In this document: positions 1-64,000 of the stretch, piece after piece | Layout of the letters: every line of letters begins with the position of its first letter | Numbering within the stretch: the first letter of the stretch is position 1 | IMG/VR virus record: IMGVR_UViG_3300035670_000119 | Span: 1 to 64,000 of that record | DNA length: 64,000 nt | DNA from: a virus | Direction: 5' to 3' (one strand) | The notes under the pieces: generated by a model | Seen by the model: the letters and a program-made list of their open reading frames with translations, nothing else | Told to the model about the DNA's origin: nothing | Database searches by the model: none | Program-made: the position numbers and the translations under genes

Positions 1-544
1 TCTCGTAGCCAGGGTTCTTATCAATCCTGTTGCGTAGCCAAGCGTCATCGTACCAAATGATTTTGTTATTGGGGTACGCGTAAAAGTTTCCGTTGTCCAT
101 GCGGAAGAAATGTGCACACTTGTGCTCGGGCGTTTCACTGAAGTTGGTGTTAAGAGTTGACTTTGATTCCCAAGACCAATCCAAGGTAAACATATAGACG
201 CCTTGATTGCGTTCTCCTTTGTAGTTAATTAACTCTGCACGTAAGTTGGCAAGACGTGAGCGCACCTGCACATCGATATAGGGAGAGAAGCAATCCCACC
301 ACATGCACTCGTTCAACGCAGGGACTGGCGCATCTGGTTTCCAGCACAACGCATGGATTGGGCGACGGGTCCAGTTGACGCCATTCTCCAGAAACACCTC
401 AAACAAGGGGACGCGTTTCTCTAAGGAAGCTACGGAATGTACGTCGCAAGGCGTTACGTCGCCCTGACCTTGCTTGTGATTGTATAAAAACTCGTTGCGT
501 ATATAGCAAGTGAAGGTCGGTAGGTTGTGGTTGAGATATGCCAC
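1..544 (-). CDS. conserved phage hypothetical protein (partial, runs off window edge)
   Basis: Hand-translated, not in ORF track: GTG at 544, MAYLNHNLPTFTCYIRNEFLYNHKQG...WWDCFS...HKCAHFFRMDNGNFYAYPNNKIIW, open to position 1. Confidence 0.75.
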   Translation of the reverse strand, partial: MAYLNHNLPTFTCYIRNEFLYNHKQGQGDVTPCDVHSVASLEKRVPLFEVFLENGVNWTRRPIHALCWKPDAPVPALNECMWWDCFSPYIDVQVRSRLANLRAELINYKGERNQGVYMFTLDWSWESKSTLNTNFSETPEHKCAHFFRMDNGNFYAYPNNKIIWYDDAWLRNRIDKNPGYE

Positions 545-571
545 AAAAAATCCCGGTTGTTATACCGGGAT
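545..571 (-). terminator. intrinsic terminator-like hairpin
   Basis: Minus strand ATCCCGG-tataacaa-CCGGGAT followed by a T run. Confidence 0.6.
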
Positions 572-683
572 CATAGCTTCCTTCTACGCTTTGCTGGGCA
601 CCACGTTCGTAACGTGGAAGGGGTTTCGACTATTACCCCTAGAGCTGAATTGCTCCACGTGTCAGGATATCACAACAAGGGCG

Positions 684-833
684 TTACTTTTTCTTTTTGG
701 CTGCCGCTTCTTTTTTCTTGGCAATCATTTCTTTGAACTTGTCGCGTGCTTCGGTCTGCTTAGCAGATGCGCCACCTTTCCCCTTTGGGGGCACAGCACC
801 TTTCTTCGGAGGCACGGGTTTCTTTTTTTCCAT
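684..833 (-). CDS. small Lys-rich basic protein (49 aa)
   Basis: Hand-translated MEKKKPVPPKKGAVPPKGKGG...AKKKK; TATACT box at 855-860. Confidence 0.65.
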   Translation of the reverse strand: MEKKKPVPPKKGAVPPKGKGGASAKQTEARDKFKEMIAKKKEAAAKKKK

Positions 834-866
834 GGTAAAAAGGAATCTTTGTTAAGTATAAATGAG

Positions 867-1076
867 CTACTTATCCCTGTAGCGTTTTGCTACGCGGGCT
901 GCACGTCCTGCTTTCTTTGCAGTATCTGTGTTAGGTACAAACTGTTTGCCTTTGCGGCTACCAGCTCTTTTCTTCTGATCCGTCTCTTGACGTTCTTCTT
1001 TAGACAGCGATGCCCACGCAGCCTTTGGTAGGTAACGCTTGGTATATCCCTTTTGTATAGCCTTGTCAACGGCCAT
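867..1076 (-). CDS. DUF5872-like protein, C-terminal half
   Basis: KRYLPKAAWASLS...KKRAGSRKGKQFVPNT matches the recalled C-terminal part of DUF5872. Confidence 0.7.
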   Translation of the reverse strand: MAVDKAIQKGYTKRYLPKAAWASLSKEERQETDQKKRAGSRKGKQFVPNTDTAKKAGRAARVAKRYRDK

Positions 1077-1077
1077 T

Positions 1078-1548
1078 TTAAATATGATTCCAGGTCTTTC
1101 TTTTTATAATAGCCGAAATAGTTTTGTGATCTACATTAAACATTCTTCCCAACTTTCGCATGCCATATCCTTTGTCCCCGAGTTTTCTAATCTCTAAAAT
1201 CTGATCCTCTATTAATTTAGAACTACCAACTTTGCTGCCAACTGCTGATTTCTTTTCCGAAGAATTTTCTTCTAACAGCTTCCAAATAACATTGCCCGGC
1301 TGGTAATTACCTTGATCATTAAGCCGCGAAAGAACATGACCTTCAGGCCTTTCTCCCATGTCTTCCAAAAAACATTTAAAACAACGCCACCGATCGCAAA
1401 CAGTGACTCCAATAGCGCCGTAATATCTGTAACTAACACTTGATTTTAAAAAACAACGGTCATACATTGCACGCCAACTGTTGTAAGTGACTGAACGTTT
1501 TGTTTCCCCTCGTTTACCTAAGTTATGGCCGTGAATTTTTTTGGGCAT
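1078..1548 (-). CDS. HNH homing-endonuclease-like protein with C-terminal HTH
   Basis: YNSWRAMYDRC...YYGAIGVTVCDRW...FLEDMGERP...GNYQPGNVIW, plus HTH-like tail (MRKLGRMFNVDHKTISAI). Confidence 0.8.
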   Translation of the reverse strand: MPKKIHGHNLGKRGETKRSVTYNSWRAMYDRCFLKSSVSYRYYGAIGVTVCDRWRCFKCFLEDMGERPEGHVLSRLNDQGNYQPGNVIWKLLEENSSEKKSAVGSKVGSSKLIEDQILEIRKLGDKGYGMRKLGRMFNVDHKTISAIIKRKTWNHI

Positions 1549-1825
1549 TGCGCTGCTTTGCTTTTTTGGCTACTTTAGCAGCTTTCAAACCCTTTTCGTA
1601 TTCTTCTCGAGTGCTCCAATCCTCTTTGCCCCATTTCTCCAAAGACTTTTGTTTTTCTCCCTTGCCACCTTTGTAACCACCACCAGCTTCCTTGTACTCC
1701 TGTGCGACAAGCTGGGCCTTACGCGCAGACCACTGCCCAGGCTTGCCACCTTTAGAGCCTGCCATTACACGATCTTTAATGCGTTCGCGTAACTCGGGTT
1801 TTGTGTATTTATTCTCCTGAGACAT
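1523..1825 (-). CDS. DUF5872-like protein, N-terminal half
   Basis: YTKPELRERIK...GSKGGKPGQWSARKAQL...YKEAGGGYKG signature. Confidence 0.75.
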   Translation of the reverse strand: MSQENKYTKPELRERIKDRVMAGSKGGKPGQWSARKAQLVAQEYKEAGGGYKGGKGEKQKSLEKWGKEDWSTREEYEKGLKAAKVAKKAKQRNAQKNSRP

Positions 1826-1947
1826 CAGGATTATTTTTTCTTTCTTCTATTATTTTAGCCCACTTACATGGTTTGGCATTCAGCTCCCAGTCCTTTGGTG
1901 GATTGGGAAACATAACACGTAATTGATAAAAGTATTTTGCGAGGCGT

Positions 1948-2160
1948 TCAGCCTCGGTAGGGATTCTGCTTCTCTTCATCCTTGCTAATAAACTGCGACA
2001 TGAGATCGTCTACCTGTTCCAAGGATTCAAGGCGGCAGAGAATGTCGGAGATAGTTGAGATAGTAATCGGATGTTCTGCGCGAGCAGCAAAAGCTAATGC
2101 ATCGCGCATATTGTTGGCGGCATCGTTAATTGCAGCCTTAACTTGAGCAGAGAGAGCCAT
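1948..2160 (-). CDS. cyanophage hypothetical protein
   Basis: MALSAQVKAAINDAANNMRDALAFAARAE; internal ATG of ORF 1948..2310 preferred. Confidence 0.65.
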   Translation of the reverse strand: MALSAQVKAAINDAANNMRDALAFAARAEHPITISTISDILCRLESLEQVDDLMSQFISKDEEKQNPYRG

Positions 2161-2257
2161 TTCGGAGGGGCGCGGTTTCCTTACTATAGTAAACATGCGT
2201 AGCCAAATGTCTATATCTATTGTGTTATATGTGTGATAACAACGCAAGTACGGATAA

Positions 2258-2845
2258 CTACAACCAGATCCAGCCAATTTGGTATTGATCAAACCAAGGT
2301 TCAATGCCAATTGATTCCATCAGCTCATAGATAAGGCGTCCCTTGCCGTAGCGTTGGCCATTTGGAGCCTTGATGTTGTCGTCTACTACGATCAACGTGT
2401 TGTTGCGCAGGAATTCTTTGGCACAAAACAACTCTTTAAGATGATGGGCAGCGGGGGCCCAATCGTTTCGCCAATCAGTAATGTTGTACGAATCTAGGTA
2501 CAGCACAGCAAGATCTTCAAGTGCGGTAAATGTTTCCAGGAATTCGACAGAGTCTGCTTCATAGACCTCCGCATGTTTTGTACTTGCAGTAGCAAGTTCA
2601 CAAGCGGCGGGATCAATATCGACCGATACCAGGCGTCCGGTCTTCCTGATATCAATGTAGTTATCAAATAAAAGAGTCGAGCAACCGTCACCTGTGTAGT
2701 TGTTTTCTTCTCGATATGTCCCTGTTTCAATGATCAACGGATCTTCAAACTCATCTAGGTGCTCAAAGATCTTCTCAAATGTTGCTGCACGGGCGCCAAG
2801 AGAAGGCTTGACAGTTGCAAAGTAATCTTCCCAAGTATGTGCCAT
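2258..2845 (-). CDS. class I SAM-dependent methyltransferase (Methyltransf_24-like)
   Basis: IIETGT, LVSVDID, DSVEFL, LYLDS and IVVDD motifs. Confidence 0.75.
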   Translation of the reverse strand: MAHTWEDYFATVKPSLGARAATFEKIFEHLDEFEDPLIIETGTYREENNYTGDGCSTLLFDNYIDIRKTGRLVSVDIDPAACELATASTKHAEVYEADSVEFLETFTALEDLAVLYLDSYNITDWRNDWAPAAHHLKELFCAKEFLRNNTLIVVDDNIKAPNGQRYGKGRLIYELMESIGIEPWFDQYQIGWIWL

Positions 2846-2846
2846 G

Positions 2847-3008
2847 CTAGAAATCAACCCTTGTGTATGCAATCTCTTGGGATTTTAAATCATTTTCGTA
2901 CTGCTCTGCTTCAATTGTTTCTACATCAACGAAAGAAAGTCCTTCGAAACAGCCTGTACGGCAGTCTTCGTCAAACTCAAAATAAAATCTCGTTAAGTTT
3001 GATGTCAT
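2847..3008 (-). CDS. hypothetical acidic protein
   Basis: MTSNLTRFYFEFDEDC..., tightly packed between neighbours. Confidence 0.55.
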   Translation of the reverse strand: MTSNLTRFYFEFDEDCRTGCFEGLSFVDVETIEAEQYENDLKSQEIAYTRVDF

Positions 3009-3219
3009 GGGTTGCGCACCAAATAAAGATGAAGGTAAGGGTAAGCATGGCAATGCGGCCGTTAACGCGCTCGGCATACCAAATGTGATCATCAAAGTTT
3101 GTGTGTCGTTTCCAAAACTTAAGGTCGGGTGCTTCTTCCCAGATAAATTTTAGGAGGGCTGCTGGAACCCAGGAAACACACGACCAATAGCCTTGGATTC
3201 CAAGCCAGAACTTGTTCAT
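2977..3219 (-). CDS. hli: high-light-inducible protein (HLIP, chlorophyll a/b-binding motif)
   Basis: AERVNGRIAML = ExxNGRxAM motif followed by a hydrophobic helix. Confidence 0.75.
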   Translation of the reverse strand: MNKFWLGIQGYWSCVSWVPAALLKFIWEEAPDLKFWKRHTNFDDHIWYAERVNGRIAMLTLTFIFIWCATHDIKLNEILF

Positions 3220-3320
3220 TGGCGTGAAAGGACTTCTGTAAAGAACAGGTAGGCATCCATGCTAATCACGACGAGCATAGCCCCAAGGATTGAGGCAATT
3301 GCGTAGTTGAATCCGTCCAT
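3216..3320 (-). CDS. small membrane peptide (34 aa)
   Basis: Hand-translated MDGFNYAIASILGAMLVVISMDAYLFFTEVLSRQ; stop overlaps hli start (ATGA). Confidence 0.5.
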   Translation of the reverse strand: MDGFNYAIASILGAMLVVISMDAYLFFTEVLSRQ

Positions 3321-3371
3321 ACCAACTGGTTGATTTATATGTTAAGTTAGCAGCAATATACAAAACCGTCG

Positions 3372-4226
3372 ATGGTTGCTAAAATAAATACATCCGATCC
3401 TTGGATCAAGGCCAAGGACGAGCAACCAGAAGTTATGCGGTCACTCAATAGGACCGCAGCCAGAATTACGCTTAACGGTAAGAGGCACTATACAACACCG
3501 TTACCCACTGGACCTGCGCCGTCTGTAACTACTATTATTAGTGAGACAGCTTCCGAAGCAAACAAACGGAAGCTCGAAATGTGGTCTAAAAACAACCCAG
3601 GTGTTAAAGAGGCTGCTGCCGAAAGGGGTACCGCCATCCACTATGGTATGGAGCAGTACCTTAAGGGGAATAAAAATCCGGAAATCAAAGATGAATATGC
3701 GGACTTTTGGGCGGGTATGCCAGGGATTCTTGATCAATTTCAGGAGGTTCTCTGGGCGGAATCCCCTGTACTGGAACGTTTTAATTTTACTGTTGGTTCT
3801 GATGATGTGGCTCGCGTCTGGGGTTGCGATTCAGAAGGCCGTGCTTGGGCTGGCGCTCCTGACATTATTGCTGTTGCCAATAACAAGCTGACGCTTGCCG
3901 ACCTGAAGACCAGTGTCAAACCCTATAGCCGCAAGTGGCCTAAAGACTTGGAGAAGGGCTCCCAAGAGTGGAGGGATCTGCTCGGCGGTCACCTCAAGTT
4001 CAAAAAAACATGTAAACAACTAGCAGCATACGATATCGCTATTGAACAGACGTTGGGAATGACGGTACAACAGGCAGCAATCCTAGTTTCAACTCCCGTG
4101 CGCACTCAAGTGTTTAAGATATCCCGTCATTTTTTAGACTCATTGCGAGAAGACTGGTACGCACTGGTCGCTGAATACTATACTCAAATCGAAAACTGTG
4201 GTGTTTATGACCCAGATCTTATCTAA
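3372..4226 (+). CDS. PD-(D/E)xK exonuclease
   Basis: PSVTTII, RGTAIH, GAPDII, ADLKTS and QLAAY motifs. Confidence 0.85.
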   Translation: MVAKINTSDPWIKAKDEQPEVMRSLNRTAARITLNGKRHYTTPLPTGPAPSVTTIISETASEANKRKLEMWSKNNPGVKEAAAERGTAIHYGMEQYLKGNKNPEIKDEYADFWAGMPGILDQFQEVLWAESPVLERFNFTVGSDDVARVWGCDSEGRAWAGAPDIIAVANNKLTLADLKTSVKPYSRKWPKDLEKGSQEWRDLLGGHLKFKKTCKQLAAYDIAIEQTLGMTVQQAAILVSTPVRTQVFKISRHFLDSLREDWYALVAEYYTQIENCGVYDPDLI

Positions 4227-4659
4227 ACTTTGCATACGCTGTAAAAACAACAAAACCCTGGAAAGCTTTGGTTTTTCAGGGTATGTCAAAAAAACTGGCG
4301 AAAAAAGCCGCTGCACTTATTGCCGTGATTGTCAAAATGAACTAAGAGTTGAAAGGAAATTTGGAGTTTCTTATCGTGAGTATCAAAAAATACTAGAAGC
4401 TCAAGGAGGTTGCTGTGGTAACCCTAACTGTAAAACAAAAAAACCTGGAGCCCCTGGGCGTAAACGATTTTATATTGATCATTGCCATGTTACGGGAAAA
4501 ATAAGGGGACTACTGTGTCATTCTTGTAACCTTGCTCTTGGTCATGTTCAAGATGACGTTAAAAAACTAAAAGGTTTAATTGAGTATTTAAATGATGAAT
4601 CAATTAATTGGGGATATGTTAAAAGCTATCATCAAGTGGTGGAAGAAGACGTGGTTTGA
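4207..4659 (+). CDS. recombination endonuclease VII-like HNH nuclease
   Basis: CxxC pairs; QGGCC...IDHCHVTGKIRGLLCHSCNLALG; overlaps both neighbours. Confidence 0.85.
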   Translation: MTQILSKLCIRCKNNKTLESFGFSGYVKKTGEKSRCTYCRDCQNELRVERKFGVSYREYQKILEAQGGCCGNPNCKTKKPGAPGRKRFYIDHCHVTGKIRGLLCHSCNLALGHVQDDVKKLKGLIEYLNDESINWGYVKSYHQVVEEDVV

Positions 4660-4903
4660 AGCCAAGCTCAAAGCGCGGCTCACCATGATCGAATGGGAAA
4701 ATCAATGGGAAGCTCAACGGGAGCTTGAGGAACAGAATAAGCCGATCTATATTGAACATGAAATAAATCCGGAACTCCAGACAGGTGAGTCCAGGAAACT
4801 GGGCGGAGCCATGGAGCTACGTGCGCCTTGGTACAATGACCCCATACAACCCCAACGGCAAGATGGAGTGCAGGAAGCGCCTGGCATGGACGATCGCCTG
4901 TGA
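4592..4903 (+). CDS. hypothetical protein
   Basis: ORF in a packed plus-strand operon; start uncertain. Confidence 0.55.
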   Translation: MMNQLIGDMLKAIIKWWKKTWFEAKLKARLTMIEWENQWEAQRELEEQNKPIYIEHEINPELQTGESRKLGGAMELRAPWYNDPIQPQRQDGVQEAPGMDDRL

Positions 4904-5027
4904 GCAAGCTGTCGTCACAAAAGAAGACGCTATCGCTCTCTACAACAAAATTATGAAAGATTTCGAGGCAACTGATAAGAGAAATAAATACAGAGAACGC
5001 GAGTCCAATAAGACTCAACAATCTTAA
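4836..5027 (+). CDS. hypothetical protein
   Basis: MTPYNPNGKMECRKRLAWTIACE. Confidence 0.5.
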   Translation: MTPYNPNGKMECRKRLAWTIACEQAVVTKEDAIALYNKIMKDFEATDKRNKYRERESNKTQQS

Positions 5028-5093
5028 GTTTTGGTCGATGGATGGCATGGGTTGGGGACCGTAGGATAAGAAAACAACCCAGCCTCCCTCCTC

Positions 5094-5282
5094 ATGGACA
5101 TTACTGTCGGCATGGGTGAGTGGATGAATAGTCTCATGAGTCGCATGACAAGTGCGGCAGATGGGGACTGTTTTTATCTGCCCACACTCATGCACCTCCA
5201 TGCTTACAACTTGCTAAAGGAGAGCTGTTTCCCAGATAAAAACTTTAAAGTAGCCGTAGAAAAGACTGTTTTAAGCAAATGA
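5094..5282 (+). CDS. hypothetical protein
   Basis: Stop overlaps primase start; TAGGAT box upstream. Confidence 0.6.
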   Translation: MDITVGMGEWMNSLMSRMTSAADGDCFYLPTLMHLHAYNLLKESCFPDKNFKVAVEKTVLSK

Positions 5283-7921
5283 CGCAAAAGCAATACGCTG
5301 TTAAGCCAGGTGAAATTCGCCTTGATCTTCTCCCTATTGACTGGCCCTTCACACCATTAGGCGGTAAAAAAGATCCGTATGTCATTGGCTGGCAAAAGAA
5401 ACCTTTTAGTGCCGATGAGATCGAAAAAGAAATTCTGTCAGGTGACTGCAAGGCGGTTGGTCTCCATGGGGGTCCTGTCTTCAATCATCCCTATGGTTTG
5501 GTTTGGGTTGATGTGGATGGAGCAAGCATCTACAAACTTGTGGAAGAAATCTCTGGTCTTCCGTTCAACAATGCACTTCCTCCAACTCTCACCATTCTGA
5601 GTGGTAAACCCGGACGCGAACGCAAGCTATATCGTGTTGAAAAGAAAAAACACGATGCTTTCCTGCGTAATAAGTACGTTTGGCATAGTAAGGAAGTAGC
5701 CGAAGAAAAACTTGAAATCCTTTGGAAGCGGCACCAAGGGGTATTGATGGGTCTACATCCAGAGACTAAAGGTTACTTCACCGCAGAAGGTCAGGGTTTC
5801 GAGTGGGTTAATCGTCTACCAGAGATGCCAGCTTGGTTGCTGAATGGCATCATCAATAAAAACGTACAGCAAGGTAAACCGCCACAAGAAATTACGCGGC
5901 GGGTAACAGCAGGCAGTGTTGTCCAATCAATAACTGGACAAGAACGGGAAATCCAAAACGCAAAGGAAGCGGCTTGGGCATTACCTCCTGAAGCTGCAGA
6001 CGACTACGATCTTTGGATCATTGTTGGACAGACGCTTCATTCAGTTGATGAATCGCTACTGGATGAGTGGGATGCTTGGTCCAGGCAATCGGAAAAGTAT
6101 CAAGAGGGTGAGTGTCACAGGCGTTGGCTTTCCTTTACGAAGGGTGGTGGCCGCACGGCTGGGACTCTTTTCCACATGGCAAAGGAGAATGGTTGGTCTC
6201 CTTCTCAGGACTATCGTGCGTTTGGTGTTGATGATGAGACACTGGAGCATGTTTCAAAACTGGTTGAACAAATTGACGAGGATTTAAAACAAATGGCATC
6301 TGTTCCAGCGGCGGTTGAGAAAGATAAAGCTGAGGCTTGGAGTAATACGCACCAAATGCTGGCGCAGAAAACAAGCAAGAAAAAAGAAGAAAAGGAAGAT
6401 AAGCGGCTTTCATCGGATGTGATTGCGGATCGTGTGTTCGACATGTATACCGGCAATCTCCGGTACAGTCAACCTCATGGTCAGTTTTTCTTATATGACC
6501 AGCGGAAAGGATTATGGGAGCCTTTGACCAAGGTTGAGATGCTTGGGAGCTTGCGAGAAAAACTCAAAACCCTTGTCACCATAGAAAACGACAAGTTCAA
6601 AGGGTTCAGCACGAACCTTATGAATGACATCTACTCGCAACTGCAATCTATCATTCCTTTTGATGAGTGGTACGACGGCTCCAGGTATCTGCTGTTTACC
6701 AATGGGGTCTTGGATGTTGAGACCAAGGAGCTGATGGATTTCCGCCGGGATCTTTATCTGACGCAGCAAATGCCCTACGACTATGATCCTGCTGCTACAT
6801 GTGAAGAAATTGTTAAGTGGCTGAAGCACACGCAGCATGACAGCTACCAGCGGGCACAGGTTCTTCGTGCCTGGCTGAGGGCAACACTACTCGGTCGCCA
6901 TGAAATTCAGAAGTTTGTTGAAATCGTGGGACCCGGTAAGTCTGGTAAATCAACCTATGCAAACCTTGCTGTTGCACTGGTTGGTAAGCAGAATACTTAC
7001 TCAACGGACTTTGAAAACCTGGAGAAGAACCGTTTTGAGGCGGCAAGTTACATGGGTAAGAAGCTGCTTCTCTTCCAGGATGCAGATCGATGGGGTGGTT
7101 CTGTCTCCAAACTGAAAGCAATCACGGGTGGTGACTGGATTCGCTCGGAACGTAAGTATCAAACTGAAAGTCAAGATCCATTCCAGTACCACGGAATGGT
7201 CATGATTACAGCTAATGAAGCTATCCAGTCTACCGACTACACATCTGGTCTTGCCCGTCGCCGTCTGACTATTCCCTTTGATCGTCCCTTTGCCGGTGGC
7301 CAAGCAGAACAAAAGGAACTAATTAAGTTCGACAACAAAGGTAACCCGCAAGGTGTCTTTGCTCCTCTTCTGGCTGGTCTCGTCAACTGGTTACTGGATA
7401 TGACAGAGGAGGACATGCGTTCCTATCTCATGGAAACTGGTAAGAATGTCTCGTTCTTCCAGCGGTATGAGAAGACGCAAAGCCTGCGCTCTAATCCACT
7501 ACTGGACTGGATGGACCATAAAGTTGTCTTTGATCCGAACGTCAGCTCTCCCGTTGGCTTCTGTAAGGTGCAACCGGGCGGTGGTTCCGGTTACTACGAC
7601 AACTGGGACAAATGGTTGTACGCAAGCTATGCAGAATTCTGCCGCAGCTGCAATGTCGGCATCATGTCGCGTGGTCGTTTTGAACCCCTATTCCTGGACA
7701 TCTGTCGCCACCAGCTAAAGATCAATGTCTACGGCGTTAAGAACAGTAAGGGACTGCGCATCATCAATGCTGTTGTCCGTGACTCAAATAAAACGCAGTA
7801 TGAAAACTATCCCTCCATTGTTGAGGTCGCGGCTAATCCTGAAAAATACAGCGAATTCTATGGGGCCTGCTTATCAACAACTACCGATGAGATAATGGAT
7901 GAAAATGCAACAGACATGTGA
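5279..7921 (+). CDS. primase-helicase (prim-pol + PriCT-2 + D5_N + SF3 helicase, P4/D5 family)
   Basis: N-terminal VDVDG; PriCT-2 (DYDLWIIVGQTLH...WDAWS...RWLSF); FTNGVLD; Walker A GPGKSGKST; LKAITGGD; ITANE. Confidence 0.9.
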   Translation: MTQKQYAVKPGEIRLDLLPIDWPFTPLGGKKDPYVIGWQKKPFSADEIEKEILSGDCKAVGLHGGPVFNHPYGLVWVDVDGASIYKLVEEISGLPFNNALPPTLTILSGKPGRERKLYRVEKKKHDAFLRNKYVWHSKEVAEEKLEILWKRHQGVLMGLHPETKGYFTAEGQGFEWVNRLPEMPAWLLNGIINKNVQQGKPPQEITRRVTAGSVVQSITGQEREIQNAKEAAWALPPEAADDYDLWIIVGQTLHSVDESLLDEWDAWSRQSEKYQEGECHRRWLSFTKGGGRTAGTLFHMAKENGWSPSQDYRAFGVDDETLEHVSKLVEQIDEDLKQMASVPAAVEKDKAEAWSNTHQMLAQKTSKKKEEKEDKRLSSDVIADRVFDMYTGNLRYSQPHGQFFLYDQRKGLWEPLTKVEMLGSLREKLKTLVTIENDKFKGFSTNLMNDIYSQLQSIIPFDEWYDGSRYLLFTNGVLDVETKELMDFRRDLYLTQQMPYDYDPAATCEEIVKWLKHTQHDSYQRAQVLRAWLRATLLGRHEIQKFVEIVGPGKSGKSTYANLAVALVGKQNTYSTDFENLEKNRFEAASYMGKKLLLFQDADRWGGSVSKLKAITGGDWIRSERKYQTESQDPFQYHGMVMITANEAIQSTDYTSGLARRRLTIPFDRPFAGGQAEQKELIKFDNKGNPQGVFAPLLAGLVNWLLDMTEEDMRSYLMETGKNVSFFQRYEKTQSLRSNPLLDWMDHKVVFDPNVSSPVGFCKVQPGGGSGYYDNWDKWLYASYAEFCRSCNVGIMSRGRFEPLFLDICRHQLKINVYGVKNSKGLRIINAVVRDSNKTQYENYPSIVEVAANPEKYSEFYGACLSTTTDEIMDENATDM

Positions 7922-8277
7922 GCAACGGACGCCATCTCATCTTGGATCTCTATGACTGTAATCCAGAGATCCTTAATGATTATGAGGAGCTTCAGCGATT
8001 GCTAGAGGCTTCTCTTGTGATGGCGAAAGCTACAATCTTGCGCATTATTGGTGAAAAATTTGAGCCACAAGGCGTGACACTATTGGCATTACTGGCCGAA
8101 TCCCATGCATCCATTCACACCTGGCCTGAGATTGGATACTGTGCAATTGATCTCTATACCTGTGGCGACACTACGCAGACACACAAAGCTGCAGAGTTTC
8201 TTAAAAAGAAACTGAACGCTAAAACATCAGAAGAAAGAGAGTTGACACGTTCAATAACTCCTCTTGTTTCGGTATAG
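7918..8277 (+). CDS. speD: S-adenosylmethionine decarboxylase proenzyme
   Basis: GRHLILDLYDC...FEPQGVT...LAESHASIHTWPE...DLYTCG, with the E-S self-cleavage site. Confidence 0.95.
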   Translation: MSNGRHLILDLYDCNPEILNDYEELQRLLEASLVMAKATILRIIGEKFEPQGVTLLALLAESHASIHTWPEIGYCAIDLYTCGDTTQTHKAAEFLKKKLNAKTSEERELTRSITPLVSV

Positions 8278-8302
8278 TTAATCGGAAGGTACCCGATTAT
8301 CC

Positions 8303-9595
8303 ATGAGTAAAAAGACAAAGATTTTGTGGTGTGGTGACATCGTCGCCATGACTGGCTTCGCACGCGTCACCGAAAACGTCATCTATCGCCTGAAGGATGA
8401 CTTCGAGATTGTTGTCCTCGGCCACAACTGGTGGGGTGACCCGTGCGATCAACAGAAAGATTTCAAGATGTATCCGTCGTCCAACCGGTTCCAGACGGCG
8501 CCCTTTGGTGAGCAACGCATTCGAGAGATAGTAGAAAAAGAAGAACCGGATATCGTTTTCTCGATTAACGATATGTGGATTATCAATGAGCAATACCGGC
8601 AAATCGAGGATCTACACAGGGCGGGTAGGTTCAAGTTCGTTGGTTACGCCCCAATGGACTCGTATGGGTGGATTGGCTGCCTTGCGGATACCGCCAACAA
8701 CTGGGACTCCATCATTTCCTATACGGAATTTGGTGCTCACGAATTTGTAAAAGGTGGCATCAATAAACCGATCGCCGTCATCCCCCACGGCGTTACGCCT
8801 GGTCAGTTCTATCCCAAGGACAAGGCGGAATGTCGTCGCAAGCTGGGTCTCGATGAAGACCTTTTCATCGTGTTCAACGGAAACAGGAATCAGTTCCGTA
8901 AGCGGATTGACATCACCATCAAGGCATTTGCCGAGTTTGCGGTTGGGCGCCCTGAGACCCGTCTGTACCTCCACATGGGCATGAAGGACCAAGGCTGGGA
9001 TGTGATGAATATCTTCGGCAGGGAAATGTCAAGGATGGGTCTGGATCCCAACGGGCGCATCATCATGACAGCACAGACGGAAGGGCCGCCGAACGTATCC
9101 GTGGACATGCTCAACACCATCTATAACGCCTGTGATGTGGGCATCAATACCTGCAAAGGTGAGGGCTGGGGTCTTGTCAACTTTGAACACGCTGCATGTG
9201 GTGTGCCACAGGTGGTGCCTGACCATACGTCATGCAAGGAGATCTTTGAGGGCTATGGCGAGCTGATCCGCTGCGACCACGTTGATGTGGATACCAATTA
9301 CGGACGTGAGATGCCTTGCCCCTCTGTTGAGCACCTCGTGGAAATCCTGGACCAGCTCTACACATTTCCTGAGATATGCGACAAGGTTGGGCAGCAGTGC
9401 TACCGGCGGGCTACTGATCCTCAATTCTCATGGGACACAGTTGCGTCTCAGTTTGGTGGCATCTTTGAGGATGTGATGAACCAGGTGGATCACTCAGTCC
9501 AACCTGAGATCAATGTTGAGATTGGTGAGAAGCCCAAAGCACGTAAGAAGAAAGGTAAACCGATGCGTCGTGAGCTGGCAAGTGCCGTAAAGTAA
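8303..9595 (+). CDS. glycosyltransferase (GT-B, family 4-like)
   Basis: TGFARV, IPHGV, NRNQFRKRID and EGWGLVNFE (ExxGxxxxE) motifs. Confidence 0.88.
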   Translation: MSKKTKILWCGDIVAMTGFARVTENVIYRLKDDFEIVVLGHNWWGDPCDQQKDFKMYPSSNRFQTAPFGEQRIREIVEKEEPDIVFSINDMWIINEQYRQIEDLHRAGRFKFVGYAPMDSYGWIGCLADTANNWDSIISYTEFGAHEFVKGGINKPIAVIPHGVTPGQFYPKDKAECRRKLGLDEDLFIVFNGNRNQFRKRIDITIKAFAEFAVGRPETRLYLHMGMKDQGWDVMNIFGREMSRMGLDPNGRIIMTAQTEGPPNVSVDMLNTIYNACDVGINTCKGEGWGLVNFEHAACGVPQVVPDHTSCKEIFEGYGELIRCDHVDVDTNYGREMPCPSVEHLVEILDQLYTFPEICDKVGQQCYRRATDPQFSWDTVASQFGGIFEDVMNQVDHSVQPEINVEIGEKPKARKKKGKPMRRELASAVK

Positions 9596-9617
9596 GCGGG
9601 CGACAAATGGGGAGACC

Positions 9618-9648
9618 GGCCTCTGCTGAAAAGCAGGGGCTTTTTTTG
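9618..9648 (+). terminator. intrinsic terminator
   Basis: GCCTCTGCT-gaaa-AGCAGGGGC followed by T7. Confidence 0.8.
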
Positions 9649-9678
9649 TTGCGTGGTGATACAAAACTAGGGAACAAC

Positions 9679-9888
9679 GGTCGGACTTTGGTCGGACTTT
9701 CCGACTTTGGGGGTATTTCTATCTTTAATCACACGAGAGCCCATACACTTTGGGGGGTTAAAGTGTATGGGTAGCAGGATCACGTTCTCGGCTTGGTCTC
9801 ACGGTAAGAAACCCTTACACTTTGACCCCCCGAAATGTAAGGGGAGTTTTTAGAATAAAGGTGAAACCGGGGGCAAAGTCGGAAAGTC
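9679..9888. repeat. symmetric dyad element (candidate replication origin)
   Basis: Perfect 15-bp inverted repeat 9695-9709/9874-9888; mirror hairpins 9740-9771 and 9812-9843; tandem GGTCGGACTTT at 9679-9700. Confidence 0.8.
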
Positions 9889-9917
9889 TGCCCTCCCCCT
9901 CCCATCTATTTCAATTC

Positions 9918-10634
9918 ATGGCAAACATCCCCAAAAAGATCGCATCCCTGGTAAAGGAGCACGACTCTTTCCGTCATGTACCCAATACCGAGCGGCTTAG
10001 TACTGATGAACTAACTGCAAACGGTCTTTACAGGGGCTATCCCTGCCCCCATGGACATGACATCCGCCTGCTTGACAACCACTCCTGCTATCACTGCGCC
10101 TGCAAGATCAGAGACAACATCTGTGGCTTTGACGTGAACTACATGCAGGAGGAGTACAAACGCAAGTACGCGGACCTTTGGAGCCAGATTGCCGTTGGTG
10201 ATCCCAGTGAGTGCTGGGAGGCGCCAGGGCTGACGCAGAAACGCATCTGTTTGCCCTCCTACAGGTCGCTGTACGCCAGGGACAAGTCAACCAATGTCAC
10301 CGCCCACAAGGCGATTTACCAATGTGCCTGGGGGGACGTGGGTGCGTTGTTCGTGACGAGAGTATGTGGGAACAAAACGTGTCTCAACCCTCTCCATTTG
10401 GTCTCAAGCTGGAATCGCTTGTTCCCTCCCAGCGTGATCAGCCCCTTTGACTACGCGTTCCAGCCCGAAAAGCTAATGCAATATCAACAGGTGCAAGACG
10501 TAAACCAACTCAAAGTATTACGCGAACGTTACTACAAGTGCACTATTCAGAACCCTTTGGTTAACCAAAACAACTCGGATTATGATAGTGAATATACACA
10601 GTATTACCAATCCGAATGGCAAGAAACCAGTTGA
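9918..10634 (+). CDS. Zn-binding HNH/His-Me-finger-like protein
   Basis: CPHGH...CYHC; ECW; AHKAIY...VTRVCGNKTCLNPLHL. Confidence 0.65.
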   Translation: MANIPKKIASLVKEHDSFRHVPNTERLSTDELTANGLYRGYPCPHGHDIRLLDNHSCYHCACKIRDNICGFDVNYMQEEYKRKYADLWSQIAVGDPSECWEAPGLTQKRICLPSYRSLYARDKSTNVTAHKAIYQCAWGDVGALFVTRVCGNKTCLNPLHLVSSWNRLFPPSVISPFDYAFQPEKLMQYQQVQDVNQLKVLRERYYKCTIQNPLVNQNNSDYDSEYTQYYQSEWQETS

Positions 10635-11524
10635 GTCAACCTCAACGAACCCAGGCAAACCCCCTGGTTCTTGGTACCTTTTCGGAAACAGCTATTCGCA
10701 ACCTACGTGGTTCTTTAGGACCCAAGAATCGTGTCGTTGGTTATGCAGATACCCTCCAAAACTCTAATGGAGGTTTTGGTGGCGGTACTTACAACCACTG
10801 GTTCCAAATTAATATCGAAGCTCCGGCATGGATCATCCTTGTAAAAGGTCCTCCAAGGCCCAATTACATCCAGGTGTCTGCTTATAGTCTTGACCAAACA
10901 CCAATCGAAGGCAAAGGAATATTTGACGCCGATTCTGTAACAACGACAACAAACGGACAGGTGTACGTACCGTATTTAGATACGGTAATGAGTGCACAGT
11001 CTGATTTATACAACCAGTTCTCTTCCCTTCGCCTTGACAGGGGAGATGAGCGTTATTACCCCCTGGAAAAAAGCAGCTATCTTATTTGCGTTTCGTCGAC
11101 ACGCAACGAACCAATTAATTACAACGTCTCTGTTGTCATTGAATTCCAGGAAACAATTGCATTCTTTGAATTAGAAGACGAAGACGGAAGTGTTGCTCTA
11201 CAAGAGTCAACTCCGTTTACTGAAAACATTGTCTCTCCAATTACATCTAACACAACAATTATTGACGAATCGTATGCTTTTACAGATGAAAACTGTACCA
11301 TTAATAATGGTGTTGTCGTAACAATTGAGGGGCTTGGTATTTGGTATATCGGTACTGCTCCAGTGAATGAGCAAAATAAGATCATCCTGGAGCCAGGGGA
11401 TGATGCTTATTTCGACACAATACACGACCATTCGCTCTCAGCTTGGAAGCAAGCATGGGAGAATGAACATCGAGAGGATGAACCCTTCCCAAATATCCTC
11501 GTTCCTTTAACAAACAGACCATGA
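10616..11524 (+). CDS. hypothetical protein (beta-rich)
   Basis: 302-aa ORF; TATGAT box at about 10581. Confidence 0.7.
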   Translation: MARNQLSQPQRTQANPLVLGTFSETAIRNLRGSLGPKNRVVGYADTLQNSNGGFGGGTYNHWFQINIEAPAWIILVKGPPRPNYIQVSAYSLDQTPIEGKGIFDADSVTTTTNGQVYVPYLDTVMSAQSDLYNQFSSLRLDRGDERYYPLEKSSYLICVSSTRNEPINYNVSVVIEFQETIAFFELEDEDGSVALQESTPFTENIVSPITSNTTIIDESYAFTDENCTINNGVVVTIEGLGIWYIGTAPVNEQNKIILEPGDDAYFDTIHDHSLSAWKQAWENEHREDEPFPNILVPLTNRP

Positions 11525-11637
11525 TCAAGCTTTTACTGACCTGGTTTAAAGGGAAAAACAAAACAACGAAACACCCTTGGCACCTCTACTGCAAGGAAAA
11601 TCCACACTCCTTGGGCTGTCGTGTTTACGACATCTAA
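11521..11637 (+). CDS. 38-aa peptide with CP12-like C-terminal motif
   Basis: Hand-translated MIKLLLTWFKGKNKTTKHPWHLYCKENPHSLGCRVYDI; start overlaps upstream stop. Confidence 0.6.
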   Translation: MIKLLLTWFKGKNKTTKHPWHLYCKENPHSLGCRVYDI

Positions 11638-11667
11638 AAGATAGAATGAGGGAAATGGATTATAACC

Positions 11668-11832
11668 ATGGACAAACTTAACCAGTATCTAGAAGTAGCA
11701 CTTGCTATCCACGCTGCTTGCTCAGCTATTACAGCGTTAACCCCTACGCCAAAAGACGACAAAATTGTCGGCAAACTCTACAAACTGATCGAGCTTGGCG
11801 CACTTGTCATTGGTCGTGCAAAACAGCGCTGA
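11668..11832 (+). CDS. small membrane protein, possible holin
   Basis: Hand-translated MDKLNQYLEVALAIHAACSAITALTPTPKDDKIVGKLYKLIELGALVIGRAKQR; lies near the endolysin. Confidence 0.6.
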   Translation: MDKLNQYLEVALAIHAACSAITALTPTPKDDKIVGKLYKLIELGALVIGRAKQR

Positions 11833-12063
11833 TTAGTCGGGCAGAGCTTGAAACCAAAAACAAACGCCTCCCTGTTTCTCAACCCAATCTCTCGTTGCGT
11901 ACGCTTCTGCTTTTGGAAGTGTTACGCACTTTTTTTCTTTGTCAACTTCCCAGCAGATATTTACGCGTATCTGAGGTTCCTTGTACTTTTTCACGTCAGT
12001 AGTCCCAACGCACGCGCGGCTTTCCTTCTCTGATGCCAAGGTGAACAAATCCTTTTGGGGCAC
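11833..12063 (-). CDS. hypothetical protein (start uncertain)
   Basis: PQIRVNICWE...WVEKQGGVCFWF; true start probably near 11994. Confidence 0.45.
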   Translation of the reverse strand: MPQKDLFTLASEKESRACVGTTDVKKYKEPQIRVNICWEVDKEKKCVTLPKAEAYATRDWVEKQGGVCFWFQALPD

Positions 12064-13009
12064 CGTATCCTAGCGAATAAGGCCACCTGGAATCACACCA
12101 GCTTTGCACCGTGTATATGTTGACACCTTCGACGTAAAAATCGACAGCCCCCTTAGAAGGAGCGTCGTAGGTGTGTTCACTATTCTTGGCGCCACCCATT
12201 TGTGTGTTGATGGGCTCCGGCCTGGAAGCACTAGTGATAATGAGTGGTTTGTTACCAAAGTTGGTCCGCACCTTTTCCAAGAAAAGACATAGTTCTTTTG
12301 CCGTGTCGCATTGGTATTGTTTGGTAAAACGACGCTTTTCCTGATTAAGAGTCAGTTCTCCATACGTGATATGCGGCGTAATTTTGTAACTAAATGGGCT
12401 CCAGGGATTGAAATTATTGCTATGTGGATCTTTACTATCTTGCTTGCCGCCGCTATTTTGTAGCTGGCGATCCATGATCTGAATTAGTTTTGTGCTGTAA
12501 TCAGGGTCAGTAGCGTAACCCTCCTTTACTAAAAGCTGTGCACACTCGTTGCGAGAAGTGGCCCTATTGACGCCTTTAAATCGCCCGAAATCTTTGTACC
12601 AACGGTCAACAAGATAGTGGACGCATGTGGTTAAATCCGGGAAATCAATAAAGCCGGCTTGAATAGTAATCCATTTGCCATTGATGAATTCCTGCGTACT
12701 GACTGTAGAGCCAGATCCTTTTAGCCCAAAGGCATTCCAGGTACCAGAAAAATGTTTCCCCCAGCCTGACTCAAGTGCCCACTGTGCACAAACACAGTCG
12801 GGAAATTTGGCTCCTGCTTCTTTTGCTGCCGCGTACACACCTTCCCACGTATTGGAATGAGCTTGTGAAGGCGCTGGTTTTGTCCGATACTTAAGTGCAA
12901 AAGACTCCAGGACAGAGGGATCGATCTGCCCTTGGAGCCAATTCCAGGCATCAACCTGATGCTTCTCTTTGTTAAAAAATTCTGCAGCGTCTGTGAGTTT
13001 AATTGACAT
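11996..13009 (-). CDS. endolysin: glucosaminidase (FlgJ/GH73-like) + peptidase M15
   Basis: AQWALESGWG, NAFGLKG, GYATDPDY; ITSASR...SEH...AVDF...FVHLGIR. Confidence 0.88.
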   Translation of the reverse strand: MSIKLTDAAEFFNKEKHQVDAWNWLQGQIDPSVLESFALKYRTKPAPSQAHSNTWEGVYAAAKEAGAKFPDCVCAQWALESGWGKHFSGTWNAFGLKGSGSTVSTQEFINGKWITIQAGFIDFPDLTTCVHYLVDRWYKDFGRFKGVNRATSRNECAQLLVKEGYATDPDYSTKLIQIMDRQLQNSGGKQDSKDPHSNNFNPWSPFSYKITPHITYGELTLNQEKRRFTKQYQCDTAKELCLFLEKVRTNFGNKPLIITSASRPEPINTQMGGAKNSEHTYDAPSKGAVDFYVEGVNIYTVQSWCDSRWPYSLGYGAPKGFVHLGIREGKPRVRWDY

Positions 13010-13050
13010 ATCGACCCGAGTCTTTTGTCAACTCTAGGTCAGGTCAATAA

Positions 13051-13221
13051 TCACACAGGTTCGGACTCTTGTACTTCATCTTCTTCTGGTGCGTACTCCA
13101 GGGTATCCATTAATTGTTTCACCAGATCAATGGACATGGCAATTAAATTACCATCATTTGTAGTACGTGCAGATCCGTAAGAAGTAATAGCGGAAGCCAA
13201 TTCACTCTTTTTGCACGGCAT
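13051..13221 (-). CDS. hypothetical protein (56 aa)
   Basis: Hand-translated MPCKKSELASAITSYGSARTTNDGNLIAM...; TAGAAT box at 13241-13246. Confidence 0.55.
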   Translation of the reverse strand: MPCKKSELASAITSYGSARTTNDGNLIAMSIDLVKQLMDTLEYAPEEDEVQESEPV

Positions 13222-13243
13222 AAGATAAAAGCAAAGACTTATT

Positions 13244-13699
13244 CTACGGTTTTTCTGGCCAGGTTAAGTCCCAGGGGAAACCCTCTTGTTCAGTAAGATC
13301 TCTTAAAGCTTGACGATAAACTGCCCAAGCTTGTTTATTCACGGGCACGTCATCTATTTGAGTCCAGTCAGATTCAATCAATAAATTATTCCTTTGCGCT
13401 CTTACATCTTTTTGCTTTGCGTTTGTACGTTCCTCAACTTGTTCTGGACTTGCCTCTTCAATCATCCAGGTCTCAAACCACTGGCCTTTGTTATTAGGCG
13501 CTGCTGAACGTATTAAGTTCTGCGCATGATTAACTTCTGGCGGCTCGGTTAATGTAACCGGACGTAAATTAAACAATTCAGTAATAGAATCGTCAATTAC
13601 ATTAGGAAAACTAACGTGTTTATTTTCGTACTTTAAATCTGTAAGCGTATATGGATAGCGATCTACCCCACCTTCTTTGTTTAATTTGACGTAAAACAT
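13244..13699 (-). CDS. tail fibre assembly chaperone
   Basis: C-terminal VRAQRNNLLIESDWTQ...WAVYRQALRDL...FPW...WPEKP. Confidence 0.85.
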   Translation of the reverse strand: MFYVKLNKEGGVDRYPYTLTDLKYENKHVSFPNVIDDSITELFNLRPVTLTEPPEVNHAQNLIRSAAPNNKGQWFETWMIEEASPEQVEERTNAKQKDVRAQRNNLLIESDWTQIDDVPVNKQAWAVYRQALRDLTEQEGFPWDLTWPEKP

Positions 13700-13962
13700 A
13701 AATCTCCTGTTAACTCAAAAAGCTGTTCTTTGATGACATCGCGAATAATGCGCGATTTTGTCTGCTGCAAACAATTTTCTTTTAAAAGGTTTTCTAAATG
13801 AGCTTTAAACTCTTGAATTTCAGGGTTGTCTTTATATTCTATTTCAGTTTTTTTAATGGCTCGTTTAAAGTTTTCAATGTCAATCTGGTAATTAAAAATT
13901 TCTTCTTCCCTCATTGACAAAGCGTTTGTCAAAATCTGAATCTTGTTCTTTTGTGTTGTCAT
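13681..13962 (-). CDS. hypothetical coiled-coil protein
   Basis: 93-aa ORF in the tail operon. Confidence 0.65.
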   Translation of the reverse strand: MTTQKNKIQILTNALSMREEEIFNYQIDIENFKRAIKKTEIEYKDNPEIQEFKAHLENLLKENCLQQTKSRIIRDVIKEQLFELTGDLCFTSN

Positions 13963-13970
13963 TTTACTTT

Positions 13971-15065
13971 TTACATGAAAGCGATTGCACGACTATTCCC
14001 AGGGGGAAGCGACGATGGGTTCGAGTATTTAGTCCCAAACCCGGTTGAATCATTCCATGGATAAACGTGGACGTAAGGACTAGAGCTTGATGCAACTGCG
14101 ACAAGATCATTTGTCCTTGGAACAGCAACATCATAACACGCTGCCCCAGGTAACGTTGATGGGTTTGAAAACTTTGCCCCAAATCCTGTGGCTTGATCAA
14201 AAGAATAAGCTTCAATATAAGGAGAAGAGGTGCTTGACGTAAAAACTGTTTTACCACTTCTTGAAAATTTTACCCCTGTTAAATTCGCCATTGGGCTCGT
14301 TGCGTCATTAATGGTTGTTCCCCATCCCCCTCCAAAATTAATAGCGCGTAATCCTGCTGTTGTACCTCCTTTTCCGACCACTACAATCAAATTTGATGGA
14401 TGCCAGTCTCCATAACTCCATCCCGCTCCTTGTGATGTGGCCTCAAGCGGAGTACCCAAGTTAACAGTTGAATAAACCCATCCATCTGTCCATGGATAAG
14501 CACGAATATAAAGACTGCTAAGAACAGCAAGTACGTAAGTTCTTGTAAAATTAAATTTTAAATCTGTTAGTACTGATCCAGTTCCAATGCTTTTAATGTT
14601 TGTATTGTTTACTGTACTTGAATTTGCAGCATGAGCGCGCCAAATGTTTCCCGCATAGGAGCATAAAATATAGTAATAACCACCTCCATATTCGGATGGA
14701 AATGATGTAATTGGTCCTCCGGTGCCAATAAAAACACTACCGTTACCGCTAAAAGTAAGATAACTCCCAAAGCCGCTACTTTTAGACCAATTAAAAATAA
14801 CAATGCCACCAGAAGTTCCATTGTTTTGGCTAACCGAAAGAAGACTGCCGTCCTCAGTAAAATTAACTCCTTCCGTATAAGATGGGCCGTTAAAGTTAAA
14901 TGGAGTGCTTGACGGGTCACTGTATTTGGTTCCAAAACCAGCCGATCTTGTAAATGGGTATACTGTTATATATGGTGAGTTACTAGTCGATCCCACAGCA
15001 AAACATCCGTCATATTCTTGCTCCTTTTGCGAGGCAGCTAATAACTGAGTAGATATTGGATCCAT
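13971..15065 (-). CDS. beta-propeller tail/receptor-binding protein
   Basis: Repeated SSPYIxxYP...GFGTKYSNPS blades. Confidence 0.7.
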   Translation of the reverse strand: MDPISTQLLAASQKEQEYDGCFAVGSTSNSPYITVYPFTRSAGFGTKYSDPSSTPFNFNGPSYTEGVNFTEDGSLLSVSQNNGTSGGIVIFNWSKSSGFGSYLTFSGNGSVFIGTGGPITSFPSEYGGGYYYILCSYAGNIWRAHAANSSTVNNTNIKSIGTGSVLTDLKFNFTRTYVLAVLSSLYIRAYPWTDGWVYSTVNLGTPLEATSQGAGWSYGDWHPSNLIVVVGKGGTTAGLRAINFGGGWGTTINDATSPMANLTGVKFSRSGKTVFTSSTSSPYIEAYSFDQATGFGAKFSNPSTLPGAACYDVAVPRTNDLVAVASSSSPYVHVYPWNDSTGFGTKYSNPSSLPPGNSRAIAFM

Positions 15066-15066
15066 A

Positions 15067-17541
15067 TCAAGTCGTGTAGTTACTCAGGAACGCGCCACGC
15101 CAACGCGTTCCGCCATCGTCAGTTACAAAAATAAACAAACTGGTTCGACCTGCCGTTAAAGACGGAGCAACTCCTTCCGGCCACTCTACACCAGAAAACC
15201 AAGTCACTGCACCGCTAGTGTGTGTCAGCTCAAGCGTAAAGCAATAAGCGCGACTTGAAGGCACATTACTTATTGTAAAAGTAGTATTTGAACTAATTGT
15301 TTTTGTGAAATAATTTCCCGCACTACAGTCGATATTGCTAGCGGCAATTGCTGTGATTCCGCTTCTATATGATCCGGTGACATCAACAGTGCTGGTATAA
15401 ACACCACCTGAAATTGTTTTATTGGTTAGTGTCTGCGTCCCTGTTGCAAATACATCTCCGCATCCGATATCGTTTAATGTCCAGGTTACATTTGCGGATC
15501 CGTTAAAAGTTCTTGCAGTATTACCAATAGTGAATGTGCGTGCCGTTGTTAATGTAGTAGCAGAACCAGTAATACTGATAGACCACGTACCCGTTGCGTT
15601 AGCTCCTCCAGTACTGGGAGCGCCGATCGTGTTATACGAAACTGTCCGGGCAGTTCCTCCATCAAATGTTGTTCCAGAGGCAACGCCAGCTCCTCCATTG
15701 TTAAAAGTTAAAGCCGCTGTTGTAGAAGAGGTAATTGTAATATCCGACGAACCGTTAAAAGAAATACCGTTAATTGCGCGTGCCGTCTGCAATGTAGTTG
15801 CCGTGGACGCATTACCTACCAAGTTCGCAGTAATTGTACCGGCTGCAAAGTTTCCCGATGCATCTCTTGCAACAATTTTGCTTCCGGTATTTGCCGTTGT
15901 CGCGTCTACCGCCCAAGTAACAGCGCCGGATCCATCATACGCACTACCGGTTAAGTAAGATCCGTTTGTAAGAGAAAAAGGACTTGCGGCTGTAATCGTA
16001 ATGTTTGCCGAACCGTTAAAGGAAGTGCCGTTAATCGTGCGTGCGGTTTGCAGTGTTGTTGCAGTGGTTGCGTTACCGCTTAAAGCCGCAGTAATTGTAC
16101 CTGCTGCAAAATTACCAGACGCATCTCTTGCGACGACTTTACTTGCTGTGTTTGTGGTTGTTGCATCTACTGCCCAAGTCGTTGCAAGTGACCCATTAAA
16201 ATTGTCTCCTGTTAAATAAGAACCGCGTGTAAGAGTATTTGTGGTGTTGGCTGTAATTGTAATATTTCCAGTGCCATCAAAACTAACCCCATTGATATTT
16301 CGTGCCGTCTGCAAAGCCGTTGCAGATGCTGCATTGCCTAGGATTGCAATATTCCATGTGCCAGATGCATTTGCGCCCGTGGTACTGGGAGCGCCTAGCG
16401 TGTTGTAAGAAACAGTAATTGCGGCGCTACCATCATAGGTAATGCCTGTAGCGTTTCCTGAACCACTATTGTTAAAGGTAACAGCATTTGCAGCTGTTGC
16501 GGGAATTGTGATATTGGCCGTACCATCAAATGCAACACCGTTAATGTTGCGTGCAGTTGCAAGTTTTGTTGCGGTTCCAGAATTTCCGCTTACGCTAATG
16601 CCCCAGGTACCAGTTGCATTGGCGCCAGAGATACTTGGAGCGCCAATTGTGTTGTAGGAAATTGTTCGAGCAACGCTTCCATCAAACGTGGTTCCAGCGG
16701 CGGCACCTGCTCCTCCTGCGTTAAACGTGGCTGCATTGGTAGTGCTTCCACTGATTGTTATATCTGCAGAACCATCAAAACTAACGCCGTTAATGGTACG
16801 TGCCGTTTGTAATGTGGTCGCAGTAGATGCGTTACCGGTTAATGGTCCCGTAAAACCTGATGCAGTAACTGTTCCAGAAACATCAAATGCTGTTGCTGGA
16901 TTTGTTTTATTGATACCAATTCTGTTGTTTGCAGCATCAATATATAAAACACCGCTGTCAATGTTTACGTTACCGGACTCATCTACCAAGACACGTCCAA
17001 CACCGCTTGTTGCAATACCAACTTGATTTGCCCCTGGAAAATATAAACCTGTATCAACGTCCCCGATCGGGATAAGTCCTGGACTTGCGGCACTACCGCT
17101 GCCTACAATTCCCGTAGTTACGGTAAGTGAAGCTAATGGAGATACCTCTGTAAAAGTACCCGTCGTAAATATTGCCGTTACACCGCTTACGTTTGTTCCT
17201 GTAATAGTTGCAAAACGACCTGCATCACCAGTAACAACAGCACCTGATACTTGTGTTGTAAATACACCGCTTACAAAGTTAGCCGTGATACCAGTAAAAG
17301 TTACACCGCTTTGCGTAGTAAAACGAGAAGTTGTACCCGTAACTGTAGTAAATAAACCGCTAACGCCTGTAACGGTAAGGCCGTACACCCGAGTGCCGCC
17401 AATGACAACATCACCGGATACAGTGCCGGTAACTGTTAAATTTCGCCCCAGGTTTTCTGCAATACCTGAGACAGTTATATTGGCTTCCCCGATACCGTCT
17501 GTATAGGTAAGCGTATCAACCTTTAGAGTACCGAATGCCAT
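15067..17541 (-). CDS. tail fibre protein
   Basis: G/T/A-rich; GDVDTGLYFP motif; five to six ATTLQTARTINGVSFDG repeats; C-terminal GNYFTKT...WPEGVAP. Confidence 0.85.
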   Translation of the reverse strand: MAFGTLKVDTLTYTDGIGEANITVSGIAENLGRNLTVTGTVSGDVVIGGTRVYGLTVTGVSGLFTTVTGTTSRFTTQSGVTFTGITANFVSGVFTTQVSGAVVTGDAGRFATITGTNVSGVTAIFTTGTFTEVSPLASLTVTTGIVGSGSAASPGLIPIGDVDTGLYFPGANQVGIATSGVGRVLVDESGNVNIDSGVLYIDAANNRIGINKTNPATAFDVSGTVTASGFTGPLTGNASTATTLQTARTINGVSFDGSADITISGSTTNAATFNAGGAGAAAGTTFDGSVARTISYNTIGAPSISGANATGTWGISVSGNSGTATKLATARNINGVAFDGTANITIPATAANAVTFNNSGSGNATGITYDGSAAITVSYNTLGAPSTTGANASGTWNIAILGNAASATALQTARNINGVSFDGTGNITITANTTNTLTRGSYLTGDNFNGSLATTWAVDATTTNTASKVVARDASGNFAAGTITAALSGNATTATTLQTARTINGTSFNGSANITITAASPFSLTNGSYLTGSAYDGSGAVTWAVDATTANTGSKIVARDASGNFAAGTITANLVGNASTATTLQTARAINGISFNGSSDITITSSTTAALTFNNGGAGVASGTTFDGGTARTVSYNTIGAPSTGGANATGTWSISITGSATTLTTARTFTIGNTARTFNGSANVTWTLNDIGCGDVFATGTQTLTNKTISGGVYTSTVDVTGSYRSGITAIAASNIDCSAGNYFTKTISSNTTFTISNVPSSRAYCFTLELTHTSGAVTWFSGVEWPEGVAPSLTAGRTSLFIFVTDDGGTRWRGAFLSNYTT

Positions 17542-17561
17542 TGTTTATTTTCTCCTTTTGA

Positions 17562-17864
17562 TTACCAAGTCGATAATGCGGCTCGTTTCCAGGTATTTGT
17601 GTCGGTGCAGACGTAGATATAATCACTGTCCCAAGTGATTTCACCTTTGGTGCCTGTAGCCGATGCACTAGCTGGCGTTTTTTCTTGGCCGATTTTTACA
17701 TTTGCGTAGTATTGATCCAGGTAGGCGCGAAACTGCGTAAAAGTAATTTTACGATTACGCAGTGTTGGGTCAACTTCAAATACGTGAACAAGCGTCAGAA
17801 TATCTTGGGTGTCAATATCCGCCCCATTAATGGATGGAAATTCACTAATCTTTCGGTTGCTCAC
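17562..17864 (-). CDS. short tail-fibre-related protein
   Basis: RKISEFP N-terminus; TPASASATGTKGEITWDSDYIYVC...WKR. Confidence 0.7.
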   Translation of the reverse strand: MSNRKISEFPSINGADIDTQDILTLVHVFEVDPTLRNRKITFTQFRAYLDQYYANVKIGQEKTPASASATGTKGEITWDSDYIYVCTDTNTWKRAALSTW

Positions 17865-17907
17865 GTACCTTTTACGCGCTCTTTTTATTCATTATAAAGG
17901 CAATTAC

Positions 17908-18204
17908 TCAGCGTACTTTTACTTCAATCCGCGGCAAAAGGTTTGAAATGGCTGACCAACTCCATTGAATTCCTGTTACAATTCCACAAGAAAGGAGGAT
18001 GACAAGGAGGAGTTCCGCAACAGTCAAGTTGCGACGCACATAAATTACTTGCGGTTGAGCAGGTGCAGTCGTCTGTTGTGCCAAGGCCTGCTGTATGGCT
18101 AGTTGCTTAGCTCGCGCCTTCAGCTCTGCCAGTTGCTCAGGTGTGATTTCGGGTTGGCCAGGGAAACGTGCCGGTTGTTGACTGGGGGGAATCTGCTCTT
18201 CCAT
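17908..18204 (-). CDS. hypothetical membrane protein
   Basis: Q/P-rich N-terminus plus a hydrophobic helix. Confidence 0.6.
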   Translation of the reverse strand: MEEQIPPSQQPARFPGQPEITPEQLAELKARAKQLAIQQALAQQTTAPAQPQVIYVRRNLTVAELLLVILLSCGIVTGIQWSWSAISNLLPRIEVKVR

Positions 18205-18256
18205 GGGAAACGCAAAAGATTTTCCCATACCTTAGCATTTAAAAAACAAGTTTGTT

Positions 18257-18670
18257 ATGCAATACGGAATACGTAAAGGTCTTGAAGACATTGCCCATGA
18301 ACTAAAGGGAATTAAGACCGTTCTTTCTTCGTTGTGGCACAGCCGCTACGCAGACGGAGAGACAACAACACTGACTCCCGAGGCTTTTGCCGACGAATAT
18401 ATTTCGACAGAAGAATGCGGAAGACGCCTTGGCGTATCTGACCAAACAATTAGAAACTGGATTTCGATCGGACGGAAAACTCCAGAAAAAGGCTGGGTAG
18501 AAGGGGTCCATTACGTCAATGTGTCTCCGGATCACAGAAAGAAAGCTTTGATCCGAATCCCCTGGAACCGCTTGATCCAATCATTTGCAAAAAACAAAGA
18601 GGTTGCTTTTTCTGATTTAAGAAGCGGTAATGCTTTATATGCGCCACGTCCGTTTGGGCGCTTGGAATAA
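18257..18670 (+). CDS. HTH DNA-binding protein (excisionase/MerR-like)
   Basis: YISTEECGRRLGVSDQTIRNWI...EGVHY. Confidence 0.75.
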   Translation: MQYGIRKGLEDIAHELKGIKTVLSSLWHSRYADGETTTLTPEAFADEYISTEECGRRLGVSDQTIRNWISIGRKTPEKGWVEGVHYVNVSPDHRKKALIRIPWNRLIQSFAKNKEVAFSDLRSGNALYAPRPFGRLE

Positions 18671-19128
18671 TGGCGCATCGTTTCCAGGGGGTCATCATTT
18701 CTTCTGTCTCAGTTGAGAACTACAAAGAAACGTTACCCGCCTCATTGGCTTTGCAGGTTGAAATGTTCCTTCCACCCGAAGGATCATTTGATGACGGCTG
18801 CCTTCAGCGTTACCTAGAAAACCTCCGTAATTACGAACAAGAGGACTTGAATTCCAGCATGACGTTGGCAAATCGCTTGCGTCTAGCTTTCAAAGATATG
18901 CAGGTGGATACCATATGCGGCAAGTTTCCACAGGCAGAGCTTCCTCTAAAGAGAAGGCTGCGTTGCGTTGCGGAGTATCTTATCCGTTCCGGAGAATTTA
19001 ATAAGGTTCGGGATGACCAAGGAAAGCTGGTCAAGAAAAGGGGTGTCCTTGGTAAGCTCGTTGTTATGTACCAGCCGACCGAAAAACTTGTAGAATCCCT
19101 TCAACGTCAAGGTTTACTAGAAAAATGA
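18670..19128 (+). CDS. hypothetical protein
   Basis: Translationally coupled ORF. Confidence 0.7.
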   Translation: MAHRFQGVIISSVSVENYKETLPASLALQVEMFLPPEGSFDDGCLQRYLENLRNYEQEDLNSSMTLANRLRLAFKDMQVDTICGKFPQAELPLKRRLRCVAEYLIRSGEFNKVRDDQGKLVKKRGVLGKLVVMYQPTEKLVESLQRQGLLEK

Positions 19129-19508
19129 ATCGCCGCGAAAAACTAATTACTTCCGTGATTGGTCCGGAGCTGGACGAGACACGCAGCAAAATGCTTGATG
19201 CCACCATGAAGTTGATTCTTGGTGACATGGGTGGAATGTACGTAAAATTTTGGGAATCCGAGGGTCCAGGTGTTATGTGCTTTCAGCCTGACTCTGATCG
19301 CACGATGTTTTATCTGACCCTAAAAGAACTGCATTCTGCACAAGAGCAAGAAGAACATGCAAACAACGGAGATTTGGCCGAAACGTTTCGCCGTATTCTT
19401 TCCGCTGCTCAAAAAATTGATCCCCAGGAAAAGGCTGGGTATTTGATCAATGACGGTTCTGGTATTCGCTATTTGGAAATAGATTACAATAAGCAATCTG
19501 AGAAATAA
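19125..19508 (+). CDS. hypothetical protein
   Basis: Translationally coupled ORF. Confidence 0.7.
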   Translation: MNRREKLITSVIGPELDETRSKMLDATMKLILGDMGGMYVKFWESEGPGVMCFQPDSDRTMFYLTLKELHSAQEQEEHANNGDLAETFRRILSAAQKIDPQEKAGYLINDGSGIRYLEIDYNKQSEK

Positions 19509-19510
19509 AA

Positions 19511-20098
19511 ATGACAGGGTTTGCTACCGCAGTTAGGCGTGAAGATGCCGAGTTGATTACCAGCCAGGATCTTGTTAATGCTGCTCATGGATTGATGGGC
19601 GGCATTGATCTAGACGTGGCCAGCTCTGCGTTGGCAAATGAATATGTTGGTGCACAAGAATATTACACTCCATCACAAGACGGCTTGAATGCTCAACCCT
19701 GGTACGGAAAGGTTTATTTGTTTCCTCCAAGTGGTTGTTACTTTTGGGATAGGAAAAACCAGCGGTGGAAAATGACAAGAGCATCTTCCATGACACTTAC
19801 CTCATCCCATGCCGTTTGGTTTCGTCGTCTATACCGTGAGTGGCTAGCTGGCGAAGTAGAGCAAGGGCTTTACTTTACCAACTGTCCCGACATGATTCGA
19901 TACGAACAGAAAATCTTTGACTTTCCGGTGTGCATTTTAAGAACTGCCCCAACTCTCTTGCGTAATATCAAAGGGGAAGTAAAGTCGCACAAAACGTGTA
20001 CCTCATTTCTCGTTTATCTTCCCCCTGTGGACGACAGCACTGCAGCGGTTGAACGTTTTGTAGAAATTTATTCAGAAAAGGGAAGAGTCCTTTGTTGA
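19511..20098 (+). CDS. phage N6-adenine DNA methyltransferase-like protein (atypical catalytic motif)
   Basis: IDLDVAS, DGL...WYGKVYLFPPS (normally NPPY). Confidence 0.7.
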   Translation: MTGFATAVRREDAELITSQDLVNAAHGLMGGIDLDVASSALANEYVGAQEYYTPSQDGLNAQPWYGKVYLFPPSGCYFWDRKNQRWKMTRASSMTLTSSHAVWFRRLYREWLAGEVEQGLYFTNCPDMIRYEQKIFDFPVCILRTAPTLLRNIKGEVKSHKTCTSFLVYLPPVDDSTAAVERFVEIYSEKGRVLC

Positions 20099-20131
20099 TT
20101 TGAGTATACTAAAGAACGATTCCAAGGATTT

Positions 20132-20719
20132 ATGAGCGTCCTGGCCGACTGGGAAATCAAGCAGCTTGCCGAAAGAGAGGAAATGATTTCTCCTTTTGTT
20201 GATCACCTGGTCAGCAAAGAAGGTGAACGCAAGCTTCTGAGCTATGGCCTCAGTTCTTATGGGTATGATATTCGCCTTTCCCCCAGCCAATGCTTAATTT
20301 TTGGCAAGGTACAAGCTGGTGACTGTGACCCGAAAAACTTTGATCCTGCCATCCTGAAGCCTGCGGATCTCCTGGAAGACGAACGCGGTCAATACTTCCT
20401 GCTCCCTCCGTACGGCTATTGCTTGGGCGTTGCACAAGAACGGCTGAAACTCCCCAGGGATGTCACTGTTGTTGCGGTTGGTAAATCAACTTACGCACGT
20501 TCAGGCATCTTGGTTAACATCACACCTGCCGAAAGCGGTTGGGAAGGTTACCTAACGCTTGAAATCAGCAACTGTACCGGCCTTTTCAATCGTATCTACG
20601 CAAACGAAGGGATCACGCAATTACTGTTCTATCGTGGCAACCCCTGTAATACCACGTATCAAGACCGAAAAGGCAAGTATCAAGACCAACCTAATAACGT
20701 GGTTTTTTCCCAGGTCTAA
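20132..20719 (+). CDS. dcd: dCTP deaminase
   Basis: SYGLSSYGYDIRL, GKSTYARSG, WEGYLTLEISN, YANEGI, YQDRKGKYQ. Confidence 0.95.
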   Translation: MSVLADWEIKQLAEREEMISPFVDHLVSKEGERKLLSYGLSSYGYDIRLSPSQCLIFGKVQAGDCDPKNFDPAILKPADLLEDERGQYFLLPPYGYCLGVAQERLKLPRDVTVVAVGKSTYARSGILVNITPAESGWEGYLTLEISNCTGLFNRIYANEGITQLLFYRGNPCNTTYQDRKGKYQDQPNNVVFSQV

Positions 20720-21066
20720 CCAAAGGGTTTGCCAAACTGGCCCGTTGGTTTACGGGCGTAGCCTACTGCTCCGCTGCGCCCACCTGAGTCACCCGTGGTA
20801 GGCAACTCAGTTCCCTCAATGGAGGCTCTTGTTCTAGGAGTTTTTCCTCGGACAGAGGGCTCTGAAATACTGGTGCGTTGCTGATATGCGCCAGCAGTCC
20901 GCGCTGCTTTCATGTATTGAGCTACGCGATCTTGGCTGTTATTGATATTTTCAACAGCAAAGCGTTCATCTGGCTCCAGGCGGCGCAAATCTGTGTCGTA
21001 CGCCTGTTCCGGACGCAAATCAGAAACTTCGGCTCCTGATGTACCAGAGTTTTGACTTGCTTTCAA
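20716..21066 (-). CDS. hypothetical protein
   Basis: 116-aa ORF; start uncertain. Confidence 0.55.
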   Translation of the reverse strand: MKASQNSGTSGAEVSDLRPEQAYDTDLRRLEPDERFAVENINNSQDRVAQYMKAARTAGAYQQRTSISEPSVRGKTPRTRASIEGTELPTTGDSGGRSGAVGYARKPTGQFGKPFG

Positions 21067-21121
21067 AGTCTTAAATGTTTGCCATCTTATTATTGTAAAA
21101 GACCTGAATCAATGCTTAGCT

Positions 21122-21466
21122 GTGATGAATCCTGCCGCTGGTTTTCTTGACTCTTTTGTACAAGATGAAGTAAAGTGCCGCTGCCTTGATGAAGAAGATT
21201 TCGGGGCGCCTCTCGATAACGAAGAAAATGACGTACCATTGTATGACATGTACAACAGAGGATTGGTTGCATGCCAACAGGGACTCGAAAGGAACCCATT
21301 GAATCTCGAGGGTCAACGGCCAGGAATGACGGGTTACATCCCATCGATGGAGGAGGGCCTATCACTTGGAGCTTCTCCACGACCGAAAGCACTGGTACTG
21401 GAGTTGCCGGAACCGGAGGAGAAAGAACGGGTGTTATCGGCAAAGCGTCGTGGTTTGCTCCGGTAG
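21122..21466 (+). CDS. hypothetical acidic protein
   Basis: 114-aa ORF. Confidence 0.6.
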   Translation: MMNPAAGFLDSFVQDEVKCRCLDEEDFGAPLDNEENDVPLYDMYNRGLVACQQGLERNPLNLEGQRPGMTGYIPSMEEGLSLGASPRPKALVLELPEPEEKERVLSAKRRGLLR

Positions 21467-21786
21467 AAGACAGCACTGTCTCCAGTGATCAATCTGTTAT
21501 GGAGTGCAAGGACGGCGTTTGCCCGGTACCCTGGGCTGTCACAGAAAAGGCACCTGTAGTACAAGAGGATGAGGTGAATCATCCTTCGCATTACACCGAT
21601 GGTGGAATTGAGTGCATCGAAGCTATTGAGGCTTCTTTGACACCGGAAGAATTCCGTGGTTACTGCAAGGGCAATGTAATGAAGTACGGTTGGCGTGAAC
21701 GCAAAAAAGGCGGTACTAAGTCACTGAAAAAAGCTCAGTGGTACTTGGACCGCCTTATTAAATTTGACGAAACTCAAAACGGCTGA
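21271..21786 (+). CDS. DUF3310-domain protein (start may be 21499)
   Basis: VNHPSHYTDGGIECIEAI...CKGNVMKY...KKAQWYLDRL. Confidence 0.8.
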   Translation: MPTGTRKEPIESRGSTARNDGLHPIDGGGPITWSFSTTESTGTGVAGTGGERTGVIGKASWFAPVEDSTVSSDQSVMECKDGVCPVPWAVTEKAPVVQEDEVNHPSHYTDGGIECIEAIEASLTPEEFRGYCKGNVMKYGWRERKKGGTKSLKKAQWYLDRLIKFDETQNG

Positions 21787-22076
21787 AGCAAGTCGTCTTC
21801 TCCGTCATCCTCGTCGTCGTACGTACATGCGGCGGCGAGTTCTTCTAGTTCCAGATCTGTTGGAATATCAAAATCAATTGAGATATTCTCGTCTTCTAGC
21901 AGGGATTTGATGGCGTACCACTCCATCAACCGCTGGTGATATAGATTAAGTAAAGCGTAGTGTAGCTCGTCCCAGGTTAATTCGCGTGCTGCAAGCTCTG
22001 CTTTCCGCATGGAAAACTGCAGTTCCAATGGAAGCTCATACTCCTCCCTGACTGATTCTTCCATCCCACTCTGCAT
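21774..22076 (-). CDS. hypothetical acidic protein
   Basis: ELPLELQFSMR; TAGAAT box upstream. Confidence 0.65.
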   Translation of the reverse strand: MQSGMEESVREEYELPLELQFSMRKAELAARELTWDELHYALLNLYHQRLMEWYAIKSLLEDENISIDFDIPTDLELEELAAACTYDDEDDGEDDLLQPF

Positions 22077-22100
22077 GGTTCAGATGCAACTATTCTAAGT

Positions 22101-22760
22101 CTATCTGTCAAACAATAAATACGTGTTGTCTTCTTTGTCAATCCCCCAGGGGTCTTCCTCTGTTTGGAAGTTGTTGGCAAACTCGGACAGCACATAAGGA
22201 TTGATCGCCTCTTCCAGCTGGCGGATTGCATTGACTTGCTTCGCAGATGCGGTGTAATTGCGGAATGCAGCCAGTAAAACGCCTGCAGTACATCCAGGAA
22301 TATTGCTGACTCCCTGGATAAACAAGTCAATTTCTTCCCTACGCCGATCAAGTAACCCGCCAATTACCTTGTGGTCAGCATCAAAGATCCATCCTCCCAT
22401 CTCTTGGGTAACACCGGCGTAATTCTCTAGTTCAAGATTGTCGATAATGCTTGTGTACAGAAAAGGTTCCCACCCAATGGAGTGAACGAAGGAAATCAGC
22501 GCTTGAAGCATATGGCTATCCAAGCCAAAATTAAACTTCAGCAGTTGAGTTTCAATCAGGTTGACTTCGTGAAACAAATACTCCAGGGCTTTTTCTTTAC
22601 TGCAACAATTTCCCTTCCGCACTGGTGATCCGTCTGGGTAGAACTGTGTACCGTATCCGAAAGTGTAGGGTTCTGCACCAGTGGTCGGATCTGGGTAGGC
22701 CTTCTCGTTAAATCCTTCGTATTTACGAATTAAGTTAATTGCACACGAAAGATCCGACAT
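22101..22760 (-). CDS. lysozyme (GH24) with C-terminal extension
   Basis: EGFNEKAYPDP...TFGYG, ALISF, GLLDRRREE. Confidence 0.85.
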   Translation of the reverse strand: MSDLSCAINLIRKYEGFNEKAYPDPTTGAEPYTFGYGTQFYPDGSPVRKGNCCSKEKALEYLFHEVNLIETQLLKFNFGLDSHMLQALISFVHSIGWEPFLYTSIIDNLELENYAGVTQEMGGWIFDADHKVIGGLLDRRREEIDLFIQGVSNIPGCTAGVLLAAFRNYTASAKQVNAIRQLEEAINPYVLSEFANNFQTEEDPWGIDKEDNTYLLFDR

Positions 22761-22796
22761 GGGAGTAATTGTTATTACTCCCAATATACATAAATT

Positions 22797-22922
22797 TTAT
22801 TTGCCTTGGCCGCGCAATTTTTTCTTACCTCGACGTTGAGGTCGGCTATTTTGACCTTGACCAATGGAAGTGGTTTTGGGCTTGCCTTCGATGTGGGTGG
22901 AGTTTGATTTGGGTTTGGCCAT
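22797..22922 (-). CDS. small basic protein (41 aa)
   Basis: Hand-translated MAKPKSNSTHIEGKPKTTSIGQGQNSRPQRRGKKKLRGQGK. Confidence 0.6.
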   Translation of the reverse strand: MAKPKSNSTHIEGKPKTTSIGQGQNSRPQRRGKKKLRGQGK

Positions 22923-22960
22923 GCTGGGAAGTAATCAGCCTATGCAGCTTAGCGGAGAAA

Positions 22961-23260
22961 TCACCATTTGACGCGGTGCGACCAGTACCTTGCCGACATT
23001 TTGTCAGGGTTGGGATCCTGGGCGTTATGACGGGCATAGTATGACTTCTTCCTTGCCTTATCCTTCTCAGTCTTGGGGTTCTTGCCAGCGCCTTCTACGC
23101 CTTGTTGACCAAAGCGAATAATCTTCTCCTCTCCCCCCTCGCATGCTTTTACCACATGAGACTTGGTCTTGTGTCCAGGGGTGCGCCGTGGCTTGTTGCA
23201 AGGCATTGAATCCTTCGCAATCTTTGCCGCTTTTGCCGCTTTTTTACGTGTATCGGACAT
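22961..23260 (-). CDS. basic protein (DUF5754-like)
   Basis: KIIRFGQQG...RKKSYYARH...SARYWS...W. Confidence 0.65.
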   Translation of the reverse strand: MSDTRKKAAKAAKIAKDSMPCNKPRRTPGHKTKSHVVKACEGGEEKIIRFGQQGVEGAGKNPKTEKDKARKKSYYARHNAQDPNPDKMSARYWSHRVKW

Positions 23261-25488
23261 CAGAATTTAAACCCGCCAAACATAGATGTAAACTCATTTA
23301 AGATTTGCTGCCCGCTTTTTGATTTAGCGTTAGCAGTTTCGTCATCATCTTCCAACATTGTAAGATAGCTAGATGTTTTACTTGTTGAACTGGAAGTTGT
23401 TGTGGTTTTAGGCTGTGTAGATGTTGTGTCAAATAGGCTTTCGGCAGCTCCCATTACTTCAAAAGGATCCTTGCTCTTTAAGCTGGTCCAAATACTGTCT
23501 TCAGTGTCCACACCTTTTTGCCCTTGGCTTAATAAAGCCATCTCACTTCTATTGACATCGGGCATAAAATTAGTATAAAACTCATCCTCGGTCCCGGCAA
23601 AGCCAGCGTTTTTGAACACGTTATATAGAGCCGTTTCTCCTTCTGATTCAACTGTCTTTACGTCTTCCGGACGCTGAATATACTCGATTCCAAGCAACTC
23701 TTGCGTTGGTGTTTTATTTTGTTTGTTTAATTCTTCAATTGCTGTCCTGATTGATTCTGCCGGAACCGTTCTGATTGTCTGCATCAGCATGTTTTTGACA
23801 TCTTCAACGGGCTGACCGGTGTCTTCGATGCCGTATTTTTTCAGTGTTTCTTTCCAGGCTTCTGGGGTTTTTGCTGGATCTAATCCCCCGAGCAAAGAAT
23901 CCGCTAACTGCTCTGGGGTCACAAACTCCAAGAACACATTAGAACCGTAATTTTTCTCTGCTTCGGCCAGGGTTGGCGCAAGATCCTTCTCAAGGAAATC
24001 AATCAAGTCTTTGTTCGTCAGTGTATCCGCGGCCGCATCATACTGCTTATCTTTACCAATCAGTTGATAATGAAGCTGCGCGAATTGGTCTTTGTTGTTT
24101 AGGTCAACACCATACTGATAAGCAAGCTGCTCCCAGCTCATTCCATTAGAAACTATTGCCCCTGGGTTTTTCTTTGCGTTATCCCAATCTTTGGCCACAC
24201 TATCTTTTTGTTCTTGGTATAGCGCACTCTTTTGATCGTTTCCTGTAGGATCAAAGTAAAACTCTGGGTCAAAATAACGGATGTTACCAGTTTTAGCAAG
24301 ATCCCGCACAAAAGTTTGTGCTTTTAAGGTGCCAAGTTCTTTTAGTTTGTTTGAAACAGTTTGTGTTTGCAAGATATTCTGTTCGCTATCTGTTACATCT
24401 AAATAGCTTATAAACTCTGACATTGAACGCGAAGTGTCAAAGCGCGGCTTCAAATAATCGTTGATGTATCGGGTTGCAAACTCTTTATCAAGTTCGTATT
24501 GCTTCTTTGCGTCTAAGGGGTCTTCTATTTTCTCAAGCGTTTCATATTTCTTTGTTAATGTATTGTCAAACCATTCTTGCCAATTGTATTGTACATTGCT
24601 TCCCATGCCCAAGGCATTTTTCAGTCCTTCAGTTACTTTCTCTTCCGCCTTACTTCCTCCCATAATATTCAAATAACCTCCAATACCGGTATCTCCCAAA
24701 ATAGAATTGGACAGGTTGGACGTTAAATTGTATATCTCCGAGAACTCTGGCATTCGACTCATGAAATCCATTTGAGTCTCTTTCCACTTTGCCTTGTTTA
24801 ATTCATTAAGCGTTTCTTTTAACGTGTCTGAGACGAGTGCGTTAAACCGAAGCTCACCCTGTTCGTCAACATATTTTTGTGCTTGGCGCTCAACCAGGGA
24901 GGTTTCCCCTGGGCCTTTAGCCAATAACGTGTCCCGCATTATCTGCTGCTCACGGTCAGTGGGAACCCATCTTTCTTGGTATTGTTTGGTGGCCGCCAAT
25001 TCTTGCGCGGCATTCGCTCGCATGCCTGAGTGCTTACCGACTGTCGTGTAATGATATTGAAGATAAGTGTCTGGATCATATCGCTCAGTAATATCGATAT
25101 CGGGCAATGTTTGGCCGCCAAATTTTACCGCAGATCCAGCCTCGTTCCATTTTTGCAAAACTTCTGGAACTTGTTTGGAATAATAACCAGGATCAAAGTC
25201 GCCAACCGGAGGCTTGGCACCCTTAGACGTATCCCATTTTGTAGATACGTTTTTTGCCTTGTAGAAATCAGTAATTGTATTTAAAGCTTCCGAAGGTACA
25301 TATTTTTTAATGACGTCTTCTCCGTATTTTTTCTGTATAGTTGCCAATAAATCTTTGTAGGTACCAGGGGGAGCAGCGTTGAAACGTTGGGCAATATCTG
25401 CAGCCACCTCATTTTCTTCTTGATTATCTGTCTCGATGTACTTTAAAGCAGGCTGTCCATTGACAACTGTGTACGTAAAAGAAGCCAT
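23260..25488 (-). CDS. large hypothetical protein, probably virion-associated
   Basis: 742-aa ORF in the late operon. Confidence 0.7.
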   Translation of the reverse strand: MASFTYTVVNGQPALKYIETDNQEENEVAADIAQRFNAAPPGTYKDLLATIQKKYGEDVIKKYVPSEALNTITDFYKAKNVSTKWDTSKGAKPPVGDFDPGYYSKQVPEVLQKWNEAGSAVKFGGQTLPDIDITERYDPDTYLQYHYTTVGKHSGMRANAAQELAATKQYQERWVPTDREQQIMRDTLLAKGPGETSLVERQAQKYVDEQGELRFNALVSDTLKETLNELNKAKWKETQMDFMSRMPEFSEIYNLTSNLSNSILGDTGIGGYLNIMGGSKAEEKVTEGLKNALGMGSNVQYNWQEWFDNTLTKKYETLEKIEDPLDAKKQYELDKEFATRYINDYLKPRFDTSRSMSEFISYLDVTDSEQNILQTQTVSNKLKELGTLKAQTFVRDLAKTGNIRYFDPEFYFDPTGNDQKSALYQEQKDSVAKDWDNAKKNPGAIVSNGMSWEQLAYQYGVDLNNKDQFAQLHYQLIGKDKQYDAAADTLTNKDLIDFLEKDLAPTLAEAEKNYGSNVFLEFVTPEQLADSLLGGLDPAKTPEAWKETLKKYGIEDTGQPVEDVKNMLMQTIRTVPAESIRTAIEELNKQNKTPTQELLGIEYIQRPEDVKTVESEGETALYNVFKNAGFAGTEDEFYTNFMPDVNRSEMALLSQGQKGVDTEDSIWTSLKSKDPFEVMGAAESLFDTTSTQPKTTTTSSSTSKTSSYLTMLEDDDETANAKSKSGQQILNEFTSMFGGFKF

Positions 25489-25844
25489 CAGGAAGCAAGG
25501 TAGTGATCTTTAAAGCTAGACAGGTTAATGATTTCATTTTCCATCCAGGCTTTTATTTTAGCCAATTTTTCTTCTGTGAAATACTCTTGTTGTTTAAACC
25601 ATTCCTCCATATTGCTTGATGCTTTGTTTGCGTTACAGCGCCGACAGCAAGGAAGCAGGTTGTTTCGGTTAGAAGAACCAGACTTAAAGCGAGGTACTAC
25701 GTGATCCAGGCTTGTTGCCGGTTCTTGACAATAGCCACATTTATGATCCCAGGCTTTATATATCTCTTCTCTGAAACGTTTTTTTGCAAGTTTTGGCTTT
25801 AATTCAACTAGCAGGGCAAGGGGCTCGTGCTGGCTGCAAAACAT
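25488..25844 (-). CDS. HNH endonuclease
   Basis: CGYC...SLDHVVP...NLLPCCRRCNANK. Confidence 0.85.
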   Translation of the reverse strand: MFCSQHEPLALLVELKPKLAKKRFREEIYKAWDHKCGYCQEPATSLDHVVPRFKSGSSNRNNLLPCCRRCNANKASSNMEEWFKQQEYFTEEKLAKIKAWMENEIINLSSFKDHYLAS

Positions 25845-25927
25845 GCTATTTAATTGCCGTTAACTAATTCTAATTTCCCTATATGTGCTCCTCTGCAAAA
25901 AAAGAGATAAAGCTTTGCTTAAGTCGG

Positions 25928-25955
25928 TTGACAAGCCCTTGACTCGCGGTAGGTT
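25928..25955 (+). promoter_or_regulatory. sigma70-like promoter
   Basis: TTGACA-N16-TAGGTT upstream of ATG 25980. Confidence 0.5.
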
Positions 25956-25979
25956 ATATGGGTAACCACTGCCACTCCA

Positions 25980-26198
25980 ATGGCTAAGCATCCCGGCTGG
26001 GTATCAATCCAGCAAGCAGAACAGCTCCTTGGTATTGACAAAAAAACCCTGTTCCAGTACCGAGACGATGGCACGCTAAAGCTGGGGCCTCACTTTGCGG
26101 CATTTCCTGGCACCATGTCCAGGGACAGCTATAAGTGGAATGTGTCTGCCGTCAGGAAGCACCTGCATAAACAGGGTATGGTGCCTGTTGCAGTGTAA
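25980..26198 (+). CDS. small HTH DNA-binding protein (excisionase-like)
   Basis: WVSIQQAEQLLGIDKKTLFQYRDDGTLKLGPHF. Confidence 0.75.
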   Translation: MAKHPGWVSIQQAEQLLGIDKKTLFQYRDDGTLKLGPHFAAFPGTMSRDSYKWNVSAVRKHLHKQGMVPVAV

Positions 26199-26260
26199 GC
26201 TACCTTGCAAAGCGGGGATGAGAGGATGTATGGCAGCTCTACAATTTGTAGGGCTGTTTT

Positions 26261-27880
26261 TTATTGCTGGCAGTAAACCAATAAGTTTTGAACAAACCAA
26301 CCCATGTGATACCCTCGTTTCATGTCTTTGATTAAAGCGTCTTCTATCCCTGGCATATGACATAGACCAGGTGTTTTATCCATTAGGTCTCTCCAGTATT
26401 CTTTTGGTTTGCAGTTAATGTGGCCAACCCCACCTTGACCAGGGGCTGCTGCTGTCCAAATTAAAATTCCCTTTGGTGCTAAACAACGCAAAATAGCTTG
26501 GATGATTTCTTTGTTTTTGGATTCATCCATGTGCTCAGCTACTTCCATACACAAAACTACGCCAGCCTTTTCCTCAGGCGTGACAGTTAAAAGGTCTTGG
26601 CAAAAAAGATTGGGCTTACCTTCTATCCGTGGATCAATATCGTATCCAATTGCATCAATCCCTAGTTCGTTAAAACAGTCAACGTACGTCCCTGGTCCAC
26701 AACCAAGATCAATCAGAAGATCGGGACTGAAGTAAGCATCGTCAATCCAACGAGCCAACCTTTTGGCAAAGGGTTTTTCCTCTATATCAAGACTGGTGTA
26801 ATCAATGACATCATGATTTTTCAGTTGATACCAGCCTTTTTCCCATAACGCATTGATGTCCTTGAAAATCTTGTCATATTTCTCACCACAAGTTTCCAGG
26901 CTATAGCGTTCTCTTGTGATACGTGCAATTTGTTTTCGGTCTAAATCACCTGCTTTTTCAATTGCATCAATCCAATCTTGAAGAGTGTGGCATCTAAAGC
27001 CTGTGACACCATCCACAATGGTTTCTGTGAATGCACCGTAGTCAACGGCAATTAGCGGTGTACCGCAAAGCATTGCCTCTACGCCACTACCCCCAAAAGG
27101 CTCAGTAAAGTTGGTTGGCATCAATGCTGCTCGTGCATTACGCAAAAAGTTGGAGCGCTCCATACCAGAGATGGGCCCTTCATAAAAGATGTTGGGGTGT
27201 TCCCAAGGGGATGGATCTCCTTGTCCATGGAGAATAATAGGCCACGGACTGTAGTCGGCAATAGCACGAATGGTGTCCAGCCCCTTGGCGCTACAGATGC
27301 GTCCAAGAAACGCCAGGTAATCTCCTGGCTTTTCCTTAGGTTCCCATTCATCAAGGTCAAAGTAATTAGGGACAACCCACTCGTAGTTTTTGCCTTGGCG
27401 GTTTTCTTTGCCCTGGTGATAGTGCATCCAGGCGTAAGACTCAAAGATCCGAAAACTATTTGGCATCAATGTTGGATAGCCAATTCCGGTCTCAACGTGA
27501 TGGTTGTTGGGAAACTCAGACAACAACTTTTGATGAGCATGCCCAAACGGATGACAAATGATGTCTTTCTCTTTGACCCGTTTACGTAGTTCAACAATCA
27601 GACGTTCTTCAAATACCTTGTGAGCAGGGCTGCCCACATATGCGTGATCTCCGAAGAAATCTGTTTCCCTCCTGGCGCCAAAGAAAGAACGGAACTCTTC
27701 TTCGTTCAAGATTTCTACATGTTCGTCAGCGGTTGATTCGCTGCCGTAATTTGAGTATTCAGTAACCTCGTAGCCGAACCGCTGCATCATCTTTGGAAAG
27801 CGTAAAACTTTTCCAGTAAATGCGCAGTGCGAATAATCCAGGGCCGTACGCGTGTGGAACAAGCCAATAAGGTGAAGCAT
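26261..27880 (-). CDS. glycosyltransferase (GT4-like) fused to a SAM methyltransferase
   Basis: FLGRI...KG; EPFGGSGVEAMLCGTP; C-terminal IDLGCGPG and CMEVAEH. Confidence 0.88.
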   Translation of the reverse strand: MLHLIGLFHTRTALDYSHCAFTGKVLRFPKMMQRFGYEVTEYSNYGSESTADEHVEILNEEEFRSFFGARRETDFFGDHAYVGSPAHKVFEERLIVELRKRVKEKDIICHPFGHAHQKLLSEFPNNHHVETGIGYPTLMPNSFRIFESYAWMHYHQGKENRQGKNYEWVVPNYFDLDEWEPKEKPGDYLAFLGRICSAKGLDTIRAIADYSPWPIILHGQGDPSPWEHPNIFYEGPISGMERSNFLRNARAALMPTNFTEPFGGSGVEAMLCGTPLIAVDYGAFTETIVDGVTGFRCHTLQDWIDAIEKAGDLDRKQIARITRERYSLETCGEKYDKIFKDINALWEKGWYQLKNHDVIDYTSLDIEEKPFAKRLARWIDDAYFSPDLLIDLGCGPGTYVDCFNELGIDAIGYDIDPRIEGKPNLFCQDLLTVTPEEKAGVVLCMEVAEHMDESKNKEIIQAILRCLAPKGILIWTAAAPGQGGVGHINCKPKEYWRDLMDKTPGLCHMPGIEDALIKDMKRGYHMGWFVQNLLVYCQQ

Positions 27881-27902
27881 GCCCAAGCAATTTTTATTTA
27901 GT

Positions 27903-28226
27903 TTAGTCTTCTTCCCAGCTAACTTGCTGAATTTGATCGCAGATTATTTTATCGTTATCATCGATTGCTTTTTGTGAAAGAGTTTCTACAAGTTCTTCTA
28001 GCTCATTTGATCTGCTTCTGTAAAAAGCACATAAACTTTTTACTTCTTCTGGCACTGGCTTGCCTCCCGATACTTCTCGTTCAACCATCCATTGCATGCC
28101 AGTTCCTTCAATTGCTTCTTTGCATTTTGTTTTTATTTCGTTAATTTTTTCAAGTGCGGCAGATGAAACGGTGCGTTCGTCAATAACTTGTATGCAAACA
28201 CCATTTTTGTAAAGTTCGTAACGCAT
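27903..28226 (-). CDS. hypothetical protein (possible fibre chaperone)
   Basis: Directly follows the collagen-like fibre gene. Confidence 0.55.
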   Translation of the reverse strand: MRYELYKNGVCIQVIDERTVSSAALEKINEIKTKCKEAIEGTGMQWMVEREVSGGKPVPEEVKSLCAFYRSRSNELEELVETLSQKAIDDNDKIICDQIQQVSWEED

Positions 28227-31200
28227 TTAAACCACCCTAAGATAAACAGCGGGCATGGCAAGAGTGTACAAAGTTGGCGTTGTTGAGGCTGTTGCTGGTA
28301 GTGTACTTCCTGTTGTTGTTTCAGTAAACCCATTAGCCGTTAAAGTTGTATTGCTTACTGTGGTGCCATAGGTAAAAATGGCGGCAGCAGACTCGGACGC
28401 CCTGGCCCTATAGCTTGACGTAAGCGTCTTAACAAAAGCAAGGTAATAAAAACCCGCTTCAAGAGTTTCACTAATTACAATTTCTTTTTCTCCACTGGTA
28501 TTTGTCTGTACTGTTCCGTAATCCGAAATTAAATCACCCGGAAGACCTGTTGAAGCTACGGAATAAAGGCCAAGGCGTGCAACACCTAGTGATGTGGAAA
28601 CACTGGTAACCTCGATTCCAATACGGGTCCACGTTGTTTTTTTGGTACAATTAAACAACTGATAATAAATTAAACTATTTGTAAAACTTATGGTACTTGT
28701 CGTTGAGCTTGCTCCCGTCCTGTAGTAGTATCGATCAGTAATTACAGGGGGTCGTGCATTTGATAATCCCGCAATCGAGCCTGCTGTTGTTTTTCTGTTT
28801 TCAGTTTCAGATACATCGTAATAAGGAATAAATTCTGTATTTAAAACAATACCCTCGGTTAAGCTATTGACGTCTATTGCTCCAGTGGCACCTGTGGCAC
28901 CTGTAGCTCCGCCAGGACTACCTGCTGGACCTGTCGCACCCGTTGCACCTGTGATTCCGTTTGTACCTGCTGGGCCGGTAGGACCAGTGGGACCTGAAAT
29001 ACCCGCTGGGCCAGTGGGACCTGTTGCACCAGTTGCTCCGTTTGTGCCTGCTGGGCCGGCAGGACCAGTGGGGCCAGCAAGGCCAGTGGCACCTGTTGCT
29101 CCTGTAATGCCAACTGGACCAGTGGCACCTGTTGCACCCCCTGGATCACCTGCAGGACCTGTGGCTCCTGTGGGGCCTGTAACTCCGTCTGAACCAGCTA
29201 CGCCTGTTGCACCAGTAACACCAATCCCTGTAGCACCTGTAGCTCCCTCGGGACCTGTAGCTCCTGTGGGGCCTGTAACTCCGTCTGAACCAGCTACGCC
29301 TGTTGCACCTGTCGCGCCATTTACACCCGCAGGACCTGTAGCTCCTGTGGCTCCATTAACTCCTGTTGCACCAGTAACACCAATCCCTGTAGCGCCTGTA
29401 GAACCTTGTATTCCTGTTGCACCAGCAACACCTGTTGCCCCTGTAGCCCCAGTGATTCCAACACCTGTTGCTCCGGTAATTCCAACGGGACCAGTGGGAC
29501 CAGTGGGACCCGTAGGTCCGTCTATACCTGCTGGACCAGTGGCACCTGTTGCACCACCTGGATCACCTGCAGGACCCGTAGCTCCTGTTGCACCATCTAC
29601 ACCCGCAGGACCTGTAGCTCCTGTAGCGCCACCGGGACTGCCCGCATCTCCGGTGCGGAAGAACGTTATGGCTAAAACAGCTCCAGAAGTTGGTGTGCTG
29701 TTATTTTCTATAGCTGTGACAGGGATTTTATAGTAGCCTGATAACGTACTCCCCGATAAAATAATGTTACCAGTTATCTGAAAAACATGATAAATAGAGG
29801 TGACGTTTGAAAATAAACTTTGGATTAATAAACGCCCTCTATCTCCTGTTGTTGTTGAATCATCCCAGCTAGCAATCTCATCCGAAGAATTAACAGAATA
29901 GTAGTTAAGTACATCAATATAAATAAATGTTGCGTTGGCAGGAGTTGTGTTATTGAAGCGTATATCCCCAGAACCGGGATCCGAATCTACCGTACTTGTA
30001 TCAAATCGATACGCATTTCCGTTGCGAACACCCGTGGCACCAGCAGGACCTGTGGCACCTGTTGCACCATCAACCCCCGCAGGACCAGTGGGACCTGTTG
30101 CACCATCAACGCCGGCAACTCCTGTTGCACCTGTCGCACCTGTTGCACCTCCGGGATCTCCTTGTGGACCTGTCGCGCCAGTAACACCAGTGGCACCTGT
30201 TGCGCCTGTAGCTCCGTTAACACCAGCAAGGCCTGTTGCACCAGTGTCCCCCTGAGGGCCAGTGGGACCAGTCGCTCCGTTCGTACCTGCTGGGCCGGTA
30301 GCGCCAGTGGCGCCATCAACGCCGGCAACTCCTGTTGCACCTGTTGCACCCGTAGCACCTCCCGGATCACCCGCAGGACCCGTGGCACCTGTAACTCCGG
30401 TGGATCCTCGAGGGCCTGTCGCACCAGTCGCCCCACTCACACCAGTAGCACCTACCACACCCGTAGCACCTACCGCACCTTGGAGGCCGGTGGCACCGGT
30501 ATCTCCAGTGGCGCCAGTGGGACCTGTTGGGCCTTCAATACCAGTGGCACCTGTTGCGCCTGTGCTTCCAACTCCGGTTGCCCCTTGATCTCCTGTCGCA
30601 CCTGTTGGCCCTTGATCTCCTGTACGTGAAAACTCAATGACTAAAGTAGCGTTATTCGCGGGAAGTGCTCCAAGTACATACTGAACTGGTATTTCATAAT
30701 ACCCAGAGCTTGGATTAATTGTTCCCGTGATCTTAAATATGTTTAGTGTTGTACCAGCACTAGTTGCTTCGTTGATTGTCAGGTAGCCTTTGTCAGAAGA
30801 AGAGGAATCGTCCCAAGAAGAAATCCAGGCTCCTTGATTAGTATTGTTAACGTCTGCTTGATCGATATAAATTTGGCTAACACTTGCAATAGTACCGCTG
30901 TTGTAACGGAATAAACCAACGCCAGGATCTGAATTAACAGTGGAAGTACTAAAGTTGTAACGTACTCCACCACGTAATCCCGTGGCCCCTTCTACGCCTG
31001 TAGCTCCTTGAATTCCGGTAGGACCAGTTGTTCCCTGTGGACCTGTTGCGCCTGTGGTACCAGTGGGACCAGTAACTCCGGTGGGACCTTCAATACCAGT
31101 GGCGCCTGTTGCGCCTGTGATTCCAACTCCGGTTGCCCCGGTGGGTCCTTCAATACCCGTAGGGCCCGTAGCTCCAGTAGTTCCTTGGGGACCGGTAGCG

Positions 31201-31838
31201 CCAGTAACTCCGGTGGTTCCTTGGGGACCAGTGGGACCTGCAATGCCTGTAGCACCTGTAGGACCTGCTACTCCCGTAGGACCGGTTGTTCCCTGTGGGC
31301 CGGTAGCACCTTGAATACCAGTAGATCCAGTAGGACCGGTCGGTCCTTGAGCACCAGTGGGACCAGTTGTTCCCTGGGCACCTGTAGGACCAGTAGCGCC
31401 AGTAGCCCCGGTAACACCTGTTGCTCCCCCAGGATCACCTGCTGGTCCCGTAGGACCAATCATCGCGTAAACTTTTTCAAGGCCACTGACGTCATAGACG
31501 TGCCAATTGCCTTCCTGATCTAAAACTAATTCTTCTCCAGCTGCGAGCGTACCTTCCCAGACGGTACTAACGGTCGTGCCATCAGTATGCTGAACGTCTA
31601 ATGTGTTGGAGACAGATGCAGATTCGTTTTTAAAATAAAGTGTTCTTACGTTGCGCTGAATATTCTCGTCGGGAGACTCAACAATTGTCGTTGTTGTAGC
31701 AGAAGAAATAACAGTATTTTTGCGTTCAGGATTGATAACGCCACTATCGTTATCAACGTAGGAAGCGTGTACCTCTAGCGACGCCGCACTAGAAGTAACG
31801 ACCTGAACCAAGTCTGTAGTCGACCCAAGAATTAACAC
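28227..31838 (-). CDS. collagen-like fibre protein
   Basis: Three long G-X-T tracts (GAT/GPT) separated by two related globular domains. Confidence 0.88.
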
Positions 31839-31875
31839 TGTCTTTCACCCAATGCTTCTATTTTAAAACAAATTA

Positions 31876-33546
31876 TTAAGTTCCTGGTTTTTCACCAAGT
31901 GATGGGCTATAGGCCGCACCATTCTTGTCGTACATGGTGAACCCACTGATTTTAATATACGTCAAAGGAATATTGAAAAGACGTTGCAACATTGGTTGCA
32001 TATGCTGAGCTTGACAGTTGTAAGGCGGAACATCCATATAGGAAAACGCTTCGGTGGATAGTTTGTGCAATCGTTTGTCTTGTTCTTTTTGCGTTTGCTC
32101 AACCAAGTTCTGTTCCCAGGCCGCCATGCTGCCCGCGCCAACCGGAAAGTCGGAAGGCTCCGGCGGGAACACATCGTCCTGAAAACGCATTGCGTAAATG
32201 TGTTTGCAGTAACGTAACTCGTCTAGCACTGGCGTCCAGAAATCACTCAAGGATGTTATCTCAATTTGAGGTATGGCGTTTGCATCAGTTTGTATGGTTC
32301 GGGAAGCGTAATCGTTATAAGAAGGCATACCTTCTGCTGTAGAACCACTTAGTCCTGGATTGGAAGTAGATCGAGTGTACTGTGCGCCAAATTCACTGTA
32401 AACACCTGGGTTGTCCCTGGTAGCCAGGAGATTGACAATGTTTTCAGTTGTTACGGTATCGGGGAGAATAAACTCTTCCCCTGGGGCAATAATCTGAAGA
32501 ATACGGTCAACATCAGCATCTGTCATCAGAGCATTGTCGACTACCCCCGCATTCTTCAGGATCTCATAACGACCAGGCTTTACGCTAGCGATAGAAGAAC
32601 GTGGGAATGCGCGTTTATTGCTGGCGCCTAGATTCATCATGTAGCTGTATTGCCGATGTGTAAAATCTTGGCAAGTACAGCAGTATCTCGGACCTGTAAT
32701 GAAATAGCGCCCAATAGCGGGTGGCCTGGTGGCAGGAGTTACCAGGGTTCTATCAGGTGTTGCCTCAACAGACCCCGCTTTTTTAAACGTAAGAACACCT
32801 GTTTCTTCATCTGTATCTACCAGGACAGCCTGGACGTATCCATATCTCTTCTGTGTAGAAGGATCGATTGTATCTCGGTCAATGATTGTACCGTCTTTGG
32901 ATAAGATGCGATCCTCTAAAACCTCACCATTAAGCGCCTTTAAGCCTTCAAGTCCTGATCCGAGGTCTACATACAACGGCGGCGGCAACTTGTTACCTTT
33001 CGACCAAACCCCGTTTAATTTGACGTACCAATAATCGGCATCCTCCGTAACCGAACCGATATATGCATCAATGTTTCTTGTTTGTTTTGCTTCTTCATCA
33101 AACCACTGACCCGGATCTTCATAGTCGTAGAGACCATGGTCGAATGAATATTTGTTTAAGAGAGCAATGTACGATTTTAATTTGTCAAAGCGAACGCTTC
33201 CCGGCGTTTTCTTCCCAGCCCAGTGGACGCGGAACTCTTTACTGCGCGTTGGAAATCCCTGGAAATAACCAAGGATATCTGGGTACTCCGTTCCTTTAGG
33301 TAAAAATCCCTCAGAGAATGGAACGGTGTACTTAAAGCGGTAAGAAAGATTGTTGGTATACAGAGATGAAGTTGCTATTTCGTAACCTTTTCTCCACCTG
33401 GCCCAGGCTGATTCCCTGTTGGCTGCGTACAAAGAATCTGGTACAGAGCCAGGGGAAAACTCTGTCGTTATCGGTTTAACGCCATTGACCGAAAAGGCTC
33501 TCGTATCGCTGAAATTGCCAAAAGAGCCTCCACTCTTTCTAGCCAT
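31876..33546 (-). CDS. hypothetical protein with SWIM-type Zn finger
   Basis: YCCTCQDF...YCKHIYA. Confidence 0.65.
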   Translation of the reverse strand: MARKSGGSFGNFSDTRAFSVNGVKPITTEFSPGSVPDSLYAANRESAWARWRKGYEIATSSLYTNNLSYRFKYTVPFSEGFLPKGTEYPDILGYFQGFPTRSKEFRVHWAGKKTPGSVRFDKLKSYIALLNKYSFDHGLYDYEDPGQWFDEEAKQTRNIDAYIGSVTEDADYWYVKLNGVWSKGNKLPPPLYVDLGSGLEGLKALNGEVLEDRILSKDGTIIDRDTIDPSTQKRYGYVQAVLVDTDEETGVLTFKKAGSVEATPDRTLVTPATRPPAIGRYFITGPRYCCTCQDFTHRQYSYMMNLGASNKRAFPRSSIASVKPGRYEILKNAGVVDNALMTDADVDRILQIIAPGEEFILPDTVTTENIVNLLATRDNPGVYSEFGAQYTRSTSNPGLSGSTAEGMPSYNDYASRTIQTDANAIPQIEITSLSDFWTPVLDELRYCKHIYAMRFQDDVFPPEPSDFPVGAGSMAAWEQNLVEQTQKEQDKRLHKLSTEAFSYMDVPPYNCQAQHMQPMLQRLFNIPLTYIKISGFTMYDKNGAAYSPSLGEKPGT

Positions 33547-33548
33547 CT

Positions 33549-34331
33549 CTAGAAGAATCCGCCTTGAGCAATGACGTGAGCACCAGGGTTGTAGCCGGAA
33601 ATGTTCGGGCCGTCTGGGAAAACACCCACATAAATGCGGTCGCCACGTTCCAGGTAGATGCCCTTATTGCGTAGAGGTGCAGTCGACCCAAGACCAGTGG
33701 TAACACCTGCTTGCGGCATGGGGGTTGCTAATTGCGGCAGGAGATCCGAGCAGTCAACTGAACCGCTATTGGCAGGAATTGTTTTGGCGAACAATACCCG
33801 GTAATCACCTGATGCAGGAATAGGAGTCGTTGTGTTACGCGTGTGGTAGAAAACAAAAGTAACGGCGGGCTGATTCCCGTAATCCACACCGTTAAACGTA
33901 AAACCGCTAGAGGTGCCGCCTGAGTAGTGGAAAGCGGTATTTACGCCGGTAAGCGTCGTTGCTCCAGTATAGGTGTAATAGCCGATACCGCTGGCAGGAG
34001 TGGTGGCGGTAATAACGCCAGTGGAGGTGACGTTAACGATTTGTCCGCTTACCAGGGAGATGACAGTTCCCGAGGTCGTCGTATTGACAATGTAGTCTGC
34101 TTCCCTATAGAAGTCATTGCGTGTGATCGTAATTGAATCAACAACGCCACCATTATTATTGTCTTCTTCAAGGGCAGCGTCCATGTCTACGAGAATAGAC
34201 GGAGCCTGACCACCCTGCACAAATAACGTATTCGTGGTAGCGTTACCAACGGTCTGAGTCGTTACTCGTACCGTATCGAATAGCGGACGGTCAACCAGAA
34301 GTGGCTGTTTATTAGTGCTAGTGGACGCCAA
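33549..34331 (-). CDS. putative virion structural protein
   Basis: Thr/Gly-rich beta protein, 260 aa. Confidence 0.65.
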   Translation of the reverse strand: MASTSTNKQPLLVDRPLFDTVRVTTQTVGNATTNTLFVQGGQAPSILVDMDAALEEDNNNGGVVDSITITRNDFYREADYIVNTTTSGTVISLVSGQIVNVTSTGVITATTPASGIGYYTYTGATTLTGVNTAFHYSGGTSSGFTFNGVDYGNQPAVTFVFYHTRNTTTPIPASGDYRVLFAKTIPANSGSVDCSDLLPQLATPMPQAGVTTGLGSTAPLRNKGIYLERGDRIYVGVFPDGPNISGYNPGAHVIAQGGFF

Positions 34332-34367
34332 TGTTCTACTTCCTGTTTCTTTACATTATAGTCTTTA

Positions 34368-35090
34368 TCAGCCAATAGATCCAAACGCCTTTAAGAAGTT
34401 AGAGAAAGAAGATGTAGGTGTTTCACGCCTTTGCGATAAAAGCGGAGAATTAATTTGATTCATTAATAGTGCCATCAGCTCAGGATTATCCTGGCCAGCA
34501 ATCGCAATATTCTCACCGGAAGAGGCGGGGGAAGTTGTCGCAATAGGTTCTTGCGCATCCAATACTTCGCTTCGGGGGCCAAGTTTTTGCCACCAGGGCT
34601 TTTGTGCTTTCTTTCCGGTTTCGCTGAATAATGTATTCTCAGTGAAGTCAGGGGTTAATCCTTTTTTACGTATTTCTGCTGGTGTTAAATACTGGAGACC
34701 ACCACCCAATCTGACGGGAATTAAATTATCGGGATACTTCATGAGAAGCCCCTGTTTGTTCAGGTACGAGGTTGATCGAAAATCACCAACCCCACCAAGT
34801 TGATTTGCAGTGTTTGCTAAAAGCCTTAAGCCTTCAGGGCTGTTGTAAAACTGTTTTGCAAGACCGCCTGTCTCTTTGGTAGGTTTCTTTAAAACTGCAT
34901 ATTGACTTGGATTCATCCAAGATTGCCAGTTGCTTCCATAGCCAGGCATGTGGAAGCGATTAAGGATACTAGCAAAAGTACCCGGCTTTGCCCCGTATTT
35001 TGGGTCCCTGGCTTCCAGGGTGGCAACACGATATGCGGTATTTAAAAAATCTTGCGGGAATATAGAAGCAAGACCTGCGGGAGTAGGCAT
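34368..35090 (-). CDS. putative virion protein, possible SleB-like cell-wall hydrolase
   Basis: VATLEA...ASILNR...PSQY resembles SleB/Hydrolase_2 motifs (weak). Confidence 0.5.
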   Translation of the reverse strand: MPTPAGLASIFPQDFLNTAYRVATLEARDPKYGAKPGTFASILNRFHMPGYGSNWQSWMNPSQYAVLKKPTKETGGLAKQFYNSPEGLRLLANTANQLGGVGDFRSTSYLNKQGLLMKYPDNLIPVRLGGGLQYLTPAEIRKKGLTPDFTENTLFSETGKKAQKPWWQKLGPRSEVLDAQEPIATTSPASSGENIAIAGQDNPELMALLMNQINSPLLSQRRETPTSSFSNFLKAFGSIG

Positions 35091-35095
35091 TGGTT

Positions 35096-36604
35096 TTACA
35101 TCTGTGGGTTTCTCGCCTGGAGTTTCATCAACTCCCGGTAAGCAAGGCCAGGATTCTGACGCGTCCAATCCATCAGAGCCTGGTCGCTCATCCCGGCAAA
35201 AGCGCCCAGTTCCTTCAAGCGACGCTGAAGCTCTCCACCCTGCTCCATGCTCCTACCCAGTTGCTGCTGGCCCGCATAGAAGGAAGGTAAGGAAACACCT
35301 GCAGGAGCAGCATACTGCTGAGCAGCATTAAGTACTTCTTGAGAGAGCGCGCGTTCTTGAACATTTTGACGTTGTGCGGGAGCACCGGCCCCGTTAGACA
35401 CAACTCCGGGAGGCACACGAGGCGCAAGGGGAGGAGGTGTCAGTTGTCCGGCTTGCAGCCCTGGATCCAGAAGAGCTGGAGGGGCTGGTGCTTCAGGAGG
35501 CTGTAAACTTCCGGAAGCAATACCCACGTTAGCACCGTACAATTTTCTAAAGCTTTCTGGAGACTGGAAACCATAGTTCCGGCCAGCCCATACACGGCCC
35601 TGTGCATCGCGAATTGATGCGTCACCACCAAATGGTCGTGTGTTTTGTGCTAGAGACTGACGCAAGTAAGTGGCTTCTTTTTCGTCCTCAACACCGGCTG
35701 CAGAAGGGAAAAGGGCATCTACTGCTCCATAAGCTGCTAAACCTCCGCCAACAGTTGTTAATAAACCTGGCGTTGTTCCAGCAATGCCCAGGCTCTGTGC
35801 TAACCGTGCGCCGGCACTGATGCCTGGCATGGGATTTGCGGCATCAAGAAGATTGGCGGGATTCAGTGGATTAAAAACCTGACCAACTTTACCAAGTAGG
35901 GTTGTCGGCGTCCTTGTTGCTAAGGGGTTAATGGCTGTTGGTATCCGTCCTTGAAGATTGCGAAAAATTCCTTTTGCTGTATCGACACCGCCCTGCAACA
36001 TGTTTTGGGGTTCACGCGCAAACATAGAAGTTTTTGCGGTGATTTGTCCCAGAGGGCTAGATGGTCCTAGCATCCCTTCAGACGGCATCTGGAAAGGAAG
36101 GGGAGGCTGGACCTTCTTTAATTGCTCAACAGGGATGCCAAGTTTTTTTGCCAACTGCTCGGCAGATCCTGTCAATCCGGAAGCACGCCGTAAAGCGTAA
36201 TCAATGTTATAAGGGTTGTTTCCAGGGAGAGGCGTACTTGCTGGTGTCGTTAAGACGGGAGCTTGCGGACGTTGTCCAGGTAAGCCTGGAGCCCTAACTA
36301 CACCACCTGCATTGACTGCTCCCGCTGGACGAGCAGGGGGCTGAGCTGCAGCGCGAACAAGCGTAGTTTTTGCTTGGCTTCTTGCGGCTTCTTTTGCAGT
36401 CCCTGGAGCCATCTGTGAAATACCACTCAGTCGATCCAGGAACCCTGTCGTGAGTCCGCCCCAATTTACATTCTGCGGGATAGCACGAGAGAGTACGTCA
36501 CCTGCTGCTCTTTGCAGGAATTGATAGTTACGTGGGTCTGCGGCTTGAGCTGCACCACGTCCAATGAAGTTATAAAGAAAACCTGCGGGGGACTTAGGAG
36601 CCAT
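35096..36604 (-). CDS. Gly/Ala/Pro-rich putative internal virion protein
   Basis: About 500 aa, low complexity. Confidence 0.65.
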   Translation of the reverse strand: MAPKSPAGFLYNFIGRGAAQAADPRNYQFLQRAAGDVLSRAIPQNVNWGGLTTGFLDRLSGISQMAPGTAKEAARSQAKTTLVRAAAQPPARPAGAVNAGGVVRAPGLPGQRPQAPVLTTPASTPLPGNNPYNIDYALRRASGLTGSAEQLAKKLGIPVEQLKKVQPPLPFQMPSEGMLGPSSPLGQITAKTSMFAREPQNMLQGGVDTAKGIFRNLQGRIPTAINPLATRTPTTLLGKVGQVFNPLNPANLLDAANPMPGISAGARLAQSLGIAGTTPGLLTTVGGGLAAYGAVDALFPSAAGVEDEKEATYLRQSLAQNTRPFGGDASIRDAQGRVWAGRNYGFQSPESFRKLYGANVGIASGSLQPPEAPAPPALLDPGLQAGQLTPPPLAPRVPPGVVSNGAGAPAQRQNVQERALSQEVLNAAQQYAAPAGVSLPSFYAGQQQLGRSMEQGGELQRRLKELGAFAGMSDQALMDWTRQNPGLAYRELMKLQARNPQM

Positions 36605-37065
36605 TAGCGCCAAACCTCATGAAGATAAATACGAGAACCAACTGCAGTATCAGCTGGCCCAGGTAAAGCCTGAATAAATTCTGCACCTGAGCGTTCATAC
36701 CGATACCGAGCCTGGAAAGGATCTTTGTAGTTAGGAACGTAAAGAATTCCAGCTAAACGATTTGTCTCGTAAAGATAGATTTCGTCCCAAACTTTTAAAG
36801 CTTCTTTTGCATTACTAGAGCGAATCGTGCGATCCACATCACCAGCAATGCTTTCAAGTCTAGTAGAAGGCGATGTTGCGACTTCTGTTTTCTTTTCGGC
36901 CGTATCACAGCGGCCCATTTGAATAACAAGTTTGTCGTAGAAGTATGAATCGGGAACCGTATTCATTGCTTCTTCTAGACGAGCATAGTCACCCGCCGGC
37001 ACGGAAACCGTGAAGTAGCCCAAATGATATCGGACTCTGCTTTTATCAAAATCGCTGAGCTGCAC
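36604..37065 (-). CDS. putative head completion/adaptor protein
   Basis: Position after capsid; VRYHLGY N-terminus; function inferred. Confidence 0.5.
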   Translation of the reverse strand: MQLSDFDKSRVRYHLGYFTVSVPAGDYARLEEAMNTVPDSYFYDKLVIQMGRCDTAEKKTEVATSPSTRLESIAGDVDRTIRSSNAKEALKVWDEIYLYETNRLAGILYVPNYKDPFQARYRYERSGAEFIQALPGPADTAVGSRIYLHEVWR

Positions 37066-37104
37066 AGCTTACTTCCGTATGTTTTTAATTATAAATGACC
37101 TTTA

Positions 37105-37815
37105 CTAACTCAGTTGGCCAGACAAGGGGTTGTCTAGTACTCCAGTGGGAACACTTCCCATTAGCTCTTGGAGTTCCGCGAAAGGATCTTGTTTCTTGCC
37201 TCTAACTTGTTGCAGTATTTGTTGTGCCATTTGATTTGAAATATAGTCTTTAAGAAATTTTTGCTGCCTTGCTTCTTCTACCCGAGGATCCGGAGGAAGA
37301 ACTGGTGCGGGTGGAGGGGTGCCACCGGCTTCTGCTCTTGCTGTTGACGCTTGTTGTGGTAGTTCATTTAAGTGCATGAACTCCAAAGTAAATGGACGAT
37401 TATCCAGTGTCCTGCTGGTGAATCGGGACATATTGCCCGCAGCGCCCACATTGGCCAACGGTGTTACTGATCCCTCGCCCAAAACACGCAACATCGTGTT
37501 TGCAGGCAAATCATAATCCTCGCCACGATGAGGAACATTCCTTGCACCGGTAACAGGATGTACAGCGCGTACTCCGAAGGGATCTATTAATTTAACGCCC
37601 GGATGCAAACCATATTGACTTTGACCAAGATTTTGGAATAAAGATTCCCAGGTTTCGCTTCCTGGCCTTTTGAATTGAATTCGTGTACCTGCAATTGATC
37701 TCCCCGCCTGGCTCAATGGCATGTGTTTGCCATCGACAATAAACCCCAGGTGAAGATGAGGGCCTGTAACACCGCCGGTGCTACCTGATTTACCAACGTA
37801 ACTTGCAGCTGACAT
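37105..37815 (-). CDS. M23/LytM peptidase, circularly permuted
   Basis: GKSGSTG...TGPHLHL near the N-terminus; HRGED downstream; later FMHL. Confidence 0.75.
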   Translation of the reverse strand: MSAASYVGKSGSTGGVTGPHLHLGFIVDGKHMPLSQAGRSIAGTRIQFKRPGSETWESLFQNLGQSQYGLHPGVKLIDPFGVRAVHPVTGARNVPHRGEDYDLPANTMLRVLGEGSVTPLANVGAAGNMSRFTSRTLDNRPFTLEFMHLNELPQQASTARAEAGGTPPPAPVLPPDPRVEEARQQKFLKDYISNQMAQQILQQVRGKKQDPFAELQELMGSVPTGVLDNPLSGQLS

Positions 37816-37841
37816 ATTGGTTTTCTTTTTATTTTAAGACT

Positions 37842-37866
37842 AAAAAACCCCCGGTTTCCCGAGGGT
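37842..37866 (-). terminator. intrinsic terminator after capsid operon
   Basis: Minus strand ACCCTCGG-gaaa-CCGGGGGT followed by a T run. Confidence 0.8.
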
Positions 37867-37882
37867 ATAAAGGATGAGTAAA

Positions 37883-38311
37883 TCAGACGCGAATTAAATT
37901 AGCTGCAAAAACCGAATCCCAATCAACCCGTTTGATTTGTTTTAGCTGTTCAAGATTGTTGAATCTTTCACCCGATAAGGACATTTGAAGATCTTTAATC
38001 TCACGAGCCGTTTTCAAACCAATGCCTTTAATATGATCCGCAATCATCTGAGCAGTGGCTGAGTTCACATTTAGGCGAGTATCCGGTGGAAAAGTACGAG
38101 GCTCTTCCTGTGCTGCTTTATCTTTTACCTGAAGAGTTTTAACCTTTTTGGTTGCTTCTTCGTCGGGCTGGATCTCAGTTTTGTAAACGGTAAAAAGGCG
38201 ACCGTCCTGATCTTCGACCATGAACCAATCGCCTTGATCCCATTCGCTTACAACTTTGACGCGAGCGCCCGTTTTTTTGTGCTGGTAAAGCATTGCCGGA
38301 ATAGTTGTCAT
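37883..38311 (-). CDS. helix-hairpin-helix (ComEA-like) DNA-binding protein
   Basis: LNVNSATAQMI...KGIGLKTAREI...FNNLEQL. Confidence 0.75.
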   Translation of the reverse strand: MTTIPAMLYQHKKTGARVKVVSEWDQGDWFMVEDQDGRLFTVYKTEIQPDEEATKKVKTLQVKDKAAQEEPRTFPPDTRLNVNSATAQMIADHIKGIGLKTAREIKDLQMSLSGERFNNLEQLKQIKRVDWDSVFAANLIRV

Positions 38312-38346
38312 AAGACCAGTGGTAACCTGGTCTTAGTTTAACTTAC

Positions 38347-39138
38347 TCAGCTAACAGTGCGGCCCAGGAGATAGCCTTCGATGTCTTCGTAGCCAGCGGC
38401 TTCATCGGGCTGGAGATAACACACTTCAACCACGAAGTAACCAGTGCGATTGGCATTGGCATCACCACTGGAGATGTACCAACCACCAGAAGTGCTGGTC
38501 GAAGTACGCGAACCGCGAGCTTGCACGGTATAGGTGGTGGAAGAGGTGATCTGCTTGTAGATGTTGTTCACAGCTACACCGGCGGCACCAGTGGCGGTCA
38601 GGAAGGGCTGAGCGCTATAGGCAGCGGTACCAGCGGCGAAGAAGATTTCACCGGACTGGTCACCAGAGGTGGTGGAGGTGAGGTCAGCCTGGGACACGGC
38701 AGCGCCTGCATCACCAGAAGACACCAGACCAGGACCAAAGGTAATCACGTTACCAGTGGCGGCATACACACCAGAAGCAACGCGGCCATCGCCCCAGCCA
38801 GAAGCAACGGAGATGGTGGCGCGATACACGTAGGCAGGGATAGCGCTGCTACCAGAGATCACCATGCCGGTGATGTCGGTGCGGGTGTCGTCATTCCGAT
38901 AGGGGGAAGGAACGATCACGCTACCGGAGGCAACGGCACCAGCACCAGAGGTAGTGGTCACGGCCACATAACCACGTTGCTGGAAGTAACGGTAACCAGG
39001 AACGGCCAGCACTGAAGTGGGGCCACCCTTGGAACCATCATTGGTACCGCTGTCGTCGGTATCAATGTTCTTGTACCAACCGTTCAGAGGCTCCGCCCAG
39101 TTACCTGGGTAGATTTTTTTGGCGGACAAATAGGTCAT
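38347..39138 (-). CDS. putative capsid decoration/minor capsid protein
   Basis: Directly after MCP; same strong codon bias. Confidence 0.6.
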   Translation of the reverse strand: MTYLSAKKIYPGNWAEPLNGWYKNIDTDDSGTNDGSKGGPTSVLAVPGYRYFQQRGYVAVTTTSGAGAVASGSVIVPSPYRNDDTRTDITGMVISGSSAIPAYVYRATISVASGWGDGRVASGVYAATGNVITFGPGLVSSGDAGAAVSQADLTSTTSGDQSGEIFFAAGTAAYSAQPFLTATGAAGVAVNNIYKQITSSTTYTVQARGSRTSTSTSGGWYISSGDANANRTGYFVVEVCYLQPDEAAGYEDIEGYLLGRTVS

Positions 39139-39174
39139 TTATCTTTTCCTATGTTGTAGGTTTATGTTTAATTA

Positions 39175-40338
39175 TCAGACAGTGCCGTCATCTTGCACAA
39201 AGCTGTATGCGGTGGTGACGAAATCTTTGTTCAGGATTTCGAAACCAGCGTACAGTTGCCAAATGAGAATAATGAAACGGCTGAAGTCGTCGTTGTTGTT
39301 GATGAGCACCTGAGCGTTAGGACCGCCGATACCAACACCAACAGACTGAGGACCGAAGAAGTAACCTTGGGCCACTTCCTTAGAAGCATAGCTGGAACCA
39401 CCATCAAAGGAAGCAGAAACGTTCTTGGTCGGGAAGTTGGTCGACTCGAAGAACTTAACGCCTTCAAACTGGACGCCAGTAGGCATCACAGGTTCACCAG
39501 CCAGGAAGTAACCCTGACCAGCCTGGGGACCCATGTAGAAGCTGGCGTTGTTAGGCATCATGGGGTTGCCCATGTACATGCCTTGGCCAGGATTGCCGCT
39601 ATAACGGGCGATCTCACGGAAGTCAGGATCACGACGCAGGTGCATCATGAAGGTGGGATCGCAGATGCAGCGATACAGACCATCACCAAAGGTGGGGACG
39701 TTGCGCTTGCGGAGATCCTTCACAAGGCTCAGCAGGTCGGTACGCACCTGGAACTGCTGAACTTCATTACCATACTCGGTGGAGGTGTAGGACACACGAC
39801 CAGAAGAGTCCTTGGTTTTACCGCCAGCGAAGTAGTAACCACCTTGAGTGGTAGAAGCAGCACCATTGGCTTCGGCTTTGGCGAGTTCATCAATGAACAC
39901 GCGGTCGCGCCAACGGCGATAGTCGTCGAGCAGCGTCAGGCTACCGATCGACTGGTGGAACATGTTGAGGTTGCCACTATCCAGCAGAAGGCGCTGAGCA
40001 GTGATCAGGGTCTCACGTGCAATCTTGAAGGTGCTAGGCTGGGTAGGATCGCCCGGATCTGCAGGACCAGTGTACTCTTTCAGTACAACAAGCACCTTCT
40101 CTTTGGTGATGTTGCGGCTGTTGGCAGTACCGATAGTTTGGTCAGCAATACGCTCGCGGCTGTCCTTAGTACCAGGGGTACCCCAGAACTTATAGCGATC
40201 TAACTGAACGGTTTGACCGGGCTGACGAGTGAAGTCATGAACGACCACGGGCTCGACCGCCATTTCTGCGATATACGCAGGGTGGGGGCGGTAGAGTTCC
40301 GCACCCAAAATCTTTGGAAAGTCGTTATCAATGAACAC
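39175..40338 (-). CDS. major capsid protein
   Basis: 387 aa; PGQTVQL motif; follows scaffold and portal; strong codon bias with antisense shadow ORF. Confidence 0.8.
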   Translation of the reverse strand: MFIDNDFPKILGAELYRPHPAYIAEMAVEPVVVHDFTRQPGQTVQLDRYKFWGTPGTKDSRERIADQTIGTANSRNITKEKVLVVLKEYTGPADPGDPTQPSTFKIARETLITAQRLLLDSGNLNMFHQSIGSLTLLDDYRRWRDRVFIDELAKAEANGAASTTQGGYYFAGGKTKDSSGRVSYTSTEYGNEVQQFQVRTDLLSLVKDLRKRNVPTFGDGLYRCICDPTFMMHLRRDPDFREIARYSGNPGQGMYMGNPMMPNNASFYMGPQAGQGYFLAGEPVMPTGVQFEGVKFFESTNFPTKNVSASFDGGSSYASKEVAQGYFFGPQSVGVGIGGPNAQVLINNNDDFSRFIILIWQLYAGFEILNKDFVTTAYSFVQDDGTV

Positions 40339-40443
40339 TTTGTTTTATCCTCCAGTGTCGCAGGAAGTGTTTTTATCGGATGAAAGATTCAGACATTGTT
40401 ATGTCTTATCTAACACAAATTTTAGCAGTTGGTAATTTACTTA

Positions 40444-41064
40444 TTACATGTACTGCTTGATAGGCATGTTGCTAGAGCCATAAGACTCAGGATCAATAGC
40501 TTGTTGTGCAGCCATCTGCATGGCAGCATCTTGATTCATGCCTGGAATGCCAACCAATTGACCTGCGTTTGCAAGGCCACCGCCAATCATTCCACCAAAC
40601 CCGCCAGCGGCGGTTAAGCCGATTGGAATACCAGCAGTATTAATAAGAGCCTGAGACCGACGAAGGCCAGTCTTAAATTGATCTCTTATTTGGTCTGGAT
40701 CGCCACCTTGAGCGTTTAACTGCCGAAGCATATCGCGAACGTATTCTGCGTTCTCAATTTCAGAAGCAGACATACGAGCTTTGCGTGCAGCTGCTCCTGG
40801 ATTGTTCATGACAACAGCACCGAGGTCGCTCATTGCTTTTACAGCGCGGCCACGTAAGCCAGGAATTTGTGCACCAAGTAGAGCACCAGCTCCGCCAGCG
40901 CCAAGTGCCTCTAATCCAAGGCGGCCAGCACCTTCGTCTTGAGCTTCACCAGAAACCAGGTTTCCTAATGTAGCAAGGCCGGCGGCACCGAGGCCGCCAG
41001 CCACTGCAGAAGCAATGGGATTCCTGCTGATTGTGTTAGCGTACTTACCAGCAAGTTTAATCAT
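40444..41064 (-). CDS. Gly/Ala-rich hypothetical protein
   Basis: 206 aa between scaffold and MCP. Confidence 0.65.
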   Translation of the reverse strand: MIKLAGKYANTISRNPIASAVAGGLGAAGLATLGNLVSGEAQDEGAGRLGLEALGAGGAGALLGAQIPGLRGRAVKAMSDLGAVVMNNPGAAARKARMSASEIENAEYVRDMLRQLNAQGGDPDQIRDQFKTGLRRSQALINTAGIPIGLTAAGGFGGMIGGGLANAGQLVGIPGMNQDAAMQMAAQQAIDPESYGSSNMPIKQYM

Positions 41065-41068
41065 CGCT

Positions 41069-42031
41069 TCACTCCATCACAAACAGTTTGTTTGCAACGA
41101 CTTGAGGCTGGGCTTGGTTCAGGAGGCGCCAGGCTTGTGCAGGATCCACATCCATTTGCTGCTTGAAGGAACCCCAGAAGTTTTCAGGTTGCTGAGGAGC
41201 GGAAGCTGCGGGAGGAGCAGGGAACTGTGGCATGTAAGGATTCACAGCCTCAGTGCGGTAACCAGGGGTTTCCAGGTCGGCCTCACTTTCGTACACGGGG
41301 TACGGGCCTTCAGGACCAAAGAACCGCAAAGTGTAATCACTGAGAACGTCAGGGTTCGTCAGGATCTCGTTGTAAGCCAGGTTCTCTTGGTGCTCGTTAA
41401 CCGCGAACTCGGCATACCCTTCGATCAGGCCTTTGGCTTGGGTGCCCCAGGCAACAGCACTATCCAGCATGCCTTCCAGTTGGAGGGCATAGTTGTTCAG
41501 GATGGCAGGTGCTTCAACGCCGTACGCGCTTACCACGTGACGGGTTTCTGGACTCCACTGGAGCAGATCCGCTACGTCCCCCAAGGATTGAACCGAGAAG
41601 GTTTGGGAAGAGCTGGGCGAGGATGTCGGGTTGGCTTGCCAGGTCTGCGGAGCCGATTGTTGCGTAGCTGGGCCTACTTGCTGGCCGTAGTTCGCCGGGG
41701 CGTACTGAGTCGGCGCTACTGATGGTTGACCCTGGAACGGGGATTGAACTGGTGCGCTCAGAAGGCCCACCACTTTGTTGAACGCCGATTCCCACGGATT
41801 GCTCTGAGTCGCCGGTTGGGATTGGGGGGCGTACTGAGTAGGGGCTGATTGGTAGCTGGGGGCTGCCTGCGGTACTGCTTGGGGGTAGCTGGTACCCACC
41901 TGATACGCCACTGGAGCTGCCTGGTAGCTCGCCGGCGCTTGCGCTGGAGCTGGTGCCACGTAGCTGCTCGGAGCCACCGCTGCCGGAACTTGGCTCGTCT
42001 GTGGGATCGATTGGACGGTAGCGTCCTGCAT
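41069..42031 (-). CDS. putative scaffolding protein
   Basis: P/Q/A-rich; AAGGAG Shine-Dalgarno 7 nt before ATG; position after portal. Confidence 0.65.
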   Translation of the reverse strand: MQDATVQSIPQTSQVPAAVAPSSYVAPAPAQAPASYQAAPVAYQVGTSYPQAVPQAAPSYQSAPTQYAPQSQPATQSNPWESAFNKVVGLLSAPVQSPFQGQPSVAPTQYAPANYGQQVGPATQQSAPQTWQANPTSSPSSSQTFSVQSLGDVADLLQWSPETRHVVSAYGVEAPAILNNYALQLEGMLDSAVAWGTQAKGLIEGYAEFAVNEHQENLAYNEILTNPDVLSDYTLRFFGPEGPYPVYESEADLETPGYRTEAVNPYMPQFPAPPAASAPQQPENFWGSFKQQMDVDPAQAWRLLNQAQPQVVANKLFVME

Positions 42032-43778
42032 AACTCATCTCCTTTTGTAAGGCTTCTAAAGTTCGATACAGATATGGGGTTAAATCCAATCTGGGATCCG
42101 CAGCCATCGGTAGATCCGGTGCTTGCGGGTGAGGAGTCTGCATCATTCCCCCCACTAGTTTCGCGAATTGAGAGTATGCACCCTGCAACTCGTTAACCAT
42201 CCTGAACGGGAACCCAGATAACATCTCGGCTCGTTCCTCATCCGTCTTAGACGGGAAGAGGTATTTCAGTGCTTCAATGCTATCAACACCTAATTCCTGA
42301 AGATTTCGAACAACAATGGAGTTGTTCAAGATATCTTGCGTGGAATCTTCATACACTGGACCAAGCCAGCGCCAAAGTACGGTGAGATCCCCGTCGGGAA
42401 TAAGACCCATGACTCCAGGTGGAATCATTTGGGTCTCTACACATGCCATCATAATTTGTTTCAGTTTCTCGTTGTATTGTTTCAACGCTTCGTCATAAGC
42501 AGCTTGCTCTTCTGGCCTTGCTTCTTTTGGAAGATCTACTGGTTTTTCTAATCCAGCGGCGGCGGCTAGTGTTGTTTTAAACAACTGTTCTTCTTGGTAA
42601 ATAATTAATTCCAAACACCGGCAAATACCATGTGTATAAATTGCGTTTGCTTTTTTCTTTGATGTGGCCGCAACACGTCCGAAGAGTGACTTGTATTCAG
42701 TTGCGGTTACACCTGCAGAGATAGACAGTTCATCTACGCCGCCTAGTGCAGTACGGATTTCTTCGCGATACTGACGCGCAAATGCATTTTGGTCACCAGT
42801 AATCGCATCAGGAACAATGTAACCAACTCGATCGTTTGGTTCCAGGTTTGCAATAATCCGTGGAACACGAATCTGACCATCAATGCTACGGCTGGTGGGA
42901 TCAGCCTTGAACATTGACCGACTCATCGGTGAAGGGCTGGCAAAGCCAGAGTTTGCTGCAATAGAAGGACGCTGGATATTAACGTCCCCACCTGCCTCCA
43001 TTAGGTCGGTCTTGGGACGAGAGGAAAGAAGCGTGGGATTACCAAAGAACGTAATATTCTTTCGCATCGTACGCATCAATTCATCGTGCGTACAAATGTG
43101 ATTGGCCATGGCATCGAATTCGCCAATGCCTTCTGTGGAGAATCCCTGGGGATTGTTAAGAATCTCGACGCAAGGAATAAAGCCTAGGCTATTCTTGAAT
43201 TCTTTTGTTGTTCCAGTAACTGCATAGGTAGGCATGTCAAAAGACATTTCGCCATCTGAGTGCGTTTCTTCAATCAGATCCGGACGAATAGAAAGACGGA
43301 TATACCGTTTGGCGCCAGGGCTATACGTACTCTTGGAGCCGGTCAAATTTGTAGTATTAATTTGATCACCAAAGCCCGCTCCACGCCTGACCTTGTAGCT
43401 GTAGATGATTACGACTTCATCTAGCTCACCGTCAACGTTGTAGTATGTCCTGTACTCGTGCTCGCGGAAGTAATAGAGGCGATAACTGTTTTTAGTTGGG
43501 CGGATATAAAACAACCCTTTGCCATCACACAGGAAGTACTCCCAGATAGAATCCAGGCGCGTATCCATCTTGTTGTACTTCAGTACGCGATCAAGAAAGT
43601 CCTTGCGCTGGGCACCAAAATTATCTTGTGCTGGAAAGAACTCAACTCCCTGGCGAATGCCAAAGAGTTTCATTTGTGCAATATGGGACGCGACAATTCC
43701 GGTATCAACGACAATGTCACTATCCTTGTCAAGGTAGGCATTGACAATTTCTTGAAGCCGGGCTTTAGCGTCTGCCAT
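41514..43778 (-). CDS. portal protein
   Basis: Downstream of TerL; GFIPCV motif; helical core; C-terminal tail overlaps next gene. Confidence 0.75.
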   Translation of the reverse strand: MADAKARLQEIVNAYLDKDSDIVVDTGIVASHIAQMKLFGIRQGVEFFPAQDNFGAQRKDFLDRVLKYNKMDTRLDSIWEYFLCDGKGLFYIRPTKNSYRLYYFREHEYRTYYNVDGELDEVVIIYSYKVRRGAGFGDQINTTNLTGSKSTYSPGAKRYIRLSIRPDLIEETHSDGEMSFDMPTYAVTGTTKEFKNSLGFIPCVEILNNPQGFSTEGIGEFDAMANHICTHDELMRTMRKNITFFGNPTLLSSRPKTDLMEAGGDVNIQRPSIAANSGFASPSPMSRSMFKADPTSRSIDGQIRVPRIIANLEPNDRVGYIVPDAITGDQNAFARQYREEIRTALGGVDELSISAGVTATEYKSLFGRVAATSKKKANAIYTHGICRCLELIIYQEEQLFKTTLAAAAGLEKPVDLPKEARPEEQAAYDEALKQYNEKLKQIMMACVETQMIPPGVMGLIPDGDLTVLWRWLGPVYEDSTQDILNNSIVVRNLQELGVDSIEALKYLFPSKTDEERAEMLSGFPFRMVNELQGAYSQFAKLVGGMMQTPHPQAPDLPMAADPRLDLTPYLYRTLEALQKEMSYAGRYRPIDPTDEPSSGSGGSEQLRGTSSSASAGELPGSSSGVSGGYQLPPSSTAGSPQLPISPYSVRPPIPTGDSEQSVGIGVQQSGGPSERTSSIPVPGSTISSADSVRPGELRPASRPSYATIGSADLASQPDILAQLFPNLLGSILGGRSGSAPVESRNPSRGKRVRR

Positions 43779-43815
43779 TATCTTGGTCTTTTGTTGAATA
43801 CTAACAAGTTATTTT

Positions 43816-44337
43816 TTAAATTGCACCTGTACCAAGTTCACCCTGCAATCCAGGTCCTTGATAACGCTCAAAATATGGACGAATACCAGGCATCAAGCCC
43901 TCTGGCACCCCATAGGGCCATCGATAATTACGCAACGGATTGGAACGATTATTCATTGTGTAATTCGTAGGGTCGTATGGCAGAAATTGAGTATCTTGCC
44001 GAGTGCGTACATCTCCCGGAATGTCGCTCATGCCGCCATCGCGATTGCCAATAAGCTGTTTCAAAGTTGGTTTGGAGCCAGAGGCAGGTCTGCTTTGCGC
44101 AACTAACATTCCACCAACGTTACCAACTCCCGCCGCGGGCAACTGTGGTTGAAGTGGAAAAGTAAATTGTTTTTCCTCGTATTCTTTGGTCTCCTTTCCG
44201 GGAAGAAGGGGTTTATGCCAAGGCTCTCCACCTTGAATCTTAAAACGCGGATCTAAAAGAGGATTGCCACCCGCAACGGCACCTTGATTACCAACAAAAC
44301 CACCGTATGTGCCGCCGGGTTGTGTAATGTAACGCAT
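43816..44337 (-). CDS. hypothetical protein
   Basis: G/P-rich ORF. Confidence 0.55.
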   Translation of the reverse strand: MRYITQPGGTYGGFVGNQGAVAGGNPLLDPRFKIQGGEPWHKPLLPGKETKEYEEKQFTFPLQPQLPAAGVGNVGGMLVAQSRPASGSKPTLKQLIGNRDGGMSDIPGDVRTRQDTQFLPYDPTNYTMNNRSNPLRNYRWPYGVPEGLMPGIRPYFERYQGPGLQGELGTGAI

Positions 44338-44362
44338 CCTTTTATCTATCAATCTTTTTATT

Positions 44363-44545
44363 TTACTCTTCTATAACCTCGTAACCAGCCGCGTCATTCA
44401 CTTTGCTAAGAACAATGCCGTTGCTGCGTACGTCCCAGTTGAGAATATCGCCTTCTTGCCAGCCCAAATCTTCAATCACCTCGTCAGGAAGAACAATATA
44501 CTGGTCTCCGTTCTCGTCCTCCTGGACCTCAAGGATGTAACTCAT
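44363..44545 (-). CDS. AbrB/MazE-type DNA-binding protein
   Basis: GDQYIVLPDEVIEDLGWQEGDILNW. Confidence 0.8.
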   Translation of the reverse strand: MSYILEVQEDENGDQYIVLPDEVIEDLGWQEGDILNWDVRSNGIVLSKVNDAAGYEVIEE

Positions 44546-44847
44546 TTGCTTGAAAGCATCGTCTCGATTAGTTTATCAAGCTTATTATTAATTTCGCGAA
44601 AGTTGTCTCGCATATCTTGGATTTCTCTTAAGAAATCAACTTTAAGGACATACTCTAGAGGCAAGCGCTTCAGGTCTTCTTCCAAAAGATCGATCCTTCT
44701 CTTCTGTGATCCTATGTAATTGTAGGCCTGTTGCACCTGGTCGTTGTATCGACTTAAGATTTTGGATGCGGCCCAGCCGCCGCCGGTAACAGCCGATATG
44801 ACGGCGGTTAAGCCGATGGCTAAGTATTCGGGTCCCACCGCAAACAA
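44542..44847 (-). CDS. membrane-anchored coiled-coil protein
   Basis: N-terminal TM helix; YVLKVDF...INNKLDKL. Confidence 0.65.
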   Translation of the reverse strand: MFAVGPEYLAIGLTAVISAVTGGGWAASKILSRYNDQVQQAYNYIGSQKRRIDLLEEDLKRLPLEYVLKVDFLREIQDMRDNFREINNKLDKLIETMLSSK

Positions 44848-44869
44848 TGCTTTTTTCTAATTCTAGAGT

Positions 44870-46396
44870 TTAGTAATCAACCTGAAGCTGACCTTTTCGC
44901 ATTAAACCGGTAAGCAAAAACACAAGTGCGTCGACACAGTCATCGTGGCTGCTAACGCCAAAGTTAGTCAACTCCTCAAACATTGAAGTGAAATTGCGGA
45001 AGCGATTAAAAATAATTTTTCGATCCTCAAACATCCCCATGCAGCCACGGAAACGTGCAAGTTTATCCGCACGGAAACCTTTGACAGCATGCCAATTCAA
45101 GTTGTACAAACCTTCATTGTTCAAACAGATACGTTTAAAGTCTGCCTCCAGGGAAGCCTGATACGCCACAGCCTCGCTCCAGATATCACAAGTTGAATAC
45201 GTAGGAAAGTAATTACCAGAGTCGTCTTTCCCAAGAACAGACCAATCGTTTAACAATTCTTTGAGGGCATCTAGTTTCTCTAGATTACCCATGACACGTA
45301 AACGTCTGTAATCGATGATATGAATTTGATCGCCTATGCGGCCACCAAGAACCATGACCGTGTAATCGTTTTTCTCCTTAGTACCAACAGAGAGATCAAC
45401 CCCGATTCCGAGGGTGTCAAATTCAGTTGAGATTTCAGCCTTAACGATCAGCTCTGGCGCCAGAGACAACTCGTTTTGTCTAACAACCTGATTCATGTAC
45501 TGGAAAGAAAAAGCAATAGGAGCTTGCCGCTTTTTTTCCTTTAGATAGTCCAGAGACCACATCTCTGGCCAGTAAGAAATTTCTTCCCCTGTTTTGGGAT
45601 CATTAAGAATGGCGGACAAGACAATCTGCTGCCAATTGTTTTGCTCGTTAAAAGTTGTGGAATGAATGTCATCATGGCGAAAGCGTGTGCCAAGGCAAAT
45701 TGCACGTCCTCCCTCGAACATGGTGGGCGCAATCACAGCGTTCCAGTTTTCCTGCATCTGTTTGCGGATATCTGGGTTGGCAATATCAGCGGCAGATTTA
45801 ATGGCGTCATCAATCATCACCAGGTGTGAGCGCTTAGAGGTCACAGAACCTTTCAAACCAGCCGCGCAAAGCGTAAACTGTTCTTCACCCGTGGTATCAA
45901 TGCCAGCAAACTTGTGATCAATTGACCAGTACTCATTACTGGTTACGTTCTTCAATAGACGTACTTTTGGGAAGACTTCTTGGTATCGTTTGCTTTCGAT
46001 GATACGTTTGATAGTTGCAGATTTAGAACGAGCAATATCAACGGTGTAGGAAAGATAAAGAATTTGAAGTGGTTTTTGAGCATGAGTATGGATGCCAATG
46101 GCCCAAGCTGTCAGCAGACCTAGTACTGTTGACTTAGCGGAACCACGGGGGGCCAAGAGGTCGACGTTAGGTCCAGCAATCTTGATGAGGCAACTACTAT
46201 CTTCGTGGGTAACGAAGTGGCGATGCCAATACTTGTGATGCGTGGCGGGAGGCTTATCAGCTACATACTCACAAAAGAAACCAAAATCTTCTCGTGCACG
46301 CTCAATATTTTCTAAGTTTTTATGTGGTCTAATTTGTTGCTTTTGTGCTGCCGCCCTGGCATTACGTCGATATGCAAGATGTTGGTAAGCAGGCAC
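44870..46396 (-). CDS. terL: terminase large subunit
   Basis: Walker A APRGSAKST, Walker B LVMIDD, GTRF, GVDLS and HDDCVDA. Confidence 0.92.
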   Translation of the reverse strand: MPAYQHLAYRRNARAAAQKQQIRPHKNLENIERAREDFGFFCEYVADKPPATHHKYWHRHFVTHEDSSCLIKIAGPNVDLLAPRGSAKSTVLGLLTAWAIGIHTHAQKPLQILYLSYTVDIARSKSATIKRIIESKRYQEVFPKVRLLKNVTSNEYWSIDHKFAGIDTTGEEQFTLCAAGLKGSVTSKRSHLVMIDDAIKSAADIANPDIRKQMQENWNAVIAPTMFEGGRAICLGTRFRHDDIHSTTFNEQNNWQQIVLSAILNDPKTGEEISYWPEMWSLDYLKEKKRQAPIAFSFQYMNQVVRQNELSLAPELIVKAEISTEFDTLGIGVDLSVGTKEKNDYTVMVLGGRIGDQIHIIDYRRLRVMGNLEKLDALKELLNDWSVLGKDDSGNYFPTYSTCDIWSEAVAYQASLEADFKRICLNNEGLYNLNWHAVKGFRADKLARFRGCMGMFEDRKIIFNRFRNFTSMFEELTNFGVSSHDDCVDALVFLLTGLMRKGQLQVDY

Positions 46397-46428
46397 AACA
46401 ATAGGTTCAAGTATTACTGAATACTACT

Positions 46429-46593
46429 TTATTTTTGTTGGGTCTGGTTCTTTTTACGTTCTTGATACTGGCGTGCCTTGTCCAAAGCCGCCTTGCGTTT
46501 TTCCTTGTCCGTCATCTTGCTGCCGTCTTTGTTCTTCGCGTTCTTTGTCTTGAAGTGCTCCAGGAGCTGAGGCGGCCTTTTGTTCTTTGTCAT
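46429..46593 (-). CDS. small basic protein (54 aa), overlapping next ORF
   Basis: Hand-translated MTKNKRPPQLLEHFKTKNAKNKDGSKMTDKEKRKAALDKARQYQERKK... Confidence 0.55.
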   Translation of the reverse strand: MTKNKRPPQLLEHFKTKNAKNKDGSKMTDKEKRKAALDKARQYQERKKNQTQQK

Positions 46594-46768
46594 TTTTAAG
46601 AGCGTTTAAAACGGCAGCTCCTTGTTTTGCTTCGCCGCCAATGGGAGAACCTTGCAATTCACGTACTCCGCCGAAACGGTTTTTTTGAAGTTGCTGAACA
46701 ACATTCATGAGTCCACCAGCGAGACGCGCATCGTTGGCTGGTGGCATCTGTTCGCCGGAAGGTTTCAT
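46454..46768 (-). CDS. hypothetical protein
   Basis: 104-aa ORF. Confidence 0.55.
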   Translation of the reverse strand: MKPSGEQMPPANDARLAGGLMNVVQQLQKNRFGGVRELQGSPIGGEAKQGAAVLNALKNDKEQKAASAPGALQDKEREEQRRQQDDGQGKTQGGFGQGTPVSRT

Positions 46769-46779
46769 GTTCTTATTGT

Positions 46780-47400
46780 TTAGGTTTCGTCATACTGAAT
46801 TTTAGCCCATACACTCATTGAAGCTTCTTCCAAGGGCAATTCAATTGGATCATCCTTAAAGCAAGCCATCAACTCACGAATTGCTCTATCCGCACCAGCC
46901 ATCAACAAACCTTTGCGATCGCGGTTTGAAGTGTAGTTTTCAATCTGTGCAATCGTACCGCGCAATTCTTTTTGCATTGCAGCAATACGTGCAACACCTG
47001 CATCGCGTTTTACGAGGCCTTCATCTACATCCTGGCGTAACTTACGAATATCCTCCTGCATCTCATCAATTTCGTAGAGGAGGGTTTTGCGATGATCTGG
47101 TTTTGGATAGTTGGTTTTAAGCCAGAGTTCACACGCAGCAATGCTTCCCTTATAGCCCAGGAAACGAGCATAGAGGAAGCACTCAATGATGGAGTAATTA
47201 TCGAGAGAAAAACCGCTAAAAGCTTCTTGTTCAGCAGAGTTTAAATTATCAAACCACTGCTCAAACAGCTTAATATCGATAAGCTCGCTGGGCCTGGTTG
47301 TAGTCTCGGGCTTCGTCAGCTTGACGGAACTGCTGCGATTGTTCAGATGAGGTGCGCTGTTCTTCTGCGCCCTTGCCGATGGTTTCTCGCTCTTGTTCAC
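46780..47400 (-). CDS. putative terminase small subunit (DUF3486-like)
   Basis: Helical; near terL; GGAGG 6 nt before GTG at 47400; family call is weak. Confidence 0.5.
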   Translation of the reverse strand: MNKSEKPSARAQKNSAPHLNNRSSSVKLTKPETTTRPSELIDIKLFEQWFDNLNSAEQEAFSGFSLDNYSIIECFLYARFLGYKGSIAACELWLKTNYPKPDHRKTLLYEIDEMQEDIRKLRQDVDEGLVKRDAGVARIAAMQKELRGTIAQIENYTSNRDRKGLLMAGADRAIRELMACFKDDPIELPLEEASMSVWAKIQYDET

Positions 47401-47518
47401 CAAGATCCTCCGCTTTTTTCTTAGAGAAACTATAAGCTACTTCAGCAGCTTGTTTGTATTTATCTAGGTCAAACCAGTCATCAGTATCGGTTTGTCCTGT
47501 TGGTACGCTGCTAGCCAT
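47270..47518 (-). CDS. hypothetical protein
   Basis: MASSVPTGQTDTDDWFDLDKY. Confidence 0.65.
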   Translation of the reverse strand: MASSVPTGQTDTDDWFDLDKYKQAAEVAYSFSKKKAEDLGEQERETIGKGAEEQRTSSEQSQQFRQADEARDYNQAQRAYRY

Positions 47519-47544
47519 AGCTTATAGCTCTAACTTGAAGGGGA

Positions 47545-47724
47545 TCAGAAGTTGCTCATCATGCTGGCAAGACCTTGCGCGTAAATATTACGGCGGCCTT
47601 CCAGGGATTCTTGGCGCTTTTGACGACCTTTTGAACCTTCCAGCTTGTCAAGCAAGGTCTGGAATTTATCGATATCAAAGTAATCGTCGGTAGCACTTTG
47701 GCCGGTAGGGACAGAAGCAGTCAT
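47545..47724 (-). CDS. hypothetical protein (N-terminus shared with neighbour)
   Basis: Hand-translated MTASVPTGQSATDDYFDIDKFQTLLDKLEGSKGRQKRQES...GLASMMSNF. Confidence 0.65.
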   Translation of the reverse strand: MTASVPTGQSATDDYFDIDKFQTLLDKLEGSKGRQKRQESLEGRRNIYAQGLASMMSNF

Positions 47725-47763
47725 GTGAATAACGCATTGGTTATTTACTTATTTTAAACAATA

Positions 47764-48483
47764 TTATCCAAAAGCGGAAGTAAGTAGACCGTACATTGAT
47801 CCGGCAAGTTGCATTTTACCGAGAGCTTTGTCTGCTTCCGTTCGAGTTGTCATGGATTTCAGGCTATATTCACCAGTTGTCTTGGCAACGTCACGTGCTG
47901 CTAATCCTTCAATATCAGCAACACGTTCAAGACCGGCATTAATAATTGGCTGAAGGTCCAGCTTGCCCTTGGTCTCGATCTCGGCTACCCTTTGCCGCCA
48001 CTCGGATTCCCTGTCGGCAGTATACTTGGTGCCTTCTAAACCAAGCTCTGCAACCCTGTTTTGCGCATTTGCGTAAGCATTTGCAACATTAAGGTCACCT
48101 TCGTTTTCGGCGCGCTGAAGATCTACGTTGGCGTTACCAACATTCTGGAAGAGCGTGTTTAGAGTGTTGGTATCAAACTGAATACCATTGATTGTTGCAG
48201 AGGTGGGATTTGGATTGACATTATTGTTGTTATTGTTAGTGTTGGTATTAGTATTGGTGTTGGTCGGCGGCTGCCAGGTAGACGCATAGTTTTGCGCACT
48301 AGAGGCAACCTTGGCGGAGGGCGCCCTTGTCTCAATCCTTGATACAATTGACGTCGGCGTTAAGCCTGTTTTCTTTTCAATTTGCTTGAGTTCGCCAGCG
48401 CCAATTTTTTTGCCGTAGTCACTGATGTCAATCTTCTTGCCGGCAATTTTAATTGTATCGTTCTTCTTGTCTTTGTTTGCCAT
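47764..48483 (-). CDS. putative internal virion protein
   Basis: 239 aa with Asn/Thr low-complexity linker. Confidence 0.65.
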   Translation of the reverse strand: MANKDKKNDTIKIAGKKIDISDYGKKIGAGELKQIEKKTGLTPTSIVSRIETRAPSAKVASSAQNYASTWQPPTNTNTNTNTNNNNNNVNPNPTSATINGIQFDTNTLNTLFQNVGNANVDLQRAENEGDLNVANAYANAQNRVAELGLEGTKYTADRESEWRQRVAEIETKGKLDLQPIINAGLERVADIEGLAARDVAKTTGEYSLKSMTTRTEADKALGKMQLAGSMYGLLTSAFG

Positions 48484-48493
48484 CGTTTTATAC

Positions 48494-49144
48494 CTAAGCG
48501 GTGGGATAATTCATTTTATAAGGAGTATACAGATTAAGAATTTCTCCTTTCTCGTTTCTTGCTGACGGCCCGAACATGTAGGAAATCATTTCTTGTTGCG
48601 GTGTTGCAACCAGGCGCCTTGCCAGCATATCTTCTTTTACTTTATTAGCAAACGCTTGGGGACTACGGATATTAGCGGCTTTTGCAAGGCCTGCATAACG
48701 CTCAGCGTCTTCAGGACTCAGGTCAAGACCTTGTTGAAAATATAGGTTTTCAATCTCGCTTTGGTAAGCGGGCTTGCTGTAATCAATAGGTTTCTTGAGA
48801 CTTTTTGTTAACGCTTTATCAATAAATTTTGAATTGGAATAGAGGTTTTTATATTTATCAAGGAACTCTTCTGCGCCACCTCGGTTGCCAGAAGCTACGT
48901 ATTGCCTAAACTCAGATTTAATTCTTTTCTTGGTACTTTTTGGAGGCTTGATCTGGCTGAGTCCGTATTTCCCAAAGGCTACTTCTTGTTCAGTAGGCTC
49001 GTAGGGTGCGGGGCCACCACCTCCAAAACCGCCTGAGAGAAGACCACCAACGCCGCCAATGATGGAGCCAACCGGACCGAAAACAGAGCCGGTTGCCGCC
49101 CCTGATAGGCCCCCTCCAAACGCACTTCCAATATCAAAAGCCAT
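48494..49144 (-). CDS. putative internal/ejection protein
   Basis: Glycine-zipper N-terminus GGGLSGAATGSVFGPVGSIIGGVGG. Confidence 0.65.
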   Translation of the reverse strand: MAFDIGSAFGGGLSGAATGSVFGPVGSIIGGVGGLLSGGFGGGGPAPYEPTEQEVAFGKYGLSQIKPPKSTKKRIKSEFRQYVASGNRGGAEEFLDKYKNLYSNSKFIDKALTKSLKKPIDYSKPAYQSEIENLYFQQGLDLSPEDAERYAGLAKAANIRSPQAFANKVKEDMLARRLVATPQQEMISYMFGPSARNEKGEILNLYTPYKMNYPTA

Positions 49145-49184
49145 TTATCTAATAAACCTATTGCTTTATTTTAACCGAAAAGAT

Positions 49185-49634
49185 TTATGAGCCAGCGAAG
49201 CCACCAAAAGCAGTACCGCCGTATTTACCGGCAAGGTCATAGAACCTATTCGCCCTATTTGCTTGTGAATAAAAAGGATCGTTTGCTGTGAATTTAGAAG
49301 CCCAAAGAGGGGCTTCTTTTTGATTAAAAATATCAGTATTCAATGCGTGGTATTGACGACCTGTCGCAGCATCACCAAGAACGCCAGCCGCTTGCTGAAA
49401 TTGGTTGTAAGACTGATTGGCATTATTCATGCCCACCATGCTTAAACCAAGGTTGGCAATATTAAGTAAACCCCCGAGTTGACCAGTAGAAAATCCTCCA
49501 CCTGACGAAGATCCTGCAGAAGTCGACGGCGCTGGAGTAAAGGAGCCTGGAGGAGCATATTGCTGCCAACCAGATGCTCCAAATCCTGGCGCAGGAATAA
49601 ATGAACCAGGGGGAGCGTACTGTTGCCAACTCAT
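49185..49634 (-). CDS. Gly-rich putative internal protein
   Basis: Internal duplication WQQYAPPGSF(I/T)PAP. Confidence 0.6.
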   Translation of the reverse strand: MSWQQYAPPGSFIPAPGFGASGWQQYAPPGSFTPAPSTSAGSSSGGGFSTGQLGGLLNIANLGLSMVGMNNANQSYNQFQQAAGVLGDAATGRQYHALNTDIFNQKEAPLWASKFTANDPFYSQANRANRFYDLAGKYGGTAFGGFAGS

Positions 49635-49644
49635 TGTTCTACTC

Positions 49645-50103
49645 TTACAGATTGATGTACTGACGGGAAACCAATGCCGGACGCTCGCGTGCCTGGCCGA
49701 TTAAGTTAATTGTAGGCTCCGCAAATGTAAATTTCTGCGCCATAGCCTTCTGCCAATTGCCGGGGAGATCCATAAAGCCTTTGAAGACATGGCCTTGCAT
49801 AGAACGTTGTTGAGCTTTATCAAATAAACGTCCCATTGTCCCCTCGTAAATACGGGAGCGCTCTTCCAAGATTCGCGGATCGTTGTTAATGATGTCTTGA
49901 AAGATCTGTACTTTCAGGGCACGTGACGTCGGATTGTCATCTTTTCCAGAGCCAAACACGTCCTTGAGATCAATACCAAGACGATTTGCTGCGTCTTTAT
50001 AGATCTGCGTGTGATCAAGTGTGCCAGCGAGGGGAGGCTCTGTACCTGCTGCAACAGGCTGGGGAGCAAAACCAAAACCACCAAACAGCTGTCCCAGTCT
50101 CAT
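49645..50103 (-). CDS. hypothetical protein
   Basis: AAGGAG Shine-Dalgarno upstream. Confidence 0.65.
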   Translation of the reverse strand: MRLGQLFGGFGFAPQPVAAGTEPPLAGTLDHTQIYKDAANRLGIDLKDVFGSGKDDNPTSRALKVQIFQDIINNDPRILEERSRIYEGTMGRLFDKAQQRSMQGHVFKGFMDLPGNWQKAMAQKFTFAEPTINLIGQARERPALVSRQYINL

Positions 50104-50114
50104 TGTTTTTCTCC

Positions 50115-51155
50115 TTAGAACGTAATGTTGGGAGCAGCAAGAACCCCGTGTTGATAAGGGTTGGCCTGTAAAGCAGTTCGCAAGTTTGCACCAGCTTCTT
50201 GTTGACTACCAACAGCTAATTTACCTGCAGTTGCAACAGTACCAAGCATTGCATAATTCTGACCCATGGTTGCAATCAAGGCTTGCTGACGCACCAGGTC
50301 ATTACGTTTTGCCTGTTCAACAATTGGGAACTGTCGTTTTAAAACTTCAAGATCTAACTCGGCAGCATCACGACCCAACTGCTTTTGGGTCTGAATATAA
50401 AGTTGTGCTGTCCTTGCATCCATCTTCGAATAAGCCTCGACAAGCTTATCGGTCATACCGATTTGCTCAGCAAGGGAACCCTCGCGACCCGTGATGGGTT
50501 GTCCTTTGCCAATGCCACCTGGCAACTTGCCTTCTGCCTTTGCCGCTTCAGCCATGTCACCAAGTCCTGTACCAGCGGCACTTGCCAGGGCAGGAACAAC
50601 GTAACCAGCTGCTTTCAGTAATGGATTTTGGGAGGCACGCAAACCAGATGTAATGGCGGCAGTGGCACCGCCAGCCGCTAAGCCACCTACCGCACCTGCC
50701 GCAGCGCCAAGAGGACGGCCCTGGATCAATTCGTTAGTTGCGATGCCAAGAGCAGGAAGTGCGACGGTACCTTGAAGCAAACGTCCACGATCAAACAAAG
50801 CATTACGCACTTGATTAGCTGATTGCCCAAGGCCGCCAGGGCCACCGGGAGTAGCATTGGTCCCTGTAATCGGAACAGTGCCACCACCGCCGCCGCCACC
50901 TGTTACGCGCCCTTGACCAGTACCTGAACCGCGTCCACCGCCGCCTGTAGTTACATTACCTGCTTCAGGGTAAGCATTACCAGTAATGCGTGGATCAAGG
51001 CTGGGTTGTTGCTCACCAAGTCCAACCGCTTGCGCCATGCCTTGCATCAAGTTTTGGAACGCAGCGCCAATGCCTGTACTTGGTTCTTGATAAAGGCGGG
51101 ATGCGCGGCCACGACGAGAAAAAGTCTGTTCGTCGCCCCCTGTAACGCTTGCCAT
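50115..51155 (-). CDS. Gly/Ala-rich putative internal/ejection protein
   Basis: Glycine-zipper segments, 346 aa. Confidence 0.65.
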   Translation of the reverse strand: MASVTGGDEQTFSRRGRASRLYQEPSTGIGAAFQNLMQGMAQAVGLGEQQPSLDPRITGNAYPEAGNVTTGGGGRGSGTGQGRVTGGGGGGGTVPITGTNATPGGPGGLGQSANQVRNALFDRGRLLQGTVALPALGIATNELIQGRPLGAAAGAVGGLAAGGATAAITSGLRASQNPLLKAAGYVVPALASAAGTGLGDMAEAAKAEGKLPGGIGKGQPITGREGSLAEQIGMTDKLVEAYSKMDARTAQLYIQTQKQLGRDAAELDLEVLKRQFPIVEQAKRNDLVRQQALIATMGQNYAMLGTVATAGKLAVGSQQEAGANLRTALQANPYQHGVLAAPNITF

Positions 51156-51185
51156 ATTACAGCTATGTTTTATGTGATAATTCTA

Positions 51186-52181
51186 TCACTGCACTTCTTG
51201 TTCATATTGTGCAAGTGTTGGTAACTTAGGACGATTGCCTTGTGCAATTAACTCATTAACTGCTGTGCCAAGTACAGCGCCAGCCACTGCACCTACAACT
51301 CCGCCGCCTAATCCCCTTCTAGTGAGGCCCTTGGCAGAAGAAAGACTCGTGGTAACAACATCGTCGGCAATACCAGGGAGGCCCTGCTGGACAACAACAG
51401 AACGGTTTGGATTAGGTGCACGCAACGCAACAGCTGCACCAGCAAGACCCCCAAGAGCTGTTGCAGCAGACGCAATATTGACAGGGTAACCAAGCATGCG
51501 AAGCTCTGGCACACCTTCTAGGTTTTCATTGGTGTATTTAACTAAACCAAGTAAGCCTTTATCTTGGTAATAGTTTTTCATAAAATTGGAGTAGCGTTCA
51601 GGAGTTAAATCCGGGATGTCTTCTTTTGCAGTCTCATATTTTAAAGGTCTGCCTTGACGACTTAAAAAGAAACGTTCAAACAATTCTTGAACTGGTTGTT
51701 CAGTTTGCCTACGATCTTCTGAGCCTTCTTCTGCGTACTGTTGCGCATAGCCCTTGGGCCTGAACATCTCTCCAACATTTGTAATGTCATAGGTACCAGC
51801 GAGAGCTGTGGCCGGTGCAGTAATACCAAGCGCAATAAGACCTGTTTTTGTTTTACCCAACTGTTTATACGCTTCTTCACCTATTGCCGTTTCTAGTGTT
51901 CTATCAACTGCTTTGTCCAGAATTGCTAAAGGGTGGTTATACCGCCAGTAAATGCCGCGTGTGCCGTCATTGGCTATGTCAGTCATCAAGCGTGCGCCAA
52001 AAGCACCTACAGCTTGAACAGGTGTTTCACTTAAAGATACGCCAAGATTTTTTAATTCTTGGTGGTACTTCCCACGGAGGTTTAGAACACTTGGATAAAC
52101 CTCTTCCGCACGACGCGTCGCCTCTGCACTTTTGGCAGCACCTGCACCGAGATTATTTAAGAAGTTTTGAAACTTATTCAT
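51186..52181 (-). CDS. putative internal/ejection protein
   Basis: C-terminal glycine zipper GGVVGAVAGAVLG. Confidence 0.65.
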   Translation of the reverse strand: MNKFQNFLNNLGAGAAKSAEATRRAEEVYPSVLNLRGKYHQELKNLGVSLSETPVQAVGAFGARLMTDIANDGTRGIYWRYNHPLAILDKAVDRTLETAIGEEAYKQLGKTKTGLIALGITAPATALAGTYDITNVGEMFRPKGYAQQYAEEGSEDRRQTEQPVQELFERFFLSRQGRPLKYETAKEDIPDLTPERYSNFMKNYYQDKGLLGLVKYTNENLEGVPELRMLGYPVNIASAATALGGLAGAAVALRAPNPNRSVVVQQGLPGIADDVVTTSLSSAKGLTRRGLGGGVVGAVAGAVLGTAVNELIAQGNRPKLPTLAQYEQEVQ

Positions 52182-52182
52182 A

Positions 52183-52773
52183 TCACACACCCACAATGGA
52201 TGCCATGCCCGCACGAATGGCGTTCAAGTCAACTCCGCCAGAATTAAGCAGTTCTTCTCGTGCTGCATAAGACATGGGCAATGTTGACTCAATGCCTTGA
52301 GTTTGGAACATAGTACCGGGGGAGTAGGCATTGCGTACTGCCATACGGTTTGCGTTTACTTGATTTGCTTGTTCAGCAAGTTTTTCATTAAGAAGATCAC
52401 GTTGTATATTTTGTTGTAAAACTTGTTGAGATTGGATAAGATCGGTGGGAAGAGGTTGATTATGTAATAGACTGCCTACGCCCATGCTGGTAAGAAGGCT
52501 TGTGCCAATATTGACCGGTGTCTCTAAACGACTAACAATTGGTTCTGTTCTTTTTACACCGTTCTCTATAACCGTACGTGTCCCTTTGGGTCTAAGCGCA
52601 CGAACGCCAGAAACTGCAGCGCCCGAAGCAAGGGTATCTGCTGCACCATAAAGCATAGCCTCTGGAAGCGGAGTGCCTGTCAGTAATCCATATCCAGTGG
52701 TAAGCAGTCCGCTGCTTAGACCAGGCTTAACAGCGTTTAATAAAGATTGAAAAAGCCTGCCGCTTGCAGCCAT
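52183..52773 (-). CDS. hypothetical protein
   Basis: 196 aa; TATAAT box at 52791-52796. Confidence 0.65.
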   Translation of the reverse strand: MAASGRLFQSLLNAVKPGLSSGLLTTGYGLLTGTPLPEAMLYGAADTLASGAAVSGVRALRPKGTRTVIENGVKRTEPIVSRLETPVNIGTSLLTSMGVGSLLHNQPLPTDLIQSQQVLQQNIQRDLLNEKLAEQANQVNANRMAVRNAYSPGTMFQTQGIESTLPMSYAAREELLNSGGVDLNAIRAGMASIVGV

Positions 52774-52800
52774 GATATCTTTTTCTTTTTATTATAAATG

Positions 52801-53340
52801 TTAGGCATCCTCTGAATCATTACTTAAGAGCTGGGCGACAGACCTCTTGTCTTCCATCTCAGCTTCAACCCTGCGCTCTGCGGTCTCCATGAGATAGCCC
52901 CGTGGATCAGGGTTAGCAATGCGAGGCATGGGATTGGTAATGCGTTTATCAGGATTAAGGGTAGGACTTAGTTTGTAAGCCTCTACCCAGATATCAGAAA
53001 AACCTGGTTGCTCTTGAGGACGCAAAGCAGTATTGGGACGCCCTTCATCAAAGCTGTAATCTTCTTTGCGTTTAAACCTTCCAAGTCCAGCAAAAACTTC
53101 AAACTCTTCAGGATTGTTGCCAACGAAGTTTAAACCTGGATTTAGTTTTAACTTACGTGTTTGGATGCGACGAAGAATATCTTTGTCCTCGAAGCGACCG
53201 TGCATCCATGGAGAAACACCAGTGGATGCTTTGGGCGCAAAGAGATCATCGTAGTTTAGTTGTTTCTTTTGGGTGAAAATATCCTGTCCGTAGGAAATAT
53301 ACTTTGACGGATCGCTGCTAAGCCGATGATCTCTTGCCAT
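52801..53340 (-). CDS. hypothetical protein
   Basis: Coupled ORF, 179 aa. Confidence 0.65.
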   Translation of the reverse strand: MARDHRLSSDPSKYISYGQDIFTQKKQLNYDDLFAPKASTGVSPWMHGRFEDKDILRRIQTRKLKLNPGLNFVGNNPEEFEVFAGLGRFKRKEDYSFDEGRPNTALRPQEQPGFSDIWVEAYKLSPTLNPDKRITNPMPRIANPDPRGYLMETAERRVEAEMEDKRSVAQLLSNDSEDA

Positions 53341-53570
53341 TATTCCTCAGCTTTCTTGCGGTCTTTTTTCTTCTTTAATCCTACCAAGGTTTGACGCAAC
53401 CGCGCTTGTTTTACGGTTTTTTCATCGTACTTTTCAGGATTGGCAAGAACGTTTTCTTGGAGCTGAGCAGAAGTAATACCTTTTTTCTTGGCTTTAGCAG
53501 TAAAAACACCCTCCTTCATCTCCATGCCTTGAATCCACTTTTTATCCTTCTTTTTCTTTTGTTCAGCCAT
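53340..53570 (-). CDS. small basic protein
   Basis: KWIQG...KEGVFTAKAKKKG...KQARLRQTL. Confidence 0.7.
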   Translation of the reverse strand: MAEQKKKKDKKWIQGMEMKEGVFTAKAKKKGITSAQLQENVLANPEKYDEKTVKQARLRQTLVGLKKKKDRKKAEE

Positions 53571-53572
53571 GA

Positions 53573-56500
53573 TTAGCCTCGTGGGAAGAAGACGTTGCGT
53601 TGAACCGGGCGATTCGCCTGCGCCATTGGAACCATTTTACCTTGTCTGCGCACCATTCTCTGAGGAGTGGATTGAGAAGCAAGCTGCTGCGCTTCACGTG
53701 CCAATGCTTTTTCATAGAAGTCCAGGGCACTGTTGGGGGTGTAACCCGAAGCCGGTCTTTCCGTAAGCATACCGGGAATCGAAAGTTGAGGTCCAGTAAC
53801 ACGACGTTCGTAACCGGCAATCTCACGGTTGGCACTTGTACCTAAGGTACTAACAGCGGGACCTTGTTGAGGTGGTGGAATAGGACCGTAAGTGCGTTCT
53901 CCAGCAGTGCCCATTGGAATGTTACGTTCACCAGTCTTAACGCCTACTTGAGTTGCTCCAGGTTGTTGACCACGCTTGTAAGCTGCTTGTGCCATAAGTT
54001 GATTACCGATCTGTTGTAACTGCGATCCAGAAGCACCATAGCGCTCAAGAACTTGAGATTCAGTTAGTGCGCCAAGACCGGCGGGAATAGCTCCTATGCC
54101 CTGGCCAAGCTGTTGCGCACCACGCACCATGCGGCCACCGGGGGTTGCTTCTGCAGCGGCTGCAAGACGATAGCGGTTATATTCTTGAAGCTCAGCGGAA
54201 GGAGATGTACGCACCGAAAGACGGCTTCCGCCTTGTGGATAATCGCCACTAAGAACATCAGATGCTGGGCCAGCAGCAAAACGAGCAGGTCCTGTAAAGG
54301 AAGACGTAATTGGTTCTTGTATCAACTCCCCAAACTCGTTGTAATAGAAGCCGGGTTTTGCGGGACGCTGTGTAGGAGATACGTTTGGTTGACCTGTTTG
54401 ACGAGAAGACAGGGTTTGATAGGGGCCCGAAACCACCTCACCTTCTCCTTTTAAGGTAATTCCTGTAAGCTCCGCAATGTTTAATGCATCCTGATTCTCT
54501 CTCTTGAGAGTTTCAATTAATTGATTGCGTGGATAAGAGACGGTTTTATCACCCATCTTATAAGTAACTTTGGCCCCAGGGGTGCCAGGGGGATCAGTAG
54601 AGACTTGCGCACCGCTCTTAAGCAAAGTACGCAACTGAGAAGAAACCGCTCCACCCATCGAAGGCTCAAGGCGTGCGTAATACGCCGAACGGACATTCTC
54701 TCCAGTAGCAGATTTTTGCATGATATCCGGAAGAGGTTGACCGGATAGTTGGCGTTCGGGCGATGAAATTTGAGGTTTGGCAGAAGTAATAACACCAGAC
54801 TCATCAAAGCCTGGTAGGTATTGAGAAACAAGAGTTTGCGTGCGTTTCGAGATTTCTTCAGGATCTAAACCTTGCTGCTTAAGACTAGATTCAATTGTGT
54901 TAGAAAGTTGACGCTGAGCTTCAATAATATTTGTACGGCGATTTTGTTCATTTTGCACCGCAGATTTGCCTTTAGTTTGTGGTCCAGTGTAAGGAAGTTT
55001 TTCTCCATTCACACCAACCAAGAAACCTTTTTGTTGCGTCTCATAAGACGCCCCAGAAAGCATATTAATAAATTGACGACGGGACTCATCATACTGATCA
55101 AAAGGCCGTTGCGTCATGATTGGTGTATCACCAACCGTATTCTTCAAAAGAACATTAACCTTTCTGTTGATTGTTTCGTAATCATCGCCATGAATATCTT
55201 TAATACTTTGTACAGCATTTTGAATTGAAGTGAGCGGTGGTACACCGACAAGGGCCGCGGCATAAGGTGAAACTTCAGCATCTAAACGAATGTTGAAATT
55301 CACAAGGCGCGGTTTTGTTTTGCCAGAATCTGGATCTGTTACTAGTTCTACACGTTGAAGAGGAGCATGAACAATTTCAGTAGTTTTAAATTGACCAATA
55401 ACACCAGGGGCAATTTCGTTTTCAGTTAAGGCATCTACTGCCATGGGAACGGTGTCAATGATATTCCCTGTTTCAGCCCCTTTATAGCGAATTGGAGATT
55501 GACGAGATTCAGCCGTCAACGAAGAAAGGTTATAAGAAGGAAAACCAACCATTTGACCATTTATCTTGCGCATGGCAGGATAAACTTCTGGCTGGTACAC
55601 CGGCAGGTATGCGCGATCTCTTGGTTGTGTAGAACCACTTGGGCGTTCTTTTTCAAAATATTTCTGAAGAGGCCCTGTATATTCTTCTTGTTCACCAAGA
55701 CGCGCACGGGCTTCTTCTCCACGAGCAGGCCGTAATTCAGTGATGTACTGAGGAATATCTCCGACTTCTGATTCGTAAATTTCTTGCAAAGCTTCTGATG
55801 TTGCTTTGTCCCAACCGCCAAACGTTTGTGCACGATTGCGAGAATCACGTTGAGCCTCTGGTAATTGATAATTGAGAAGACCAGCGGCTTTGCGTTTTTC
55901 GTAATCAGTGATCGTATGTGGAAGCTCTGCCGAACGACGCTCCCAGTAATTCTTCATGGCCTCTGCATAAGCCGGGTTTACCACTTCGCGCATCTCCCCG
56001 CGAATACCACTGATGGGCTCATCAAGTAATTCGGTGTAAGGCAATTTACCTTTACGCGACAAAGCTAAAGCCGTAGTACCAGCTTCACCACGGACTCCTT
56101 CGCTTGCTTGTTTTAAACGTTGAAGATTGTAAATAGCACCTTCTTTTTGACCAGGGCTTAACTCAGTATCGTTTAAAACATTTTGGATTTGGCGATCAAC
56201 CATCTCAGGATCAATTTGTGCAAATGCCGAGAAAGTTTCACGCATTGGCGAACTTGGTCCCAAGACATTTACTTCTTCTCCTTCGTATACGTTTTTCAGA
56301 GAAGAAGGATAATTAACGATTCCTTCAGGCATCTGCCGTGAAGGCGACAGGCTTGTGCCTTCGTTCCAGGCTCTCTTTGAGAATATAGGCTGTTCAAGCA
56401 AAGCCTGCTCACTTGCCAAGCGGTCTAAAATCTTTTCTTCCCGCAAAGGGCGACGTGCTGCAGGAAGTACGCTAGATGGCGCATAAATACGTTCCTCCTG

Positions 56501-57004
56501 TGGAACGGCAACAGCTTGATCTGTAGATGAGGTACTGCGTTGTTTTTCTTCCAGGCGGCGCTGAAGAAATTGTTGGGCACCAGAGTTTACTGTTTCGTTA
56601 CGTACGTCAGCTACAGGGGGCTCCTTGGATTCTTGTACGTCAACTAAGGTTTCCTCTGGAACTTCCGGTACATCTTCCTGTGGACGGTAACGTGCGCCCG
56701 CTGCAGTCTCTAAATCGGTAAAAGTGACGCCTGACTTACCAGGCTGCTTAGGAATATCAGTAACACCACGGTCCTGAAGCAGTTTACGCACCCCATAAGC
56801 ACCTGCACCAAGGCCAGCAGCCGCTAAACCAAGGCCAATGCCCACCGAAACAGGGTCAATGCCCTCAGATTGGGGTGCTTTTAGCTGATTACGGCGAAAT
56901 TCCAGAACTTCTGGGGCCATCTGCGCCCTTTCTTCCGGATCTTCGGGTACTGGAACCCCGGTTGCACGGCTATAAGCGTAAAAATCAGCGGGTGCCAGTG
57001 CCAT
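53573..57004 (-). CDS. large hypothetical protein (first gene of late operon)
   Basis: 1143 aa; hydrophobic Gly-rich helix near the N-terminus. Confidence 0.7.
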   Translation of the reverse strand: MALAPADFYAYSRATGVPVPEDPEERAQMAPEVLEFRRNQLKAPQSEGIDPVSVGIGLGLAAAGLGAGAYGVRKLLQDRGVTDIPKQPGKSGVTFTDLETAAGARYRPQEDVPEVPEETLVDVQESKEPPVADVRNETVNSGAQQFLQRRLEEKQRSTSSTDQAVAVPQEERIYAPSSVLPAARRPLREEKILDRLASEQALLEQPIFSKRAWNEGTSLSPSRQMPEGIVNYPSSLKNVYEGEEVNVLGPSSPMRETFSAFAQIDPEMVDRQIQNVLNDTELSPGQKEGAIYNLQRLKQASEGVRGEAGTTALALSRKGKLPYTELLDEPISGIRGEMREVVNPAYAEAMKNYWERRSAELPHTITDYEKRKAAGLLNYQLPEAQRDSRNRAQTFGGWDKATSEALQEIYESEVGDIPQYITELRPARGEEARARLGEQEEYTGPLQKYFEKERPSGSTQPRDRAYLPVYQPEVYPAMRKINGQMVGFPSYNLSSLTAESRQSPIRYKGAETGNIIDTVPMAVDALTENEIAPGVIGQFKTTEIVHAPLQRVELVTDPDSGKTKPRLVNFNIRLDAEVSPYAAALVGVPPLTSIQNAVQSIKDIHGDDYETINRKVNVLLKNTVGDTPIMTQRPFDQYDESRRQFINMLSGASYETQQKGFLVGVNGEKLPYTGPQTKGKSAVQNEQNRRTNIIEAQRQLSNTIESSLKQQGLDPEEISKRTQTLVSQYLPGFDESGVITSAKPQISSPERQLSGQPLPDIMQKSATGENVRSAYYARLEPSMGGAVSSQLRTLLKSGAQVSTDPPGTPGAKVTYKMGDKTVSYPRNQLIETLKRENQDALNIAELTGITLKGEGEVVSGPYQTLSSRQTGQPNVSPTQRPAKPGFYYNEFGELIQEPITSSFTGPARFAAGPASDVLSGDYPQGGSRLSVRTSPSAELQEYNRYRLAAAAEATPGGRMVRGAQQLGQGIGAIPAGLGALTESQVLERYGASGSQLQQIGNQLMAQAAYKRGQQPGATQVGVKTGERNIPMGTAGERTYGPIPPPQQGPAVSTLGTSANREIAGYERRVTGPQLSIPGMLTERPASGYTPNSALDFYEKALAREAQQLASQSTPQRMVRRQGKMVPMAQANRPVQRNVFFPRG

Positions 57005-57125
57005 TTGTTTATTGTTGCGCGTTAAAGTTGTCCTTCTTTGTATTTTAAAGGAAAGAATTTGTAAAACACTACGTAAGTTAGACTGTTAACAAGAAAAACA
57101 CAGCGACAAGCAACGTAAAAAAGTC

Positions 57126-57335
57126 ATGAACCCTAAAACGCAGATGGAAAGGGGAATTGCACTCAAGGCAATTGCCAGCAAAGCACGAGAACTGCAAGAT
57201 AAAGGAGTCAGTGGCTTAGCTGTAGATCAATTTTTAATTGGTGCCAGGCAAAAATTGGCGGAAGAGCGCCCTGATGTAGAAGCACACGCTAAGGCCGCGG
57301 CTGCATCTAACAAATGGATGGCACAAAACCGTTAA
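57126..57335 (+). CDS. hypothetical protein
   Basis: 69 aa; TAGACT box at 57079. Confidence 0.6.
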   Translation: MNPKTQMERGIALKAIASKARELQDKGVSGLAVDQFLIGARQKLAEERPDVEAHAKAAAASNKWMAQNR

Positions 57336-57367
57336 GAAGAGTAAAAATATTTTTTAATATTTTTTAC

Positions 57368-57391
57368 CGGGGGCTAAAACCCCCGTTTTTT
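57368..57391 (+). terminator. intrinsic terminator
   Basis: CGGGGG-ctaaaa-CCCCCG followed by a T run. Confidence 0.7.
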
Positions 57392-57604
57392 GTGTAATTT
57401 TTTGGTGTAAGCAGTTGTTACCCATACATTTTTTGCAAAAATTGGCCCTATAGGGGTCCAAAAAGGATAAAAAATTATCTGACGCTTCTTCAACACCATG
57501 CGCGTAGTGAATTGCGTATAGAAAAAAAGAAAGGTGTGGTGGGTTAAATAATTTATCGGGGGCTGCGCATCCGTGTAACGCAGGTATTCCATCGCTTTAG
57601 ATCA

Positions 57605-57916
57605 ATGCAGTTGACGAAGGAAGAGCAGAAGGTTGTCGAGTTTGACGACCGTTGTCAGATGGTGGCAAGTTATCTATGGGAAGGTAAGTCTGTCACGATG
57701 ACTGCGAAGCAGCTTGAGTGGTATGACGTGACGCCGCACCAAGTGATAGCGGAGCTGAGCGGTTGGCTTCGTTCGGAAGAGCAAGAAGCCTGCTGGGAAG
57801 CGGAGCATTTGTATCGTGGCAGCCGCCGTGAGCGTACACATGTTGTCTATTGCACCAAGCAAGGTGACAAGTATGTGTTCAAGGCGAAGGTTGTCAAGGT
57901 AGCTAACTACGTTTGA
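57605..57916 (+). CDS. hypothetical early protein
   Basis: 103-aa ORF. Confidence 0.6.
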   Translation: MQLTKEEQKVVEFDDRCQMVASYLWEGKSVTMTAKQLEWYDVTPHQVIAELSGWLRSEEQEACWEAEHLYRGSRRERTHVVYCTKQGDKYVFKAKVVKVANYV

Positions 57917-57928
57917 CGGTTAACTCTT

Positions 57929-57956
57929 CCCCTGGTGAGAGCCAGGGGTTTATTTA
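57929..57956 (+). terminator. intrinsic terminator
   Basis: CCCCTGGT-gaga-GCCAGGGG followed by TTTATTT. Confidence 0.7.
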
Positions 57957-58049
57957 GCCCTCAAAGCTATGCTTCTAGACGCATAAACGCATTCTGTACA
58001 GTCTGTACATCGCGCGCGCGTACTTTTGGGCTACATCTGCTGCCTGTTC

Positions 58050-58126
58050 AGGCAGGACAGTCGCGCCGCAAGGGATCTCAGCGATTAATCGTCAAGCTGG
58101 ACGTTAAACGTAGCCTTGTCCTACCT
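58050..58126 (+). ncRNA. multibranch leader RNA containing a UAAAC pseudoknot
   Basis: Outer stem 58050-58060/58116-58126; TCGC/GCGA arm with GCAA loop; CGTC-aagctg-GACG-ttaaac-gTAGC. Confidence 0.45.
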
Positions 58127-58137
58127 AATTCAACACC

Positions 58138-58299
58138 ATGACTTACACCGTTATCATCAAGCATCACGACGTATTCTCTCAGTCTTATCTCCAGGGCTGT
58201 GAGCAATCGTTTGACACTGAGCAGCAAGCTCAGGATTACATTCAAACATTTGAGGATTGGGAACAAGATCTTCTGGAGATTGATTTCAATCCTTTCTGA
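58138..58299 (+). CDS. hypothetical early protein (53 aa)
   Basis: Hand-translated MTYTVIIKHHDVFSQSYLQG...FNPF. Confidence 0.55.
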   Translation: MTYTVIIKHHDVFSQSYLQGCEQSFDTEQQAQDYIQTFEDWEQDLLEIDFNPF

Positions 58300-58339
58300 G
58301 TAACAGGCGTGATGCCGGGGGATCGAATCCCCCACTCAG
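58296..58339 (+). ncRNA. T-loop-containing three-way mini-RNA
   Basis: CTGAGT/ACTCAG stem; GGC-gtgat-GCC; GGGGG-atcgaat-CCCCC. Confidence 0.45.
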
Positions 58340-58380
58340 TATTGCCACAATTCAGTGGCATTTACCTACACCACACGACC

Positions 58381-58569
58381 GTGATCAAAGCACAGAACGT
58401 CTACGCACTCATCATCATCCAGGCATTTGCCATGGGTATTATCGCTGGTCCAGTTGCTGGATACTTCATTGATAAGGCAACTGCCAAGCAATGCATTACT
58501 CACGACTGGCCGAAGGAGGCCGATCAAATCCACCGTGATTGGTGCGTCACTAACGGCTACAAGATCTAA
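58381..58569 (+). CDS. small membrane protein
   Basis: TM helix followed by QCITHDWP...WC..NGY. Confidence 0.6.
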   Translation: MIKAQNVYALIIIQAFAMGIIAGPVAGYFIDKATAKQCITHDWPKEADQIHRDWCVTNGYKI

Positions 58570-58641
58570 GACTCCTGCTCTGGGGACTACGGTCCCCTCA
58601 ACAGGACTCAACATCCTGTATCCCACTGCTCATTCAACACC

Positions 58642-58851
58642 ATGTCAATGATTAAGAACTGCACTGTCGTACTTTCCAACGGCAACGTCGTTGGGATGCA
58701 TGCAAACGAAGCAGATGCAGAAATGCAAGCAATGGAGCTGGCATACGAATGGCGCAGACAATCTGACTGTGGCTCCGAGGTACCAGCACCTAAGCTTGCC
58801 GTCCTGTCATTCAATGACTGGATGCAACTGCAGAAAGAGTTTGCATTCTGA
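58642..58851 (+). CDS. hypothetical early protein
   Basis: A/C-rich leader, 69 aa. Confidence 0.6.
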   Translation: MSMIKNCTVVLSNGNVVGMHANEADAEMQAMELAYEWRRQSDCGSEVPAPKLAVLSFNDWMQLQKEFAF

Positions 58852-58945
58852 TTCCTGCACTTAACCCTTCCATTGTGGTACATATGTACTACGACGGTAG
58901 GTTTTCTGCAGGCAATCAAGTCTGCTATCCAACTCAACTCAGCTC

Positions 58946-59134
58946 ATGACTGCACTACACATCCGCAAGAACATTGCTGCTGCACTGTTTAACACAGCGG
59001 CAGCTATTGACAATGCCAAGCTTCCTACCAAGGAAGATATCGGTACTAAGGTGAATGAGTATCGGCTGCGTGCAGCGGCACTCATGATGCCGAACGATAT
59101 GGCATTCGTCATCACTCCTAAGCAAGGCAACTGA
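58946..59134 (+). CDS. hypothetical early protein
   Basis: A/C-rich leader, 62 aa. Confidence 0.6.
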   Translation: MTALHIRKNIAAALFNTAAAIDNAKLPTKEDIGTKVNEYRLRAAALMMPNDMAFVITPKQGN

Positions 59135-59136
59135 TC

Positions 59137-59340
59137 ATGCACCGTAATTACTTTTCTGACTCCTGTGTCGCTCTTATTCTTGGCTCTGGCTTGGGTTTAC
59201 TGTTATCTGTTGGAGCACAGAAGCTTCTCAACAGACACTACCAAGCAACGTGCCATGACAGACCAGGACACAATCTGATCTACGTCCAAGGATTCCTTGG
59301 CGATACGTACTACTGCATCAACAGTAAGTATATCAACTGA
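59137..59340 (+). CDS. small membrane protein
   Basis: TM helix plus GDTYYCI. Confidence 0.6.
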   Translation: MHRNYFSDSCVALILGSGLGLLLSVGAQKLLNRHYQATCHDRPGHNLIYVQGFLGDTYYCINSKYIN

Positions 59341-59432
59341 TCTCTGCACTTTCCCATCATATCCATTGGATGTGATGGGTTCCTGCAGGGCTTAGCTCTG
59401 CATACACCACACGACACCACCAGGACTCAACC

Positions 59433-59678
59433 ATGACTCCTAAAGCTGTTGAATATCTCCTGACCCAAGACGCTCGTCTGCTAGCCAGGAGAGATGCCCC
59501 TTGCATCGACCAAGAACTTGAGGCGCAGCGCCAAGCTGCTCTTGAATTGTTCTTCGAGTGGCAAGACGGTATGCGTCAATTCCAAGACCTTGTTCCCTTC
59601 GTTGCCATCGTGCAGCGTAAGGTAGATCTCAACCGGGATCTGCTTCGTTGGGAACGCAGGCAACTGGAACAAGATTGA
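59433..59678 (+). CDS. hypothetical early protein
   Basis: 81 aa. Confidence 0.6.
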   Translation: MTPKAVEYLLTQDARLLARRDAPCIDQELEAQRQAALELFFEWQDGMRQFQDLVPFVAIVQRKVDLNRDLLRWERRQLEQD

Positions 59679-59752
59679 CGACTACACTGAGGGGCTTCGG
59701 CCCTTCTCTGTAGTCTTCATCAAGAAGGCTACGTACCACTGCACACAACACT

Positions 59753-60016
59753 ATGGCAGTTTCAATTGACCATCACGACATCACAGCAGCCCTTAATAAA
59801 TTCAACCTTGAGGTAACTGATTATTATCTTGAGTTTGCTGATGATGTCATCTATATGTACTGGGTAGCATGCCCGGCAGATATAGAACACTACATCAAAG
59901 AAGACACTGGTTGCCTTGCGATTCAGATTAAAGGCAAGTGGTTCTATCTGGATGAATCCCGACCGGACACTGAGCGTCCGTTTGTTAACTGTCGTTATAT
60001 CTTGGAGACAATCTGA
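59753..60016 (+). CDS. hypothetical early protein
   Basis: 87 aa. Confidence 0.6.
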   Translation: MAVSIDHHDITAALNKFNLEVTDYYLEFADDVIYMYWVACPADIEHYIKEDTGCLAIQIKGKWFYLDESRPDTERPFVNCRYILETI

Positions 60017-60222
60017 TGAAGACGATTTATTCAATGGGGAGAGGCAAATACATCCACCTCGATTCTTACGGTGAGTCTCATGGGACTCGCCGTTGGTCAG
60101 TTGGTATTGCCCTCTTCTCCATCGTCATCGCCGCCATCACTGCCACCGCACTGGTGGACGTTGACATCACTGATCCTTCACTGAAACAACACCATGTCAT
60201 TCACAATCGCATTGGTTACTGA
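60016..60222 (+). CDS. small membrane protein
   Basis: Coupled (TGATG); TM helix. Confidence 0.55.
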   Translation: MKTIYSMGRGKYIHLDSYGESHGTRRWSVGIALFSIVIAAITATALVDVDITDPSLKQHHVIHNRIGY

Positions 60223-60418
60223 CCGGAGTGGGCGTTATGCTCACGTCTGGGGAGAACCAAGGAGCTGGAATCAATTCGTTGAACAGCTCGAAGATGCTGG
60301 CTGCGAAGTGATTGAAAACCAGACCGAAGATTGGGAAGGGTCTACCAGGGATGAAGTCGCTGAAGACTGCTTGACAGTTCATCAGCTACTGCACGACACT
60401 GACTTCATTCCCCACTAA
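60194..60418 (+). CDS. hypothetical early protein
   Basis: 74 aa, acidic. Confidence 0.6.
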   Translation: MSFTIALVTDRSGRYAHVWGEPRSWNQFVEQLEDAGCEVIENQTEDWEGSTRDEVAEDCLTVHQLLHDTDFIPH

Positions 60419-60420
60419 AC

Positions 60421-60475
60421 ACCTGGGCATCCACAATTGAGAACTCTTCTCAATAACGTGGTGTAAGTCCCAGGT
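60421..60475 (+). ncRNA. CA/GUAAGU internal-loop RNA element, copy 1
   Basis: ACCTGGG-CA-[stem-loop]-GTAAGT-CCCAGGT. Confidence 0.65.
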
Positions 60476-60503
60476 CCAACCGTTCACTTACTCAACTTAC
60501 ACC

Positions 60504-60686
60504 ATGAGAGACCCTAACTTCATTGATGAACAACGTAACGCTGACTTGCTTGATACCATGGCTGATGTGGCATATCAACAAGAGCAAGCCATGCGTGAAG
60601 CGTTTGAAGAACATCAAGAACAATGGATGATGCGTGAATTGAATCTCAACTTATTTGAACAGGAGACCTACGATGACCAAGCCTAA
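60504..60686 (+). CDS. hypothetical early protein
   Basis: 60 aa. Confidence 0.6.
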   Translation: MRDPNFIDEQRNADLLDTMADVAYQQEQAMREAFEEHQEQWMMRELNLNLFEQETYDDQA

Positions 60687-61086
60687 GTACACACTGCGTC
60701 AAGCATGGGATGACGGTGACATTATCGTCATCCTGATCGCAATCATTTCAATCATCATCACTGAATTCGCATCATGTCTTACATCTCAGAACTCAAGAAG
60801 TTCTACCCCAAGACCTACAAAGTCCGCTTTGCAATCAACGCCTACAACACACACAAGTATTTCGAACACGAAAATCCAACGGTCATCACCGTGCACGAAA
60901 CCTGCCTCCGTTATGGAGGACCCGAAGAAGGAGGCTGGTGGTTCCAGCAAGGTAACCCGGTCCTCAGCCACTGCATCTTCTCCAAGAAGCAAGCGATCCA
61001 AACCTACGTCAAGTACTTCGAAGAGTACAAGATCGAAGGGCAGCCGTCTCTTGGAGATACAACAACTAGCTCCAACATCGAGCTAA
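60673..61086 (+). CDS. membrane-anchored protein with tail overlapping next gene
   Basis: AGGAG upstream; TM IIVILIAIISIII, then S/T/K-rich tail. Confidence 0.45.
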   Translation: MTKPKYTLRQAWDDGDIIVILIAIISIIITEFASCLTSQNSRSSTPRPTKSALQSTPTTHTSISNTKIQRSSPCTKPASVMEDPKKEAGGSSKVTRSSATASSPRSKRSKPTSSTSKSTRSKGSRLLEIQQLAPTSS

Positions 61087-61142
61087 GTTTTTCCAACAGG
61101 TATGCAGAGGTGTACCCTAAGACGCGTCCCCATTACTGCTGA
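60774..61142 (+). CDS. hypothetical early protein
   Basis: YGGPEEGGWW...PHYC motif. Confidence 0.7.
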   Translation: MSYISELKKFYPKTYKVRFAINAYNTHKYFEHENPTVITVHETCLRYGGPEEGGWWFQQGNPVLSHCIFSKKQAIQTYVKYFEEYKIEGQPSLGDTTTSSNIELSFSNRYAEVYPKTRPHYC

Positions 61143-61147
61143 GATTC

Positions 61148-61390
61148 ATGCTTGCCACTGCAGTACCAGCACTCAGTATCAATCAACGTAACCTCTATGC
61201 TTACTTCTTGAACCACAAGAAGAAGTATGGGAACACACCATGCTTTGTACCAAGGCTTCCGTCACAGGCCTCAAGGCTTGAGCAATATCTTCAAGCCTTG
61301 GTAAGGCTAGAGGAATACGGATTGATACGTGTAGACAGAAGCGTTGATAACTACACAGGCTGGATGATGCTAGAACCTAAGGCCACATAA
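61148..61390 (+). CDS. winged-helix-like hypothetical protein
   Basis: LSINQRNLY...ALVRLEEYGLIRV. Confidence 0.55.
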   Translation: MLATAVPALSINQRNLYAYFLNHKKKYGNTPCFVPRLPSQASRLEQYLQALVRLEEYGLIRVDRSVDNYTGWMMLEPKAT

Positions 61391-61467
61391 CGTAATAACA
61401 GTGCCGTAGTATTGGATGGCATGTAAGAATTGCCAATACATGCCAATACTTCAGTTATAGTCTCAAT

Positions 61468-61508
61468 CCTGGGCAGCACTGACGTAAGTACGGTGCGTAA
61501 GTCCCAGG
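61468..61508 (+). ncRNA. CA/GUAAGU internal-loop RNA element, copy 2
   Basis: CCTGGG-CA-GCACTG...CGGTGC-GTAAGT-CCCAGG. Confidence 0.65.
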
Positions 61509-61511
61509 CTT

Positions 61512-61739
61512 TTATCCGACTGTATTACGTACATCAGGTGTAAACCTTTGCATCTGATCTAACAACCTAAGCTCTGCTTGTTTGTTTTGTATCGGAATGC
61601 TTTCATTTCTTATAACAGATGTTAAGAAGTCCATTACTTTATCTTGAGGTGGCATAGAACCATGTGCCTTCATGTATTCTTGTTGCCACCCTTGAAGGAA
61701 TGGACTATTGGCCATTGCATATCTACCAGCTAATAACAT
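61512..61739 (-). CDS. hypothetical protein, inverted relative to its cluster
   Basis: 75-aa ORF filling the gap between two RNA elements. Confidence 0.55.
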   Translation of the reverse strand: MLLAGRYAMANSPFLQGWQQEYMKAHGSMPPQDKVMDFLTSVIRNESIPIQNKQAELRLLDQMQRFTPDVRNTVG

Positions 61740-61766
61740 GGACCTGAGTATGTCCTTAAACTACTC
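61740..61766 (+). ncRNA. UAAAC H-type pseudoknot
   Basis: GGAC-ctGAGTAt-GTCC-ttaaac-TACTC. Confidence 0.55.
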
Positions 61767-61807
61767 AGTCCATCATACTCATCATCAACCTCAACTCCAC
61801 ATCAACC

Positions 61808-62083
61808 ATGACCTACCCCGAAATCGACTGGAAGAAGAACGAGTACAAGCAATTGGAAGAAGCTTTGGACATACTCAAAGCTGTCATCGAACGTGAATCA
61901 AAGCGTCATCAAATGGATGAGCACTTAGTTCCAGGAGATAATGATATTGTCCAAGAAGCAATCGGTTTGCTTGAAGAGATCATTGACTATGACCCGACAC
62001 CTAACGAGCCTGGTGAACCTCCCATGACAATGGACGAAATGCACAGTGCTGCATGGAAAGAACACCAGGAGATGCACCGGTAA
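61808..62083 (+). CDS. hypothetical early protein
   Basis: 91 aa; DYDPTP...EPPMT. Confidence 0.65.
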   Translation: MTYPEIDWKKNEYKQLEEALDILKAVIERESKRHQMDEHLVPGDNDIVQEAIGLLEEIIDYDPTPNEPGEPPMTMDEMHSAAWKEHQEMHR

Positions 62084-62234
62084 CAGCCAACTAGGGGGGA
62101 CTAGTACATAAGTACTTCCCCCCACACCCCCCGACAGAGTACCAGGGAATCCTTGGATTTATATAGGACATACTTATGTTCCATTCCCTTGACTCCCTGG
62201 TAGACTGTCCTTGTTAATCAACTCATCTCAACCC

Positions 62235-62447
62235 ATGACTACTCCCAACACTCCACGTATACCTGACTCTCTTGACATGCAAAGACTTCAAGCTATGCAA
62301 CTTGTTGCAAAGATGAAGGAATCAGCAGAGAGAAATGGTATTGGATTCATTGGTGGATTCATTGCTCCGAATGGAGAGAAGTTTGTCATGACCAACATGA
62401 CAGACGAAGATGACATCAATGCACTCATGCCGGAGGATCTTAAGTGA
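62235..62447 (+). CDS. hypothetical early protein
   Basis: MTTPNTP...; TAGACT box at about 62200. Confidence 0.6.
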   Translation: MTTPNTPRIPDSLDMQRLQAMQLVAKMKESAERNGIGFIGGFIAPNGEKFVMTNMTDEDDINALMPEDLK

Positions 62448-62779
62448 ATCAATCTCATCCCGTTATTCCAACCGAGTACCTGCTTGATGCTTGGCATCAG
62501 CAACATCAACGATACAGAAAGAGCTTCAAAGAAATTCTTATTGAAGCTGCCCAATGGGGAGCTGATACAGAATTAGAAGAATGTTGTAAGCTATTCGAAT
62601 CTAATTCTGTATGTGGCACCAAGTTTCAGCGGAGATCTTCTGTTCGAGATCTACGTGAAAAGCGTAGACCTTCACCCAAGCAAAAGACATTGACAGTGTC
62701 AATCACTGGTACTGAAGATGAACTTGAACAACTCATTCGCAAACTCAAACATGAACAACAAATCTCGATTGAACTTTGA
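62444..62779 (+). CDS. cyanophage hypothetical protein (AAQWGAD-type)
   Basis: AAQWGADTELEECC. Confidence 0.65.
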   Translation: MNQSHPVIPTEYLLDAWHQQHQRYRKSFKEILIEAAQWGADTELEECCKLFESNSVCGTKFQRRSSVRDLREKRRPSPKQKTLTVSITGTEDELEQLIRKLKHEQQISIEL

Positions 62780-62948
62780 CAAAACTATCGCAGGATTCAA
62801 CATTACCGAGCGCGGTGTGCGCTCGTACAGTAAATCAATTAAGCTTGGTCCATTCCAAGTAACACTTAACGCACGTGAGTCTGGCTTACGTGGTACCATT
62901 GGTATCCCTGGCACAGGCGTTTCAATTCCAAACATTAAGCTAATCTAA
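62751..62948 (+). CDS. DUF4236-like protein
   Basis: SKSIKLGP...TIGIPGTGVS. Confidence 0.6.
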   Translation: MNNKSRLNFDKTIAGFNITERGVRSYSKSIKLGPFQVTLNARESGLRGTIGIPGTGVSIPNIKLI

Positions 62949-63012
62949 AGATCTGGGCATCCGAAAGCAACGCCGCGTCCAGGACACGCCGTAGGTGTAA
63001 GTCCCAGATCTT
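62948..63012 (+). ncRNA. CA/GUAAGU internal-loop RNA element, copy 3
   Basis: AAGATCTGGG-CA-TCC...GGT-GTAAGT-CCCAGATCTT. Confidence 0.65.
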
Positions 63013-63034
63013 GTCCACTAACTCAACTCAACTC

Positions 63035-63220
63035 ATGTCTGCTTACGTCGAAAACCTCACCTTGTTTGATCGCATCAATCTTGCTGCCTGCGCACAGCGC
63101 AGAGCAACAGAAAATGTGTTGGATTCAACACGATTCAATGGCGAGTTTGACACAGCACGTCTGTGGATGAAGTATCGCCTTGTCAAGTACAGCAACTATT
63201 CATTTATCGAGGGCAACTGA
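63035..63220 (+). CDS. hypothetical early protein
   Basis: ACTCA-repeat leader; MSAYVENL. Confidence 0.6.
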   Translation: MSAYVENLTLFDRINLAACAQRRATENVLDSTRFNGEFDTARLWMKYRLVKYSNYSFIEGN

Positions 63221-63471
63221 TGACAGTCTTAGCAATCGAAAACACTTCATTCACTGACACTCATGTCACAGTTACAGCAGTTGTTGACGAGATGCGCCTG
63301 CTCTATCGCGGAAGTCGTCTCGACCCTGAAGAGTGGGCTCCTGCATTGTGTCAAGCAACTATTGAGTTGGATCCAGAGGAACAAATCCCTCTTGATGAAG
63401 ATGGCTTCTGTGCCTATCTTGATCACCTCGATCCTCAATGGCAAGTACTAGATCCGGAGGACATCGGATGA
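63220..63471 (+). CDS. hypothetical early protein
   Basis: Coupled; DPEEWAPALC. Confidence 0.65.
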   Translation: MTVLAIENTSFTDTHVTVTAVVDEMRLLYRGSRLDPEEWAPALCQATIELDPEEQIPLDEDGFCAYLDHLDPQWQVLDPEDIG

Positions 63472-63653
63472 TTGGCTTCTCAATTGAATTCAAACGTTGG
63501 TACTTTGTACTACGTGGTCCTAAGGGTCGTGTGTACTTGGCAACTGGCTTTGCTAAACGCATGCCAGTCATAACGCCGATTGGCACCTATGACATGGAAC
63601 AGTACATCGAAGAGACGTCACTGTTCTTAGATATACATCGGTACGAAGACTGA
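63468..63653 (+). CDS. hypothetical early protein
   Basis: GGAGG Shine-Dalgarno; MIGFSIEF. Confidence 0.6.
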   Translation: MIGFSIEFKRWYFVLRGPKGRVYLATGFAKRMPVITPIGTYDMEQYIEETSLFLDIHRYED

Positions 63654-63657
63654 TCAC

Positions 63658-63685
63658 ACGTCCTGGACATGACGTTAAACTGTCT
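63658..63685 (+). ncRNA. UAAAC H-type pseudoknot
   Basis: ACGTC-ctGGACAt-GACGT-taaac-TGTCT. Confidence 0.55.
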
Positions 63686-63708
63686 ATTTCATTTACTCAT
63701 TTAACCCA

Positions 63709-64000
63709 ATGGAAATCAATTCTCCAACGCCACCTTTAGATCTTGTTAATGATTGGATGACGCATTGGTATGACGACAATCAAACCGATGATACCCAAGA
63801 AATGTACATTGCAACTAAGGCTGCAATGTGGGGTGCTATCTGGGGTGCTACTAATGCGTTAGAAACAGCTATCAAAGACACATCTCCTGTTCACTGGCGT
63901 GTAGCCGGTGGTGCAGAAGATGGTCAGCAAATAGTACGTGTTATTGATCTAATGGAATGGCTTGCACAATTCCGTAAAGAATATGAGGAGAAGATCAATG
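63709..64000 (+). CDS. hypothetical protein (partial; resembles 62444..62779)
   Basis: Hand-translated MEINSPTPPLDLVNDW...YIATKAAMWGA. Confidence 0.6.
   Translation, partial: MEINSPTPPLDLVNDWMTHWYDDNQTDDTQEMYIATKAAMWGAIWGATNALETAIKDTSPVHWRVAGGAEDGQQIVRVIDLMEWLAQFRKEYEEKIN

Follow-up and report, generated by a model that had tools for sequence, protein, structure and literature searches.

A conserved composite palindrome downstream of the primase-helicase operon of S-EIV1-like cyanophages: a candidate replication origin

The analyzed window (64,000 nucleotides, the first part of an IMG/VR virus record of 85,905 bp) belongs to the genome of an S-EIV1-like cyanophage, a group of which the Synechococcus phage S-EIV1 is the only cultured relative. 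Its left part contains a rightward gene block that encodes a primase-helicase, an AdoMet decarboxylase (AdoMetDC) and a glycosyltransferase (see Table 1); the order primase-helicase, AdoMet decarboxylase, glycosyltransferase, gap and next gene is common to S-EIV1. The primase-helicase matched the DNA primase family of PHROG (1.6e-80) and shares 55% identity with the S-EIV1 "primase" across 98% of its length; its residues 445-685 match PDB entry 7OLA (molecule name "DNA primase", E 1.9e-9), which, going by the topic of the PriRep paper, we take to be the primase-helicase of a SaPI (SaPI5 PriRep). The protein is presumed to serve as replication initiator or helicase. Its C-terminal residues 690-880 resemble clusters that bear Pox_D5, a likeness to be taken as a lead only; a profile of the primase C-terminus (43 sequences) gave no PDB match at E up to 10, and Pfam gave no match at all to this region at E up to 5, so that neither a winged-helix nor any other DNA-binding domain was recognized. 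Repeat clusters beside the gene of a homologous primase-helicase were also seen in two other phages (n = 2, no significance test).

The gene block is followed by a terminator-like hairpin with a T-run, and the relatives possess a G+C-rich hairpin and T-run of different sequence at the equivalent place. The next gene downstream encodes a product that matched PHROG 1872 "endonuclease" (3.8e-12) as well as HNH PHROGs, while a Pfam search of this 237-aa protein gave no match. An HNH-like gene adjoins the element described below throughout the family, and relatives of it are encoded by 114 of the 118 candidate IMG/VR stretches. In the record, DNA polymerase A, SSB and ThyX map to 68-76 kb and the terminase gene maps to 44.9-46.4 kb; the search of the window for tRNA and tmRNA genes found none. 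An earlier note on this DNA, made from the sequence, had placed a candidate bidirectional origin just downstream of the primase-helicase operon: the element does follow the operon, whose terminator precedes it, but it is separated from the primase-helicase stop codon by 1.7 kb and two genes (AdoMetDC and glycosyltransferase).

The element between terminator and HNH-like gene is a composite palindrome of approximately 215 bp that consists of two mirror-image half-sites, each comprising from the outside inward an arm of short repeats, a G5 run, an A/T block and a hairpin. All features reported in the earlier note were recovered: the outer repeats (9695-9709 and 9874-9888) are perfect 15-nt reverse complements, GACTTT is present three times on the left (9684-9689, 9695-9700 and 9703-9708), and the hairpin pair has its centre, 9791.5, in common with the outer-repeat pair. 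The symmetry is wider than first noted: the outer pairing reaches 20 nt at 90% (9690-9709 with 9874-9893), GACTTT occurs in inverted form twice on the right (9875-9880 and 9883-9888), and the stretches 9723-9772 and 9811-9860 are 74% complementary over 50 nt. Of the 32 positions of hairpin 1, 27 agree with hairpin 2 when the latter is read as its reverse complement and 21 when it is read directly. The GGTCTCAC..TAAGAAAC block of the centre is related to the GTCTCA-N3-TGAGAC palindrome of other lineages. A GTCTCA-N(2-6)-TGAGAC palindrome as found there is absent from the 64-kb window. The element is likely non-coding: an ORF at 9607-9774 and a TTG-extended start at 9822 exist mechanically, but the alignment of the relatives consists of conserved blocks and indels, unlike a coding pattern.

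Table 1. Genes and sequence features at the locus (positions in the window).
Feature	Position	Strand	Description
Primase-helicase	5279-7921	+	880 aa; Prim-Pol, PriCT_2, D5_N, DUF5906/SF3-type ATPase (Pfam)
AdoMet decarboxylase (AdoMetDC)	7918-8277	+	Pfam
GT4-type glycosyltransferase	8303-9595	+	Pfam; last gene of the rightward block shared with the primase-helicase
Terminator-like hairpin and T-run	9618-9648	+	10-pair stem at 9618-9641, then TTTTTTT (consensus scan)
Left arm	9679-9709	+	Three GACTTT units inside 11-nt and 8-nt repeats
G5 run, T-rich A/T block and tail	9709-9739	+	G5 run 9709-9713; T-rich A/T block 9714-9729 (13/16 A/T); conserved CACACGAG tail
Hairpin 1	9740-9771	+	Perfect 12-bp stem, loop GGGGGGTT
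Centre	9772-9811	+	40 nt, not self-complementary; conserved GGTCTCAC..TAAGAAAC block at 9795-9812
Hairpin 2	9812-9843	+	Mirror image of hairpin 1; 11/12 stem positions pair allowing G-T, loop GACCCCCC
A-rich A/T block and G5 run	9844-9873	+	A-rich A/T block 9847-9866 (15/20 A/T; TAGAAT at 9851-9856); G5 run 9869-9873
Right arm	9874-9893	+	Reverse complement of 9690-9709; two inverted GACTTT units
HNH-endonuclease-like gene	9921-10634	+	237 aa; N-terminal Cys/His cluster; PHROG matches

The element is far from a chance occurrence. When all possible centres in the 85,905-bp genome were scored for ungapped dyad symmetry (half-width 113), 9791.5 emerged as the strongest dyad of all, with 63 of 113 mirrored positions complementary against a background mean of 28.4 (sd 4.95); the runner-up, at 52, was located in collagen-like repeats near 29 kb. 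The profile of the element matches its own reverse strand (E ~2e-24), and as RNA the whole element is predicted to fold into one long hairpin of -98.3 kcal/mol, with z = -5.7 on the + strand and z = -5.0 on the - strand. Elsewhere in the 64-kb window and in the genome, no occurrences of the arm or stem motifs beyond chance were detected; the element was not found in 185,579 prokaryote genomes, and the phage genome collection gave no DNA match to the element region, the downstream protein being matched there by S-EIV1 only.

Conservation in relatives, by which the earlier note had proposed to check its reading, was found: the element is present, at 75-93% identity, in seven more loci from IMG/VR. 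The left arm is nearly invariant in all eight close relatives while the flanks diverge, and the same is true of arms and A/T blocks together (8 of 8), the flanking intergenic sequence being unalignable and the neighbouring protein 70-96% identical. The near-invariance of these parts amid diverged flanks therefore indicates selection on the element as DNA. Across the wider family, an iterated profile was run over 106 distinct related loci (the regions that follow the glycosyltransferase gene); it detected a homologous element in 69 of them and gave no match in 37. The five no-match loci that were inspected by eye all contained analogous opposed repeat sets and palindromes of other sequences. 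In an alignment-free approach to 92 loci of 6-9 kb, the gap past the glycosyltransferase gene contained the best dyad of the whole locus in 49 (9.5 expected from gap length); in the other 43, some of which have the symmetry broken by indels, the best dyad lay elsewhere. S-EIV1 possesses its own dyad at the equivalent place (29-nt arms around a 13-bp stem), at about 7.7-8.0 kb of its record. In every relative examined there was one copy per genome at a single syntenic position.

The order of parts is common to the family: the terminator is followed by an often present GTCTCA-N3-TGAGAC palindrome, the left arm, the T-rich block and hairpin 1; the middle is formed by a degenerate inverted arm copy, a central GTCTYATGAGAC-type palindrome and, in many lineages, a direct arm copy; hairpin 2, the A-rich block and the right arm then lead to the HNH-like gene or to an extra small HNH gene. 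Distant lineages have equivalent T-rich blocks and homologous TATATAAAGATAAAA-type A-rich blocks, a TGCAG...CTGCA outer boundary is retained by most lineages, and some (L026, L060) have a single hairpin. Several lineages contain a separate TATAAT-like box between the right arm and the next gene; the element is thus flanked by a terminator on one side and a promoter on the other. A small HNH gene starts immediately at the right arm in many lineages, an arrangement that would equally fit a regulatory function.

From lineage to lineage the outer arms change in sequence but remain reverse complements of each other. Among 32 arm types (for some of which the search had taken an inner palindrome rather than the outer arms), the mean pair score of a left arm with its own right arm was 14.1, versus 4.9 for cross pairs, and a score of at least 10 was reached by 27 of the 32 own pairs compared with 4.5% of the 992 cross pairs. 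Transition-type changes made up 56 of the 174 arm mismatches (approximately 33% expected) and there was no G-U bias, which argues for a constraint at the DNA level and against an RNA helix. In the hairpins an ACAY/RTGT core is kept and the outer stem positions change in step; the spacing of the core halves ranges from 10 to 14 nt among 26 distinct hairpins and thus suits stem-loops better than a rigid duplex operator. A strict search recovered ACAY/RTGT hairpins in only 21 of the 106 regions. Within the close relatives, 95% of the arm cells are paired, and 95.2% of those of hairpin 1 in the seven distinct relatives, including one double change from A-U to U-A; local and long-range pairing are inseparable in these seven sequences (92.2% versus 91.9% of cells paired). 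In seven of the eight close relatives, hairpin 1 resembles the reverse complement of hairpin 2 more closely than it resembles hairpin 2 read directly. In relative L144 both loops are replaced by another complementary pair with the mirror relation kept; in L007 hairpin 1 is flipped, so that the two hairpins are direct copies and both loops are C-rich.

A part of the arms, the core, varies independently of the primase-helicase. The loci L143 and L152 encode 99% identical primases, their flanks are 97% identical and the downstream HNH-like proteins near-identical; their elements, in contrast, agree at only 80%: both hairpins are unchanged, but the arm core differs in each of its four copies. The arm cores of L152 are those of L133, the primase of which is 88% identical, so that arm cores and hairpin types are sorted independently of each other. 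In loci that are otherwise 95-100% identical, the element and the 5' part of the small HNH gene form the most divergent patch. As near-identical primases and neighbours accompany different cores, neither the primase-helicase nor the neighbouring proteins appear to read the variable core (near-identical in L143 and L152 are the primase, the upstream 62-71-aa protein, the HNH-like protein and the next protein), and a recognition of the outer repeats by the 880-aa enzyme, for which the earlier note had suggested a symmetric loading site, is not supported. The C-terminal region of the primase is not hypervariable. A whole-record comparison of two genomes (G001 and G002) revealed many divergent small genes and singled out no candidate reader of the core; eight of these genes were searched in Pfam and had no match.

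GC skew, which the earlier note had proposed as a check, was unhelpful. The cumulative G-C maximum of this genome lies at 9886, inside the right arm, but the detrended maximum is at 57957; S-EIV1 exhibits only a change of slope near its element and the complete relative G002 nothing at its element. GC skew was therefore rejected as evidence for an origin, since the maximum moves on detrending and the coincidence is not reproduced in the two complete relatives.

Taken together, the element, or its core, may tentatively be regarded as a bidirectional origin from which this S-EIV1-like cyanophage replicates. Of the readings considered this one is the best supported, by comparison and by analogy; a recognition of the outer repeats by the enzyme and the use of GC skew found no support. 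The origin reading is suggested by the strong conservation of a single-copy element that is insulated between a terminator and the next gene, and by the layout of opposed repeats, A/T blocks and mirrored hairpins, which is that of the origins of related primase/SF3-helicase replicons. Binding, melting, priming and origin activity are steps that we infer: a candidate initiator, either the primase-helicase through its conserved parts or a separate specificity factor, would bind the opposed arm repeats on duplex DNA; the A/T blocks would melt and two SF3-type hexamers would be loaded in opposite orientations; in single-stranded or extruded DNA, the hairpins would present one structure on opposite strands and could act as assembly or priming signals for the Prim-Pol domain, from which synthesis would start bidirectionally. 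Several features speak against an origin: the element is not adjacent to the primase gene (see above), its centre is not A/T-rich and the A/T blocks are short (16 and 20 nt), and the arm cores differ between L143 and L152 despite the near identity of their primases.

The element might instead control transcription: the A/T blocks would serve as -10 regions of promoters that face outward, and the arms and palindromes as operators through which one or more phage or host regulators set the timing of the HNH-like gene or genes. We consider this reading unlikely but the most serious of the alternatives. A TAnnnT-type hexamer is present in the right A/T block (TAGAAT) and in most lineages inspected by eye, some gene always starts 0-100 nt past the right arm, whichever gene this is, and the GTCTCA-N3-TGAGAC palindromes resemble operators; furthermore, the joint switch of all four arm-core copies would be expected for the sites of one trans-acting factor. 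However, the sigma-70 consensus scan of 9400-10100 found no promoter, and the A/T-block motif has six matches in the genome against 2.5 expected, two of them in the element, so that it is no general promoter. The left half faces the terminator and the 3' end of a gene, which leaves the mirror symmetry without obvious use; several lineages have the separate, better -10 box between right arm and gene mentioned above, and the variable spacing of the hairpin core is ill-suited to a duplex operator. The origin and promoter readings are compatible and not mutually exclusive.

The concerted switch of the cores can also be accommodated within the origin reading. The element would then be a re-programmable origin with four lineage-specific cores in the order forward, reverse, forward, reverse around two hairpins, a more specific proposal that we regard as rather improbable. 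The cores would switch in concert between near-isogenic phages, independent of hairpins and primase-helicase, and recognition would depend on a separate origin-specificity factor or proceed purely via the extruded four-way DNA structure; the adjacent HNH nucleases could drive the diversification of the cores. Origin-directed nucleases are reported to drive diversification in another phage-satellite system. If correct, co-infecting cyanophages would acquire distinct origin identities; the independent assortment of arm cores and hairpins is directly testable.

The same patch of divergence, the 5' part of the small HNH gene included, and the same independent assortment of arm cores and hairpin types might alternatively reflect a recombination or processing site, i.e. 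an invertible segment, a resolution or packaging site, or an HNH target or co-conversion tract in the sense of a selfish cassette. This would agree with the terminal inverted repeats and the TGCAG...CTGCA boundary of most lineages and with the insertion of HNH genes directly beside the element. Such a role is nevertheless quite improbable: there is a single copy at one syntenic position in every relative examined, the asymmetric centre has the same orientation in all eight close relatives, so that no inverted form was seen, and no recombinase was present among the proteins searched (part of the genome). The terminase gene is 35 kb away, and the non-palindromic centre rules against a site of the protelomerase type.

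Very improbable is a function as RNA, according to which the two halves of a read-through transcript pair and thereby hide the translation start of the HNH gene or are cut by RNase III, while transcripts starting inside the right half would escape. Similar RNA control has been described for free-standing homing-endonuclease genes of T4-like phages; here the genes that follow are of the HNH type, many lineages have the start codon of a small HNH ORF at the end of the right arm or only a few nt from it, and the stable fold of the whole element (z = -5.7) is in line with this model. One contig from an RNA library (depth 2) runs through the terminator to 9697; contigs of four RNA-labelled runs, out of twenty runs, cover the 3' end of the glycosyltransferase gene and none extends past 9697, which is uninformative either way. 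On the other hand, the terminator precedes the element, the distance from arm to ATG is 27 nt in the clade of the window and the arm lies 75-100 nt before the start codon in S-EIV1 and L026, and the element is equally conserved where the small HNH gene is absent. The lack of G-U bias in the arm mismatches and the nearly equal folding of both strands do not favor an RNA either, and Rfam 15 gave no match at gathering scores in the window and none at E up to 1 in 9550-9960. The kissing-loop RNA that the earlier note had listed as an alternative is not needed as a separate hypothesis, since the complementarity of the loops follows automatically from the overall dyad and is lost in L007.

If the origin assignment is correct, it would offer a defined cis-acting site from which replicons could be built and with which the loading of a fused Prim-Pol/SF3 enzyme could be studied, and the 32 arm types would be a natural variant series for dissecting specificity. 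S-EIV1-like phages are a widespread freshwater and marine cyanophage lineage with one cultured member; more than 200 IMG/VR stretches encode the genes neighbouring the element. In the literature searched, no description of an origin of S-EIV1-like phages or of this element was found. As an origin it would combine iteron logic, stem-loop logic and mirrored priming hairpins in one element, each of which has a counterpart in known systems.

Primase-helicase or SF3-helicase initiators bind short repeats, some of them inverted pairs, in the ori/crr of phage P4 and in the core origins of SV40 and papillomavirus, where they load as double hexamers; these origins differ from the present element in repeat sequence and spacing and are not known to have a hairpin pair of this kind. 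For the origins of SaPIs, PMC9371898 describes 6-12 penta- or hexanucleotide iterons right after rep with an A/T-rich middle, at least two iterons on each side in opposite directions; the protein that binds them is a self-loading helicase, which some islands encode as a fusion with a primase. The cyanophage element likewise has two opposed sets of short repeats (compare PMC9371898): three units on the left and two inverted units on the right exceed or equal two per side, and 27 of the 32 arm types are opposed. Its position past the primase/helicase gene and the A/T-rich DNA between its repeat sets agree with the SaPI layout in part. The repeat sequence is island-specific in the SaPI origins (PMC9371898) and lineage-specific here, and the helicase domain of the phage matches the 7OLA "DNA primase". 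The differences are as follows: 164 bp separate the two repeat sets, and neither the two hairpins nor the centre within this interval are A/T-rich, such DNA being limited to two short blocks; two unrelated genes stand between the helicase gene and the element, and a C-terminal winged-helix domain, as expected of an initiator that binds such repeats, was not detected by sequence. The variable repeat core does not co-vary with the helicase, i.e. the correspondence between initiator and repeat specificity was not found.

The Sulfolobus plasmid pRN1, which encodes the Prim-Pol/SF3/winged-helix protein ORF904, has as origin a 100-nt stem-loop after the terminator of the Prim-Pol/SF3 gene (PMC4234260); its sequence is unconserved and its structure conserved, and similar stem-loops are mentioned there 3' of such genes in phages. 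A large dyad past the terminator of a Prim-Pol/SF3 operon, with pairing kept while the sequence varies, is also what was found in the cyanophages. In contrast to the single stem-loop directly after the gene in pRN1, the present element is about twice as long and nested, being composed of arms, two inner palindromes, an unpaired centre and strongly conserved sequence blocks.

The third counterpart is plasmid RSF1010, the ssiA and ssiB sites of which are two 40-nt hairpin-forming inverted repeats on opposite strands that are used by the primase RepB' (PMC8567376); the primase uses these signals once the helicase has exposed them, with iterons nearby (PMC8567376, PMC4234260). Two similar hairpins on opposite strands are likewise present in seven of the eight close relatives; those of L007 are direct copies and not mirrored. 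The likeness to ssi is one of architecture; in RSF1010, iterons are confined to one side, and the work is divided among three separate proteins. By analogy with the three systems, an origin that combines the designs of SaPI, pRN1 and RSF1010 would be the most economical, albeit still tentative, reading of the cyanophage element.

Divergence between loci that were otherwise 95-100% identical was greatest in the element, the nested palindrome considered as candidate replication origin, and in the 5' part of an extra small HNH gene. Most lineages (L133, L143, L148, L152, L127, L136 and others), but not the window, possess this gene (about 108-117 aa), which separates the right arm from the conserved HNH-like gene and has a GTG, ATG or TTG start codon that adjoins the arm. 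In the element regions of L143, L152, L133 and L148, the four copies of the lineage-specific arm core changed together and the hairpin sequences stayed constant: the element of L152 carried cores as in L133, combined with hairpins and flanks as in L143.

A second conserved palindrome type, GTCTCA-N3-TGAGAC, accompanied the element in most lineages and would, if extruded, form a 6-bp stem with a 3-nt loop (see table); an exact copy was not found in the window, in which only a remnant was present at 9795-9812. In the window clade, as in several other lineages, the G5 runs beside the left and right arms both carried G on the + strand; they constitute a true mirror repeat, at which the reverse-complement symmetry of the element is broken. 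Among the 174 arm "mismatches", G-G was the most frequent (33).

Positions and characteristics of features at the element and in its gene neighborhood
Feature	Position	Characteristics	Found in or based on
GTCTCA-N3-TGAGAC palindrome	L171:11370-11395 (S-EIV1)	in terminator-to-left-arm gap and centre	L026, L060, L069, L137, S-EIV1, others
G5 runs	window 9709-9713, 9869-9873	G on + strand at both sides; one adjoining each arm	
62-aa ORF	window 5094-5282	stop overlaps primase-helicase start	
HNH-like gene	window 9921-10634		PHROG matches; homologues in L143, L152, L148, L133

The conserved HNH-like protein encoded downstream of the element possesses a Cys/His cluster (CPHGH...CYHC) at its N-terminal end, and its HNH-region motif, ...TRVCGN..C.NPLH..., was the same in all sequences seen (window, L143, L152, L148, L133). 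Compared with the usual HNH motif, this sequence apparently has another residue in place of the first catalytic His, and the protein may therefore be a nuclease-dead DNA-binding protein. Ahead of the primase-helicase gene, the short ORF was kept across lineages (57-71 aa, motif ...GEW...DGDCF.LPT.MHLHA...) and looks translationally coupled to the latter.

For the full record of the window (G000), CheckV estimated a completeness of 52%, and a search for a terminal direct repeat of 20-400 nt found none; despite this estimate the record is probably near-complete, its size (85.9 kb) exceeding those of the complete genome of S-EIV1 (79.2 kb) and of the relative G002 (82.9 kb, rated 100%). In the deposited S-EIV1 record, the annotation of positions 7462-7725 of KJ410740.1 (L171:11670-11933) shows a shortened CDS together with two tiny ORFs on the opposite strand; tblastn revealed a single continuous homologue of the HNH-like gene there, starting at L171:11692, and the annotation is probably wrong. 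The records G001 and G002 (L177-L184) shared two collinear blocks, of which one was reversed (G001 24-26773) and the other forward (31759-50216) in relative orientation; this suggests that one of the two records is rearranged or misassembled.

Repeat clusters also adjoin the homologous primase-helicase gene in two other phages (L185:5114-5291 of LR797314.1; L186:2620-3040 of Alteromonas phage R9Y2): in one, the primase-helicase gene is immediately followed by a set of four direct repeats of the TTTGTGCTGTTGG type at 20-nt spacing; in the other, GTAACG repeats in both orientations surround an A/T-rich segment ahead of the operon.

Follow-up and report, generated by a model that had tools for sequence, protein, structure and literature searches.

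Most gaps between the small genes at 57917-63708 of the window, the whole stretch of 64,000 nt that was analysed, hold folded RNA elements whose structure is under selection; this region is a run of small plus-strand genes of an S-EIVl-like lake cyanophage. This conclusion is supported by covariation among copies, by the occurrence of G·U but not A·C pairs, by strand specificity, and by a fixed place relative to the stop and start codons. A post-transcriptional role would be the most economical reading of these patterns. No RNA run was found to contain the stretch.

Folded elements in the intergenic gaps

Based on our own gene calls, all gaps of at least 30 nt in 57917-63708 were folded (n = 12), with 200 dinucleotide shuffles for each. 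Predicted folding gave an MFE z ≤ −2.9 in 8 of the 12 gaps, whereas the control, 42 segments of 85 nt taken from coding sequence of this region, had a mean z of −1.28 and reached z ≤ −2.9 in 5 cases. The four gaps with weak z were 57917-58137 (−1.44), 60687-60773 (−1.41), 62949-63034 (−1.22), and 63654-63708 (0.01); the last of these holds a pseudoknot, a structure invisible to MFE folding. The G fraction was 0.124 in the 30 nt preceding 21 start codons, compared with 0.222 in the region as a whole, and the starts preceded by a gap had 0 to 5 G in the 30 nt upstream. Both results agree with a preliminary description of this DNA, which had reported folded elements in most gaps and G-poor leaders behind them. 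The layout of a module is as follows: a fold begins a few nucleotides past a stop codon, an unfolded, G-poor leader without a Shine-Dalgarno sequence comes next, and the ATG stands about 21-31 nt past the fold.

The four recurring families proposed in that description, with 3, 3, 3-4, and 1 copies for A, B, C, and D, respectively, were all recovered in 57917-63708 (Table 1). Its further claim that the copies covary also held, as compensatory changes were found in A, B, and D, and C keeps its base while its top varies. Families A-D recur in relatives, almost solely on the gene strand. The descriptor searches covered the record, the S-EIVl stretch L001, and the loci of 31 relatives, with the descriptor of A applied without L001.

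Comparison with Rfam by cmscan, a check named in the preliminary description, assigned none of families A-D to an Rfam 15 family, including RF03003 (GP20-b) and, for D, RF00005 (tRNA). There were no matches at the gathering score in the whole window, and relaxing the limit to E up to 10 brought up nothing relevant in 57000-64000 or in 63630-63730. In the relative L003, only the true tRNA was matched at E up to 5.

Table 1. Positions of the RNA elements and neighbouring features in the window.
Feature	Position	Strand	Description
Canonical intrinsic terminator, outside families A-D	57929..57956	+	8-bp GC stem and T-run, after gene 57605-57916; from terminator scan
Family B, variant copy	58090..58121	+	S1 CGUC/GACG, 6-nt loop, UUAAAC linker, weaker S2
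Family D, tRNA-like minihelix	58296..58339	+	6-bp closing stem CUGAGU/ACUCAG, 3-bp mini-hairpin, 5-bp stem with 7-nt AUCGAAU loop
Small hairpin 3' of D	58344..58359	+	GCCAC..GUGGC; sequence varies among copies, pairing kept
Family C, looser copy	58574..58618	+	CCUG..CAGG round GC-rich hairpin (58574-58605), then overlapping CAGGA..UCCUG hairpin; gap z −2.92
Family C, copy 1	58854..58912	+	Basal CUGCA/UGCAG, pyrimidine mismatches, long apical hairpin; z −3.67
Family C, copy 2	59344..59388	+	z −4.70
Family C, copy 3	59682..59713	+	CUACA/UGUAG base, UUCG-capped top; z −3.72
Family A, copy 1	60422..60474	+	P1 CCUGGG/CCCAGG, loop CA / GUAAGU, long P2; 40.4 bits
G-poor leader, example	60475..60503	+	From A copy 1 to ATG 60504; 2 G in 30 nt before ATG
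Family A, copy 2	61468..61508	+	Followed by UUUU; convergent junction with minus-strand ORF 61512-61739; 38.5 bits
Family B, copy 2	61740..61768	+	S1 GGAC/GUCC, S2 CUGAGUA/UACUCAG, linker UUAAAC then UAC as in coremin
Two strong hairpins, outside families A-D	62094..62209	+	Gap z −5.29
Family A, copy 3	62951..63009	+	37-nt P2 insert; 42.5 bits
Family B, copy 3	63659..63686	+	CGUC-CUGGACAU-GACG-UUAAAC-UGUC

Covariation and position of the four families

Family A is a hairpin with an internal loop, CA / GUAAGU, between stems P1 and P2, and two further copies lie in the same record outside 57917-63708. Its descriptor matched 80 times on the gene strand and never on the opposite strand. Pairing was found in 86.1% of cells, a value that none of 500 shuffles reached (73.5% in shuffles), double changes occurred in 7 of 10 pairs, and P2 contained 18 G·U pairs versus a single A·C. 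The loop and P1 are nearly invariant across contigs with a GC content of 0.35-0.61, while P2 varies freely. Copies start 1-10 nt past a stop codon, the ATG is mostly 26-31 nt past P1, and many copies are followed by GCUUU. The family is also present in unrelated phage lineages with few common genes. In S-CBWM1-like contigs it precedes the capsid gene, and the leader there is 47-51 nt long with a Shine-Dalgarno sequence; thus, fixed spacing to the start is not universal. A tRNA gene follows 3-5 nt past an A-type hairpin in the record and in the relatives where both are found; it is present in 30 of 32 loci and stands in the same gene array.

Family B is an H-type pseudoknot in which an S1 hairpin, a UUAAAC linker, and a loop pairing, S2, are combined; the variant form of the copy at 58090-58121 also occurs in the relatives L005, L009, L016, L020, and L027. 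The descriptor gave 112 matches on the gene strand and 4 on the opposite one. Pairing was 94.9% versus 83.7% in shuffles (0/500 reached the value), and although S2 was not a criterion in choosing the copies, it was 91.6% paired and showed double changes in 4 of its 6 pairs. A downstream start was found for 81 of 85 copies, with the ATG 25-28 nt past the linker in 51 of these 81, but an upstream stop within 40 nt for only 65, exactly 5 nt away in 34 of them. No ORF lies within 40 nt upstream of the remaining 20 copies, and the copy at 61740-61768 has no adjacent upstream gene on its own strand.

Family C is a CUGCA/UGCAG hairpin with pyrimidine mismatches (45 descriptor matches on the gene strand, 8 on the opposite strand). 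It starts 3-4 nt past the stop codon, and its GC-rich apical hairpin is followed by UUUUC or UUUC. In copy 2, the 3' strand UGCAGGG could alternatively pair with a downstream CUCUGCA (59384-59402). Family D is represented by 37 unique copies in viral contigs; its closing stem covaries and contains the UGA stop of the upstream gene. D was not recognised as a tRNA gene: it has acceptor-like and T-arm-like helices only, without D arm, anticodon arm, or CCA end, ARAGORN found no tRNA genes in the window, and RF00005 gave no match to D at E up to 10.

Interchangeable modules and possible cassette borders

Different families occupy the same slot in 5 of 31 ortholog groups. One gene family is preceded by A in 7 loci and by B in 6, another by A in 8 and by B in 1, and a further one by B in this record and by A in 5 relatives. 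Because A, B, and D replace each other ahead of orthologs, the comparison suggests that they may share one role, based on structure. A natural experiment is provided by comparison with the relative L017, against which this record carries an insert of ~270 nt between A copy 2 and gene 61808; the insert consists of the minus-strand ORF and its own B copy next to gene 61808.

Among eight relatives, the ends of synteny blocks fall at elements, namely at 59713 (three times), 60421 (three), 61512 (five), 58336 (three), 58114 (four), and 62951 (two). These ends, together with the orthologs that carry different modules, fit the earlier idea that the elements may be joints of gene cassettes. In the available text on T4-type phages (PMC2839356, PMC4122927), PeSL cassettes resemble this arrangement in that repeated motifs between small early genes form the borders of shuffled cassettes. 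However, a PeSL is described there as an early promoter with a stem-loop terminator, whereas here the conserved parts are RNA folds and sigma-70-like promoters are depleted (4 versus 10.7 ± 3.9 in shuffles, only 1 of them on the plus strand). The elements do not consist of a sigma-70 early promoter joined to a stem-loop.

It could be argued that such joints are all there is, i.e., that the elements are selfish or recombinational DNA of the REP or MITE kind and have no RNA function. The block ends accord with this, and so do the same P2 type of A in front of different genes and D behind different upstream genes. Nevertheless, we regard this explanation as very improbable: block ends at gene borders are expected anyway, the elements always point the same way as the genes, their spacing to the ATG varies by only a few nucleotides, and an H-type pseudoknot with an A-rich linker is sensible only as RNA.

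Likeness to coremin and possible roles

For family B, sequence comparison makes coremin the closer analogy, one that the preliminary description had not named. Coremin (xrRNA-C), with its Watson-Crick type (xrRNA-WCC), is an exoribonuclease-resistant RNA found in RNA viruses of eukaryotes such as beny- and cucumoviruses, among them plant viruses, and B shares with it, at the level of sequence, the stem, the linker, and the pairing of the loop past the linker. Base conservation was counted in an alignment of 146 copies (A3). Its stem pairs are G7-C20 and C9-G18 (both 146/146) and U8-A19 (131, with A-U in 15), the same short G-C, U-A, C-G hairpin as the 3-4 bp hp1 of coremin, given as GUC/GAC in the coremin literature (PMC6546385, PMC10520033, PMC10321173). 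The loop of B, C-U-NNNN-A-(U/C/A), has 8 nt; as in coremin, a pyrimidine comes first and A second to last, and in B the C at base 1 and this A are invariant. At base 2, at least 90% of copies have U where coremin has G, and the octaloop of B falls outside the coremin consensus YGAD / YGNNAD (six-base loops); one coremin octaloop outside the consensus is described as working in the available text. U22-C27 and U28 are invariant (146/146) and are preceded by G in 120 of 146 copies; coremin has the same G-UUAAAC-U. The conserved spacer of coremin, as far as it is described, is G12-C21 (GUUAAACUAC), with A16-A20 essential; at the position matching A20, B mostly has G, and A in a minority that includes the copy at 61740-61768. 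In both RNAs the loop pairs with bases past the linker, A-U first: A16-U28 of B (146/146) corresponds to A7-U19 of Watson-Crick type coremin, a pair that the accessible text reports as proved by mutagenesis, and the loop-spacer pseudoknot (6-8 with 18-20 in the WCC type) is present in B. Both are small, stand alone, and also occur between genes. However, the six middle loop bases of B form a second stem of 6 bp, compared with 0-3 pairs in coremin, and no hp2 lies downstream of B, where S2 is followed directly by the unfolded leader; coremin needs hp2 directly downstream for Xrn1 resistance, according to the part of the literature available. B is carried by a DNA phage that infects bacteria, where RNase J and RNase E are present instead of Xrn1.

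Our preferred reading, tentative and short of probable, is that the elements are roadblocks that need no protein and protect the cistron behind them when RNase J or RNase E degrades the message in a 5'-end-dependent manner. The folds A, B, C, and D, transcribed within a polycistronic message, would be interchangeable modules, each with its leader and ATG, and would act as mechanical obstacles to directional decay. Once a 5' end is made upstream, RNase J, a 5'-to-3' exoribonuclease, or RNase E gaining access through this end would be halted at the fold, and the cistron behind it would survive with a short leader; the upstream fragment would retain the same fold as its 3' terminus, which would slow 3' exonucleases too. 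This proposal is based on selection on the sense strand, the spacing to the start, interchangeability, the L017 insert, the coremin match, and the lack of U-tracts and of terminator calls noted below. The accessible text of PMC8374639 states that xrRNAs stop any 5'-3' exonuclease, RNase J1 included, and that of PMC8682795 that cyanobacteria possess RNase E and RNase J; an RNase J domain was matched in the Synechococcus elongatus control genome. The departures of B from coremin in hp2, loop base 2, and the A20 position do not fit a roadblock well. A and C are plain hairpins on a basal stem, without the ring or knot topology that resists a 5' exonuclease. A related case is the cip-cel operon of Clostridium cellulolyticum, where, as far as the available text goes (PMC4423207), folds between cistrons are likewise thought to set the stability of neighbouring segments; those stem-loops are ordinary hairpins without conserved loops, whereas the present elements comprise four defined folds whose loop letters are invariant and which occur in many phages, at a fixed distance from the start.

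The stop codon is tightly placed as well, with 34 of 65 B copies starting 5 nt past it, so the folds may equally well serve the upstream cistron. They would then end or protect the preceding message, either as weak terminators poor in U-tracts or as obstacles to 3' exonucleases, in the manner of REP stabilisers and chloroplast 3' inverted repeats, which are ordinary hairpins without conserved loops thought to stabilise neighbouring transcript segments. The short distances of A, B, and C from the stop, the GCUUU behind many A copies, the UUUUC or UUUC behind the apical hairpin of C, and A copy 2, which has no downstream gene and looks like an element with a 3'-end role, all speak for this. We still think it unlikely, because neither B nor D has a U-run, the position of B follows the downstream start more strictly than the upstream stop, copy 2 of B has no adjacent upstream gene on its strand, and sigma-70-like promoters for a restart are depleted. 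A terminator scan of 56900-64000 called none of A-D, which have no U-tract except in A copy 2; on the gene strand inside 57917-63708 it returned three coding sites, one site in the unclassified hairpins (62142-62156), and 57929-57948, the only hairpin, unrelated to the families, that meets the terminator consensus. Somewhat less likely still is punctuation of the polycistron by endonucleases, in which RNase P or Z would cleave D, and RNase III or RNase E would cleave A and C; mitochondrial tRNA punctuation and the T7 RNase III sites are the models. D, which lies between two genes, indeed resembles tRNA-like RNase P substrates in that an acceptor-like stem, which covaries, is stacked on a T-arm-like hairpin. 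A true tRNA gene is found close behind A-type hairpins, and long C forms, at about 20 or more positions, reach the roughly two helical turns of an RNase III site. However, D lacks the arms and the recognition by tRNA models noted above, its loop begins with A where tRNAs have U, and a cut at its 5' end would delete the stop of the upstream gene. With about 10-11 bp (5-7 + 3 bp), short A forms fall below the length that RNase III is known to require in E. coli, and RNase P, Z, III, and E do not usually act on pseudoknots. An RNase III family was matched in the Synechococcus elongatus control, but no RNase III gene was found in the record. The earlier analogies, to the early RNase III sites of T7 and to HK022 put, both of which are internal-loop hairpins of early phage RNAs like our elements, are not supported: the former because of the stem length of short A forms and the missing gene, the latter because put RNAs stand once behind each early promoter, whereas here many copies lie at every kind of gene junction and nothing ties them to promoters.

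Translation offers another explanation, in which the folds are insulators or regulators that enable independent use of each start without a Shine-Dalgarno sequence; a fold at the mRNA entrance of a terminating ribosome would block sliding and re-initiation and keep the leader from pairing with upstream RNA. Consistent with this, the leaders are G-poor, the ATG stands at a fixed distance, and the 5 nt from stop to B equal the usual spacing of recoding pseudoknots. Coremin stalls ribosomes as well as Xrn1; it slows scanning ribosomes and stimulates −1 frameshifting, according to the text available. On the other hand, read-through or fusion is disfavoured, as an open, in-frame junction was seen in only 14 of 65 cases for B; no slippery sequences precede the stops inspected, and 20 of 85 B copies lack a nearby upstream ORF. 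We consider the explanation improbable. Equally doubtful is the view that the folds are operators for phage or host RNA-binding proteins that time early expression, with CA/GUAAGU, UUAAAC, and the pyrimidine loop as recognition sites. The constancy of the A loop and P1 beside a free P2 fits a recognised surface, but different folds replace each other ahead of the same gene, no common protein partner was found, A occurs in phage lineages that share few genes, and the conserved linker of B is explained by tertiary contacts in the coremin structure, as far as the accessible text describes it.

The small-gene array and its folded gaps

The IMG/VR virus record comprises 85,905 bases, of which the window covers bases 1-64000. 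The only isolated relative found was Synechococcus phage S-EIVl, which matches 14% of 57500-64000 at about 71% identity and whose genes are all annotated as hypothetical. Of the 20 sequencing runs listed, from 14 studies, no RNA run contained the stretch. Small genes form an array on the plus strand, and replication genes coding for a 575-aa PcfJ-like protein, ThyX, a family A DNA polymerase and SSB follow the small-gene run. The structural genes lie on the other strand, upstream of the array. A search with the 1143-aa protein returned no Pfam or PHROG family.

The preliminary description held that most intergenic gaps of 57917-63708 are folded and that a G-poor leader follows, and both statements were borne out. 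Compared with dinucleotide shuffles, 8 of 12 gaps (all of at least 30 nt) had a folding z of −2.9 or lower, against 5 of 42 coding windows of 85 nt used as a control. The proportion of G was 0.124 in the 30 nt before 21 starts and 0.222 regionally. Sigma-70-like promoter sites were depleted in 56900-64000 (4 versus 10.7 ± 3.9 in shuffles), and a single canonical gene-strand terminator follows a gene in the region. The features are located in the table below.

Positions of features in the window and, beyond base 64000, in the full record (G000)
Feature	Position	Strand	Remark
A-like sequence	1706-1746	minus	19 bits
Small genes	57605 to record end	+	
Canonical terminator	57929-57948	gene strand	outside all four families
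Possible alternative pairing in family C	58854-59402		also in relatives' loci
ORF	60655-61086	+	short hydrophobic segment at its start (ATG at 60673)
ORF	60774-61142	+	
A2, a family A copy	61468-61508		
75-codon ORF	61512-61739	minus	within the + strand array, flanked by A2 and B2
B2, a family B copy	61740-61768		
Two highly stable hairpins	62094-62209		gap z −5.29; in none of the four families
Family A copy	~66251-66290		
tRNA gene, anticodon UAA	66294-66369		76 nt, short variable arm
Family A copy	~66672-66698		

Two of the plus-strand ORFs in the table are both long and overlap in different frames. The two hairpins that fall outside the four families contain the inverted pair ACAUAAGUAC / ACAUACUUAUGU.

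Strand, placement and pairing of the four families

Family A, the GGCA/GUAAGUCC hairpin, has the consensus nnCUGGG-CA-[hairpin of 8-38 nt]-GUAAGU-CCCAGnn. The window contains three copies, and the two further copies in the record have the stems CUUGG/CCAAG and CUAGG/CCUAG. A covariance model of the family (R1) gave 76 matches at E ≤ 0.01 in the window, S-EIVl and 31 relatives' loci, and all 76 were on the gene strand; a looser descriptor found 80 on the gene strand and 0 on the opposite strand. With that descriptor, the element mostly began 1-10 nt past the stop codon, and the ATG mostly followed it by 26-31 nt.

The exact pattern of family A was found in at least 120 stretches of viral contigs, which have a GC content of 0.35-0.61 and at least 74 different downstream contexts. 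Among the matches listed, inner pairs 2 and 3 were paired in 118 and 102 of 123 unique copies, while the first inner pair was U.U in 66 of 123 and mostly standard in the rest. The pair just outside the fixed stem, again among the matches listed, was paired in 93 of 123 copies versus 44 when the partner was slid by one. In the R1 alignment, 86.1% of cells were paired versus 73.5% in shuffles (0 of 500 shuffles as high; slid controls, 23-56%), and since this alignment was fitted to the model, it leans towards structure.

In cellular genomes, the family A pattern behaved as expected by chance. It had at least 120 matches in cellular genome contigs, where the inner pairs were present in 18 of 120 among the matches listed, which is the chance level, and the DNA was coding-like. 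R1 matched 0 of 151 cyanobacterial genomes at E ≤ 0.001 with strict filters, and a blastn search of 50,697 phage records with a 40-nt short form yielded nothing beyond 17-nt chance matches. The A-like sequence on the minus strand of the window lies within protein-like sequence and was taken as chance.

In L062, L072, L101 and 16 other loci, family A is also found with a structural gene on one side and the major capsid gene on the other. The capsid protein gene downstream of it there has 64% identity to Synechococcus phage S-CBWM1, and the leader between them is 47-51 nt long and contains a Shine-Dalgarno sequence. S-CBWM1 itself had no R1 match at E ≤ 1. The tRNA-UAA gene beyond the window is retained in 30 of 32 relatives' loci (L005-L035), with forms of 85-86 nt in several of them, and it starts 3-5 nt after an A-type CUUGG/CCAAG hairpin wherever such an upstream hairpin was found (11 cases read).

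Family B is an H-type pseudoknot with the consensus C-GUC-[C-UGGRCA-U]-GAC-G-UUAAAC-UGYCCA, in which a first stem (S1) is joined by the UUAAAC linker to a second (S2). The record contains seven good plus-strand copies, three of them inside the window. When S1, the linker and four or more S2 pairs were required, the descriptor found 112 on the gene strand and 4 on the opposite strand. The stop codon was 5 nt upstream of S1 in 34 of 65 copies, and the ATG was 25-28 nt downstream of the linker in 51 of 81. The fixed pattern occurred in at least 116 stretches of viral contigs (GC 0.33-0.63), and S2 had at least five pairs in 105 of 123 unique copies among the matches listed. As with A, the matches listed place this family in well over a hundred viral contigs.

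We aligned 146 distinct copies of B chosen for S1 and stem type only; S2 pairing reached 91.6% (slid controls, 20-48%) in this set, about half of which came from a pattern fixing two loop and two S2 letters. The S2 pairs varied as follows: 12-32 was G-C in 72, A-U in 27 and G-U in 26; 13-31 was A-U in 72 and G-C in 64; 14-30 was G-C in 106, A-U in 22, U-A in 5 and C-G in 3; and 15-29 was C-G in 90, U-G in 40 and U-A in 11. The first S1 pair was C-G, G-C, A-U or U-A, but S1 pairing was one of the rules by which copies were selected.

Family C is laid out as CU(G/A)CA, C or U, a GC-rich hairpin of varied sequence, pyrimidines and UG(C/U)AG. Its descriptor found 45 on the gene strand and 8 on the opposite strand; a UGA lies 3-4 nt upstream and the apical hairpins are of at least five kinds. 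The 3' basal strand could pair instead with a near-identical downstream copy of the 5' strand, and this three-segment arrangement is reminiscent of an attenuator. Outside the lineage, a pattern scan gave 114 matches that were mostly chance, with no clear C found; 27 had a stable inner fold, and five of these, from three loci (L436, L450 and L458), look real.

Family D, a tRNA-like minihelix, is nearly invariant, and its exact 22-nt core was present in 42 stretches of viral contigs. The closing stem shows compensatory changes, with four stem versions among 37 unique copies. The 5' strand contains the stop codon of the upstream gene, and a second, variable hairpin comes after D.

Interchange of folds before orthologous genes

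The folds lie on the gene strand, occupy a set place between cistrons and are swapped among orthologous genes. We sorted 231 element-gene pairs according to the N-terminal sequence of the protein encoded downstream and obtained 31 groups with at least two members; in most members, the ATG lay 21-31 nt after the element. Fold families were mixed in 5 of the 31 groups. Genes of the window gene 60504 family are preceded by A in 7 loci and by B in 6, the gene at 63035 by A in 8 and by B in 1, and the gene at 61808 by B in this record and by A in 5 relatives. A further gene follows D in 1 locus and A in 3, and one further group mixes A and B. That different folds serve the same slot suggests a generic, structure-based role and argues against fold-specific protein operators, an explanation that we regard as improbable.

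When the record was compared with eight relatives, the ends of synteny blocks were often at elements. In one relative (L017), an A2-type hairpin stands immediately before the 61808-type gene, while about 270 nt, consisting of the minus-strand ORF and B2, are inserted between A2 and gene 61808 in this record. Because the ORF and B2 are missing from L017, they look like an inserted cassette, and because the insertion carries B2, gene 61808 has kept a fold on its 5' side. The block ends might also suggest that the folds are selfish DNA joints, which is the last of the rival explanations and a very improbable one.

Resemblance to coremin and a candidate role in mRNA decay

A literature string search with the core of B returned one relevant paper, on the coremin motif, an exoribonuclease-resistant RNA (xrRNA) of plant viruses. 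In the work of Dilweg, Olsthoorn and colleagues (PMC6546385, PMC10520033, PMC10321173), coremin is a 3-4-bp GUC/GAC hairpin with a YGAD loop, followed by the conserved spacer GUUAAACUAC and then by another hairpin whose sequence is free. Xrn1 is reported to halt one nt upstream of the first hairpin, and the motif also retards scanning ribosomes and promotes frameshifting. In the Watson-Crick type, compensatory mutants show pairing of loop bases 6-8 with bases 18-20 of the spacer. Without the second hairpin there is no resistance to Xrn1, and pseudoknots of the ordinary frameshifting kind lack such resistance as well.

B shares with coremin the stem, the G-UUAAAC-U, a loop that starts with a pyrimidine and has A as its penultimate base, and the place of an A-U pair. 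It departs from coremin in its 6-bp S2, in the missing second hairpin and in two bases, namely U at position 2 of the loop and, in most copies, G at position 20. These differences led us to class B as a fold that may work in the manner of coremin rather than as an established member. A review states that no 5'-3' exonuclease, RNase J1 included, gets past xrRNAs (PMC8374639), and cyanobacteria are described as having essential RNase E and RNase J (PMC8682795). The RNase J domain family was matched in a Synechococcus elongatus control genome.

We tentatively favor, at somewhat under an even chance, the explanation that each module is a roadblock with a clean leader. We infer that the folds are transcribed through and would resist nucleases. 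A 5'-monophosphate end would arise upstream, decay from the 5' side would halt at the fold, and the cistron behind it would remain translatable; the fold may additionally protect the 3' end of the upstream piece. However, B has no second hairpin, A and C are plain hairpins, A2 resembles a 3'-end structure, and the stop codon is placed as tightly as the start. The first of the rivals is that the folds are 3'-end stabilisers or weak terminators, which we consider unlikely; the canonical terminator of the region belongs to none of the families. Endonuclease punctuation, the second rival, seems a little less likely again. Stabilising or processing structures between cistrons are already known, and B is a new form of a known fold. 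The folds might also insulate translation of neighboring cistrons, and the close spacing to both stop and start codons could be read in that way, but we give this little credence.

Several narrower readings were dropped. A hairpin promoter for a phage RNA polymerase was considered for A, whose inner stem (P2) ranges in length from 8 to 38 nt; a PF00940 search had no match, with the control likewise silent. A ribozyme reading of A was also dropped, the minimal form being just 28 nt. For B, a read-through or frameshift product was rejected since in-frame open junctions were found in only 14 of 65 copies, and a riboswitch-like reading since Rfam gave no match and loops L1 and L2 are 1 nt each.

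The preliminary description had noted that Rfam hits would remove novelty; none of families A-D matched any Rfam family, RF03003 GP20-b included. Literature string and topic searches returned no paper describing these folds in phages, the motif strings appeared in no relevant paper apart from that on coremin, and no paper among the matches listed joined xrRNA with bacteriophage. It is conceivable, if rather doubtful, that tailed DNA phages whose hosts are cyanobacteria and, judging by the GC range, probably other bacteria too, place at the head of their cistrons at least three interchangeable protein-free folds that stop 5'-end-dependent decay by RNase J/RNase E, and that one of these corresponds, in a bacterial virus, to the plant-virus coremin xrRNA.

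In that case, exoribonuclease-resistant RNAs would reach beyond eukaryotic RNA viruses as a device general to viruses, having arisen in or spread to different domains, and one at which a cyanobacterial CRISPR spacer is already aimed. This would also explain the sustained expression of each cistron in phages with tightly packed small genes lacking Shine-Dalgarno sequences. If the modules do block RNase J or RNase E, DNA phages would gain their first exoribonuclease-resistant RNAs, and a mechanism otherwise known in eukaryotic RNA viruses alone would extend to the mRNA biology of phages. Being portable and 28-60 nt long, they could serve to stabilise messages in cyanobacteria. The four unnamed RNA families are ready for Rfam-style curation and simple enzyme assays.

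In cyanobacterial genomes, the B-type pattern was found in 6 of 401, below the reversed control, and 2 of the 6 were true look-alikes. A CRISPR array lies at L531 (G087:C1:1239835-1242855, minus strand) in a 2.6-Mb cyanobacterial genome. One 34-nt spacer, with 36-nt repeats on both sides, holds the complete B core (stem, 8-nt loop and linker). Judged by this match, the spacer may provide a host link to cyanobacteria and a sign of immunity targeting the conserved B module; because it matches B, the conserved letters of the modules could be targets for host immunity. A B-like element also lies at L529 (G146:C16:642-3662, minus strand), where it follows a stop codon and precedes a gene with a Shine-Dalgarno sequence; the stretch is phage-like and was binned with a cyanobacterial genome of 3.0 Mb.

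Follow-up and report, generated by a model that had tools for sequence, protein, structure and literature searches.

An 85.9-kb S-EIV1-like cyanophage genome carries eight copies of a 28-base motif, for which covariation strongly supports a transcribed sense-strand RNA element folding as a compact H-type pseudoknot. The same fold recurs in many unrelated phages (more than 200 instances in viral and bacterial contigs), and its core, CGUCC…GACGUUAAACU, is identical in sequence to "coremin", the RNA by which plant and fungal RNA viruses resist Xrn1. We suggest, with a probability of roughly 0.42, that the knot, as RNA alone, bars the way of enzymes moving 5' to 3', above all RNase J, and stays folded between ribosomes that terminate and ribosomes that initiate. 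The window analyzed here is the first 64 kb of the genome.

Copies, fold and covariation

All eight copies lie on the + strand and, like those of S-EIV1, are oriented in the same way as the flanking genes. The three inside the window (Table 1) were found where the first-pass annotation had reported them, and all are genuine; that annotation missed five further copies past the window end, at genome positions 64258, 71644, 74846, 75972, and 79780. The genes behind the copies are of replication type (PcfJ-like, GP88 plus DNA polymerase, SSB, DUF5895). The consensus RNA, CGUC-C-(U+5 nt)-Y-GACG-UUAAAC-(U+5 nt), is predicted to form a 4-bp stem 1 (S1), a 1-nt loop 1 (L1, C), a stem 2 (S2) of 5–6 bp, one junction nucleotide, and an A-rich 6-nt loop 3, UUAAAC.

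Table 1. Coordinates of the pseudoknot copies in the window and of adjoining features.
Feature	Position	Strand	Description
Divergent variant	58090–58114	+	CGTC-aa-GCTG-GACG-ttaaacg-TAGC
Competing nested hairpin	61738–61773	+	ATGGAC.TGAGTA ... TACTCAGTCCAT; S2 kept, S1 replaced
Pseudoknot with swapped S1	61740–61767	+	GGAC-c-TGAGTA-t-GTCC-ttaaac-TACTCA
TGA stop and 5-nt spacer tcaca	63651–63658	+	Ends ORF 63438–63653; S1 next
Canonical pseudoknot	63659–63686	+	CGTC-c-TGGACA-t-GACG-ttaaac-TGTCTA
S1 of the 63659 copy	63659–62 with 63671–74		CGTC with GACG; L1 = C 63663
S2 of the 63659 copy	63664–69 with 63681–86		TGGACA with TGTCTA; junction T 63670; linker TTAAAC 63675–80
G-free 22-nt leader, then ATG	63687–63711	+	ATG of ORF 63709–end (sequence and ORF list)

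Topology alone was no proof, since generic compact pseudoknot-compatible sequences were common on both strands (59 on +, 53 on −). TTAAAC alone was not enriched either (50 matches vs. 47.3 expected). A degenerate 23-nt pattern occurred at two sites in the window and four in the following 19 kb, while 0/100 and 0/200 shuffles matched it. With the covariance model, the 85.9-kb genome yielded seven matches over the full length (E ≤ 8.2e-5; + strand only, 61.7–79.8 kb), all of them seed members that match by construction, and nothing above noise besides these. Rfam 15 contained no family for the motif.

The 63659 copy matched the pattern exactly (0/100 shuffles) and, as a seed member, scored 47.6 bits (E 1.1e-9). 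Its orthologues in three related contigs (L022, L076, and L057) precede the same downstream gene, with S2 being GGGCA/TGCCT or GGACA/TGTCC. The 61740 copy, also a pattern match and seed member (30.3 bits), adjoins a divergent − strand ORF at its start (61739); the S1 type of this copy recurs at genome position 71644 and in other contigs. The much stronger nested hairpin at this site (−14.4 kcal/mol, z = −4.3, equaled by 0/200 shuffles), which the first-pass annotation had overlooked together with the coremin identity, was not seen at the remaining GGAC-type copies. The 58090 variant has an L1 of AA, a 4-bp S2 with one G.U pair, no junction nucleotide, and the linker TTAAACG, and gave only a partial covariance-model match (10.5 bits, E 2.9). 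In the related contig L041 it is kept ahead of the homologous gene, with CAGC in place of TAGC, turning the G.U pair into G-C. A terminator-like hairpin (57929–57948) stands 140 nt upstream of it.

Covariation of both stems strongly supported the fold, with the topology and compensatory changes first proposed; it was seen within the genome, in relatives at orthologous sites, and in a set of more than 200 instances. Among the genome copies, S1 is CGTC/GACG or GGAC/GTCC, and S2 is GGACA/TGTCT, GGATA/TGTCC, GAGTA/TACTC, AAGCA/TGCTT, or GGTCA/TGACC, being imperfect in two copies (one C.A mismatch at 71644; 4/5 pairs and a 1-nt longer loop at 75972). We examined 120 unique pattern-defined instances from at least 116 viral contigs, with S2 left unconstrained by the pattern. 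All four free S2 positions paired in 96 of them, compared to a mean of 40.3 and a maximum of 54 in 2000 partner shuffles, and no instance paired fully in S2 when the register was slid (five registers, 0/120). The junction nucleotide was T in 85, A in 20, and C in 15. In an alignment of 94 sequences, 92.8% of the cells were paired, a level reached by 0/500 shuffles (84.1% after shuffling); slid registers gave at most 44%, and five of the six S2 pairs varied on both sides. Compensatory S1 types were GGAC/GTCC, GGTC/GACC, TGTC/GACA, AGTC/GACT, AGAC/GTCT, CCTC/GAGG, and CGTG/CACG. Near-pattern windows retained S1 4/4 and S2 ≥ 5/6 in 40 of 60 cases. The frequent G.U pairs in S2 limit the structure to the sense strand.

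Placement relative to genes

Motif carriers are phages of cyanobacteria, Firmicutes, Actinobacteria, Mollicutes, CPR bacteria, and others. Across these phages, the distance from the upstream stop codon to S1 had its mode at exactly 5 nt (49/227 instances, representing 37 loci and 45 distinct stop-plus-spacer strings); only 6/227 were closer, and the knot began 5–12 nt past the stop in 109/227. On the other side, the commonest class of S2-to-ATG gaps was 19–22 nt (57/167 instances). The 58090, 61740, and 63659 copies end 23, 40, and 22 nt before an ATG (at 58138 and 61808 for the first two), so the 23–41 nt annotated earlier was essentially right. Neither the start codon nor the leader is sequestered by the knot. 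The leader is A/U/C-rich and G-poor, and the 28 nt behind the knot were less structured than a control 200 nt further (mean −2.0 vs. −3.6 kcal/mol; fully unfolded stretches 41% vs. 15%). Leaders in this genome showed no Shine-Dalgarno sequence.

Some copies directly follow terminators. A self-cleaving ribozyme lies immediately 3' of the knot in two contigs, Pistol in L101 and Hammerhead_3 in L177, the latter with its cleavage site ~7–8 nt past the knot. In one Vibrio phage family, a copy is antisense to annotated genes, and in S. aureus phages the motif is located in the late head-gene cluster, not in the early region.

Likeness to coremin and other compact pseudoknots

Coremin (xrRNA-C) is known from BNYVV, cucumoviruses, and many other eukaryotic RNA viruses (Dilweg et al., 2019, PMC6546385; Dilweg et al., 2023, PMC10520033). 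It stalls Xrn1 and, in vitro, scanning ribosomes, and stimulates frameshifting; as a block it is known solely in the 5'-to-3' direction. We found no paper joining coremin and phages. In the published motif, GUCCGAAGACGUUAAACUAC, hp1 is C1G2U3C4/G9A10C11G12. Experimentally, its bottom pair is dispensable, the second and third pairs can be swapped, and the loop-closing C-G allows almost no change; U is the sole substitute for C5, U13U14 accept changes, and A15 to A20 are required. The variation seen naturally in phages agrees with this: pairs 1 and 3 differ between copies, the linker can read UA-, CU-, or AU-AAAC (AAAC was required by the scan), and C5 and U19 were constant in strong model hits, most scans having fixed both. 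The two elements share stem 1 (CGUC/GACG), the pyrimidine C directly after it, and the linker UUAAAC-U-purine, together with a free bottom pair, swappable pairs 2 and 3, a nearly fixed C-G, free U13U14, and fixed AAAC-U. Both are viral, both reside in untranslated or intergenic RNA, and both occur as tandem copies.

There are also differences. The phage loop has 8 nt with U at position 2, where the coremin consensus demands G, and unlike in coremin it would form Watson-Crick pairs with the 5–6 nt following UUAAAC. Coremin requires a second hairpin (hp2) to resist Xrn1, whereas the phage motif has no conserved hp2. The phage carriers are DNA phages and prophages of hosts without Xrn1, whereas coremin carriers are eukaryotic RNA viruses. 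We regard the phage fold, on its sequence, as a variant of coremin, the exoribonuclease-resistant RNA, with a long Watson-Crick stem 2.

Also close are a Watson-Crick coremin (xrRNA-WCC), obtained in a randomization screen, and Sanxia picorna-like virus 5 (Dilweg et al., 2023, PMC10321173). Here, too, stem 1 and the linker are of coremin type, loop 1 is one nucleotide, and the loop pairs with the 3' portion of the spacer in a canonical antiparallel stem 2; xrRNA-WCC still depends on hp2 to resist Xrn1. Its stem 2 has 3 bp (nt 6–8 with 18–20) and takes in the C of AAAC, whereas that of the phages has 5–6 bp and begins one nucleotide later, at U19; loop 1 is G in xrRNA-WCC and C in the phage motif. 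Luteoviral −1 frameshift pseudoknots (BWYV type) are likewise compact H-type folds with a short stem 1, a 1–2-nt C-containing loop 1, a single junction nucleotide, and an A-rich loop 3, and lie ~5 nt past the A-site codon. Unlike them, the phage motif has no slippery heptamer and comes after stop codons, where readthrough would add only a short tail (16 codons at 63651, from the sequence). Xrn1 is not stalled by knots of the BWYV type, according to a comparison with coremin (PMC10321173). PreQ1-I and SAM-II are also small H-type pseudoknots in 5' leaders, with an A-rich strand in the stem 1 groove; the phage motif differs in having no Rfam similarity, conserved ligand-pairing nucleotides, sequestering of the ribosome-binding site, or link to metabolic genes.

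A candidate barrier to RNA decay and its rivals

From these features, we infer a barrier function and, as the enzyme that it may chiefly block, RNase J. The 5'-exonuclease block proposed in the first-pass annotation thereby gains indirect support, from the core sequence and the pattern of tolerated changes common to the motif and coremin. Several observations count against a 5' barrier: the missing hp2 that coremin needs for Xrn1 resistance; U instead of the coremin G at loop position 2; the knots 5' of ribozymes (L101, L177) and the antisense copy in the Vibrio phages; and the nested hairpin at 61740, whose stability should out-compete stem 1. In its favor, a review describes cyanobacteria as having one RNase J, apparently essential and active as a 5'-3' exonuclease, and E. 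coli as having none. Among five host bins with a well-paired copy, all incomplete, one had RNase J above the curated cut-off, another had a 320-bit match, and three had none.

A two-way or 3'-end barrier, which would mainly guard the message upstream of it against 3'-to-5' exonucleases once the open leader is cut, or else block both sides, seems unlikely, although several placements suit it. Nearly half of the instances begin shortly past a stop, the G-poor leader resembles a good endonuclease target, and hammerhead cleavage in L177 would put the knot on the upstream RNA, at its 3' end, rather than at the 5' end of the downstream RNA, which fits such a barrier better. In chloroplasts, PPR proteins between cistrons block exonucleases from both sides, including RNase J. 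However, two of the eight copies (58090 and 61740) have no same-strand gene end close by, yet a gene start 23–40 nt on; the distance from knot to AUG is constrained as well, and the known direction of the coremin block is the opposite one.

We consider it similarly doubtful that the knot is a translation insulator, which would halt the sliding or re-initiation of ribosomes done with the upstream gene, keep the leader lacking a Shine-Dalgarno sequence from pairing with upstream RNA, and so allow each cistron independent initiation; it might be a 30S standby or docking site as well. The effect of coremin on scanning ribosomes, the unusually unstructured 28 nt downstream, and the lack of Shine-Dalgarno sequences in the leaders of this genome favor it. 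The translation enhancer named in the first-pass annotation is conceivable too, given the constrained distance to the AUG and the open leader. By ribosome footprint geometry, the 5-nt minimum after the stop and the 19–22-nt gap before the AUG suit ribosomes on both sides, but any structure coexisting with ribosomes would show placement limits. The motif also precedes genes with clear AGGAG sites (Firmicutes-type contexts) and non-coding neighbors such as ribozymes and terminators.

Binding of a conserved protein (a nuclease, ribosomal protein S1, or a phage regulator) for co-ordinated control of the genes behind is less probable still. Eight copies in this one genome ahead of replication-type genes and the strict conservation of C5, the AAAC-U tract, and the loop-closing pair, read with the scan constraints given above, would agree with it. 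Since the motif is common to phages of many bacterial phyla and eukaryotic RNA viruses, such a partner would need to be universal, and the late position of the S. aureus copy counts against it as well.

There is little room for a DNA-level signal, whether a phage promoter, a recombination boundary, or a single-strand DNA structure. The S. aureus copy is annotated as a promoter (BPROM-based), TAAACT is similar to a −10 hexamer, terminators directly precede some copies, and sigma-70-like promoters were few in 57–64 kb (4 vs. 10.8 expected). However, these promoter-like sites coincide with no copy, a conserved −35 element at proper spacing was not found, and a protein site in duplex DNA would not predict covarying interleaved stems with many G.U pairs. 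The ligand sensor suggested in the first-pass annotation is the least probable of all: size, topology, and the A-rich loop 3 alongside a G-C-rich stem 1 resemble preQ1-I and SAM-II, but, as that annotation itself observed, their sequence is not shared (no Rfam match even at E ≤ 10), the junction nucleotide varies (U, A, C), the start codon and leader are left free, and the functions of the downstream genes are unrelated.

The 5' barrier has precedents in its logic. Chloroplast PPR proteins form protein barriers between cistrons against RNase J and 3' exonucleases, and Gram-positive mRNAs carry 5' stabilizer stem-loops; in each, a block between cistrons or at the 5' end sets stable mRNA ends. 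The proposed phage block would consist of a 28-nt RNA fold alone, whereas the PPR barriers are protein. Lying between cistrons of polycistronic early or replication messages, or heading a transcription unit, the knot would be a mechanical obstacle, working without protein, to enzymes traveling 5' to 3'. Foremost among the candidates is RNase J, an exonuclease present in cyanobacteria and Firmicutes, and the second is an endonuclease search tethered at the 5' end. Placement at least 5 nt after the stop and ~20 nt before the AUG would let the knot stay folded beside both ribosomes. Because its core matches a plant-virus RNA that stops RNA-degrading enzymes, the knot may shield the message behind it: decay initiated upstream would halt there, leaving the downstream cistron with its 5' end protected and an open leader after it.

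Copies of the pseudoknot in the cyanophage genome

The window represents bases 1–64000 of a single contig of 85,905 bases. Pfam matches in this genome include primase-helicase, terminase, collagen-like fibre, family A DNA polymerase, SSB, ThyX, and GP88; taken together with two tRNAs, they indicate a tailed phage. Megablast of positions 58000–63999 against cultured phages returned no match. Relatives came from a protein search instead, in which the DNA polymerase matched its counterpart in Synechococcus phage S-EIV1 at 69.9% identity, with other cultured phages far lower. From ~57.6 kb to the genome end, nearly all plausible genes were small, located on the plus strand, and preceded by G-poor leaders without a Shine-Dalgarno sequence.

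The three H-type pseudoknot sequences reported by the first-pass annotation were present in the window, and five further copies were found beyond it (Table). All eight copies lay on the plus strand, in the same sense as the genes, and the next ORF opened with its own ATG 20–40 nt past the copy. The consensus of this 28-nt element (the knot) consists of stem 1 (S1, CGTC or GGAC), C (C5, loop 1), T plus 5 nt (stem 2, S2), one pyrimidine, the 3′ strand of stem 1 (S1′, GACG or GTCC), the linker TTAAAC (loop 3), and T plus 5 nt (S2′). S1 was CGTC/GACG in six copies and GGAC/GTCC in two; TAAAAC replaced the linker in one. A degenerate 23-nt pattern matched 2 + 4 sites and none in shuffled sequences. 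A covariance model found the seven canonical copies, which were its own seed members, with the rest of the genome at noise. The word TTAAAC was not enriched in the window, and a generic scan for pseudoknot-compatible strings was uninformative alone because the counts were alike on both strands. One knot-like string (GCAA-ctggct-TTGC-taaac-gcat-GCCAGT) has a longer linker, is not matched by the model, and is probably due to chance.

The 61740 copy may differ in behaviour from the others. An extended nested hairpin (−14.4 kcal/mol) is possible there, with the 5′ strand of S1 used differently, and the copy adjoins the start codon of a divergent minus-strand ORF. On minus-strand RNA, the hairpin would enclose this start codon. 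A second repeated intergenic element, following plus-strand genes, is a long hairpin; its arms are CTGGGCA... / ...GT(G)TAAGTCCCAG, its interior varies, and a T-run comes after one copy. It could act as a terminator or as a site of processing. Within positions 57000–64000, sigma-70-like promoter matches were fewer than in shuffled sequences (4 vs. 10.8 ± 3.2), and terminator-like hairpins were more numerous (13 vs. 5.6 ± 2.3), consistent with long transcripts that read through and have structures as punctuation.

Table. Coordinates of the knots and associated features
Feature	Record	Position	Strand	Remarks
Knot, three copies noted at first	window	58090; 61740; 63659	+	
Knot, five further copies	same genome	64258; 71644; 74846; 75972; 79780	+	
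Genes behind the eight copies	same genome			53-aa, 91-aa, and 98-aa ORFs; PcfJ-like; GP88 + DNA polymerase; SSB; DUF5895 protein; 37-aa ORF
Knot-like string	window	63540-63577		inside ORF 63438-63653
Possible second hairpin	window	58110-58124		not kept in L041
Lone minus-strand ORF, 75 aa	window	61512-61739	-	inside plus-strand early region; start adjoins 61740 knot
Extended hairpin	window	61738-61773		
Second intergenic element	window	60423-60474; 61468-61509; 62950-63010		
Second intergenic element	same genome	~66690-66730		
Knot variant CGAC/GTCG	L195 (Staphylococcus phage B166)	1500-1527		B166 record 21041-21068; S1 variant
Knot with Pistol	L101	1760-1853		knot immediately 5′ of Pistol (64.2 bits)
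Knots with type III hammerheads	L177	2154-2176; 3136-3158	-	knots immediately 5′ of hammerheads (50.7, 49.7 bits)
Tandem knots	L072 (giant-virus bin contig)	4619-4800		three copies ~75 nt apart
Knot match in CRISPR spacer	L126 (Bradymonadales bin)	~1785-1825		between direct repeats
Knot match in CRISPR spacer	L153 (Calditrichia bin)	~5128-5170		between direct repeats

Covariation of the two stems

The compensatory change proposed earlier for both stems was borne out: S2 varied among the copies with pairing kept, and S1 swapped two pairs together. Nested folding of the eight copies gave z-scores of −0.1 to −0.9, except for 61740, and is uninformative for a pseudoknot. In S-EIV1, copies stand ahead of the orthologs of the GP88-like, SSB, and adjacent genes, and their stems differ (S1 TGTC/GACA and AGTC/GACT; S2 AAGCA/TGCTT); the covariance model added three further copies. 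The divergent 58090 copy also precedes the homologous gene in another contig (L041), where its G·U pair is G-C.

IMG/VR was scanned with S1 and the linker fixed and with the loop and downstream bases free. At least 116 loci were obtained, several with 2–6 copies; the covariance-model search covered 100 of these at least 116 viral loci. Among the matches listed (141 instances), S2 paired at 5/5 positions in 116, at 4/5 in 21, at 3/5 in three, and at 2/5 in one. After removal of duplicates, 96 of the 120 matches listed paired at all four free positions, compared to a mean of 40.3 and a maximum of 54 in 2000 partner shuffles and 0/120 in slid registers. In a 94-row alignment built from the matches listed, 92.8% of cells were paired; none of 500 shuffles reached the observed values, and slid structures were paired at no more than 44%. 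Five of the six S2 pairs varied on both sides in this alignment (e.g., GC 47 and AU 37 at one pair). Among 60 windows missing the pattern at 1–4 fixed positions, 40 kept S1 at 4/4 and S2 at 5/6 or better, and seven alternative S1 types were found, each compensatory. We consider the pseudoknot structure near certain.

Distribution and placement between genes

Knots were found in cultured phages: Microcystis Mwe-JY13, Nostoc NMeng1, Synechococcus S-H35, Lactobacillus phiEF-1.1, Mycobacterium Labelle, Arthrobacter Molivia, Paracoccus and Bacillus phages, Moorella MTATph1, and phage D6E. A Vibrio phage family had one copy, antisense to annotated genes. A copy was also carried by 83 Staphylococcus aureus phage records, including the temperate phages 80, 29, 52A, phiNM4, and phiETA. 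In Staphylococcus phage B166, it is located 9 nt past the head-morphogenesis stop codon, ahead of ORF41 and the major capsid gene. The B166 knot overlaps a "promoter" feature annotated from a BPROM prediction, and the same region occurs in the 83 S. aureus phage records.

Bacterial genome contigs yielded 82 pattern instances in 74 loci. The raw count alone shows nothing, as a rough chance estimate is ~69 (17 fixed bases, 596 Gb), but most of the matches are real because S2 pairs at 5/5 in 44 instances and at 4/5 in 18, compared to chance expectations of ~1 and ~5 among the 82. The 20 instances with three or fewer S2 pairs, which include gammaproteobacterial, Wolinella, Prevotella, and archaeal records, are probably chance matches. 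Carriers among bacterial contigs included Enterococcus and many other Firmicutes, Saccharibacteria and other CPR bacteria, Phytoplasma, Alphaproteobacteria, Anaerolineae, and Poribacteria. Two bacterial matches were CRISPR spacers, which indicates that hosts acquire spacers across the phage motif.

Several contigs showed repeated or accompanied knots. In the giant-virus bin contig with three tandem copies, the first two each preceded a terminator-like hairpin within the stretch examined. Two adjacent knots were present in L033, L087, L130, L173, and L176, and the loop or linker of the second one was often variant. In the Firmicutes-type contigs L035, L166, L190, and L194, a recurring A/T-rich stretch followed by GCGTNTCTGGGC...GGTC[AG]GAT was located ~30 nt past the knot; L178 partly resembled it, and no Rfam family matched this sequence at the gathering threshold.

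Placement was analyzed in 227 structure-defined instances (167 before the bacterial loci were joined) among the matches listed, and an upstream stop was counted if it closed an ORF of at least 40 codons. The gap from the stop to S1 was exactly 5 nt in 49 of these 227 listed instances, 6–12 nt in 60, and less than 5 nt in six; 46 had no qualifying upstream ORF within 90 nt. The 49 instances at 5 nt came from 37 loci with 45 distinct stop-plus-spacer strings, so inheritance of a single arrangement does not account for the gap. In the cyanophage genome, it was obeyed by three of the eight copies (63659, 64258, and 75972). Downstream, the distance from S2 to the ATG peaked at 19–22 nt (57/167) and 26–28 nt (23/167) among the matches listed, and both flanks were depleted in G (6–12%). 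According to crude ORF calls, 107 of 198 non-edge knots had same-strand genes on both sides, with the remainder uninterpretable. Assignment of knots to the upstream or downstream gene by ORF orientation failed, as spurious antisense ORFs were numerous in these calls.

When a stop codon occupies the A site, a knot that follows after a 5-nt spacer has its first pair just beyond the mRNA entry and helicase site of the ribosome; the knot is thus as near the stop codon as possible without being unwound. A distance of ~20 nt is roughly the closest that a structure gets to the AUG without a clash with the initiating 30S subunit. We take these limits next to ribosomes to reflect selection for a knot able to remain folded while the polycistronic message is being translated.

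Relationship to coremin and possible function

No Rfam 15 family corresponded to the knot in the whole genome (gathering threshold), in positions 57900–64000 (E ≤ 10), or in 18 other loci (gathering threshold); the sole matches were tRNAs, one Pistol, and two Hammerhead_3. A full-text search with motif 10-mers led to the literature on coremin (GUCCGAAGACGUUAAACUAC), an RNA that resists Xrn1 and occurs in BNYVV as well as many other RNA viruses. As described by Dilweg et al. (2019, PMC6546385; 2023, PMC10520033), its first hairpin (hp1) is CGUC/GACG, followed by C5, and the spacer is UUAAACUAC. Hp1 has 3–5 bp with a C-G (or U-A) loop-closing pair, and structure outweighs sequence. The bottom pair is dispensable and pairs 2 and 3 are swappable, but the loop-closing C-G cannot be turned to G-C. 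C5 can be changed only to U, U13U14 are tolerant, and A15–A20 are essential. The loop consensus is YGAD, or YGNNAD if 6 nt long, with a final C excluded. Coremin stops Xrn1 one nucleotide before hp1 and also stops scanning ribosomes. The same authors modelled a pseudoknot of the luteoviral frameshift type (BWYV-like) with C5 as loop 1, and Watson-Crick variants (WCC) were found by screening (PMC10321173); the second hairpin (hp2) is described as required for Xrn1 resistance in both coremin and WCC.

The phage knot shares stem 1, C5, and the linker with coremin and has an A-U pair at U19. S1 pairs 1 and 3 covary elsewhere, the loop-closing C-G is altered in one S1 type (CGTG/CACG), and UUAAAC-U-(G/A) is kept. 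The linker variants TAAAAC, CTAAAC, ATAAAC, and AAAAAC differ at the first two positions only, in a near-pattern scan limited by an AAAC filter. Natural variation of the phage knots thus sits where coremin tolerates change. The loop is different: it is 8 nt long with U, not G, at position 2, and position 1 is C in seven of the eight copies studied here. It ends with A followed by T in 85, A in 20, and C in 15 of the 120 matches listed, whereas coremin excludes C. Stem 2 is canonical, with 5–6 bp from U19, unlike coremin. It is covariation-supported and resembles that of WCC, for which the published description gives a register from C18, 3 bp, and G5 as loop 1; position 5 of the phage knots was C in the pattern-defined and variant instances, most scans having C5 fixed. 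The phage knot also differs from WCC and coremin in having no hp2. The 28 nt past stem 2 were less structured than control sequences (mean −2.0 vs. −3.6 kcal/mol), and 41% had no fold at all. Judged from sequence and pairing, the knot constitutes a new variant of the coremin pseudoknot, from viruses of prokaryotes.

In bacteria, the natural counterpart of Xrn1 is RNase J, an enzyme also present in Firmicutes, Actinobacteria, and Mollicutes. A review describes RNase J as a single, apparently essential gene in cyanobacteria and as present in B. subtilis and S. aureus. Given the coremin match, the arrest of Xrn1 and scanning ribosomes by coremin, and the placement rules, we infer that the knot would act as a barrier to exonuclease. 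Against this stand the missing hp2 and the U at loop position 2. Among five host bins, all incomplete, RNase J was above the cut-off in one, reached 320 bits in another, and was not found in three.

Ribozymes were found next to some knots. One knot lay immediately 5′ of a Pistol, and two in L177 lay immediately 5′ of type III hammerheads; after cleavage, at least by the hammerhead, the upstream product would carry the knot. L177 contained two Hammerhead_3 over the threshold and three to four by motif. Four knot-plus-hammerhead modules occurred there in ~4 kb. A hammerhead-core expression searched beside the 227 knots among the matches listed found true cases in L177 only; four other matches were in coding sequence. 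The knot itself never scored as RF02679, and identity with Pistol was rejected.

The predicted position on the upstream product in L177 favours a two-way or 3′-end barrier, whereas arrest of Xrn1 ahead of hp1 in coremin agrees with a barrier to 5′ attack. Because of the absent hp2, the U loop, the RNase J content of the bins, and the ribozyme adjacency, this alternative and an insulator against ribosomes both stay live rivals of the exonuclease barrier; coremin's effect on scanning ribosomes bears on the latter. A ligand-sensing riboswitch is unlikely: the likeness to preQ1-I and SAM-II suggested at first found no Rfam match at E ≤ 10 in positions 57900–64000 or at the gathering threshold in the whole genome. 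A DNA-level signal is also unlikely, as the frequent G·U pairs in S2 point to sense-strand RNA rather than duplex DNA. No promoter-like site coincided with a copy and no common −35 element was found, so a sigma-70 promoter was rejected. A −1 frameshift stimulator, which calls for a slippery heptamer 5–9 nt upstream and an overlapping ORF in the −1 frame, was discarded too, since the upstream sequences end in stop codons without an X XXY YYZ heptamer and the downstream ORF has its own ATG.

We give a probability of about 0.3 to the full reading, in which DNA phages from many bacterial phyla share one minimal exonuclease-resistant RNA fold with the RNA viruses of plants, fungi, and insects. This would make the phage form the first xrRNA from prokaryotes: a stop for RNase J-type enzymes, 28 nt long and free of protein, that splits polycistronic messages into separately stable pieces. 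Hundreds of covarying copies would give the coremin pairing scheme (C5 as loop 1, A pairing with U19, stem 2 3′ of AAAC).

To our knowledge, exoribonuclease-resistant RNAs have so far been a feature of eukaryotic RNA viruses, and no paper in the searchable literature connected coremin or xrRNA with phages or RNase J. The barrier idea is directly testable because the motif occurs in cultured, laboratory-tractable systems: S-EIV1, S. aureus temperate phages, and phages of Lactobacillus, Mycobacterium, Arthrobacter, and Bacillus. RNase J mutants are available in several of these hosts. If the reading is true, synthetic biology would gain a portable 28-nt stabiliser and insulator, and RNA structural biology would obtain an extensive set of natural covariation data on a fold so far refractory to structure determination. 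If the phage knot works like coremin, it would represent a new layer of phage gene expression, the RNA-only partitioning of operon transcripts.
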